The position numbers were made by a program, and so were the translations under genes. 34,888 nucleotides of DNA from Synergistaceae bacterium (GTDB lineage: Bacteria; Synergistota; Synergistia; Synergistales; Synergistaceae), in NCBI GenBank assembly GCA_018063805.1, contig JAGPAO010000001.1, forward strand, positions 1 through 34,888. The letters are read 5' to 3'. Shown here piece after piece: positions 1 to 34,888 of the stretch. How positions within the stretch are numbered: the stretch's first letter is position 1; each line of letters starts with the position of its first letter. A model generated the notes under the pieces. The model was not told the origin of the DNA. It saw nothing but the letters and a program-made list of their open reading frames with translations, and ran no database searches.

Positions 1-179
1 CTTACAGAAGAGAGGATTTCCCCCTCTAAGCAGGAGAGCCACTCTTCAAAGAGGCAGTTGATCTCAGGGCTTGCGGACGCCGCCAGTTGATTGCTCCGCA
101 GAACGGATTCAAGCAGGCGAGCAGACGCAATTTCGATAGAATTCACCAACATTCCCAAATCCTTATTCCCGGTTTCCAT
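1..179 (-). CDS. hypothetical protein, N-terminal part only (runs off the window start)
   Basis: The minus-strand frame is open from the ATG at 179 (METGNKDLGMLVNSIEIASARLLESVLRSNQ...) to the window edge. It has 59 codons, which is below the ORF-track cutoff. The Shine-Dalgarno is only a weak AGGAA, and I recognise no motif. Confidence 0.3.
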   Translation of the reverse strand, partial: METGNKDLGMLVNSIEIASARLLESVLRSNQLAASASPEINCLFEEWLSCLEGEILSSV

Positions 180-234
180 TGATTTCTCATTCCTTTCTAT
201 GCTAAAAAACTATTTTGTAAAAGAACAACGATTT

Positions 235-264
235 TTGCTACACTGTTTGCTGCTATTATATAAT
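235..264 (+). promoter_or_regulatory. putative sigma70-type promoter upstream of the GAF-membrane gene
   Basis: TTGCTA (235-240), an 18-nt spacer, then TATAAT (259-264), in the AT-rich divergent intergenic region. Confidence 0.35.
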
Positions 265-307
265 GAATGCGGTATGATGGTTAAGCTCAATTGAGGGGGG
301 ATCGCCA

Positions 308-1294
308 GTGTTTAAAAGAAAAGAACGAAAAGAGGACCCGTTTCCCGTCTCGGAAAAACAAACTTCTACGTGGAAACTTTTGTTAGGTGTGTGGCAGGAG
401 TTTTTTTTGTCGTTGATGACCCTTATTGCTTTTTTTATCGGAGGCTATTTGGGGTTGCCTCCTATTATGGCCGCATGCGCTCTTTTTTTCTTTTTTGTTT
501 TTGTCGAGTGCACTCCTGTGCGCCCTCTTTGGAGCTTGTTTGCCATTGAAATCATGTTGTTTTTTTCTCTGGCAATCTTTATCAAAGACCCGCTGGAATC
601 GGGTGCGACGCTGCTTCTTGTTTTTATTCCCGGTCTTTATGCTTGCTGGCGCCGGCGATACCCCAAAAAAATATTCAGAATGCTGAATGACTTTTCTCAA
701 GATGCGATACGCCAAGTGTCCTTGGAATCCATTTCCTTTTCTTCTCTGACCCACCTTGCGGAAATGGATCGTTATAAAAATGCGTATATTCAACTCTGGG
801 ATAAGGAGAAAGATGAAATGGTTCTGGTTGCTGGAAACCCCGTTTATGAAAACGGTCTTCGTTTCCAGCGAGGCCGGGGGGTTGGTTGGAGATGTTTTCA
901 ATCGGGTCGGGCTGTTTTGATTATGGATACATCGAGGGACCTCGATTATATCCCCTCGCCTCTCTGTGCTCGTTCTTGTGTGCTGCTGCCCCTTGTCGTG
1001 GGAGGACGGCGCTTTGGAGTATTAGGTGTTGAATCGACATCGTTGCGGCGTTTTAATAGTCGAGACGTGGAGGTCTTGTCGCTGTTTGCTGCTTTTATTT
1101 CTTTTGCTCTTCAGACTGTGGAGACGCAACAGGGAATGACGCAGGCGGTTCGTCAACAGAAGGATGTGTTAAAAGAGAAGGACGCGACAATAGCTTCATT
1201 GAAAAAAATGATGGAATCAGCGGTTTGGTTGGATTCGGCTGCTGCGGTAAAATTGCAAGAGGCGGATAGAGTGTGCGATAATACGCAGGACTAA
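308..1294 (+). CDS. membrane-anchored GAF-domain protein (about 4 TM helices, GAF domain, short C-terminal coiled-coil-like tail, no recognisable output domain)
   Basis: GTG start preceded by GAGGGGGG. Hydrophobic segments occupy aa 20-115. A GAF-like core follows (GVGWRCFQSGRAVLIMD...LLPLVVGGRRFGVLGVES...DVEVLSLFAAFISFAL). The heptad-like tail reads QQKDVLKEKDATIASLKKMMES. Confidence 0.7.
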   Translation: MFKRKERKEDPFPVSEKQTSTWKLLLGVWQEFFLSLMTLIAFFIGGYLGLPPIMAACALFFFFVFVECTPVRPLWSLFAIEIMLFFSLAIFIKDPLESGATLLLVFIPGLYACWRRRYPKKIFRMLNDFSQDAIRQVSLESISFSSLTHLAEMDRYKNAYIQLWDKEKDEMVLVAGNPVYENGLRFQRGRGVGWRCFQSGRAVLIMDTSRDLDYIPSPLCARSCVLLPLVVGGRRFGVLGVESTSLRRFNSRDVEVLSLFAAFISFALQTVETQQGMTQAVRQQKDVLKEKDATIASLKKMMESAVWLDSAAAVKLQEADRVCDNTQD

Positions 1295-1315
1295 TGAATG
1301 AAAGAGGGGATATTC

Positions 1316-1834
1316 ATGGCGGATTTAAATGAAGGACTCGGATTAAAGAAAACATACGATGAAGATAAAAGTGTTGAAAAGGAAAGCACTCTCCTTGTTT
1401 TCGATTTGGTAGGGGAGTATTGCGGGCTTCCCGTTAATTTGGTGCGCGAGATTGTGCACGTACCCCCGCGGATTACCCGCGTTCCTAACGCACCGGATTA
1501 TGTCCGAGGCGTGATTAATTTACGAGGCACTGTCATCCCTGTTTTGGACTGTGCGATGAAGATGGGGAATACTCCTTCTCAGGGCTCTGCTGAATCTCGG
1601 ATTGTGGTTGCCGAATTCGAAGAGGTTCTCTTTGGTGTTCTCGTGGACGCGGTGCGCGAAGTTCGTACGATTCCTGAGTCTTTGGTGGAGGTTTCCGGCG
1701 CTACGTCCCGAACAGGGGATATTGGAACCGACTATGTGACGGGGGTCGCAAAAATGGAAGATGGGCGTTTGATCGTTCTGTTGGATCTGGCCGCTTTGTT
1801 TGATATTAATGAACTGCTTGAAGAGGAGATGTAG
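1316..1834 (+). CDS. cheW: CheW-like chemotaxis coupling protein
   Basis: CheW signature blocks are present (LLVFDLVGEYCGLPVNLVREIV, VRGVINLRGTVIPVLD, RIVVAEF...FGVLVDAVREV, GRLIVLLDLAALF). The ATG at 1316 has a GAGGGGA Shine-Dalgarno 5 nt upstream. An alternative ATG at 1298 lies 3 nt after the upstream stop. Confidence 0.85.
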   Translation: MADLNEGLGLKKTYDEDKSVEKESTLLVFDLVGEYCGLPVNLVREIVHVPPRITRVPNAPDYVRGVINLRGTVIPVLDCAMKMGNTPSQGSAESRIVVAEFEEVLFGVLVDAVREVRTIPESLVEVSGATSRTGDIGTDYVTGVAKMEDGRLIVLLDLAALFDINELLEEEM

Positions 1835-1863
1835 CCGCATAAAGGGGTATGACGGAACGTTGA

Positions 1864-2691
1864 ATGATTCGGATTGACTTGCACCTGCATAGTTTGCATT
1901 CCGATGGAACCTCTTCTGTTGAGGAGCTGGTGTCGTTGGCGCGTCAGAAAAGAGTTTCCGTACTGAGCCTGACAGATCACGATACGGCGGAGGGTATTCT
2001 CCCTTTTCTGACGAGCTGCAAACGAAATGGGGTGCAAGGGATTTCCGGCATAGAACTTTCTGCAAAGAGCCCATACGCATTGCATATACTGGGGTATCGT
2101 TTTGATCCGCAGGAACCGGAGCTTTTGCGGGCCTTAGAGAGAGTTCGGCAGGATCGGGATGTTCGAAATGTACAGATGTGTGAAAAACTCACGGCATTGG
2201 GAGTTTCCGTTTCATTCCAAGAGGTTCAGGATGAGGCTTTGGGAGGCGTTATAGCGCGTCCTCATTTTGCGCGTGTTTTGGTGCGAAAGGGCGTAGTCCC
2301 CGATGTGCGCTCTGCTTTTGACCGTTACCTTGGGGACGGGCGTCCGGGCTATGTTTCACGCGAGACACTCTCTGCTCGGGAGTGCATCGCCCTCATCAAG
2401 GGGGCGGGCGGGCTTGCCGTGATGGCCCATCCCTATTTGACGGGATTGAATGAGGACGAATTGGAAGTGTTGCTGCGAGAGTTAATCGGGCATGGTCTTT
2501 GGGGGATGGAGTGTGTTTCCTCTCATCATGATGCGGGGCAAATCTACCGTCTTTTGGCCTTGGCTGATAAACTGAATCTTTACCCCACTGCGGGATCGGA
2601 TTATCATGGCGGAAATAGGCAAACAGCGGGACTTGGCGTTGTCGTCAGCGAGGAATTTTTGCCATGGGCACGTCTGGGTGTGCATTTATAA
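1864..2691 (+). CDS. PHP-domain metal-dependent phosphoesterase (TrpH/YciV family)
   Basis: N-terminal [12 protein letters not shown]...LTDHDT motif, plus later AHP and GSDYHG metal-ligand motifs typical of the PHP fold. Confidence 0.8.
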
Positions 2692-2726
2692 AGATTTTAT
2701 GGTCATTTATGAGGAGGAGGCAGAAT

Positions 2727-3752
2727 ATGAAGCTGGATTTCAGAAGTGATACGGTAACGCATCCGACGCAGGAAATGCGCAACGCAATGGCTCTTGCTCC
2801 TGTCGGGGATGATGTGTACGAAGATGACCCTACGGTAAACGAATTACAGGCTTACGCGAGCGAGTTATTTCAAACGGAGGCCGCTCTTTACGTTTGTTCG
2901 GGAACAATGGGAAACTTGTTGGCTATCCTTTGTCACTGTGACCGAGGAGATGGCGTTCTTGTGGGCAAAGAGGCGCATATCTGGTCGCATGAGGCCGGAG
3001 GCATGGCCTGTATTGCGGGGACGATGCCCTTCCAGCTGGATGATTCTGCGGGCATTCCTTCGGTAGAGGAAATTCGGGCGCAGTATCGTGCCCCAGGGGA
3101 TGTGCATGTCTGCCCCACAACGCTTTTGGCCCTTGAAAACACGCATAATTTTATGGGGGGATTACCCATTGCCCCCGCTGTGTTTGCGGAAGTGGCGGGC
3201 ACCGCGCGTGCCTTGGGGATGAAGGTGCATTTAGATGGTGCGCGTTTGTTTAATGCCTGTACTGCCTTTGAGGTCCCTCCATCCCGTTATGCTGCGGAAG
3301 TTGATTCAGTGCAGGTTTGTCTTTCTAAGGGGTTGGGCGCGCCAATGGGCTCGATGCTGTGCGGAAAGAGGACGTTTATTGAAAAGGCGAGAATGTGGCG
3401 GAAAAAACTTGGAGGCGGGCAGCGGCAGGTTGGCATTGCCGCTGCGGCCGGGATGATTGCTCTGAGGGATATGCGCGGCCGCCTCGTGCAAGATCATGAA
3501 AACGCCTCCTATTTGGCGGAGCTACTGGAAAATACCGGAGTGGCAGTGGAACCCGTGTCCCATCGAACGAACATGGTCTTTTTTCAACTCCCCAAAGAGT
3601 GCTCTGAGGATCTTTTTGTTAAGCAATGTGCGGATCGAGGCCTTTTGTTGAATGGCGCAGGTAATGGAAGGGTACGCATGGTTACGCATCTGGACGTGGA
3701 TCGCCAAGCGGTGGGTGATGCGGCGCTTTTAGTGCGGGAAGTTCTTGCATGA
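2727..3752 (+). CDS. ltaE: low-specificity L-threonine aldolase (PLP-dependent)
   Basis: [11 protein letters not shown]...[15 protein letters not shown]...[11 protein letters not shown]...LENTHN...[10 protein letters not shown] matches the threonine aldolase family. The ATG at 2727 follows GAGGAGGAGG. The longer ORF-track start at 2664 overlaps the upstream gene. Confidence 0.85.
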
Positions 3753-5116
3753 CCTCTCCTTTCAAGAGCCGCGAGCAAATAGAAGCGCTTGCGGTTTGGT
3801 TGCTTGATCAATGTAAGGCTGCAGGGGCATCCGATGCGGATATACTCTATTCGTGCGGGACGTCCCATGAATTGTGCTTGAGGGATGGGGAACCGGAGGA
3901 ATCCACTTCCGGTAGCTTTTCCGCATTGGGGGTTCGCACGCTTCTTCCGGATGGACGGCAGGGAATTGCCTATGGCAACCGATTGGACCGAGAGTCTCTT
4001 GCCGGATTGGTGCATTGGAGTCTGCATAATTGCAAGCACTCAGAACCGGAGGAGGGTATTTCTCTTTATCACGGCGGGGTGGACACGATGAACCAACACT
4101 TGCATCTCTATGATCCTGAGGTGTTGACGATCACACCATCGGTGAGGATGGAACACTGTCAAGAGATGACGTCCATAGCTAAAAAAGAGGATTCTCGCGT
4201 TGTTTCTGTTCGCTCCGCTTCCTGGAGCGATGGCTGGGGGGAGTCGCTTTATGCCACGAGTGCCGGTTTTCTCGGCTGGAGGGATGGAACTTCAGCCTCT
4301 TGTCATGTGACCGTTGTTTTTCAAGACGGCGAAACGACTGAAATGGGAGGATACGGGCAGCAGGATCGCTCTTTGGCTGCGCTTGTGCCCATTCTCTGTG
4401 CAAAAAAAGCCGTCAAGCGGACGAGCGACATCTTTGGAGGTAAGCCCATTCCGACGGGGCGCTACACCGTTTTGTTTGATCCTGAGACGACCTCTTCTTT
4501 GATTGATGAGATAGCAGAGTTGTTCTGTGCCTCTGATGTTTATCGCGGGCATTCGATGTTGGCAGGACGTCTGGGGACATCCGTTGCCAGCTCCTCCTTT
4601 TCGCTTGTGGATGACGGCACTCTTCCGGGGAGGATGGGAACATCTCCCTTCGATGCGGAGGGGGTTCCGACGCGGCGTACCGTTCTTGTGGACAAGGGAG
4701 TCGCTTGTTCTTATCTCTACAACTTGCAGTACGCACAAAAAGATGGGGTGGCATCGACGGGAAACGCAAGCCGCGGCATGTCTTCGTTGCCCGATGTCGG
4801 CACCTCTAATTTAATTTTGGAGGCGGGAATTTCGTCTCAAGGTGCGTTGATCGAATCCGTTCAATCCGGTTTTTTGGTGACGGAATTGATGGGGTTGCAT
4901 ACGCTTGATCCCGTCAGCGGCGATTTTTCGCTTGGAGCAAAGGGAATAGAGATAAAAAAAGGAGTGCTGTCGCGTCCCGTCAGCGGTGTTACCATTGCGG
5001 GTAATTTGCTGGAGCTTTTAAATAAAGTGGTTGCGGTGGGGAATGACTTTGAATTTTTTGGCTCCACAGGAGCGTGCACATTGGTGGTGGATGATATTGC
5101 AGTTGCGGGTCAGTAG
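3749..5116 (+). CDS. TldD/PmbA-family metallopeptidase
   Basis: Size and C-terminal blocks (FDAEGVPT, GNASR, HTLDPVSGDFSLGAKG) are typical of PmbA/TldD. The start overlaps the ltaE stop as ATGA. Confidence 0.8.
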   Translation: MTSPFKSREQIEALAVWLLDQCKAAGASDADILYSCGTSHELCLRDGEPEESTSGSFSALGVRTLLPDGRQGIAYGNRLDRESLAGLVHWSLHNCKHSEPEEGISLYHGGVDTMNQHLHLYDPEVLTITPSVRMEHCQEMTSIAKKEDSRVVSVRSASWSDGWGESLYATSAGFLGWRDGTSASCHVTVVFQDGETTEMGGYGQQDRSLAALVPILCAKKAVKRTSDIFGGKPIPTGRYTVLFDPETTSSLIDEIAELFCASDVYRGHSMLAGRLGTSVASSSFSLVDDGTLPGRMGTSPFDAEGVPTRRTVLVDKGVACSYLYNLQYAQKDGVASTGNASRGMSSLPDVGTSNLILEAGISSQGALIESVQSGFLVTELMGLHTLDPVSGDFSLGAKGIEIKKGVLSRPVSGVTIAGNLLELLNKVVAVGNDFEFFGSTGACTLVVDDIAVAGQ

Positions 5117-6740
5117 ATTTTTAGGAGCGCTTTGTCTTCTGTTGTTTTTATTTTGCGGCGCGGTTCAAGCTGCAACGTGGGAGCTTTGGCAGGATAATCT
5201 GAAAAAAGGAAACGTCACCGTCCGTTTGGCGCAGGCGGGAACACAAGTTGCGCTGGATGAAATGATGGTCAATCTTGGGTTTGTGGGGAGCACATCTTCT
5301 TCGGAGTTGATCGTTACCTATGGCGGAAAAAAACTGGAATTTTGGCAAGGATCAATGGTTGCGCGTTCGGCTGGGCAGCCGATTTCCTTTACATCACCGG
5401 TCGTTTTTGAGGGTGGACATTGGTGGGGGGAGAGCAGTACCGCGTTACGAGCCGTGGATCAATTCCTGGTTGCCGTCAATCGCCCGCACGGTTTGCGATG
5501 GGTTGTGCCTACGGCGGACACAATGCCGACAGAGCCACCCTCTCTTGCTCCCTCTTTCAAGGTTGTGGAAACCGTTGAAAAAAGAGGGGGGACACAGCTT
5601 ACAAAAATTCGATGGGGCGAGCAGCCGAATGCACATCGTGTTGTGATCGATTTGTCGGGCCAGACGGATGTCTCCCTTGTGCGTCGTCAAGGAAAAACGG
5701 AAGTGATCTTTGCCGCTTCACTCACTCCCGATGTTAAAGGAGGGGGGAGTCCTTGGCCTACCCTCGTACAACTGCAGGTCGCCAATTCAGGGGGCAAATC
5801 CATCCTGACGTTTACCCACTCCGCAGCGGAGGTTAAGGGTTTTTGGCTGACAAACCCAAGTCGCTATGTCGTTGATTTCATGGGGAAAAAGGCGGATCCC
5901 AAAACAGTCCAAAAGACGAATCCCCCATCCCTTCCGGCGGTTATTGTGACCACGGATACATCGCGTCCCGCGGAGTCCTCAACGATAGGAACGGCCGAAG
6001 CGGTGGAAACGCCCGGCGTCAGACCGCAGGGAAAAAAACCGCTTGTTGTGATTGACGCCGGTCATGGCGGGCGTGATCCGGGAGCGGTCGGTTTTGGTTT
6101 GCGCGAGAAGGATATCAACTTGAAAGCCGCGATGCAGTTGATGACACAGTTGCAAAACAAAGGGGTTGAAGTGCGTTTGACGCGCAGAGATGACACGTAC
6201 CTCAAGCTTGGAGAGCGGACAGCTCTTGCCAACAATTGGGATGCGGATTTGTTCGTCAGCCTGCATTGCAACGCACTCCCGGCGGGGCGGCATGCAAAGG
6301 GCATTGAAATTTATCTGATGGCTCCCCCCTCCGACAAAGACGCCATGAGCCTGGCTATTTTCGAAAATAAAGAAATTGCCGGTGAAGGAACGAACGACAG
6401 TGCGGCGGAGGTCAATGCCGATAAAAAAACGCGCCTCCTTTTGAAAATTCTCGGTGATATGCAGCAAAATGATAAGATAAGCGAGAGCACTGTCGTTGCG
6501 GAAAGCCTCTATAATCAGGCGAAGAAATCCGGTTTGGATATGAAGCGCGTTCGTCAGGCACCTTTCTTTGTCTTGCGGGGTGCCGGTATGCCTGCTGTCC
6601 TCGTGGAAATGGGTTTTATATCGGAGCGATCCGACGCCAATTTGTTAAATTCCGCTGCTTTCAGAGAAAAACTTGCCGCCAGCCTGGCTCAAGGGCTGGT
6701 TGGATACCTGAATCAAACGACAAGGGAGGGGACACCATAA
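5091..6740 (+). CDS. N-acetylmuramoyl-L-alanine amidase (signal peptide, N-terminal stalk and AMIN-like domains, Amidase_3 catalytic domain)
   Basis: Signal peptide LLLFLFCGAVQA-AT. AMIN-like segment (KIRWGEQPNAHRVVIDL...YVVDF). Catalytic blocks VVIDAGHGGRDPGA, LFVSLHCNA and FFVLRGAGMPAVLVEMGFIS. The start is uncertain (ATG 5091 or TTG 5103). Confidence 0.85.
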   Translation: MILQLRVSRFLGALCLLLFLFCGAVQAATWELWQDNLKKGNVTVRLAQAGTQVALDEMMVNLGFVGSTSSSELIVTYGGKKLEFWQGSMVARSAGQPISFTSPVVFEGGHWWGESSTALRAVDQFLVAVNRPHGLRWVVPTADTMPTEPPSLAPSFKVVETVEKRGGTQLTKIRWGEQPNAHRVVIDLSGQTDVSLVRRQGKTEVIFAASLTPDVKGGGSPWPTLVQLQVANSGGKSILTFTHSAAEVKGFWLTNPSRYVVDFMGKKADPKTVQKTNPPSLPAVIVTTDTSRPAESSTIGTAEAVETPGVRPQGKKPLVVIDAGHGGRDPGAVGFGLREKDINLKAAMQLMTQLQNKGVEVRLTRRDDTYLKLGERTALANNWDADLFVSLHCNALPAGRHAKGIEIYLMAPPSDKDAMSLAIFENKEIAGEGTNDSAAEVNADKKTRLLLKILGDMQQNDKISESTVVAESLYNQAKKSGLDMKRVRQAPFFVLRGAGMPAVLVEMGFISERSDANLLNSAAFREKLAASLAQGLVGYLNQTTREGTP

Positions 6741-7460
6741 ATGAGAGAAGAACGGTATAACCGGGATCGAAAAGACGAAGAGGGACAGCTCCCGGAACTG
6801 CCCACTCGCTGGGAGCCCAGAGGCAAAAGGCTGCGAGAGGAAGAGGAAGAAGAAGTAAGAAAATCCCCTCTGATTGTAAGGCTTATTGCATGGGCATCCG
6901 TCATCGCGGTCTTTTTTGCGGTTGGCTATGGGGGGACGTCGCTGTTGTTCAAATGGATGGACTCAAAAGGATCAAACCCGGCAAACCTCATCGCGACCTC
7001 TGAGGACGCGAAAGAGTATGTCACGCAAAAAAGCCAGGGGGAAGAAACGACGGTTGAAGGGGAGAAAACCTTTACCCTCTCTATTCCCAATGGTACAGAT
7101 GGTTTTGAACCAAGGACCATCCGCGTGCTGGGGGAGTTTCCCGAGGAGGAGATGCAGCGAGTGGTTTCCGCCTACGTGGATGCACTTAAAGAGGGCAAAT
7201 GGTTCGACCCCGGTGTTCAGATTTTGCAAGTATTCAGAAGCGGCGAGTGGATCTATCTGAATATGAGCGCTCCTTTTCTTACATCACTGAAGGCGCTGGG
7301 GAAAGAAAAATCTCAACTTGCCCTGACCGGTCTTGTCAAAACGCTGAGCGATAATTTCAGCCAAGTGGCAAAAGTAAAGTTTTACGTCGACGGGCAGGAA
7401 GTGAAGGAAAAAAATCCCGTGGATTTGAGTCTTCCGTGGAAGTTACCCAAACAGTCGTGA
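6741..7460 (+). CDS. membrane-anchored GerMN-domain protein with a highly charged N-terminus
   Basis: Charged N-terminus (REERYNRDRKDEE...REEEEEE), one TM helix (LIAWASVIAVFFAVGYGG), then a GerMN-like region (VVSAYVDALKEG...WIYLNMS...LTGLVKTLSDNF...VKFYVDGQ). Confidence 0.6.
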   Translation: MREERYNRDRKDEEGQLPELPTRWEPRGKRLREEEEEEVRKSPLIVRLIAWASVIAVFFAVGYGGTSLLFKWMDSKGSNPANLIATSEDAKEYVTQKSQGEETTVEGEKTFTLSIPNGTDGFEPRTIRVLGEFPEEEMQRVVSAYVDALKEGKWFDPGVQILQVFRSGEWIYLNMSAPFLTSLKALGKEKSQLALTGLVKTLSDNFSQVAKVKFYVDGQEVKEKNPVDLSLPWKLPKQS

Positions 7461-8239
7461 TGAGGATAGATGGCCGTTCCGGTTCCTGTCTTCGCCCGAT
7501 TTCTCTGCTTCCCCGAGTTAATCGTTATGCGGAGGGATCTGCGCTGATCCATTGGGGGAATACCCAAGTGCTCTGCACGGCCACAATAGAGGAAAAGATA
7601 CCCTCCTTTTTACGAGGTACGGGCAGAGGGTGGTTGACGGCGGAATACGCAATGCTCCCCCGGGCGACTCACACCCGAACATCAAGGGATGTTTCACGGG
7701 GGAAGTTGAATGGGCGCGGAAGTGAAATTCAGCGGTTGATCGGGCGAGCTTTGAGAGCGGCAGTGGATATGGATCAACTTGGAGAGCGTTCTATTTTGAT
7801 TGATTGCGATGTGCTGCAGGCCGACGGGGGGACGAGAACGGCTTCTATTACAGCCGCCTTTGTAGCCGCTGCCGAAGCAATCCGCTCTTTATATGCAAAT
7901 AAAATCATTGCATCCATTCCGATTAAAGCTCAGGTTGCCGCTGTGAGTGTGGGCAAGGTAGACGGGACTTGCCTGCTCGACCTTTGTTATGAGGAGGACA
8001 GCCGCGCCGAGGTGGATGCAAACCTTGTCATGGTCCACACAGGGGATCTGGTTGAAATACAGGGAACGGCAGAGCAGGGAGTCTTTTCCCGTACAGAGAT
8101 GAACACGTTCATTGATTTGGCGTGGGGAGGGATTCAGCAGTTGCACGCTCTCCAGCTTGAGGCGCTAAACTTTACTGCACAGGAGGAGAAAGCCGTTGGA
8201 TTTATCACTGATCGTTGTGGCAAGCACGAATCGGCATAA
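7460..8239 (+). CDS. rph: ribonuclease PH
   Basis: MRIDGRS...LRPI...NRYAEGSALI..GNTQVLC...GWLTAEYAMLPRATHTR..RD...GRGSEIQRLIGRALRA are canonical RNase PH blocks. The ATG at 7460 overlaps the upstream TGA. Confidence 0.9.
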   Translation: MRIDGRSGSCLRPISLLPRVNRYAEGSALIHWGNTQVLCTATIEEKIPSFLRGTGRGWLTAEYAMLPRATHTRTSRDVSRGKLNGRGSEIQRLIGRALRAAVDMDQLGERSILIDCDVLQADGGTRTASITAAFVAAAEAIRSLYANKIIASIPIKAQVAAVSVGKVDGTCLLDLCYEEDSRAEVDANLVMVHTGDLVEIQGTAEQGVFSRTEMNTFIDLAWGGIQQLHALQLEALNFTAQEEKAVGFITDRCGKHESA

Positions 8240-8786
8240 ATATGAGGAGCTGGTGAAGCTCTTTTCCAAAACGAATATCTCCCTTCTTTTCGGAGGGGAT
8301 ATAGAAGAGGGTTTCGTGGTTGATGAGACGGAGGACACGTACGAAAAAAACGCATTGTTAAAGGCGCGTGCTTGGGCTCAGCAAACGGGTATGCCTGCTA
8401 TCGCCGATGACAGCGGCATCGAGATCCTTGCTCTTGACGGTGCCCCTGGCGTTCTTTCTGCTAGGGCCGCACCTGGAAATGATGAGGATCGCGTTCGGTG
8501 GCTGCTGGATAAGATGGAGGGCGCCGCGGATCGGAGCGCGCGTTTTGTCGCCTGTATTGTTCTGGCTCTTCCGAATGAGGATGTATACTATGCCGCCACC
8601 GGGATGTGCACGGGCACAATCGCTCTCTCTCCCTCCGGCAGTGCCGGTTTTGGGTACGATCCCGTCTTTATTCCGGATGGCTACACGGAGACATTGGCCG
8701 ATTTGGGTGAAGCCGTTAAATCGAAAAAATCTCATCGTGCAATTGCAGCTCGAAAGATGGCGCAAATCATTTCTTCTATGTTATAA
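8196..8786 (+). CDS. rdgB: non-canonical purine NTP (dITP/XTP) pyrophosphatase, RdgB/HAM1 family
   Basis: IVVASTNRHKYEE...ETEDTYEKNALLKA...IADDSGIEILALDGAPGVLSAR...FGYDPVF...KSHRAIA. TTG start with AGGAGGAG 7 nt upstream. It overlaps the rph 3' end by 44 nt. Confidence 0.9.
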   Translation: MDLSLIVVASTNRHKYEELVKLFSKTNISLLFGGDIEEGFVVDETEDTYEKNALLKARAWAQQTGMPAIADDSGIEILALDGAPGVLSARAAPGNDEDRVRWLLDKMEGAADRSARFVACIVLALPNEDVYYAATGMCTGTIALSPSGSAGFGYDPVFIPDGYTETLADLGEAVKSKKSHRAIAARKMAQIISSML

Positions 8787-8831
8787 TACTCTTCCGTGTG
8801 AAGCTAAGTAACAACCATTGGAGGTGCCATT

Positions 8832-9059
8832 TTGAAAATTTTTCTCGCTATCATCCATTTGGTCATTTGCGTGGCCTTGATGGGAGTTATTATGATTCAA
8901 CATCGCAAGAGCGGCGGTTTTACGGGCAGCTTTGGAGGCGGAGGAACACAGGCAGATACGAGTGGCGGTTCTTGGCAGAGGATGAATTCTCTCACGAAGA
9001 CGACGGTTTTGTTAACGGGGGGCTTCTTTCTGCTGAGCCTATTACAATTGTTGGTTTAA
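8832..9059 (+). CDS. secG: preprotein translocase subunit SecG
   Basis: 75 aa with two TM helices flanking a Gly-rich loop (MIQHRKSGGFTGSFGGGGTQ). TTG start after GGAGG. Confidence 0.8.
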   Translation: MKIFLAIIHLVICVALMGVIMIQHRKSGGFTGSFGGGGTQADTSGGSWQRMNSLTKTTVLLTGGFFLLSLLQLLV

Positions 9060-9099
9060 GGGCGCTGATTTTATCATATTGCTCACGGGTATTCTTTTC

Positions 9100-9129
9100 T
9101 TGACATAGACTTATTGATACAACTATAAT
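9100..9129 (+). promoter_or_regulatory. near-consensus sigma70 promoter of the rplM-rpsI operon
   Basis: TTGACA (9100-9105), an 18-nt spacer, then TATAAT (9124-9129). Confidence 0.55.
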
Positions 9130-9155
9130 ACCTTTTGGCTTTTATGTGGATATCT

Positions 9156-9184
9156 GCGTTGTGTCAAACAACGCTTGTTTTTTT
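9156..9184 (+). promoter_or_regulatory. terminator-like hairpin inside the rplM 5' leader (possible attenuator)
   Basis: GCGTTGT (9156-9162) pairs with ACAACGC (9168-9174) around a 5-nt loop. TTGTTTTTTT (9175-9184) follows, and then the GAGGAGGAGG Shine-Dalgarno. Confidence 0.4.
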
Positions 9185-9201
9185 AGAGGAGGAGGAGCAG
9201 C

Positions 9202-9648
9202 ATGATCGGTAGCCGCACGTATGTGGCCAAGAAAGAAGCGGTCGAACGAAAGTGGTATGTGGTTGACGCCACAGATAAGCACTTGGGACGGCTCGCAGTA
9301 CAGGTGGCCCGGATTCTTACGGGTAAGCATAAGGCGATGTATACGCCGCACGTTGACACAGGGGATTTTGTCGTTGTGCTCAATGCGAAGAAGGTTGGTT
9401 TGACGGGGAAGAAACGTTTGCAGTCCTGTCTCCATCATTACAGCGGTTATCAGGGTGGGCTTAAGACAACTTCTTACGGAGATGTCTTGGACAAACACCC
9501 GGAGCGTCTTATAGAGCGTGTTGTTTGGGGAATGCTTCCAAAGACAAAGCTGGGGCGTGCTATGTATAAAAAACTCAAGGTCTATGCGGGAGAACAGCAC
9601 CCACATGCGGCGCAGCAGCCGGAGACCTTGGAAACCATTAATTGGTAG
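9202..9648 (+). CDS. rplM: 50S ribosomal protein L13
   Basis: [46 protein letters not shown] is a canonical L13 N-terminus. Confidence 0.95.
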
Positions 9649-9659
9649 GGGGGAAAAAG

Positions 9660-10058
9660 ATGCAGAGTCCTGTTGCTTACGTCTGGGGAACCGGTCGTCG
9701 TAAAAATGCAGTTGCACGCGTAAGAGTCTGCCCCGGAGAGGGCAAGATTCTCATCAATGATCGTACTCTGGATGATTACCTTCCTCGCTTTATTTGGAAG
9801 ACTCAGGCTGTCGAGGCGCTTCGCGTTTCCGGCATGGAGGGTAAGGTCGATGTTTTTGTGAATGCGCATGGCGGCGGCCTTACGGGGCAGTCCGGTGCTA
9901 TTCGCATGGGTATTGCCCGTGCGATGTTAAAGTTGAATCCGCAGTCCAGACCCGTATTGAAAAAGGCGGGGCTTTTGTCTCGCGATTCCCGTATGGTCGA
10001 GAGAAAGAAAGCCGGCCAGAAGGGTGCACGCGGACTGAGGCAGTACTCCAAGCGTTAA
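9660..10058 (+). CDS. rpsI: 30S ribosomal protein S9
   Basis: [12 protein letters not shown]...[19 protein letters not shown]...[28 protein letters not shown] is a canonical S9 C-terminus. I prefer the ATG at 9660 over the track start at 9642. Confidence 0.95.
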
Positions 10059-10098
10059 TCGATTCTGGAGTGTTTTTTCTGCTTATTTTGTCTTTTCG

Positions 10099-10124
10099 GG
10101 GCCGACTTTGTCGGCTCTTTTTTT
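10099..10124 (+). terminator. intrinsic terminator after rpsI
   Basis: GGGCCGAC-TTT-GTCGGCTC stem-loop followed by a run of 7 T. Confidence 0.8.
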
Positions 10125-10217
10125 GTGTGTGAAAAAATATTTGCCCTTTTCCGTGTTATGATTCGGAGACTTTTGAGAGAGTGCTTTCTCTGTGAGGGCA
10201 GGAAGGGAGAGTTATGC

Positions 10218-10490
10218 GTGGACAAGCTGAAAGTAGATGATCGGTTTATTCAATCGAATCGGGAGGCTTGGTGGAGCATTGCCCTTTCCGTGGGGTATTT
10301 TGTTTTGTGGTATGGCTTCGCCTATGGATTGGGAAGCGGATTGGTTGCGGACTATTCCTATATATGGGGTCTTCCCGCCTGGTTTGTCCTTTCCTGCTTT
10401 TTTTCTGCCCCTCTCTTCTGTCTTGGTACGGCGCTCGTTATTCGGAAGTTTTTCGTGGAGGTTCCGCTGGATGGGTGGTTGGACGAATGA
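10218..10490 (+). CDS. small membrane protein, YhdT/DUF997-like (PanF companion)
   Basis: About 90 aa with two TM helices (REAWWSIALSVGYFVLWYGFAYGLG; LPAWFVLSCFFSAPLFCLGTALVI). It sits immediately upstream of, and ATGA-overlapped with, an SSS symporter, like the yhdT-panF pair. GTG at 10218 follows GGAAGGGAGAG. The track start at 10125 lies in the terminator region. Confidence 0.6.
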   Translation: MDKLKVDDRFIQSNREAWWSIALSVGYFVLWYGFAYGLGSGLVADYSYIWGLPAWFVLSCFFSAPLFCLGTALVIRKFFVEVPLDGWLDE

Positions 10491-12013
10491 CCCAGTTAAA
10501 CTGGGGTATTTTGTTTCCCCTAATTCTTTACCTGTGCGGAATGTACGTTGTGACCATTTGGTTAAGCCGTAACAAAGGAATGCTGACCTCCGGAGGGTTT
10601 ATTGAAGACTATTTTCTGGGGAGCAGAGGCATGGGGGCTTTTATTTTAGCTCTGACGCTCATGGCAACGTATACGAGCGGCAGTAGCTTTTTAGGCGGCC
10701 CGGGAATGGCGTATAAAATGGGGTTCGGATGGGTTTTACTCGCGATGATTCAAGTCCCGACGGCGTTGCTGACTCTGGGTGTACTGGGAAAACGTTTTGC
10801 CATCATTGCCCGTCGGATCCATGCGGTTACTTTGAATGATTTTTTGCGCGCCCGTTACCAAAGCCCTTTTGTCGTCGTCGGCGGGGCTCTTTCTATTCTC
10901 CTGTTTTCCTGCGCGGCCATGTCGGCTCAGTTTATTGCGGGAGGACGTTTGTTAGAATCCGTTACGGGACTCCCCTATGGTATTGCTTTGCTTTTGTTTG
11001 CGGGGACGGTCGTGCTCTACACGACGTTCGGTGGTTTTCGTGCCGTGGTGCTGACGGATGCCATTCAAGGTGTCATTATGGTAGGCGGAACACTATTGCT
11101 CCTGTACGCAACGCTCCGATCGGGGGGGGGGATAGCAGCCATCGTCGGGACGCTTAAAGAAATAGACCCGGATCTGTTGTCTCCAACGGGGCCTGCAGGA
11201 TTTATTTCGCAGCCCTTCATCCTCTCCTTTTGGCTCTTAGTCGGATTCGGAGTGATCGGGCTGCCTTTTTCATCCGTACGCTGCATGGGGTATAAGAACA
11301 GCAAGGCGATGCATCGGGGGATTATCATCAGCAGTGTGGTGCTGACGGTTGTCATGCTGGGGATGCATCTGACGGGTGCTCTTGGGCGCGCGGTTATGCC
11401 GGGAATTGAACAGGTGGATCGAGTCATTCCGGAGATGGCGCTCCGCTTGCTTTCTCCTGTCCTTGCCGGAATCTTTCTTGCAGGGCCTCTTGCCGCCATT
11501 ATGTCCTCCGTTGATTCCCAGCTCATCTTGGCTTCCGCTGCTATCGTTAAAGATCTTTATATCAATCATATTGCGGGCGAGAGTGGGAGTCTTGATGAAG
11601 GAAAAATCAAACGATTGAGCTTTCTGACGACGGCATTTCTCGGCAGCATTTCTTTCTTGATCGCATTTAATCCCCCCTCTGTCATCGTCTGGATCAACCT
11701 GTTTGCTTTTGGCGGGTTGGAGGCCGCGTTTCTGCTCCCAACCCTTCTGGGGCTTTATTGGAAGAGAGCGAATGCTGCGGGGGCTATGGCCTCCATGTTG
11801 ACGGGAGTTTGCTCTTTCATAGGGATCTCTCAAATCACGAGCCGTGTTTTGGGTATGCACGTCATCGTTCCCTCCATAGCGCTTGCCCTCTTTGTTTTTG
11901 TTTTGGTGAGCTTGATCACAAAGCCACCGTCTCCTGAAATTATTAATATTTTTTGGGGGCATAAACGATTGCCGGAGAGTTCTGAGATTGACCGGCGTTC
12001 CTTCAGAAGCTAG
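10487..12013 (+). CDS. panF: sodium:solute symporter (SSS family), PanF-like sodium/pantothenate symporter
   Basis: About 13 TM helices. The N-terminal block DYFLGSRGMGAFILALTLMATYTSGSSFLGGPGMAYKMGFGW is typical of PanF/PutP-type SSS carriers. I chose the ATG at 10487 because the upstream 73 codons of the track ORF overlap yhdT. Confidence 0.8.
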   Translation: MTQLNWGILFPLILYLCGMYVVTIWLSRNKGMLTSGGFIEDYFLGSRGMGAFILALTLMATYTSGSSFLGGPGMAYKMGFGWVLLAMIQVPTALLTLGVLGKRFAIIARRIHAVTLNDFLRARYQSPFVVVGGALSILLFSCAAMSAQFIAGGRLLESVTGLPYGIALLLFAGTVVLYTTFGGFRAVVLTDAIQGVIMVGGTLLLLYATLRSGGGIAAIVGTLKEIDPDLLSPTGPAGFISQPFILSFWLLVGFGVIGLPFSSVRCMGYKNSKAMHRGIIISSVVLTVVMLGMHLTGALGRAVMPGIEQVDRVIPEMALRLLSPVLAGIFLAGPLAAIMSSVDSQLILASAAIVKDLYINHIAGESGSLDEGKIKRLSFLTTAFLGSISFLIAFNPPSVIVWINLFAFGGLEAAFLLPTLLGLYWKRANAAGAMASMLTGVCSFIGISQITSRVLGMHVIVPSIALALFVFVLVSLITKPPSPEIINIFWGHKRLPESSEIDRRSFRS

Positions 12014-12063
12014 ACTAAAACGGATGTAGTAAGGATACCCGTAGGGGAAGGGGAGAAGGCCGT

Positions 12064-13026
12064 ATGCTCGCTATTTTTAAGACTTGTCCTGAGGGACTTG
12101 TCGAAATTGATATAGAGAAGGACGAAATAGAGAGCGGCAGCTGGTTTAATCTGATTCGGCCGACGGCGCACGAACTGCGTCTGGTTTCGGAGATCACACA
12201 GGTTGAATTGGATGCGCTGCGTGCGGCATTGGACCAAGAGGAGGCCTCCCGTATTGAGGCGGAGGACGAGTATATTCTTGTCCTGACGAATATCCCCAAG
12301 AAGGGGGAGGATAATCCTTACGGAAACGATACAATCCCGCTTGGAATCATCGTAACCCCAAAGTTTATCATCACCGTATGTCTTGAAGAAAACGGAGTCC
12401 TGAGTGATTTTAATCCGATGCACCATCGGTTTTTCAGCACCTATAAGCGCACCCGTTTTTTGTTTCAGATACTGTACCGCACCTCCATGATGTTCTTGAA
12501 GGATTTGAGGAGCATGAATCGCCGGACGGATGATATCGAGCAGGCGCTTCGGAAATCGATGAAAAATGAGGAGCTCTTTCAACTGCTGGATATGCAGAAG
12601 GGGCTGACCTACTTTACGGTGGCTTTGCGTTCCAATCGATCTGTTATTGAGCGGCTGATGCGTTTTTGTTCCAACCCGCAAGTAAGCCATATGATCAAAC
12701 TGCGGGAGGAGGACGAGGAGCTTTTGGAGGATGTCCGTATTGAATACGATCAGGCTATTGAGATGGTTCAGATGCACGGCGATGTCCTTGCCAGTATGAT
12801 GGATGCCTTTGCGTCCGTCATCTCCAACAATCTGAACATGGTTATGAAGTTTTTGGCGTCCGTCACCATTGTGATGGCCATTCCCACGATGATCGCCAGT
12901 TTCTTCGGAATGAATGTGCCCGTCCCTTGGCAAGGGGAGGGGCTTGGGTTTTTATTTGTCTTTATGATCTCCTCCATGCTGACATTGGTCGTGACGATTC
13001 TTCTTTGGAAAAAACGTTTGTTTTAG
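12064..13026 (+). CDS. corA: CorA-family magnesium/cobalt transporter
   Basis: C-terminal two TM helices with the signature FFGMNV (GMN motif). Cytoplasmic N-domain of typical length. Confidence 0.85.
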   Translation: MLAIFKTCPEGLVEIDIEKDEIESGSWFNLIRPTAHELRLVSEITQVELDALRAALDQEEASRIEAEDEYILVLTNIPKKGEDNPYGNDTIPLGIIVTPKFIITVCLEENGVLSDFNPMHHRFFSTYKRTRFLFQILYRTSMMFLKDLRSMNRRTDDIEQALRKSMKNEELFQLLDMQKGLTYFTVALRSNRSVIERLMRFCSNPQVSHMIKLREEDEELLEDVRIEYDQAIEMVQMHGDVLASMMDAFASVISNNLNMVMKFLASVTIVMAIPTMIASFFGMNVPVPWQGEGLGFLFVFMISSMLTLVVTILLWKKRLF

Positions 13027-13105
13027 GCTGCTGTGTTGCAGTGGGTTTAGTTGGAAAAGCTACCTTGATATTTTTATTTCCTATCCTGATATAGAATGTC
13101 GGAAA

Positions 13106-13141
13106 CAAGAAAGAATGTCTTGAAAGAGATATTCTTTCTTG
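13106..13141. terminator. stem-loop between convergent corA and crp-like genes (possible bidirectional terminator)
   Basis: Perfect 11-bp arms CAAGAAAGAAT (13106-13116) and ATTCTTTCTTG (13131-13141) around a 14-nt loop. There is no long T tract. Confidence 0.45.
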
Positions 13142-13156
13142 AAACTTATTCTGCCA

Positions 13157-13816
13157 TTAGCGGTCATCACACTCACAGATCGCAATGATTCTACCCTTAA
13201 ATTGAATAATCCCCTCTTTACGCATTTTTGCAAGCTCTCTAGACAGTGATGGACGCTGGATTGCCAGAACTTCCGCCCATTCCTTTTTAGAAAAAGGAAG
13301 CACGATGGTATGGCTGTTTTGTCGTTTTTGCTCGACCCGTAAAAACTCCATAATACGTTCTCGGATACTTTTTAACGCAATGGTGTCGATTTTTTTCATC
13401 AAAACAATCGCCTTATGGGATATTTCCGCTAAGAAACGTTCTAAAAATAAAGGGCAAATACTGCATAAATCAAGGATAGCGTCTTTGGTGAAGCTGATAA
13501 TGAGTACATCTGTTTTTGCTATAACCGTCATTGGGAATGTGTGGTTGGAGTAAAAGAGCAAATTACTGCCGATGGTATCTCCCCTTGTGAAATTTGCTAT
13601 TGTCATAATGTCACCGGATAATTCAAATGTTTGAACGGAAACAATACCGGTTACGATTGCATCAAGGCTGGAGCATTTCTCGCCTTTTAAATAGATAATC
13701 GCGTTTTTTTTGATTTTCTTGGCAAAAGCACGGGAAGGAATGTTGAGATTCATCAAGATACTCAGGTCGACAAGCTGGAACAACGGTATTTGGTAAATGT
13801 ATTTTAATATATCCAT
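13157..13816 (-). CDS. Crp/Fnr-family transcriptional regulator (cNMP-binding-like domain + C-terminal HTH)
   Basis: The beta-roll region (GEKCSSLDAIVTGIVSV...GDIMTIANFTRGDTIG) and the C-terminal HTH (SKKEWAEVLAIQRPSLSRELAKMRKEGII) fit Crp/Fnr architecture. The gene is markedly AT-rich. Confidence 0.8.
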   Translation of the reverse strand: MDILKYIYQIPLFQLVDLSILMNLNIPSRAFAKKIKKNAIIYLKGEKCSSLDAIVTGIVSVQTFELSGDIMTIANFTRGDTIGSNLLFYSNHTFPMTVIAKTDVLIISFTKDAILDLCSICPLFLERFLAEISHKAIVLMKKIDTIALKSIRERIMEFLRVEQKRQNSHTIVLPFSKKEWAEVLAIQRPSLSRELAKMRKEGIIQFKGRIIAICECDDR

Positions 13817-13847
13817 CAGTTATTTCCGCCTTTACCCCTTAAGAAGT

Positions 13848-13861
13848 GTAACGTTGGTTAC
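13848..13861. promoter_or_regulatory. short inverted repeat in the crp/cupin divergent promoter region (candidate regulator site)
   Basis: GTAAC-GTTG-GTTAC, with 5-bp arms. It does not match the classical TGTGA-N6-TCACA or TTGAT-N4-ATCAA sites. Confidence 0.2.
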
Positions 13862-13924
13862 TCTTTTTCCCTTTGATTTACACTATACTACAGTCATCAA
13901 TTATATGGAAGGGGAAGTAGCATT

Positions 13925-14245
13925 ATGGAAATCCGGTATCCGTTCAAACAGACAAACGAAAAATTGGTGGAAAAAATACTTGATGACGATGCTGTGATGA
14001 TCAACCACATGATATTAAATAAAGGAGACTCGTTACCGGAGCATTATTCTAACTCTAATGTTTATATGATCGTGGTTCGTGGTACTGTAACCTTGCAGTT
14101 AGAGGACAATATTGCAAAGAAATACGAAAACGGAAGCATTGTAAATATTCCCTATAACGTCAAGATGCATGTCTCAAACAGCGATGCGGAGCAACTAGAG
14201 TTTTTTGTTGTAAAAGCGCCAAGTCCGAGACTTTATCCTGCCTGA
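13925..14245 (+). CDS. small cupin-domain protein
   Basis: 106 aa with a beta-barrel pattern (GDSLPEHYSNSNVYMIVVRGTVTL...IVNIPYNVKMHVSN) typical of cupin_2. Shine-Dalgarno GGAAGGGGAAG. Confidence 0.7.
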   Translation: MEIRYPFKQTNEKLVEKILDDDAVMINHMILNKGDSLPEHYSNSNVYMIVVRGTVTLQLEDNIAKKYENGSIVNIPYNVKMHVSNSDAEQLEFFVVKAPSPRLYPA

Positions 14246-14301
14246 TTTTTTAGGTTAAATAAACGTATAGGGCAGTTTGTTATTGTTTTGGAGGAGAGCA
14301 C

Positions 14302-15282
14302 ATGAAAAAATTGGTTATACCGCTGGTATTGCTTTTAGTACTTGGAGGAACCTTCTTGTTTCTAAAGGAGCAACGGGTGCTTGAGGATAAAAAGCAGCTT
14401 CGGGCATCCGGAACCATAGAGGTTACGGAAGTACAGGTTACGCCCCAAATCGGCGGGCGCATTCGCTCTTTGAATTTGAGGGAGGGAAGCCATGTACAGC
14501 AGGGAGATCTTGTCGTTAAGCTTTCCATGGACGGTTTGGATGCGAAAAAAGAATATGCCTTGGCGCAGTTGGAACAAGCGGAAGCAAGGCTGCGAGAATT
14601 AAAAGCGGGAAATAGAGAGGAAGAAATCCGCGAATATCGCGAGAACGTACGCGCCCTCGCCGTAAAACAGGAGCAGGCTCTTTTAGATGCCCGGCGGTAC
14701 GCGAAACTTCTGGAGTCAGAAATCGTTTCTAAGCAGGAGGCGGAACAATACGCAGAAAATGCCCGTATTGCTAAAAACCAGCTTCAGGGTGCCAAAGAGC
14801 ACTTGCGCCTGCTGGAAAAAGGAACGCGGCCGGAGGTTATTCAGCAGCAGGAACAGGCCGTCAAATCGGCGCGCGCTTCTTTGCAAATGGTTGAAACAGA
14901 TCTCGCTCATAAAGAGGTACCGGCTCCTATCAGTGGATTGGTGCTCTCTAAAAACTATGAAGTGGGGGAAGTGGTCGCTGCAGGAGCTCCCATTGCCACT
15001 CTGGGAGATATGCGGGATTGCTGGGTTAAGCTCTACCTGCCTTCCACACAAATCGGTTTGATCCGTGTGGGCGGAGAAACCCAAGTTCGCGTTGATTCCT
15101 ATCCGGACCGTGTTTTTATCGGCACAGTGCGGGAAATCTCGGGGCAGGCGGAGTATAATCCCCGTCTGAGTTTGACTCAAGAGGAGAGGGCTAATCAGAT
15201 TTTTTGGGTAAAGGTGACTCTCTCCAACGATGAGGGGATTATGAAGCCGGGAATGCCGGCCGATGTCGTCTTTGCTCCATGA
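14302..15282 (+). CDS. HlyD-family membrane-fusion / periplasmic adaptor protein
   Basis: N-terminal TM anchor, a lipoyl-like hairpin (GTIEVTEVQVTPQIGGRI...V.QGDLVVKL), a long coiled-coil and a C-terminal beta-barrel (MKPGMPADVVF). Confidence 0.85.
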   Translation: MKKLVIPLVLLLVLGGTFLFLKEQRVLEDKKQLRASGTIEVTEVQVTPQIGGRIRSLNLREGSHVQQGDLVVKLSMDGLDAKKEYALAQLEQAEARLRELKAGNREEEIREYRENVRALAVKQEQALLDARRYAKLLESEIVSKQEAEQYAENARIAKNQLQGAKEHLRLLEKGTRPEVIQQQEQAVKSARASLQMVETDLAHKEVPAPISGLVLSKNYEVGEVVAAGAPIATLGDMRDCWVKLYLPSTQIGLIRVGGETQVRVDSYPDRVFIGTVREISGQAEYNPRLSLTQEERANQIFWVKVTLSNDEGIMKPGMPADVVFAP

Positions 15283-16199
15283 ACACCTCAGCTCTTGTCT
15301 ATCAATCTGTGGGAAAATCATACGATGGTGTGTGCGCGTTGGACTCGGTGAACCTTGAAATACAGCAGGGGGAAATTTTCGGGCTTATCGGTCCGGATGG
15401 AGCGGGCAAAACCACTCTTATTCGCACAGCAATGGGGATTATTTCGCCGGATAAGGGGAGCGTGCAGCTTCTTGGCGGAAAACCATCGCTGACGCGCAGC
15501 CGTGCAGGGTACGTCGCTCAGAGTTTCAGCCTTTATACACAGATGACCGTTATGGAGAATATTCGGCTATTTGCAGCTCTTTACGGCGGGGATGCACGTG
15601 CTCTGCTCTCCCGCACGGAAAATATATTGAGGAGAACGCGTCTTTGGGAGTTTCGTGATCGCTACGCGGGGGCTCTTTCCGGTGGGATGAAACAGAAATT
15701 AGCTCTGGCTTCCGGTCTGGTGCACGTTCCGAAAATTCTCTTTTTGGATGAACCGACGACGGGAGTAGACCCCGTTGCGCGAAGAGAATTTTGGGCCATC
15801 CTGTACGAGTTGAACCGAGAGGGGCTTACCGTAGTCGTCTCCACCCCCTATATGGATGAGGCAGACCTTTGTACGCGGATGCTTTTTTTATACCGAGGGC
15901 GCGTGATGGATCAGGGGACCGGTAGGGAGCTTCTGGCACGTTACCCGCATCAAATCTTGGAAGTCAACCTTTCCGACCGCAAAATTAGGACTGCTTTCAG
16001 AAATCACCCCTCTATTTTAGATGTCAACCTTTTTGGGACGCGTTACCACTTGGAGGTGGAGAATGCGGAAGAAGCCATCCCCCAAATTCGAGCGTTGCTC
16101 AGAGACAAGGGGTATAACGATGTGGAGATACGCCCCCTTGCCCCTTCGTTGGAGGATCTCTTTGTCTCCTTTGCGCGTAAGGAGGCGGCCTGCGCATGA
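15279..16199 (+). CDS. ABC transporter ATP-binding protein (ABC-2/drug-exporter type)
   Basis: Walker A GPDGAGKTT, signature LSGGMKQK, Walker B ILFLDEPTTGVD. ATGA overlap with the HlyD gene. Confidence 0.9.
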   Translation: MNTSALVYQSVGKSYDGVCALDSVNLEIQQGEIFGLIGPDGAGKTTLIRTAMGIISPDKGSVQLLGGKPSLTRSRAGYVAQSFSLYTQMTVMENIRLFAALYGGDARALLSRTENILRRTRLWEFRDRYAGALSGGMKQKLALASGLVHVPKILFLDEPTTGVDPVARREFWAILYELNREGLTVVVSTPYMDEADLCTRMLFLYRGRVMDQGTGRELLARYPHQILEVNLSDRKIRTAFRNHPSILDVNLFGTRYHLEVENAEEAIPQIRALLRDKGYNDVEIRPLAPSLEDLFVSFARKEAACA

Positions 16200-17122
16200 C
16201 AAACGTGATTGAAACGGATGTTTTGACGAAAAAGTACGGAGCTTTTACCGCGGTCAATAAGCTATCGCTGAACATTGAGGAGGGGCGTGTTTTTGGTTTC
16301 CTCGGCCCCAACGGATCGGGGAAATCAACAACTATCCGTATGCTTTGCGGGCTGATCGCTCCAACCTCGGGAACGGGGCATGTGCTCGGCGTGCCGCTCG
16401 GACGCAAGGGAAGGGAAATCAGAAAACAGATCGGCTATATGTCTCAAAAATTCAGCCTTTATCCGCAGATGACGGTGATTGAGAATTTAAACCTTTACGC
16501 CGGGTTATACGCCCTTCCCCCTGAGGAAAAAAAAGAGCGCATCGCCGCGATGTTGGAGATGGCTGGATTGACGGGACGCCAACAAGAATATGCGAAAAAT
16601 CTTTCCGGCGGCTGGCGGCAGCGTTTGGCTCTAGGGTGTGCCATTTTGCATCGCCCTAAAATCCTCTTTTTGGACGAACCGACCGGCGGTGTAGATCCTA
16701 AAGCACGGCAGGAATTCTGGGATCAGATCTACGATCTGGCGCAGGAGGGTACGAGCATCATGGTCACGACACACTTTATGGATGAGGCGGAGCACTGTGA
16801 TCGCGTGGGTTTTATCTATGCAGGAGAGCTCATTGCCGAGGGAACCCCGATGGAGTTAAAACAGCGCTTACCCGGTAGACTCTATGAGTGTCACTGTGAG
16901 GACGCGATGCGGCGGTTGGAGCAGCTGCAAGAGGCTGAACACCCTTCTTTGTTGGACGCCTATATTTCCGGATCGAGGCTGCGCGTTCTTCTCTCACCGG
17001 GGAGCGATCTTCTCGCGGATCCACTACTCAAAGATGAGGAATGGGAGGCGCTGACCCCAAGTATGGAGGATGTTTTTGTGTGGTTGACGAAATCACGTAT
17101 CCGGATGGAGGAGCGGGGGTGA
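16196..17122 (+). CDS. ABC transporter ATP-binding protein (second ATPase)
   Basis: Walker A GPNGSGKST, signature LSGGWRQR, Walker B ILFLDEPTGGVD. ATGA overlap with the upstream ATPase. Confidence 0.9.
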   Translation: MTNVIETDVLTKKYGAFTAVNKLSLNIEEGRVFGFLGPNGSGKSTTIRMLCGLIAPTSGTGHVLGVPLGRKGREIRKQIGYMSQKFSLYPQMTVIENLNLYAGLYALPPEEKKERIAAMLEMAGLTGRQQEYAKNLSGGWRQRLALGCAILHRPKILFLDEPTGGVDPKARQEFWDQIYDLAQEGTSIMVTTHFMDEAEHCDRVGFIYAGELIAEGTPMELKQRLPGRLYECHCEDAMRRLEQLQEAEHPSLLDAYISGSRLRVLLSPGSDLLADPLLKDEEWEALTPSMEDVFVWLTKSRIRMEERG

Positions 17123-17126
17123 GTTT

Positions 17127-18254
17127 ATGTATCGCTTAAAGGCGCTGATTATTAAGGAATTTATAGAAGTCTTCCGAGATCGCGGCTCCATTGCGCTCAT
17201 GATTATCATGCCCGTCATGCAGCTATTGATCTTTGGGTTTGCGATCAACACGGACGTAAAGCATCTCAGAACGATTGTTTTGGATCAGTCCCGAAGCCAG
17301 GAGAGCCGCCAGATGCTGGAGTCCTTTCGTGCGAGCAACTATTTTGACATTGTGGCTCGGGCGGAGAACTTTGAAGAGTTGAATCGCGCTGTTGACCAAG
17401 GGGATGTGAAGGTTGGAATTGCATTCCCCCCCGATTTTGCCCCTCGTCTTTTGGGGGGTAGGGAGGCGCAGGTGCAGGTTATCGTCGATGCCACGGACAG
17501 CACTTCCGCATCGTCTGCGATTGCCGCTGCCTCCATGATCGGCACGCTGCAATCGCAAAAAATCCAGCAAAACCGCCTGATTGCGGCAGGGATCACCGTG
17601 CCCAAATCCTTAGTCGATGTTCGCATTCGTCCGTGGTACAATCCCGATTTTATTACTTCCTGGTATATGGTTCCCGGGATTATGGGCATACTGTTGACGA
17701 TGACGCTGGTTATGATGATGAGCATTGCGATCGTGCGAGAGAGCGAGCAGGGGACGTTGGAGCAACTGCTGGTTACGCCGATGCGTCCCTGGGAGTTGCT
17801 GTTGAGCAAAGTGCTTCCTTACATTGTCATTGGATATGTGCAGGTTTTTGTCGCCGTTTTTGTCGGCATCGTAGTTTTTAAAATGCCTTTTCGGGGCAGC
17901 ATGCCGCTGTTTTTCGGGGTGACGATCTTTTTTATTTTTGCCTCTCTTTCTTTGGGGATTTTTCTCGCGACGCTCTCTTTCAGCCAGATGCAGGCGCAGC
18001 AGATGGGGATGCTGATCCTGCTGCCCAGCGTTTTGTTATCCGGATTTATCTTTCCGTTGGAGGCGATGCCCCGTATTTTTCAGTGGATCAGCCGCGCTCT
18101 GCCGGTCACTTATTATGTCCGTATTGCCAGGCAGATCATTTTAAAAGCGGGAGGAATAGAATATATTTGGCGCGATGTGCTGTCGTTAATCGTTTTCTCT
18201 GTGGTTGTTTTTTCCGTCAGCATTGTCTTTTTTAAAAAGCGTTTTGTGCCGTGA
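17127..18254 (+). CDS. ABC-2 type transporter permease (YbhR/YhhJ-like)
   Basis: N-terminal TM helix, a large extracytoplasmic loop, then a C-terminal 5-TM bundle (RESEQGTLEQLLVTP motif). Confidence 0.85.
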   Translation: MYRLKALIIKEFIEVFRDRGSIALMIIMPVMQLLIFGFAINTDVKHLRTIVLDQSRSQESRQMLESFRASNYFDIVARAENFEELNRAVDQGDVKVGIAFPPDFAPRLLGGREAQVQVIVDATDSTSASSAIAAASMIGTLQSQKIQQNRLIAAGITVPKSLVDVRIRPWYNPDFITSWYMVPGIMGILLTMTLVMMMSIAIVRESEQGTLEQLLVTPMRPWELLLSKVLPYIVIGYVQVFVAVFVGIVVFKMPFRGSMPLFFGVTIFFIFASLSLGIFLATLSFSQMQAQQMGMLILLPSVLLSGFIFPLEAMPRIFQWISRALPVTYYVRIARQIILKAGGIEYIWRDVLSLIVFSVVVFSVSIVFFKKRFVP

Positions 18255-18256
18255 TC

Positions 18257-19936
18257 CTATCCCTTGAGTTTGTCTTGTCCCTTCTTTTCATTTGAGAGAA
18301 CTTTGATATCACTTCTTTCTTTTATGAAAGGGGCTTTTTTTATGTAACGCTGAATCGATGTCTTCACTTCCGGTTGGAGGGAATGATATCCGTTGTTACT
18401 CCAAAAATCAGCGACCATCCCGTTTTTTTCACTTGGTATATACTCGCCGATTATTTCTGTGATTTTCATTAGGCTGAGCTGTTCCTCTATTGTCTGGAGA
18501 AAAGTTTTTTCAACACCGCGTCCCATAACGCGGCAGCTCATTAAAAAAGTGTCGACTCGTGCCGTTGTTCCTGATATTTCCGCAAGGGCGAGTATGATCT
18601 GTCCGTGCGCGCCGAATTTATCGCTGAGTGATCCAATCCATAGGTGCCATGTTGGGGATTCCACCTGTTGCAGCATTTGAGTCTCGGTCAGACGCCGCGT
18701 CGTCAGGTTGAACTGATTGGTCTTTTGTGTGAGCTGTGCTGCACGCGGAATGTCCGCAAGGGTTAGGGGGTTGATGGTGAGCACCATTTCAAGGGAGCGT
18801 AGGTATTCTTCCATAGAGCCAAACTGAGCTTTTAATCCCTCTCTCTTCTTCTCTGTTTGGTACTGTTCCGTTTTTTTTAGATCTTCATCGGTTAGGTGCA
18901 GTGTAAGGAAATAGTCGCGAGCAATATCATGGATAAAAGACTCCAACTGGCTGCTGTCCTTCGGGAATACAGGTACGGTTACCTCCGGCAGCGCGATGCG
19001 CACGGCCTCTTGCTCCACAGGGTTGTCGTCGATAAACACGAAGGAGCCCAACCCGATATTGAGTTGTTCGGCTATCTTCTCAATATTTATTGGTTTAGGA
19101 TCCCAATTGGCGTAAAAGAGGGCGAAATCCTCCTCTTTTAAAATCATATCCGGGTGTTGCCGAAAGGGGATGAGGGCGTCCTCCTCGTTGTTTTTAGAGA
19201 CAACGGCAAGCAATATCCCTTGGTTTTTTAGCTCTTTGATGCGCTTCTGGAATTGCCTGTATTCGGATCCGTTCTTGGTTGGTGCAAGAGCGATGCCTCC
19301 AACGCCGTTTTCTCCAATAATACCTCCCCAGAGGGTGTTATCCAAGTCTAGGATGAGGCATTTTTTGCGAATGCCGCGTACGGCATTTAAGATCCGCTGT
19401 ATCTCTTTGAGCAGGAGCGCTTCGCCTGCTTGAGAGAAGGGAATGTTCCCCAACAGCCACATTCGCGGGTTGTAGAATCTCTCCCTTCCCAGATTGGCAG
19501 CCAGTTCCTCTAAATCCAGAACGGGGATGTTTCGCGTTTCAAGTTCCTGCCGCCAGAAGGTACATATGGCCCGTTCCGTGCGCACGGATAGAAGCGGTTG
19601 ATGTTTGCGCTGCGGTATATCCAGCGTAGAGACGAAAAAAAAGAATTCCGGGTGCGCTTTAGTGTAACTTTCTATCAGATCCAAATACGGAAGCAGGGTT
19701 GATTTTCCCGCATCCTGAGATTCCATCCCCTCATCCCCCAGTAGTTCCGTTCCATCCAGCAGCAGAAATACAATGCCCTCTTTTAATGCGTTTAATTCGG
19801 ATGCGGGGTTAGCAAGCTCCTGTACCCACGTGTTGTACCCTGCGGGAGTGTAGATTGTCTCCGCAACTTCCTTACTCGCACCAAGGCGGGCAGCAAGGCT
19901 CGCTATATTGATATTAGAGAGCAGTGAGAGTGTCAT
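18257..19936 (-). CDS. FkbH-like protein (HAD-IIIC phosphatase domain + C-terminal acyltransferase-like domain)
   Basis: HAD motif I LILDLDNTLWGG, then VVSKNNE and FIDDNPVE. The C-terminal block FLMSCRVMGRGVEKTFL is characteristic of FkbH-type glyceryl-ACP loaders. The start overlaps the FkbM-like stop as ATGA. Confidence 0.8.
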   Translation of the reverse strand: MTLSLLSNINIASLAARLGASKEVAETIYTPAGYNTWVQELANPASELNALKEGIVFLLLDGTELLGDEGMESQDAGKSTLLPYLDLIESYTKAHPEFFFFVSTLDIPQRKHQPLLSVRTERAICTFWRQELETRNIPVLDLEELAANLGRERFYNPRMWLLGNIPFSQAGEALLLKEIQRILNAVRGIRKKCLILDLDNTLWGGIIGENGVGGIALAPTKNGSEYRQFQKRIKELKNQGILLAVVSKNNEEDALIPFRQHPDMILKEEDFALFYANWDPKPINIEKIAEQLNIGLGSFVFIDDNPVEQEAVRIALPEVTVPVFPKDSSQLESFIHDIARDYFLTLHLTDEDLKKTEQYQTEKKREGLKAQFGSMEEYLRSLEMVLTINPLTLADIPRAAQLTQKTNQFNLTTRRLTETQMLQQVESPTWHLWIGSLSDKFGAHGQIILALAEISGTTARVDTFLMSCRVMGRGVEKTFLQTIEEQLSLMKITEIIGEYIPSEKNGMVADFWSNNGYHSLQPEVKTSIQRYIKKAPFIKERSDIKVLSNEKKGQDKLKG

Positions 19937-20793
19937 CGAGCGCTGGCCATGAGAAGAACCCCATTTGTTTTAAAGCGATAGCCCATGGGGGCAAGAAAAT
20001 GGGTGATTTCGCGCAAGTCCTTTCGTCGATGGTAAACACAAACAAGAACATCGGGCTTGAATTTTATAAGTGTTTGGGCTCCTCCCATGAGTGCTTGTAG
20101 CTCGGCGCCCTCAATATCCATTTTGATTAAATCAACCGAGGATATTTTATGCGCTTCCACCAGCTCATCTAGAGTGGTCGCTATCATCACGCTAGATGTT
20201 GAAGAAGGATCTGATATAAATTCAGTGATATTGATTGAATGGGTACTTGCCTTGAGAACGCCTTCTTTGTTTGTATCCATTAATATTTTTTCGTGGATAA
20301 AGACTTTCCCCGTTTTTATTTCTTTTTCAAACGTTTTATAAAGCCCCTCACATGCGCGTTTAACCGGTTCAAAAAGATGCAGTTGAGAAACACTGTGTCG
20401 GATTTTGAGGGAGAAGAGCCCCTCGCATGCGCCGATATCAAAGACAATATCGTTCGGATTGGGGGTGTACAAATCAAGATAGTTATGTGGGTTATTAGGA
20501 AGAAGCTCTTTGTACAGAGTAGAAATCGTCTCAAGGGCATATTCCTTTGGCCAATAGAGCGTGTTTCCATCAAGAAGGGTAATTTCGGTCATGTCCTGAT
20601 CTTCTTTCGCGGAGACAATGGGGTGGACATCTTTGTCTATGCCGAATTGGTTTATGAAGGCCCGTTTGATGGGGTAGCTGATCAACAGAGTAGGAAAGGC
20701 GCTCCAAGGAATATCGCTGCCGCGCCCGAATAGTTTGGATACAAGATTTCCAATATGTTCTTTAAAATAGGAATAGGTTCTGTTTTCTACCAT
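19933..20793 (-). CDS. FkbM-family SAM-dependent methyltransferase
   Basis: SAM motif FDIGACEGLFS, LHLFEP and the C-terminal IKMDIEGAELQAL. The ATG at 20793 follows GGAGGT. The 89 upstream codons of the track ORF are Arg/His-rich and overlap the next gene, so I excluded them. Confidence 0.8.
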   Translation of the reverse strand: MVENRTYSYFKEHIGNLVSKLFGRGSDIPWSAFPTLLISYPIKRAFINQFGIDKDVHPIVSAKEDQDMTEITLLDGNTLYWPKEYALETISTLYKELLPNNPHNYLDLYTPNPNDIVFDIGACEGLFSLKIRHSVSQLHLFEPVKRACEGLYKTFEKEIKTGKVFIHEKILMDTNKEGVLKASTHSINITEFISDPSSTSSVMIATTLDELVEAHKISSVDLIKMDIEGAELQALMGGAQTLIKFKPDVLVCVYHRRKDLREITHFLAPMGYRFKTNGVLLMASAR

Positions 20794-20804
20794 GGTGATA
20801 CCTC

Positions 20805-21452
20805 CTAAATTTTTACCACTCTGGCGGGGTAGCCCATCGCTGTGCAATTTTCGGGCACGTTTTGCAACACGATGCTTCCCATGCCGATGGTCGTCCCGCT
20901 GCCGATGGAGAGACCTTGTAAAATTGCGGACTGTACGCCAATGAGACAGCGCTCCCCGATGGAAACGTCTCCGGAAATATTGACGCTGGGCATGATGGAA
21001 GTGAAGTCTCCGACTGTTGTGTCGTGTCCTACTTGAGACCCGGCATTGATGAACACGCATCGTCCCAGTGCAGCGTCAACGCTAACAAAACAGAAACGAG
21101 TGATGATAACACCCTCTCCTATTTGCACACCGGGTTCGACGCACGATGAGGGATGGATAATGGTAGGGAAGGAAATTTCCGGATTTGTTTTTAGCTCGTT
21201 GTAAAGCGACGCTTTTGCGGCCGGGCTTGCAAAACCCAGCACAACGGAGACCGGAGTTTTCCGTTGCAGAAGATAGTCTTTGTTTCCGAGAACGGGAAGT
21301 CCTGAGATTTCTGTATGCGGTGTTGCGTCATCATCAACGAATCCTAAGATATCCCACGTTGTTTTTGATCGATCCATATCCTGTACCAAGGCCAAAATCT
21401 CTCGTCCGAGACCGCCGGCACCGTAGATAACCAGTTGCTGCAAAAAACTCAC
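20805..21452 (-). CDS. NeuD/PglD-family sugar acyltransferase (N-terminal Rossmann-like domain + left-handed beta-helix hexapeptide repeats)
   Basis: LVIYGAGGLGREI...ILGFVDDD, followed by hexapeptide repeats (IGEGVII, VFINAGSQVGHDTTVGDF, ISGDVSIGERCLIGVQSAILQGLSIGSGTTIGMGSIV). The start is GTG 21452 (GTGA overlap) or TTG 21443. Confidence 0.8.
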   Translation of the reverse strand: MSFLQQLVIYGAGGLGREILALVQDMDRSKTTWDILGFVDDDATPHTEISGLPVLGNKDYLLQRKTPVSVVLGFASPAAKASLYNELKTNPEISFPTIIHPSSCVEPGVQIGEGVIITRFCFVSVDAALGRCVFINAGSQVGHDTTVGDFTSIMPSVNISGDVSIGERCLIGVQSAILQGLSIGSGTTIGMGSIVLQNVPENCTAMGYPARVVKI

Positions 21453-22189
21453 CCCTTTATGCTGTGTCCGCCATCCAAAACGAACGTTTGTCCTGTGATC
21501 CAGCGGCTTTCCTCAGAGAGTAAAAACGCGATCAAATGGGCTGCATCCTCCGGAGATCCAAGCCCCAAAGGATATCCTTGTTCAAGATTCGCCCTCTGTT
21601 CTGCGGTCATTTTATTGATGAATTCCATGGACATATCGGTTTGGATGACCCCCGGAACGACGATATTGAGCCGGATACCTCTTGGAGCCAACTCTGCTGC
21701 GGCCGCGGGTAAAAAACCCTCCAAGGCACCCTTTGTCGCTGCGTAGATCGTTTTTCCGATAGCCCCCTCGTGCGCGGCTAAAGAGGAGATCAGGACAAAG
21801 GAGGCTCCGTTTTCTGAGATTCTGCTTTTTTTAGAAAAACAGCGCACCAGTTCAAACGCGGAAAAGGTGTTTAATTCAAAGAGCTGCCGTATGTCCGCCG
21901 GTTTACACTGAGATAGAGGCGCTGTTTTTTGAGCTCCGGCACAGTAGACGAGGCCGGAAATGCCCCCTACTTGTTTTTGGATCTGCTCGGCGAAGGGCTC
22001 AATATTTTCCGGTAGCGCAAAATCACATGGGATAAAGGCCAGATCGGATACATCGCTGCCCGAGTAGGCCTCTTCAAGGGATTGTTGCGTTCGAGAACTG
22101 AGAACGAGCGATGAGCCCTTTTTCCTTAATTCATCGGCCGTTGCTCTGCCGATGCCGCGGCTTGCTCCAGCAATCAGGATCGTGCTCAT
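21449..22189 (-). CDS. short-chain dehydrogenase/reductase, FabG-like (3-oxoacyl-ACP reductase type)
   Basis: Cofactor motif IAGASRGIGRA and catalytic YAATKGAL (YxxxK). 246 aa. Confidence 0.85.
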   Translation of the reverse strand: MSTILIAGASRGIGRATADELRKKGSSLVLSSRTQQSLEEAYSGSDVSDLAFIPCDFALPENIEPFAEQIQKQVGGISGLVYCAGAQKTAPLSQCKPADIRQLFELNTFSAFELVRCFSKKSRISENGASFVLISSLAAHEGAIGKTIYAATKGALEGFLPAAAAELAPRGIRLNIVVPGVIQTDMSMEFINKMTAEQRANLEQGYPLGLGSPEDAAHLIAFLLSEESRWITGQTFVLDGGHSIKG

Positions 22190-22425
22190 GGTTTTTCTTT
22201 TGATGCCGTAACAACGGCATAAAGATCTCCCACGGTATTTAGCGTCAAGAAGGTTTCGACATCAAGAGCGACTCCGCAGCGTTCCTCCAAGAAAACGAGA
22301 ATGGCAAAGCCCGTCAGAGAGGACCAAAAGTCCGCTGATTCGCGAAAATCGGACTCCATTGTGACCGTTTCCGGTTCCACTTCCAGAATGTCCGCCAATT
22401 CCTTTATAAAAAGTTCTTCCGTCAT
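22186..22425 (-). CDS. acyl carrier protein (ACP-2, atypical SSL attachment motif)
   Basis: 79 aa, acidic, four-helix pattern. DFWSSLTGFAILVFLEE occupies the position of the DSL phosphopantetheine site. ATGA overlaps on both sides. Confidence 0.65.
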   Translation of the reverse strand: MTEELFIKELADILEVEPETVTMESDFRESADFWSSLTGFAILVFLEERCGVALDVETFLTLNTVGDLYAVVTASKEKP

Positions 22426-23504
22426 TTGCTCGCCTCCGCAATGGGATATTCAATAACACCGGGGCAAATGCAAGGGCCAATAGAAAAGGAAACGGCACCT
22501 AAAGAAAGGCCTCCTCCGAACCCTGCAGCCAAGACTTTTAATTTTTGAGATTCTATTTGTTGATGAAGCTCCGATGCCAGTGTAACGGGGATTGTAGGGG
22601 AGCTTGAATTTCCGTATTTATCAAGGCTAATGGGGAGAGTTTTGGGATTAAAGCCTATTTTTTTAGCTACCTGGCGGATCATATAGAGGTTTGCCTGGTG
22701 AAGGGCAAGGACGTCAAAATCTGCCGCCGTCTTGTTGATCCGTGACATTAAGGTGTTTAAGCAGCTGGGGGCTCGCGTTACCACAAAGTTAAAAACAGCC
22801 ATTCCATCCATGCGCATATCAATGGGGCGGCGAATGCCTCCATCCGGGTATTCCCGATAGAGAGCGCTCTGTTCGTTGATCATTCCGCGAGAGCCACCTT
22901 CCGGAACGCAAAGGGCTTCACCTAGAGAACCGTCGGTTTCAAATTCAAAATGCCAGGGGATGCCTTCCGGATCAGGAACCAATAAAGTAGCTGTTCCCGC
23001 ATCCCCGAATAAAAGAGCTGTCGTTTTATCTTTGGGTGAGACAAAATAGCTGTGTGTTTCCGCGTCCAAGAGAAGCACCGGTTTGTTAAGGGATTGAACC
23101 ATCATGCTTCCGATCCAAAGCCCGTAAACATAGCCGGAGCAAGCCAGATCAACATCTAATGCGGCTACTTGTTTTGAGAGCCCCAATTGATGCTGTGCTT
23201 GCGTGCTGTTGTTGGGGAGAGGGTAGTCGGGGGTTTGTGTCACAAAGACCACACCTCCGATTTCATCCGGTTGATAGGCCCCCTCTGATTGAAGCTTGCG
23301 CGCAGCAAAAACGGCTAAATCCAGGGCGGTTACACCGCTGTCCCTCGGACAAACGCGCCTCTTCTCAACACCTGTTGCCCGAATAACACCCTCAAGTTCT
23401 TCTCCAAAGAGTTCTAATCCAAAGATGCGATTGTCGATGACGTTGGAGGGGACTGCGGCACAGATCCCCGCAATCCGCACTCCGGAAGAGATCGCTTCGG
23501 TCAT
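22422..23504 (-). CDS. KAS III (FabH-like) 3-oxoacyl-ACP synthase
   Basis: Catalytic triad contexts are present: DLACSGYVYGL (Cys), ALHQANLYM (His), YGNSSSPTIP (Asn). C-terminal GFGGGLSLG. Confidence 0.85.
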   Translation of the reverse strand: MTEAISSGVRIAGICAAVPSNVIDNRIFGLELFGEELEGVIRATGVEKRRVCPRDSGVTALDLAVFAARKLQSEGAYQPDEIGGVVFVTQTPDYPLPNNSTQAQHQLGLSKQVAALDVDLACSGYVYGLWIGSMMVQSLNKPVLLLDAETHSYFVSPKDKTTALLFGDAGTATLLVPDPEGIPWHFEFETDGSLGEALCVPEGGSRGMINEQSALYREYPDGGIRRPIDMRMDGMAVFNFVVTRAPSCLNTLMSRINKTAADFDVLALHQANLYMIRQVAKKIGFNPKTLPISLDKYGNSSSPTIPVTLASELHQQIESQKLKVLAAGFGGGLSLGAVSFSIGPCICPGVIEYPIAEASK

Positions 23505-23719
23505 GATTGTTGCTTGTCCGAGGCCGCGAGATTTAGAATATCGTTGACCGATCGAATACTTGCAATGTGTTCCATCGGAATGCTAAACCCCGCTTCGTCG
23601 AGAGCCATAATAATTTGCAAGACTTTAAGTGAATCCAGCGGTGCGGAGTTATCCTCTGTGATGTTTTCGCAGCCATTCCCCAGGATTGGTTTTATTAATT
23701 CTAAAAGTTGTTCTCTCAT
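23501..23719 (-). CDS. acyl carrier protein (ACP-1)
   Basis: 72 aa with a canonical LDSLKVLQIIMALDE phosphopantetheine site. Shine-Dalgarno GAGG. Confidence 0.75.
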   Translation of the reverse strand: MREQLLELIKPILGNGCENITEDNSAPLDSLKVLQIIMALDEAGFSIPMEHIASIRSVNDILNLAASDKQQS

Positions 23720-23789
23720 TTTTATAACCTCATTTCATGCAATGGTGAGGGGCAATGACCCCGTCATTTATCGATAGGATCGTGCTATT

Positions 23790-24200
23790 TTAATTGATCA
23801 GCACGATCTCAACGAGTCCAATATGTTTGGAATATAAAAAGATAACCTCGTTTCCTCCGAGCGCCGGTGCCGGAGATGCATTTATAATCTCAAGGAATCC
23901 CGCTTTCTGCAATGTCTTTTTTTGCGCGTCCCATTCCGTCTTCTCTATAGAAAAACAAGCATGGTACGGAGTAGCCCCCATTTTATCCAGCAATTTTGAG
24001 ACGGGGGATTCAGGGCACAACGGCTCTACTAATTCAATCACATTTCCAGCTGCGTCAGAGAGCAACAGAATACGCACCTTGCGCAGCAGGTCTTCTGTAA
24101 CCGATGAGGATTGCGTGAATCCGAGCGCGATAAAAGCGGAAAGCGCATCCTCTATGGAGGTTACCGCCCATCCCCAATGAGCCAAGGATAGATTTGTCAT
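23790..24200 (-). CDS. VOC-family protein (glyoxalase / methylmalonyl-CoA-epimerase-like fold)
   Basis: 136 aa with paired beta-alpha-beta-beta-beta modules (LAHWGWAVTSIEDALSAF..LGF; VIELVEP...YHACFSIE...GFLEI). It is the first gene of the minus-strand operon. Confidence 0.65.
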   Translation of the reverse strand: MTNLSLAHWGWAVTSIEDALSAFIALGFTQSSSVTEDLLRKVRILLLSDAAGNVIELVEPLCPESPVSKLLDKMGATPYHACFSIEKTEWDAQKKTLQKAGFLEIINASPAPALGGNEVIFLYSKHIGLVEIVLIN

Positions 24201-24439
24201 GGTTGTCAGAACCTCCTCATTATATCTGCTAATTGTTGCTATATGACCTATTTTAGCATGTGTTGCTTATATTCTTCGCACAGCCTCTGTGCGGAAACGT
24301 CATCTTGCAAGCTTGTTTCTTGTAGTAGTTATCGCCTTCTTTCGGTATTTTTATGTGCTATGATTAGATGGTATCTACCAAAAAGAAGGCTATTAGGGGA
24401 AATAGAGGGGTCTTTTATAGAGAAAGAGGTGCGCTTTGT

Positions 24440-26284
24440 ATGGATAAAAAGCAAAAACAATTTTCGATAGGGTATTTTTTTGTCACGCTTTTGATTATGT
24501 GGCTGTTTAACGATCTTGTCTTTCGTCCTCTTGTAATAAAAGAGACAGAGGTAAGCTACAGCCAATTCCTTCAGTATTTGGCGGACAATAAGGTCAGCAA
24601 GGTTTCTTTGGGTGCGGATCGCTTTACGTTCTATCTTAAGGATGGTGTGGACGGAGCGGCTACCGTTCGAAATGCCGTGCGAGTAGAGGATCCCGGTCTC
24701 GTAAAGCGGCTGGAAGAGGCTAAAGTCGATTTTTCCGGTGTCAATCAGACCCGGGGGCTCTTGGAACAGCTCATGGGTTGGGTTGTGGCTTTCCTGCCGC
24801 TTATCCTCATCTGGTACTTCGTTTTTCGCCGCATGTCGGGCGGTGGGGGAAGTGTGCTATCTTTCGGGAAGAGCAATGCGCAGGAAATCCAAGGGGAGAT
24901 GACCGGGATTAAATTCCAGGATGTCGGTGGTGTCGGAGAGGCGGAAACGGAGCTTCGTGAAATCATTGAATACCTAAAGGATTCCTCGCGTTTTGACCGA
25001 CTCGGAGCCAAGCTCCCCAAGGGCGTTTTGCTGGTGGGTCCTCCCGGGACGGGGAAAACCCTTTTGGCAAAAGCCACTGCAGGAGAATCTGGGGTTCCTT
25101 TTTTCTCCCTCACAGGCTCCAGCTTTGTGGAGATGTTTGTCGGGGTGGGGGCAGCCCGGGTGCGCGATCTTTTTGAACAGGCAAAGAAGAAGGCTCCTTG
25201 TATTATTTTTATCGATGAGATTGATGCCATTGGGCAGGCTCGATCTACAATTGCGGCGATGAGCGGTAACAGTGAGAGGGAAAATACGTTAAATCAGCTC
25301 CTCGCGGAAATGGATGGTTTTCAACCAAATTCAGGTGTGGTGATTATGGCGGCGACCAATCGGCCGGAAATTTTAGATCAGGCGTTGGTGCGCCCCGGAA
25401 GGTTTGATCGGCAGATACAAGTCACCCTGCCGACAGAGGAGGGGCGGCTGGAAGTCTTAAAGATCCACGCCCGCAATATCCCCATGGATGGAGACGCGGA
25501 TTTAAGGCGCATTGCTAAAATCACCTCCGGATTTTCCGGGGCGGATCTGGCAAACATCCTCAATGAGGCCTCGTTGCTCGCTGTTCGGCGCGAAGCGAAA
25601 ACGGTCGAAATGGAAGATTTGGATTTAGCGATTGAGCGCGTTGTGGCCGGTTTGCAGAAAAAAACGCCCCTTTCTCCGCAGGTGCGGCGAAAAGTGGCTT
25701 ACCACGAAGTAGGGCATGCGCTTTCCGCTTACTACCTCAAACATGCCGATCCGGTGCACAAAATCAGCATCATCCCCACAGCGAAAGGGGCTCTTGGATA
25801 CACGATGCAGATGCCGGAGGAGGACCAGTATTTAATCACCGAGGAGGAGCTGAAAACTCGGATGGCGGTCATGCTGGGGGGGCGCGCGGCGGAACTCTTA
25901 ATTTTTAATGAGGCCTCTACCGGGGCCAGTAATGACCTGGAACGTGTGACAATGTTAGCACGCCGTATGATCACGGAATTTGGCATGTCAGAAAAATTAG
26001 GGCCGGTTCGCTATTCCAATACGGAGGGGATGTACCTTCAAACGGGATCGACCAACAGGACGGACTTAAGCCCCAAGACGCTCGCCTGTATTGATGAAGA
26101 GATACGCGATCTCATTAAAGACGCACAGCAGCGTTCCATGGACATTCTGATAGAACATCGGGCTGTGCTGGATGCAGTGGCGAAGCTGCTGCAGGAGAAA
26201 GAAGTCATATTGGGCGAGGAAATTAAAAAAATAGCGGAAAAACTGGATGAGGCATACGATATAACGGGAGGAATCAGCGAGTGA
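24440..26284 (+). CDS. ftsH: ATP-dependent zinc metalloprotease FtsH
   Basis: Two N-terminal TM helices, Walker [14 protein letters not shown], Walker [33 protein letters not shown] and zinc motif HEVGHAL. The ATG at 24440 follows AGAAAGAGGTG. Confidence 0.95.
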
Positions 26285-27612
26285 AACTGACAGTCATTGG
26301 AACGGGGTACGTGGGACTTGTGGCCGGAGCCTGCTTTGCAAAATTTGGGAATGAAGTGCACTGTGTGGATAAGGATCCGCGCAAACTTGCGATTTTAAGA
26401 GAGGGGAAATCCCCTTTTTACGAACCGGGGCTTGGGGAAATACTCACCGCGTGTTTGAGAGAGAGGCGAATTTTTTTCACGGATGACCTTCTCTCCGTCA
26501 TGCCGGGGACGGATGTTTGCTTGATTGCTGTCGGAACGCCTACCGATTGTTCCGGTTGTGCGGCGGATCTTCAATATGTTGAAGCGGCGGCGCGTGAAAT
26601 TGGTGCTTGCATGAATGAATATAAACTGGTCGTCACAAAATCTACGGTGCCCGTCGGTACAGCGGAAAAAATCAGAAAGGTGATCCAGGAAGAACTGGAC
26701 CGCCGCGGCGTTCAAATCCCCTTTGACGTGGCATCCAACCCGGAATTTTTACGCGAGGGTGCAGCCATAAGGGATTTTCTGGAGCCTGATCGCCTTGTCT
26801 TCGGCGTTGACAGTGACAGAGCTGCGAGAATCTTATATCATCTGTACTCTTTTATCCCTCAAGAACGTCTTTTTAAAATGGATATTCCCTCCGCAGAGAT
26901 GACGAAGTACGCCGCAAATGCGATGCTGGCGCTGCGCATTTCATTTATGAATGAAATCGCTCAAATCTGTGAGCGCACAGGGGCGGATGTGGAGAATGTC
27001 CGCATGGGAGTCGGTACGGACAGCCGCATAGGGGATCAATTTTTACGGGCAGGGTGCGGGTTCGGCGGCTCTTGTTTTCCCAAGGATGTGCGGGCGCTGC
27101 AGGATTTTGCGCGCGGTGCCGGTTATGAGTCCAGGATCCTTGCTGCGGTAGAACACGTCAATGAAAAACAAAAGGAAATCTTGTACGATAAGCTGGAGCA
27201 GCACTTTGGTTCCCTTGCGGGCAAGAAAATTGCGATCTGGGGGCTTTCCTTTAAACCTAAAACATCCGATGTGCGCGAGGCTCCGTCGCTCGTACTGATT
27301 CACAAATTACTGGAACAGGGAGCCACGGTGCAGGTGCATGACCCGGAGGCAATGGACGAAGCGCGCCTAACCTTGGGGGATATTCCGGGGATAACCTATG
27401 TGGAGCAGCACTTTGATGCCCTAAACGGCGCGGATGCGCTTGTTTTGGTTACGGAATGGGATATTTATCGCCAGCCGGATTTTAACCGTGTGCAATCAAT
27501 GCTTTCTTCGCCTGTGATTGTGGATGGACGTAACCTCTATTTGCCGGAAGAGTTAATCGGGCTTGGTTTTTATTACTATGGGATTGGGCGTCAGTTGAAC
27601 CGTTCGGTTTAA
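26281..27612 (+). CDS. ugd: UDP-glucose 6-dehydrogenase
   Basis: N-terminal VIGTGYVGLV...GKSPFYEPGL, catalytic GFGGSCFPKD and C-terminal WGLSFKP.TSDVREAP. The GTG start overlaps the ftsH stop as GTGA. Confidence 0.9.
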   Translation: MKLTVIGTGYVGLVAGACFAKFGNEVHCVDKDPRKLAILREGKSPFYEPGLGEILTACLRERRIFFTDDLLSVMPGTDVCLIAVGTPTDCSGCAADLQYVEAAAREIGACMNEYKLVVTKSTVPVGTAEKIRKVIQEELDRRGVQIPFDVASNPEFLREGAAIRDFLEPDRLVFGVDSDRAARILYHLYSFIPQERLFKMDIPSAEMTKYAANAMLALRISFMNEIAQICERTGADVENVRMGVGTDSRIGDQFLRAGCGFGGSCFPKDVRALQDFARGAGYESRILAAVEHVNEKQKEILYDKLEQHFGSLAGKKIAIWGLSFKPKTSDVREAPSLVLIHKLLEQGATVQVHDPEAMDEARLTLGDIPGITYVEQHFDALNGADALVLVTEWDIYRQPDFNRVQSMLSSPVIVDGRNLYLPEELIGLGFYYYGIGRQLNRSV

Positions 27613-27613
27613 G
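27413..27613 (+). repeat. direct repeat copy 1: intact 3' end of ugd (partner at 29376-29510)
   Basis: Hand alignment: 27413-27456 matches 29376-29419 with 2 mismatches in 44 nt, and 27523-27613 matches 29420-29510 with 5 mismatches in 91 nt. Positions 27457-27522 (66 nt) are absent from copy 2. Confidence 0.9.
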
Positions 27614-27678
27614 CGCACTACAGGAATGCGACTCTTACAACCAAACACAAAGCGGTTTGCCCTTTGCCGTATATGGTA

Positions 27679-27707
27679 TTGACTTTAGTAGGCGATCGGT
27701 CTAATAT
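27679..27707 (+). promoter_or_regulatory. sigma70 promoter with embedded operator-like inverted repeat, driving the TetR gene
   Basis: TTGACT (27679-27684), a 17-nt spacer, then TAATAT (27702-27707). TAGGCGATCGGTCTA (27689-27703) lies in the spacer. The -10 ends 7 nt before the ATG at 27715. Confidence 0.6.
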
Positions 27708-27714
27708 AAGTGAT

Positions 27715-28347
27715 ATGAAAATAAACTCGAAGATTCCTCGTGGGCGACCGCCTAAACAACGTGATGGACAATTAAACACACGAGAATTACTCATTATGGC
27801 GGGTGTTGAAGTCTTAACGGAAAAAGGTTATTCCGCCGCAGGGATCGATGAAATCTTAAAGCGGGTCGGAGTGCCAAAGGGGTCTTTTTATCATTATTTC
27901 AAGAATAAAGAGAGCTTTGGTCTCGAAATTCTTGAATGCTATGCCGCTTATTTTGCGCGTAAGTTGGAACTTCATTTTTGTGATAATTCACTTCCTCCTT
28001 TTGGGAGGATACATGCCTTCGTTGAGGACGCGAAGGATGGCCTGCGTCGGTATGGCTACACGCGCGGTTGTTTAGTCGGGAGATTGGGGCAGGAAATGAA
28101 CGTTTTGCCGGAACCTTTTCGCAATCGCCTTATTGAAATTTTTGAGGATTGGCAGACGCGCTTGGCGAGTGTTTTAAAGGAAGCACATAAGGAAAAAGCC
28201 TTTTCGACGCGCTTGAGCTACGAGCAATTAGCAAGTTTTTTCTGGATTGGCTGGGAGGGGGCAGTGTTGAGGGCAAGCATCGAGCGTTCTTCAAAGGCAA
28301 TCGATATTTTTACAGAAGGTTTTTTGAGCGGATTGTTAGCAGAGTGA
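27715..28347 (+). CDS. TetR/AcrR-family transcriptional regulator
   Basis: N-terminal HTH (RELLIMAGVEVLTEKGYSAAGIDEILKRVGVPKGSFYHYFKNKE). I prefer the ATG at 27715 because the 17 upstream codons of the track ORF cover the promoter. Confidence 0.85.
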   Translation: MKINSKIPRGRPPKQRDGQLNTRELLIMAGVEVLTEKGYSAAGIDEILKRVGVPKGSFYHYFKNKESFGLEILECYAAYFARKLELHFCDNSLPPFGRIHAFVEDAKDGLRRYGYTRGCLVGRLGQEMNVLPEPFRNRLIEIFEDWQTRLASVLKEAHKEKAFSTRLSYEQLASFFWIGWEGAVLRASIERSSKAIDIFTEGFLSGLLAE

Positions 28348-28364
28348 TTTTTTTTAATATTTTA

Positions 28365-28379
28365 TAGACGATCGGTCTA
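28365..28379. promoter_or_regulatory. second copy of the operator-like inverted repeat, upstream of the oxidoreductase gene
   Basis: TAGACGATCGGTCTA has arms TAGAC/GTCTA and matches 14 of 15 positions of the site at 27689-27703. It overlaps a possible -10, TAGAAT (28378-28383). Confidence 0.5.
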
Positions 28380-28395
28380 GAATGGGGTGTTGTAG

Positions 28396-29379
28396 ATGTT
28401 TAAAGGGATTTTGATTGAAAAAGATGAAAATGGTTATAGAGCAGAGCTGAAAAACATTGATGAGCAACAATTGCCTGAGGGAGACGTAACGGTTCGCATC
28501 GCTTATTCATCATTAAACTACAAGGATAGTTTGGCGATTACGGGTAAAGGCCCTGTTGTCCGTCGTTTTCCTATGGTTCCGGGTATTGATCTTGTGGGTA
28601 CAATCGAAGAGAGTGATAATCCGCAGTATAAAGTCGGGGATGAAGTCCTTCTTAATGGCTGGGGCGTCGGGGAAACCCACTGGGGTGGATTGGCACAGAT
28701 GGCTCGGTTGAAAGGGGATTGGCTTATTCCTCTTCCCTCGGGGTTTACACCATCTCAAGTTGTGTCCATCGGAACAGCAGGATATACGGCGATGCTGTGC
28801 ATCCTCGCGTTGGAGAAAAACGGCGTGAAACCGGGAGACGGTGAAATTCTGGTGACTGGCGCGGCTGGCGGTGTTGGAAGCATCGCGACAGCGATACTTT
28901 CAAAGCTTGGTTATACCGTTGTTGCGGTTTCGGGCCGCACGGCAGAAGCGGAATATCTGAAACGCCTGGGAGCATCTGAGGTTTTAGACCGTTCGCAGTT
29001 TTCTTCTCAGGGCAAACCGCTTGGTAAGGAACGTTGGGCGGGGGCTGTTGATGTTGTCGGCAGTCATACCTTGGCAAACGTATGTGCTACGATGAAATAT
29101 CGTGGGATTGTAACAGCCTGTGGTTTGGCCGGAGGAATGGATTTTCCAACGACTGTTGCGCCTTTTATCCTGCGCGGTGTGACGCTTGTCGGGATCGATA
29201 GTGTTATGTGTCCAAGGGCGGATCGATTGGAGGCGTGGAGGCGTTTGGCAATGGATTTAGACTTATCCCGATTAGAATTAATAAGCTCCGAGGTCGCTTT
29301 GTCAGAAGTTATTCCTCTTGCGGACAAGATGCTGAATGGCGAGATCAGAGGTCGGTTTATTGTTGATGTAAACCGTTGA
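28396..29379 (+). CDS. MDR-superfamily NADPH-dependent oxidoreductase, YhdH/AcuI (acrylyl-CoA reductase / quinone oxidoreductase) family
   Basis: [20 protein letters not shown]......[12 protein letters not shown] and [14 protein letters not shown] are characteristic of the YhdH/YhfP subgroup. Its TGA stop (29377-29379) lies inside the duplicated ugd sequence. Confidence 0.85.
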
Positions 29380-29510
29380 TGCCCTAAACGGCGAGGATGC
29401 GCTTGTTTTGGTTACAGAAGATGGACGCAACCTCTATTTGCCGGAAGAGTTAATCGGACTTGGTTTTTATTACTATGGAATCGGGCGTCAGTTGAACCGC
29501 TCGGTTTAAG
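29376..29510 (+). pseudogene. remnant of a ugd 3' end (direct repeat copy 2, with a 66-bp internal in-frame deletion)
   Basis: 135 nt colinear with the last 201 nt of ugd, including its TAA stop (29507-29509). There are 7 substitutions. No start codon or upstream coding sequence exists. Confidence 0.85.
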
Positions 29511-29514
29511 GGAA

Positions 29515-29564
29515 TGAACGCGTGAGGGGGCATTGCATATCCCTCACGCGTTCATTTTTTTTTT
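29515..29564 (+). terminator. strong intrinsic terminator (shared by the convergent genes)
   Basis: Perfect 14-bp stem TGAACGCGTGAGGG (29515-29528) with CCCTCACGCGTTCA (29541-29554), a 12-nt loop, then 10 T (29555-29564). The T-run overlaps the stop of the minus-strand gene. Confidence 0.85.
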
Positions 29565-31041
29565 AAACTTTTTTCTTTGCTAAGACCACCACAGGGACAA
29601 GCAGTCCGCAAAGGCCTAAAAAGCCAAGTCCGCTGTTGCAACTTCCGCCACTGCTGTCACCGTTATTTTTTGACGTGTATATCTGCGCTAAAACGGCGCT
29701 ATCCGTCATGCCGACTTTTGTCGCGCACATTTTGAGCGTCGTATCTATCGAAACGGTGAACGGCTCGATGTACGTTTTTCGCGCTGTGTTTGCCACGGGG
29801 TCGCTGCCGTCGAGCGTATAGTAAATCGTTGCGTCCAATGTGGCAGAGGTAAGAGTCACTGTCTGTTCGCTGCTATAAAAACCTCCTGGGGGGGTGGCTT
29901 TTGGTGTGCCCACGGTGTTCGTTGCTTGCGTGTACGTCTGTGTCAAAACGGCACTATCCGTCACACCTGCTTTTGCCGCGTAGGCTTTGAGTGTTGTGCC
30001 CATCGCAACGGTGAACGGTGTGCTGTACGTTTTTCGTGCTGTGTTTGCCACGGGGTCGCTGCCGTCGAGCGTATAGTAAATCGTTGCGCCCGATGTGGCG
30101 CAGGTAAGCGTCACCGTCTGCTCACTGTTATACGAGCCTCCGGGGGGGCTGGCTATTGGTTCGGCCACGTTCGTTGCTTGTGTGTACGTTGCTGTCATGA
30201 TGGTGCTTGGGGTCATCCCCGGTTTCTTTGCATAGGCCTTGAGCGCCGTTCCCATTGGGACAGAAAACGGTGCGGAGTATGTTTTGCGCGTGGAAGAGGT
30301 TACGGGGTTGCTCCCGTCGAGTGTGTAGAACATCGTCGCGCCTGTTGTGGAACAGGCAAGCGTGGCTGTTTGCGCACCGGTGTATGAACCGCTAACCGGG
30401 GTGGCGGTAGGCGTGTCGACCAAGGTTGTCGATATCGCAACGATTTTGCTGAAATAAGGAGCCCAATCCGATTGATAATTACTCACGCGATTGGCAGGTG
30501 CGTAAATGGTTACGGCATTCGCACTCATAAAAGCAGCGTTGCCCAGTGCAGGGGGCGTGTCCGTGTTTATGGTTACGCTTGTCAGGTTCGTGCAGTCACG
30601 AAACGCATTCCCGCCAATGTTTGTTAATTGAGTGAGGCCGGATAGATCCACCGTCTTAAGTGCGCTGCAATATCGAAATGTTCCCTCTCCAATGCTAGTT
30701 AAGTTGACGAGGCTGGACAAATCAAGATCTGTGAGAGCCGTAGGCCCCAAAAGGGCGTTATTCGGAATGAACGTTTGATTGTTTCTCAGATCTAGCTTAA
30801 ATGGGGCTGTAAGCCCTCTTAATTTATCCCAGTCGGTTGTTTCAAGGGCACTACCTGTAATGATCAACGTGTCGCCTGTGTTGTAGGTGGGATTGATGGT
30901 TGTCCCTGTGGTTTTTGTTATCGGGACATCTGCTGCTGATGCTCCTGTGGAGTGCATCGAGGCTATCAATAAAACGGTAAAAATGACTGCTATGAGCGTT
31001 TTAGAAAGCTTTTTCTTTGCTTTTCCTTTTTGCTGTGTCAT
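29563..31041 (-). CDS. cell-surface protein: signal peptide, BspA-type leucine-rich repeats, 3 tandem Fn3-associated/chitobiase-C-like domains, Synerg-CTERM-like sorting tail
   Basis: Signal/anchor KKKLSKTLIAVIFTVLLIASMHSTGASA. LRR_5-like units (FRYCSALKTVDLSGLTQLTNIGGNAFRDCTNLTSVTI). Three 85-aa repeats (GSY...TVTLTC...ATIYYTLDGSDP...YS.PF.V...TLKAYA.K.G...S). C-terminus SSGGSCNSGLGFLGLCGLLVPVVVLAKKKV. The ATG at 31041 follows GGAG. Confidence 0.8.
   Translation of the reverse strand: MTQQKGKAKKKLSKTLIAVIFTVLLIASMHSTGASAADVPITKTTGTTINPTYNTGDTLIITGSALETTDWDKLRGLTAPFKLDLRNNQTFIPNNALLGPTALTDLDLSSLVNLTSIGEGTFRYCSALKTVDLSGLTQLTNIGGNAFRDCTNLTSVTINTDTPPALGNAAFMSANAVTIYAPANRVSNYQSDWAPYFSKIVAISTTLVDTPTATPVSGSYTGAQTATLACSTTGATMFYTLDGSNPVTSSTRKTYSAPFSVPMGTALKAYAKKPGMTPSTIMTATYTQATNVAEPIASPPGGSYNSEQTVTLTCATSGATIYYTLDGSDPVANTARKTYSTPFTVAMGTTLKAYAAKAGVTDSAVLTQTYTQATNTVGTPKATPPGGFYSSEQTVTLTSATLDATIYYTLDGSDPVANTARKTYIEPFTVSIDTTLKMCATKVGMTDSAVLAQIYTSKNNGDSSGGSCNSGLGFLGLCGLLVPVVVLAKKKV
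29655..30420 (-). repeat. three tandem 255-bp (85-codon) repeats inside the surface-protein gene
   Basis: The period was measured from the identical string TGTGTTTGCC... at 29785 and 30040 (255 nt apart). A 51-nt stretch is identical between the two promoter-distal units. The third unit (about 30165-30420) is more diverged. The outer boundaries are approximate. Confidence 0.8.
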
Positions 31042-31511
31042 CTTCGTTCTCCAATCCTTCGTTTCGTTATGTTTTTCTGCCTGTGAGCGCAATCGCACTG
31101 GAATAATAACCGGCAAGCCTCCTTCCGAAGTTGTTCTGATTACTGGCCTACGAGAAAGGTTTGTCCGGCGCCTCCGTTTCCTTGAACCTAATTTCGCAAG
31201 AATACCATTACTCCATTCTGTTCTTTGCTTTGTTCTATTGTATCAAAGATAACCATGAAAAAAACAAAATAGAAGGAAAATTCGAAATAAATTTTCTCTT
31301 GTGTTTTTCGTGTCGTAGGCAATGGCTAACGAGCCCTCACGTGCTTGATTTTATTTTAAAAATATGTAAACTATAGGGAGAAAACTAACTGTAACGGAAC
31401 TAAGATTTCTTTGTCTTGCTAAGAGCGGGATGTTTGGTTTGCTTGATCGATATTGCAATGTAGAAGTGCTGTTCGTGAGTCAGATTTTAATCGAAGAAAT
31501 CAGGTGGTTTT

Positions 31512-33278
31512 ATGGAGTTTACCAATAGATTAATCAACGAAACCAGCCCGTATCTTTTGCAGCATGCTCATAACCCCGTTGATTGGTACCCGTGGGGGAA
31601 AGAGGCTTTTCAAAAAGCTGCGGATGAAAACAAGCCTATTTTTTTAAGCGTGGGTTACAGCACCTGCCATTGGTGCCACGTCATGGAACATGAAAGTTTT
31701 GAAGACCCGGAGGTAGCTCAATTTTTAAATGAGCACTTTGTCGCAATAAAAGTGGACAAAGAAGAACGACCGGACATTGACAGTATTTACATGAGCGTAT
31801 GTCAGGCGATGACGGGCAACGGCGGTTGGCCTATGACTATTTTGATGACGCCCGAACAAAAACCGTTTTACGCCGCGACGTATCTTCCCAAGCGCAACTG
31901 GTATAACATGCCGGGGTTATTGGATTTACTTCCTCAAGTCTCCCGAAAATGGCAGATGGAGAGAGGAGCCGTTGAGAAAAGCGCGGACAGTATTATCGAT
32001 TTTGTTAAAAAATCCGAGACGACGGGAGCGCAAAGGGGACCCTCTTGCGAGATCATCAAAGGGGCTTACGGAGATTTGAGTGGGAGTTTTGACAAAACAT
32101 TTGGCGGGTTTGGCAAAGCGCCTAAATTTCCAATGGCTCATGAATTATCCTTTTTAATGCAGTACTACCAGACGGAAAAAGAAGAATACGCCTTGGAAAT
32201 GGCGGAAAAGACGCTGATTCAACTATACAAGGGCGGGATTTTTGACCACATTGGTTTTGGCTTCTCTCGCTATTCCACCGATAGGAAGTGGCTTGTTCCC
32301 CACTTCGAGAAGATGCTGTACGACAACGCCTTGTTGATTATGGCTTATGCGCAAGCCTTTGAGATAACAGGGAACGACACGTACAAAGAGATCATTACAA
32401 AAACCGTATCTTATATTTTTAGAGAGTTAGGGGATGAAAAAGGCGGTTTTTATTGTGCTCAAGACGCGGATAGTGAGGGTGTTGAGGGTAAATATTATGT
32501 CTTTAAGCCAACCGAAATCAAGAGCATTTTAGGGGATTCCATTGGGGACGAATTCAATAAAGTATTTGATATTACGGAAAGGGGAAATTTTGAAGGCAAT
32601 AGCATCCCTAATTTAATTTCTTCATCGGATGCGCACCACGAAATGGGCGTTTATATACCCCAAATATACGCATATCGAAAGAGCCGATATGCGCTGCATC
32701 TGGACGATAAAATACTCACCTCATGGAATGGCTTGATGATCGCTGCGTTGGCAGTGGCGTATGGTGTTGTTCAAGATAAAGAGTACCTTAAAAAGGCAGA
32801 AGAGGCTAGCGGCTTTATTAAGGATCATCTAACTCAGGAGAATCGCGTGTTTACCAGTTACCGGAACGGTAAACGCACCGCAACAGGATTTATCGATGAC
32901 TACTCTTTTTACATCTTTGGCTTGCTGGAGCTTTATCGAGCGACATCAAAAAAAGAGTACTTGGATGACGCTCTGAAATTCACTAAAAGGGTGATAGAAG
33001 AATTTTACGACCATGAAAGGGGTGGTTTTTATCTGTACGGCCAATCCGCGGAGAAACTGCTGATGAGGCCGAAGGAAACGTACGATGGGGCAATCCCCTC
33101 GGGGAACTCTGTAATGGCTTCTAACTTGTTTTATTTATCGCAATTAACCGGAAAGGATGAATATGAGCGTCTTGTAAGACAGCATTTCGGATTTATGGTG
33201 AAGGCGGCTTCCGGCTATCCCTCAGGTCATAGTTTTTTTATGACGGTGCTTTTGATGGGGCAAGGGGTAGGCCTTTAG
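31512..33278 (+). CDS. thioredoxin-domain protein, YyaL/DUF255 family (thioredoxin-like N-domain + alpha/alpha-barrel)
   Basis: [49 protein letters not shown] is the family signature. [11 protein letters not shown] and [10 protein letters not shown] are also present. At 588 aa it may be shorter at the C-terminus than typical members. Confidence 0.85.
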
Positions 33279-33327
33279 GCCGTAAAAATTGTTTTTTTAA
33301 AAAGATGAATAGGTGGGTGTTTTGTTG

Positions 33328-34533
33328 ATGAAGGGTACGAAATTTTTCAAGTGTTGCTGTTTGGGGCTTTTTCTTTTTATGTTTGTTCTGTCCAGCGGTG
33401 CGGCTTTTGCTGCAGCTCCGTTTCATATAGGGATCGCAACGCTGACCGTATCGCAAGCGGAGGATACGTATAGAGGTGCCGAGCACATGATGAAATTGTA
33501 CGGTGATGCGGAGAAGGGCGGCTATATCAAACACGTGACGATGCCGGATAATTTTATGGCGGAGATGGAGACGACGATCACTCAGATTGTGGGGCTGGCG
33601 GATGACCCTAAGATGAAGGTGATCGTGGTGGATGACGCTGTTCCCGGTACGACGGAGGCTTTTCGCAGGATAAAGGAAAGGCGTAAGGATATTCTATGTT
33701 TTGCGGGGAATCCGCAAGAGGATCCCAATGTGATCAATTCGGTGTCGGATATGTCTGTCCTTCTGGATATCGTAAACAGAGGGTATTTGCTTGTGGATTC
33801 AGCTAAGAAGCTGGGGGCAAAAACCTTTGTGCACGTGTCGTTTCCTCGGCACATGAGCATAGAGGTCATGGCGCGCAGAAGAGCCATTATAGAGCAAGCA
33901 TGCAAGGATCTTGGGTTAAAATTTGTGTTTCAATCCTCAGCGGATCCCACAAGTGACGTTGGGGTTCCCGGTGCTCAGCAGTTTATCCTTGAGAAGATGC
34001 CCGCATGGATCAAGCAGTATGGGAAAGACGCGGCTTTTTACACGACCAATCAGGCGCAGACAGAGCCGATGCTGGTGCAGATAGCCAAATACGGCGGTAT
34101 TTTTATCGAACCGGAGCTGCCCTCGCCGTTGCAGGGGTATCCCGGGGCCTTTAATGTCAATCTAAAAAAAGAAGCGGGAAATTGGCCGGCAATCAATAAA
34201 AAAGTCGAAGAGGCGGTTGTGAAGGCCGGCGGTAAGGGGCGCATGGGGTCAGGTGCCTATTCGTTCAGTTGGACGAGCGTCTGTGCGCTGGTTGAATACG
34301 GAAAAAATATCGTAGAGGGAAAAACAAAGCCGGGTAACGCCAAGGCGCTTCAAAATGCGTACGGAAAATTTACCCCGGGTGCGAAATGGTCAGTAGAGCC
34401 ATACGTCGATATTTCAACCGGAGTTAGGGCGAAGAACCTCATGATGGTTTTTCAGGATACGTACATCTACGGCAAGGGCTATTTGAACACCCCCGGCGTT
34501 AAAGTCCCCGGAAAATACGCCAAGGTAAAATAA
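33328..34533 (+). CDS. secreted/lipoprotein of periplasmic-binding-protein-like fold, DUF3798-like
   Basis: Signal peptide with a Cys-containing hydrophobic core (FKCCCLGLFLFMFVLSSGAAFA). FHIGIATLTVSQAEDTYRGAE.M...YG...IKHVTMPDNFM.E.ETTI resembles DUF3798 proteins as I recall them. This has not been checked against a database. Confidence 0.55.
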   Translation: MKGTKFFKCCCLGLFLFMFVLSSGAAFAAAPFHIGIATLTVSQAEDTYRGAEHMMKLYGDAEKGGYIKHVTMPDNFMAEMETTITQIVGLADDPKMKVIVVDDAVPGTTEAFRRIKERRKDILCFAGNPQEDPNVINSVSDMSVLLDIVNRGYLLVDSAKKLGAKTFVHVSFPRHMSIEVMARRRAIIEQACKDLGLKFVFQSSADPTSDVGVPGAQQFILEKMPAWIKQYGKDAAFYTTNQAQTEPMLVQIAKYGGIFIEPELPSPLQGYPGAFNVNLKKEAGNWPAINKKVEEAVVKAGGKGRMGSGAYSFSWTSVCALVEYGKNIVEGKTKPGNAKALQNAYGKFTPGAKWSVEPYVDISTGVRAKNLMMVFQDTYIYGKGYLNTPGVKVPGKYAKVK

Positions 34534-34550
34534 GCGGCAGCACGGCTAAG

Positions 34551-34596
34551 GCTGCGGACAACTTCGCGGAACATCGGATGGCGAAGTGTCCGCAGC
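34551..34596 (+). terminator. GC-rich stem-loop 18 nt after the DUF3798 stop (terminator or mRNA-stabilising hairpin, no U-tract)
   Basis: GCTGCGGACAACTTCGC (34551-34567) pairs with GCGAAGTGTCCGCAGC (34581-34596), giving 16 bp with a single-A bulge and a 13-nt loop. Confidence 0.4.
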
Positions 34597-34888
34597 GTGT
34601 GTCGGCTTGCGTTCTGTCCCAAAACAGTGACTCTCTCCCTTGCATTGCAAGCCAAATCCTCTGAAAAATACAAAAAATTTAATTTAAGTGATAAAATACG
34701 TCTGTGCTTATGAAGTTATAGGCATTGCGCCAAAAAACGCCATCGTAAATTTAAATGATGGATATTGTCTGTTGTTGTAAAATTCTGTGACAGCAAGCGG
34801 CGAGTGGGTAGAAGATATGTCATTGGGTTTATTGGGCAAGGATGCGCTGATTGCCGCGAACGCTCTTATGGAAATAAGGAGGTTTTAT

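Follow-up and report, generated by a model that had tools for sequence, protein, structure and literature searches.

An FkbH protein, an ACP and a FabH-like enzyme together constitute the minimal set for tetronate formation. In Campylobacter jejuni 11168, a fabH2 gene lies next to cj1302. The latter, an fkbH-domain gene, is part of the flagellin glycosylation locus (PMC7099621), where the product is an unextended C3 group, namely, 2,3-di-O-methylglyceroyl (PMC3068675). Pseudaminic acids bearing glyceroyl and di-O-methylglyceroyl N-acyl groups are, moreover, known (PMC5378307, PMC3068675). In Pseudomonas syringae, a viosamine island comprising vioS (KAS III), acp, vioR (reductase), vioB and vioM leads to N-(3-hydroxybutanoyl)-2-O-methyl-viosamine (PMC3927599). 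Here, an operon from an uncultured member of the Synergistota is considered, the most likely function of which is the carrier protein-bound synthesis of a small acyl group, both hydroxylated and methylated, for delivery to an amino sugar of a surface glycan. With a probability of about 0.75, the cassette is viewed as an accessory module of surface glycan assembly, providing an ACP-dependent N-acyl donor.

Organization of the Operon

The window, i.e., the whole stretch of 34,888 nucleotides (34.9 kb) that was analyzed, contains eight minus-strand genes in the region spanning positions 18257-24200. Listed from the first gene of the operon onward, and followed by two features lying outside of it, these are:

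23790-24200, minus strand: VOC/glyoxalase-fold protein, 136 aa, gene 1 of the operon
23501-23719, minus strand: ACP1, 72 aa, with a DSL phosphopantetheine site
22422-23504, minus strand: KAS III-type condensing enzyme, 360 aa
22186-22425, minus strand: ACP2, 79 aa, with an SSL site
21449-22189, minus strand: FabG-like SDR, 246 aa
20805-21452, minus strand: NeuD/PglB/VioB-family left-handed beta-helix sugar N-acyltransferase, 215 aa, GTG start
19933-20793, minus strand: FkbM-family SAM methyltransferase, 286 aa, stop codon overlapping the FkbH start
18257-19936, minus strand: FkbH-like HAD-IIIC phosphatase/glyceryl transferase, 559 aa
24201-24367, no strand: intergenic region from which the cassette (leftward) and ftsH-ugd (rightward) diverge
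26281-27612, plus strand: UDP-glucose 6-dehydrogenase, outside the operon

The ORF calls describe a single tight operon and match exactly the eight minus-strand genes and five 4-nt start/stop overlaps (19933/19936, 21449/21452, 22186/22189, 22422/22425, and 23501/23504) reported earlier from the sequence-only reading; at the two remaining junctions, the genes are separated by 11 nt (20794-20804) and 70 nt (23720-23789). The mechanical ORF of the FkbM gene extends to 21060, with the start called on identical contigs (MVENRTY) being at 20793. Since six or more independent metagenome contigs carry the cassette in the same housekeeping context, at 99.5-100% identity, an assembly artefact was ruled out.

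The operon promoter is presumably held in the divergent intergenic region. A GAGGAGG ribosome-binding site is found 8 nt before the VOC ATG, with a TATAAT-like box just upstream of it. A promoter scan gave nothing above chance, and an Rfam search returned no match.

Assignment of the Gene Products

Profile matches and motif searches agreed with all of the gene-family and motif calls made earlier. The FkbH protein matched TIGR01686 with 310 bits (cut-off 146.65) and TIGR01681 with 74 bits, and contains the motifs DLDNT (197) and SCRVMGRG (467). Its N-terminal and HAD portions match B. fragilis BF1531 (PDB 3slr). Alignment with 22 homologues revealed D197, D199, T201, K248, D303, D304, and C468 to be invariant; with HAD residues D197/D199/T201 and C468 so conserved, the earlier premise that a glyceryl unit is loaded onto an ACP was not refuted. 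That the substrate of the glycan-type FkbH clade would be glyceryl is extrapolated from polyketide FkbH proteins.

ACP1 (Pfam PP-binding match; DSL at 29) clusters with the sole ACP of the FkbH-only loci L011 and L018 and is, as such, predicted to be of the FkbH-partner type, namely, the carrier loaded with glyceryl by FkbH. The 4-nt overlap of its gene with the KAS III start couples it translationally to KAS rather than to fkbH. The VOC protein matched Pfam Glyoxalase_4 (E 3.5e-9) and, weakly, the methylmalonyl-CoA epimerase profile TIGR03081 (45 bits, under the cut-off of 115). Its best PDB matches were 3hdp and 2qh0, C. acetobutylicum entries described as putative 'glyoxalase I', with which ligand positions of the H8/E56/H80/E131 type align. 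The VOC gene co-occurs with FkbH whether or not a KAS gene is nearby, and the glyceryl thioester is the proposed substrate of the protein, which would serve as an alpha-epimerase or isomerase.

The condensing enzyme matched Pfam ACP_syn_III and ACP_syn_III_C and contains the motifs LACSGY (120), LHQAN (268), and YGNSSS (297), with C122, H269, and N299 being invariant in 12 orthologues. It scored 162 bits against the housekeeping FabH profile TIGR00747, under the cut-off of 292, and its best PDB matches (4efi and 3gwa) belong to orphan paralogues from Burkholderia and not to FabH proper; grouping with housekeeping FabH, which would have undermined the earlier reading, was thus not seen. ACP2 (Pfam PP-binding match; SSL at 35) is of a type that occurs only in loci also holding KAS, and is predicted to be the partner carrier of KAS III and the SDR for both extender and product. 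The SDR (adh_short_C2, E 3e-49; motifs GASRGIG at 8 and YAATK at 149) gave 146 bits with the FabG profile TIGR01830, under the cut-off of 298, and is a predicted 3-oxoacyl-ACP reductase.

The NeuD-like protein passed the NeuD/PglB/VioB profile TIGR03570 (199 bits; cut-off 160.8) and contains a PglD_N domain. Its best PDB match, and so closest solved relative, is VioB (7txp), a viosamine N-acetyltransferase, followed by WeeI, PerB and Neisseria PglB. Were the acyl group built as proposed below but the acceptor not a glycan sugar, lipid A-type glucosamine, a polyamine or an aminoglycoside-like metabolite could, for example, be considered, given weaker matches to LpxA/LpxD and no acceptor pathway being visible in the window. 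This is very improbable, since the LpxA/LpxD matches reached 59-69 bits against cut-offs of 207-242 while TIGR03570 was passed, and since DegT and PglC-type genes adjoin the homologues. Finally, the FkbM protein matched TIGR01444 (71.5 bits; cut-off 37.7) and Pfam Methyltransf_21, and contains the motif DIGACEG (119).

Genomic Context and Homologous Modules

The 34.9-kb window contains no PKS, NRPS, glycosyltransferase, sugar-pathway gene or flippase, with the only sugar-related neighbor being UDP-glucose 6-dehydrogenase. The gene encoding this enzyme is retained beside the NeuD-like gene in a sister species (locus L174), and a Ugd gene lies inside homologous glycan loci L003 and L098; the enzyme may be associated with the same glycan as the cassette.

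By contrast, homologous modules (NeuD, ACP, KAS III, ACP, SDR, FkbH, with or without VOC) were found in at least six phyla, flanked by genes encoding a DegT aminotransferase, a PglC-like phosphoglycosyltransferase and GT/Wzx/Wzy proteins, or in nonulosonic acid loci. The full module adjoins PglC/DegT in loci of Synergistaceae, Thermotogae, Acidaminococcaceae, Clostridia, Saccharibacteria, Treponemataceae, and Bacteroidales. In Cloacibacillus, the order is DegT, PglC, hexapeptide transferase and ACP, and further on ACP, VOC, ACP, KAS, SDR, FkbH, GFO, GT, Wzy, and Wzx; in L096, DegT, PglC, FkbM, VOC, KAS, SDR, ACP1, NeuD, FkbH, and GT4, such that an FkbM homologue, too, recurs in an otherwise similar glycan locus; and in L011, DegT, PglC, ACP, NeuD, and FkbH, with glycosyltransferases after. 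Homologous genes are also present in a legionaminic acid-type locus (L012), while the D. vulgaris homologue belongs to a NeuB/CMP-NulO synthetase/KpsC-S locus. Related cassettes are thus common in the glycan gene clusters of many phyla, and the absence of a glycosyltransferase noted earlier, although true of this window, reflects the layout of this genome and is not a trait of the system.

Two outcomes had been left open by the sequence-only reading, namely, transfer of an unusual acyl group from ACP to an amino sugar by the NeuD-like enzyme, and synthesis of a small, diffusible metabolite (a tetronate, a butenolide or an O-methylglycerate derivative). Because the gene context of the homologues is that of glycan loci, the former is strongly supported over the latter. 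In the diffusible-metabolite scheme, the FabH-like enzyme would join glyceryl-ACP and a beta-ketoacyl thioester, as for RK-682 and agglomerin, and the adjacent ABC system would export the product. The tetronate minimal set, a window devoid of glycan genes and a YbhG/ABC-2-type exporter ending at a distance of 2 nt from the stop codon of fkbH are in line with such a scheme. It is, however, very improbable. A PKS-size ORF was detected in only one of 44 KAS+FkbH loci (675 kb in total), the other 43 lacking a megasynthase, and the acyltransferase is a true member of the NeuD/VioB family of sugar N-acyltransferases, not an enzyme of the Agg4 type. Moreover, the ABC operon is kept in relatives without the cassette and so lies outside of it. 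The corresponding chromosomal slot in sister species L174 also argues against a free metabolite, as it holds the NeuD-like gene alone (65% amino acid identity; flanks 83-85% identical at the nucleotide level); the other seven genes therefore appear to be an add-on supplying a different acyl donor. In more distant relatives, the slot holds an unrelated gene or nothing, and in one such relative (MAG GCA_031549185.1), FkbH, ACP and NeuD are encoded in a DegT/PglC/GT locus on another contig.

Proposed Pathway

Judging from family membership and conserved residues, FkbH would dephosphorylate 1,3-bisphosphoglycerate, with the glyceryl unit passing from Cys468 to ACP1, after which the VOC protein might conceivably epimerize or isomerize the 2-hydroxyacyl thioester. 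KAS III would then join the glyceryl primer and malonyl-ACP2 into 3-oxo-4,5-dihydroxypentanoyl-ACP2, to be reduced by the SDR to a 3,4,5-trihydroxypentanoyl unit. FkbM would O-methylate a hydroxyl on either the acyl group or the sugar, and the amine of the sugar would receive the ACP-bound acyl group through the NeuD/VioB-type transferase. By homology, the acceptor would be a nucleotide-linked 4-amino-4,6-dideoxy-type sugar, with the dehydratase, DegT aminotransferase, PglC-like initiating transferase and glycosyltransferases presumably encoded elsewhere in the genome.

The extension of a glyceryl primer to a polyhydroxylated C5 acyl chain, as suggested by gene linkage, is tentative and weakly favored over two separate donors, because, in a scan that started from KAS alone, FkbH was found within 6 kb in 30 of the 39 loci that could be decided. 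Against the pathway stand the unextended C3 product of the C. jejuni cj1302 locus and the lack of a sugar-pathway gene, glycosyltransferase or flippase in the window; we also know of no report of a trihydroxypentanoyl group on a glycan.

Somewhat less probable, with the same role in glycan N-acylation, is that the cassette sums two independent donor pathways. KAS III, ACP2 and the SDR would convert acetyl-CoA and malonyl-ACP into (R)-3-hydroxybutanoyl-ACP2, as has been suggested for the viosamine island, FkbH, ACP1, VOC and FkbM would yield (O-methyl)glyceroyl-ACP1, and the acyl groups would go to two amines or sugars, one by the NeuD-like enzyme and the other by a transferase encoded elsewhere. 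Each half-module is indeed self-sufficient somewhere, since FkbH+ACP+NeuD modules without KAS (L011, L018, and L001) and KAS+ACP2+SDR modules without FkbH (9 of 39 decidable loci) were both found. The 3-hydroxybutanoyl product of the viosamine island (PMC3927599) and the glyceroyl groups of pseudaminic acids (PMC5378307, PMC3068675) offer precedents for the two donors. That ACP1 is of the FkbH type and ACP2 of the KAS type can be read either way. By contrast, nearly all complete loci contain a single NeuD-type transferase per module, KAS orthologues of >45% identity, the clade closest to that of the window, are FkbH-linked in all seven cases, and the ACP1 gene is coupled in translation with that of KAS, all of which argue for the joint, glyceryl-primed route. 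Likewise, rumen loci contain two modules, with a KAS and a NeuD in each; the FkbH-linked module has a KAS but no SDR, and a separate NeuD-SDR-KAS set adjoins.

Comparison with Known Systems

The earlier suggestion of novelty held only in part. The cassette is not rare, given the orthologous modules in glycan loci of many phyla; its exact composition is nonetheless without characterized precedent, with no such pathway being found as far as searched, as had been stated before. The FkbH/VOC part of the cassette is without a characterized glycan counterpart, whereas five of the eight genes mirror the genetically characterized viosamine island of P. syringae (PMC3927599), a parallel absent from the sequence-only reading.

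Organization of the cassette and its surroundings

ORF analysis placed the eight minus-strand genes at 18257-24200, in agreement with the coordinates assigned to them in the sequence-only reading, and likewise recovered the 4-nt start/stop overlaps claimed for five of the junctions, namely, 19933/19936, 21449/21452, 22186/22189, 22422/22425, and 23501/23504. At the two remaining junctions, the genes are separated by 11 and 70 nt. The mechanically defined ORF of the methyltransferase reaches 21060, while the gene call on identical contigs begins at 20793 (MVENRTY..., 286 aa). Profile searches bore out all of the proposed family assignments, every motif quoted earlier was found in the cassette proteins, and no PKS, NRPS, or glycosyltransferase was detected by such searches in the 34.9-kb window, as had been stated. 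Nor was an amino-sugar gene found in the window, the rest of which is housekeeping in nature and lies nearly entirely on the plus strand. The features considered are as follows.

18257-24200, minus strand: the cassette, reading leftward and encoding, in order, a VOC protein, ACP1, a KAS III, ACP2, an SDR, a NeuD/VioB-type acyltransferase, an FkbM methyltransferase, and an FkbH-like protein
Remainder of the window: genes for CheW, TldD, an amidase, RNase PH, L13/S9, an SSF transporter, CorA, a YbhG/ABC-2 exporter, FtsH, Ugd, TetR, and a BspA-like surface protein
13001-14000: region in which G+C falls to 38%, as compared with about 50% elsewhere, around a Crp-family regulator gene (13157-13816, minus strand) and a small cupin gene (13925-14245)
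18252-18259: convergence of the ABC-2 permease gene (plus strand, end 18254) and fkbH (minus strand, end 18257), with 2 nt between the stops
18312-18333, plus strand: the sole terminator-like hairpin for the ABC operon, lying within the fkbH coding sequence
26281-26284: 4-nt overlap of the stop of ftsH, an essential protease gene, with the GTG start of ugd, a UDP-glucose 6-dehydrogenase gene
29563-31116, minus strand: predicted surface protein comprising BspA-type leucine-rich repeats, then three near-identical CHB_HEX_C/Fn3_assoc units and a C-terminal hydrophobic tail, conceivably a target of glycosylation

At least six independent metagenome contigs carry the cassette at 99.5-100% identity and with the same neighbors. 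FtsH assigned the stretch to the Synergistota, the closest named relatives being Aminiphilus circumscriptus (71%) and Synergistaceae and Fretibacterium MAGs (70-73%). Apparent frameshifts in the KAS and FkbM genes of one same-species contig (L009), considered as possible phase variation, were rejected, as they correspond to runs of N at scaffold joins and are thus artefacts. An Rfam search of 17800-24800 returned no match, a promoter scan gave no signal above that of shuffled sequences, and terminator-like sites were weak.

Family membership and active-site residues

The FkbH-like protein scored 310 bits against TIGR01686 (cut-off 146.65) and 73.8 bits against the HAD-IIIC profile TIGR01681 (vs. 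35.75), with DLDNT being found at residues 197-201 and SCRVMGRG at 467-474. The HAD residues and cysteine on which the premise of a glyceryl-ACP had been made to depend are intact; indeed, D197, D199, T201, K248, D303, D304, and C468 were invariant in an alignment of 22 homologues. C468 of the SCRVMGRG motif is, as proposed earlier, a candidate for the acyl-carrying cysteine. Relatives of the protein formed 6,134 clusters at 50% identity (E ≤ 1e-30), most of them stand-alone proteins of about 550 aa aligned over their full length, and the closest outside the species (50-56% identity) belong to Synergistaceae, Cloacibacillus, Pyramidobacter, and Desulfovibrio. An FkbH-like ORF sharing about 41% identity over residues 141-517 was also seen in Sinorhizobium meliloti 1021 (pSymB 631307-632433; locus L177, 9001-10127) and is present in some 40 S. 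meliloti records in PLSDB.

The methyltransferase scored 71.5 bits against TIGR01444 (cut-off 37.7) and 60.7 bits against PF05050 (22.7). The VOC protein, at 45 bits, fell below the cut-off of 114.95 for the methylmalonyl-CoA epimerase profile TIGR03081 and shares with that enzyme only the fold and an H/E/H/E ligand pattern; it matches Glyoxalase_4 and resembles two Clostridium acetobutylicum structures labeled 'glyoxalase I', a label that is itself putative. The acyltransferase contains PglD_N and Hexapep domains and scored 199.2 bits against TIGR03570 (cut-off 160.8). Among solved structures, its best match is the viosamine N-acetyltransferase VioB, with WeeI, PerB, and the acetyltransferase domain of Neisseria PglB coming next.

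The KAS III matched both the N- and C-terminal KAS III domain profiles, the SDR is FabG-like, and the two carriers are of the PP-binding type. The C122/H269/N299 triad of the KAS III was invariant across 12 orthologues. The possibility that this protein is a housekeeping FabH, which would have undone the earlier premise, was not borne out (TIGR00747, 162.5 vs. 292.1 bits; NF006829, 211 vs. 249). Its closest solved structures are the orphan Burkholderia KAS III proteins 4efi (198 bits) and 3gwa (170 bits), with true FabHs scoring no higher than 128 bits; RkD, Tmn15, and Agg structures were not among the KAS III matches in the PDB. In a rough neighbor-joining tree of 98 homologues from the fetched loci, calculated without support values and with an E. 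coli FabH sequence used only as outgroup, the KAS III fell within a clade whose members all carry FkbH whenever the contig permits this to be seen, apart from clades comprising KAS, ACP2, and SDR only.

When the small carriers of all loci were clustered, three informative types emerged. In some 60 loci, a carrier of a general FkbH-partner type is encoded no more than about 100 bp from fkbH. A Synergistota/Treponema type includes ACP1 and the sole ACP of two loci with FkbH only (L011 and L018). The third type includes ACP2 and is present only where a KAS is present. This clustering and linkage suggest that ACP1 would be loaded by FkbH with a glyceryl unit derived from 1,3-bisphosphoglycerate and that ACP2 would be tied to the KAS III and SDR.

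Homologous modules in glycan loci

To place the cassette in context, GTDB species representatives were scanned with an FkbH alignment, yielding 80 loci from many phyla, after which the window proteins were used in tblastn searches. Every FkbH-relative context that was inspected individually proved to be a glycan locus. The tblastn searches revealed a module comprising NeuD, ACP, KAS, ACP, SDR, and FkbH, with or without VOC, mostly lying directly downstream of a PglC-like gene, with DegT nearby. Markers in related loci were detected by tblastn with single queries (E < 1e-4, coverage > 0.4-0.5), such that an apparent lack of NeuD, DegT, or glycosyltransferase genes in distant loci is not reliable.

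Gene content of selected loci related to the cassette
Desulfovibrio vulgaris DP4: hexapeptide transferase, VOC, ACP, and FkbH in a NeuB, CMP-NulO synthetase, DegT, and KpsC-S locus
Cloacibacillus: DegT, PglC-like, hexapeptide transferase, ACP, GT4, Ugd, ACP, VOC, ACP, KAS III, SDR, FkbH, GFO, GT, Wzy, Wzx
Synergistota MAG: DegT, PglC, ACP, NeuD, FkbH, then five glycosyltransferases
A further locus: ACP and FkbH added to a complete legionaminic-acid-type pathway
Loci with the module: Synergistaceae (L016, L017, L019), Thermotogae (L025), Acidaminococcaceae (L029), Clostridia (L034), Treponemataceae (L044), Bacteroidales (L091)
Uncultured Candidatus Saccharibacteria MAG (L038, 1335-7215): full NeuD-KAS-ACP-SDR-ACP-FkbH-VOC module and a PglC-like gene
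Metagenome locus L096: DegT, PglC, FkbM, VOC, KAS, SDR, ACP1, NeuD, FkbH, GT4

To judge by its gene content, L096 essentially corresponds to the eight genes considered here, set in a full glycan locus. The presence of the module in the Saccharibacteria MAG is striking for a CPR/Patescibacteria genome, where metabolism is so reduced.

Two products had been considered in the sequence-only reading, namely, an unusual ACP-bound acyl group transferred to an amino sugar by the NeuD-like enzyme and a small diffusible metabolite of the tetronate, butenolide, or O-methylglycerate type. The occurrence of orthologous modules in the glycan loci of many phyla strongly supports sugar N-acylation. A tetronate is very unlikely, given that the acyltransferase is NeuD-type and that PKS-size ORFs, like PKS genes in the window, were lacking from 43 of the 44 loci (675 kb) holding both KAS and FkbH homologues. 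The exception is a Thermoguttaceae MAG (L027, 12161-21563) with ORFs of 1276 and 2208 aa, the latter containing a ketosynthase-like GMGCRAPG motif; this locus probably reflects genuine polyketide use of FkbH and would provide a useful outgroup. In line with the earlier remark that an FkbI-type dehydrogenase is lacking, neither the FkbI (acyl-CoA-dehydrogenase-like) nor the FkbK (3-hydroxyacyl-CoA-dehydrogenase) family is represented in the cassette or elsewhere in the window.

The claim of novelty held only in part. Orthologous cassettes do sit in O-antigen, capsule, or nonulosonic-acid-type loci, but no known acyl substituent goes with them. In the searchable open literature, the link between FkbH and glycans essentially amounts to the annotation of cj1302 (PMC7099621), although prior characterization may have appeared in subscription journals. 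As such, the cassette is a widespread, biochemically uncharacterized variant of ACP-dependent amino-sugar N-acylation that, in this genome, is unusually detached from a sugar pathway.

The chromosomal slot of the cassette

This detachment is seen in that no dehydratase or aminotransferase partners for the acyltransferase are found in the window, whereas homologues at 44-54% identity adjoin DegT and PglC-like genes. The slot between the ABC-2 permease gene and ftsH-ugd was compared across relatives (window, 18255-24367; L174, 9092-10000; L175, 8976-10000; L176, 9969-10000). In the sister species (L174), with flanks at 83-85% nucleotide identity, the slot holds a lone NeuD-like gene in the same orientation and at 65% amino acid identity. 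Of the more distant relatives, one contains an ankyrin-repeat gene in this slot, while in another the slot is empty. In the distant relative represented by MAG GCA_031549185.1, an FkbH, ACP, and NeuD set is found on another contig, within a DegT/PglC/GT locus. The sister species retains ftsH and ugd as a pair, but no ugd follows ftsH in the more distant L175 and L176.

Because the NeuD-like gene stands alone in the sister species, the transferase can be considered the anchor of the slot and the other seven genes a lineage-specific add-on. Such an arrangement would be expected were the seven genes to provide an alternative acyl donor, amounting to a serotype-like difference, and the sister species offers a natural 'minus' control. 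The neighboring ABC exporter was also considered as a component of the system but was rejected, since the ABC operon is found in relatives irrespective of whether the cassette is there.

One pathway or two acyl donors

To remove the bias introduced by seeding with FkbH, metagenome contigs were scanned with a KAS alignment. FkbH was found within 6 kb of the KAS in 30 of the 39 loci long enough to judge. Sorted by KAS identity to the window protein, such linkage was seen in 7/7 loci above 45%, 2/7 at 41-45%, and 21/25 at 40% or below. VOC lay within 3 kb in 24 of the 30 FkbH-positive loci, and an SDR did so in 17. A group of rumen loci (L135, L136, L137, L150, L157, and L164; in detail, L137, 1851-9595) holds two neighboring N-acyl modules, both of which have a NeuD-like transferase and a KAS III of their own. 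The first is arranged as NeuD-SDR-KAS and the second as DegT-NeuD-ACP-KAS-VOC-GT2-FkbH-ACP, with an Acyl_transf_3 gene after it. No reductase is present in this second, FkbH-linked module.

These arrangements bear on whether the cassette supports a single pathway. In such a pathway, FkbH-made glyceryl-ACP1 would prime the KAS III, malonyl-ACP2 would extend the glyceryl chain, and the SDR would reduce the 3-keto group. The product would be a 3,4,5-trihydroxypentanoyl-type unit, which FkbM may methylate. We tentatively favor such a joint pathway, at somewhat less than even odds, because the FkbH module of the rumen loci has a KAS and transferase of its own, because there is one NeuD per module, and because the ACP1 and KAS genes overlap by 4 nt, all of which are observations of linkage. 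Other observations count against it. FkbH, ACP, and NeuD occur together without a KAS, and KAS, ACP2, and SDR occur without FkbH in 9 of the 39 loci. Likewise, the viosamine island of Pseudomonas syringae gives rise to a plain 3-hydroxybutanoyl group (PMC3927599), while Campylobacter jejuni NCTC 11168, a strain with an fkbH-domain gene, makes an N-(2,3-di-O-methylglyceroyl) sugar, a pseudaminic acid, in which the acyl group is unextended (PMC3068675). Such evidence is what would be seen were two independent acyl-donor routes, one to hydroxybutanoyl and the other to (O-methyl)glyceroyl, housed in the one cassette, an arrangement that we deem somewhat less likely than the joint pathway.

The joint pathway leads to a more far-reaching reading, to which we assign a probability of about 0.35. 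Both in this cassette and in a large set of glycan loci from across the phyla, the glyceryl-ACP made by FkbH would act as a primer that the KAS III extends, with a second ACP as carrier, into a polyhydroxylated C5 acyl group. This group, in this case O-methylated, would be joined in N-linkage to a sugar of the bacillosamine or viosamine type. If so, this acyl group would be a glycan substituent so far undescribed, and the simpler FkbH, ACP, and NeuD sets would represent the long-missing route to N-glyceroyl sugars. To our knowledge, FkbH-made glyceryl-ACP has not previously been described outside polyketide and tetronate pathways.

N-glyceroyl and di-O-methylglyceroyl groups decorate pseudaminic acids in Tannerella forsythia and C. 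jejuni (PMC5378307, PMC3068675), and groups of this type alter recognition by host and phages. In 2017, the group working on T. forsythia still described the genetic basis of such substituents as 'a major challenge' and that of the N-glyceroyl group as unknown (PMC5378307). The loci described here point to FkbH, an ACP, and a NeuD-type transferase, optionally with VOC, KAS III, and SDR, as a putative route to (di-O-methyl)glyceroyl groups. The cassette offers a compact, self-contained, eight-gene version of this set and a testable system for addressing an open question in bacterial glycobiology.

Comparison with known systems

The closest parallel is the viosamine island, characterized genetically, of P. 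syringae pv. tabaci (vioA, vioM, vioT, vioS, vioB, vioR, and acp), the product of which, dTDP-N-(3-hydroxy-1-oxobutyl)-2-O-methyl-viosamine, serves flagellin glycosylation (PMC3927599). Shared with the cassette are a KAS III (VioS), a dedicated ACP, a 3-oxoacyl-ACP reductase (VioR), a NeuD/VioB-type N-acyltransferase, and a methyltransferase; the corresponding five functions (KAS III, ACP2, SDR, NeuD/VioB-like, and FkbM) lie within 19933-23504 and were matched to the published island by description only (PMC3927599). The island genes decorate a 4-amino-4,6-dideoxyhexose. The island lacks the FkbH, second ACP, and VOC of the cassette, whereas its aminotransferase (vioA) and glycosyltransferase (vioT) genes have no counterpart in the window.

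In C. jejuni NCTC 11168, the Cj1298-Cj1304 flagellin glycosylation segment includes the fkbH-domain gene cj1302 and cj1301, annotated as an epimerase (PMC7099621), with Cj1299 corresponding to acpP2 (PMC6109747). In the literature, no experimental tie of this segment to the glyceroyl group was found, only Cj1295 having been so tied (PMC3068675). The segment differs from the cassette in having no SDR and in that the acceptor is a nonulosonic acid. A methyltransferase gene, fabH2, and a further ACP gene are adjacent in this strain. In its published and annotated gene content, the segment resembles the SDR-less FkbH module of the rumen loci.

PglD, the PglB acetyltransferase domain, VioB, and PerB share the fold of the acyltransferase (PglD_N and a left-handed beta-helix), with the catalytic histidine being aligned (GHD, H143), and pgl loci include DegT and PglC-like neighbors, as do homologues of the window enzyme. 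Those enzymes use acetyl-CoA, whereas the acyltransferase gene considered here is embedded among carrier-protein genes, a position suggesting that an acyl-ACP or a longer acyl donor may be used. Neisseria PglB2 makes 4-glyceramido-2-acetamido-2,4,6-trideoxyhexose on pilin. The product class would be the same, namely, a bacillosamine-type sugar that bears an N-glyceroyl group and is transferred by an enzyme resembling PglC, yet PglB2 relies on an ATP-grasp-type domain and not on FkbH/ACP chemistry, such that the likeness is functional only.

Finally, the polyketide FkbH routes (FkbGHIJK methoxymalonyl-ACP formation, OzmB, and RkC/RkD/RkE) have in common with the cassette an FkbH-domain loader with DxDxT and cysteine motifs and a dedicated small ACP, and the FabH-like partner of tetronate pathways is also present. 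Those routes include FkbI/FkbK-type dehydrogenases, PKSs, and Agg4/Agg5-type ring-processing enzymes, whereas the cassette has none of these and is instead associated with a glycan context and a sugar N-acyltransferase. No new principle is involved, with a known type of sugar-decoration cassette being combined with chemistry borrowed from polyketide pathways.
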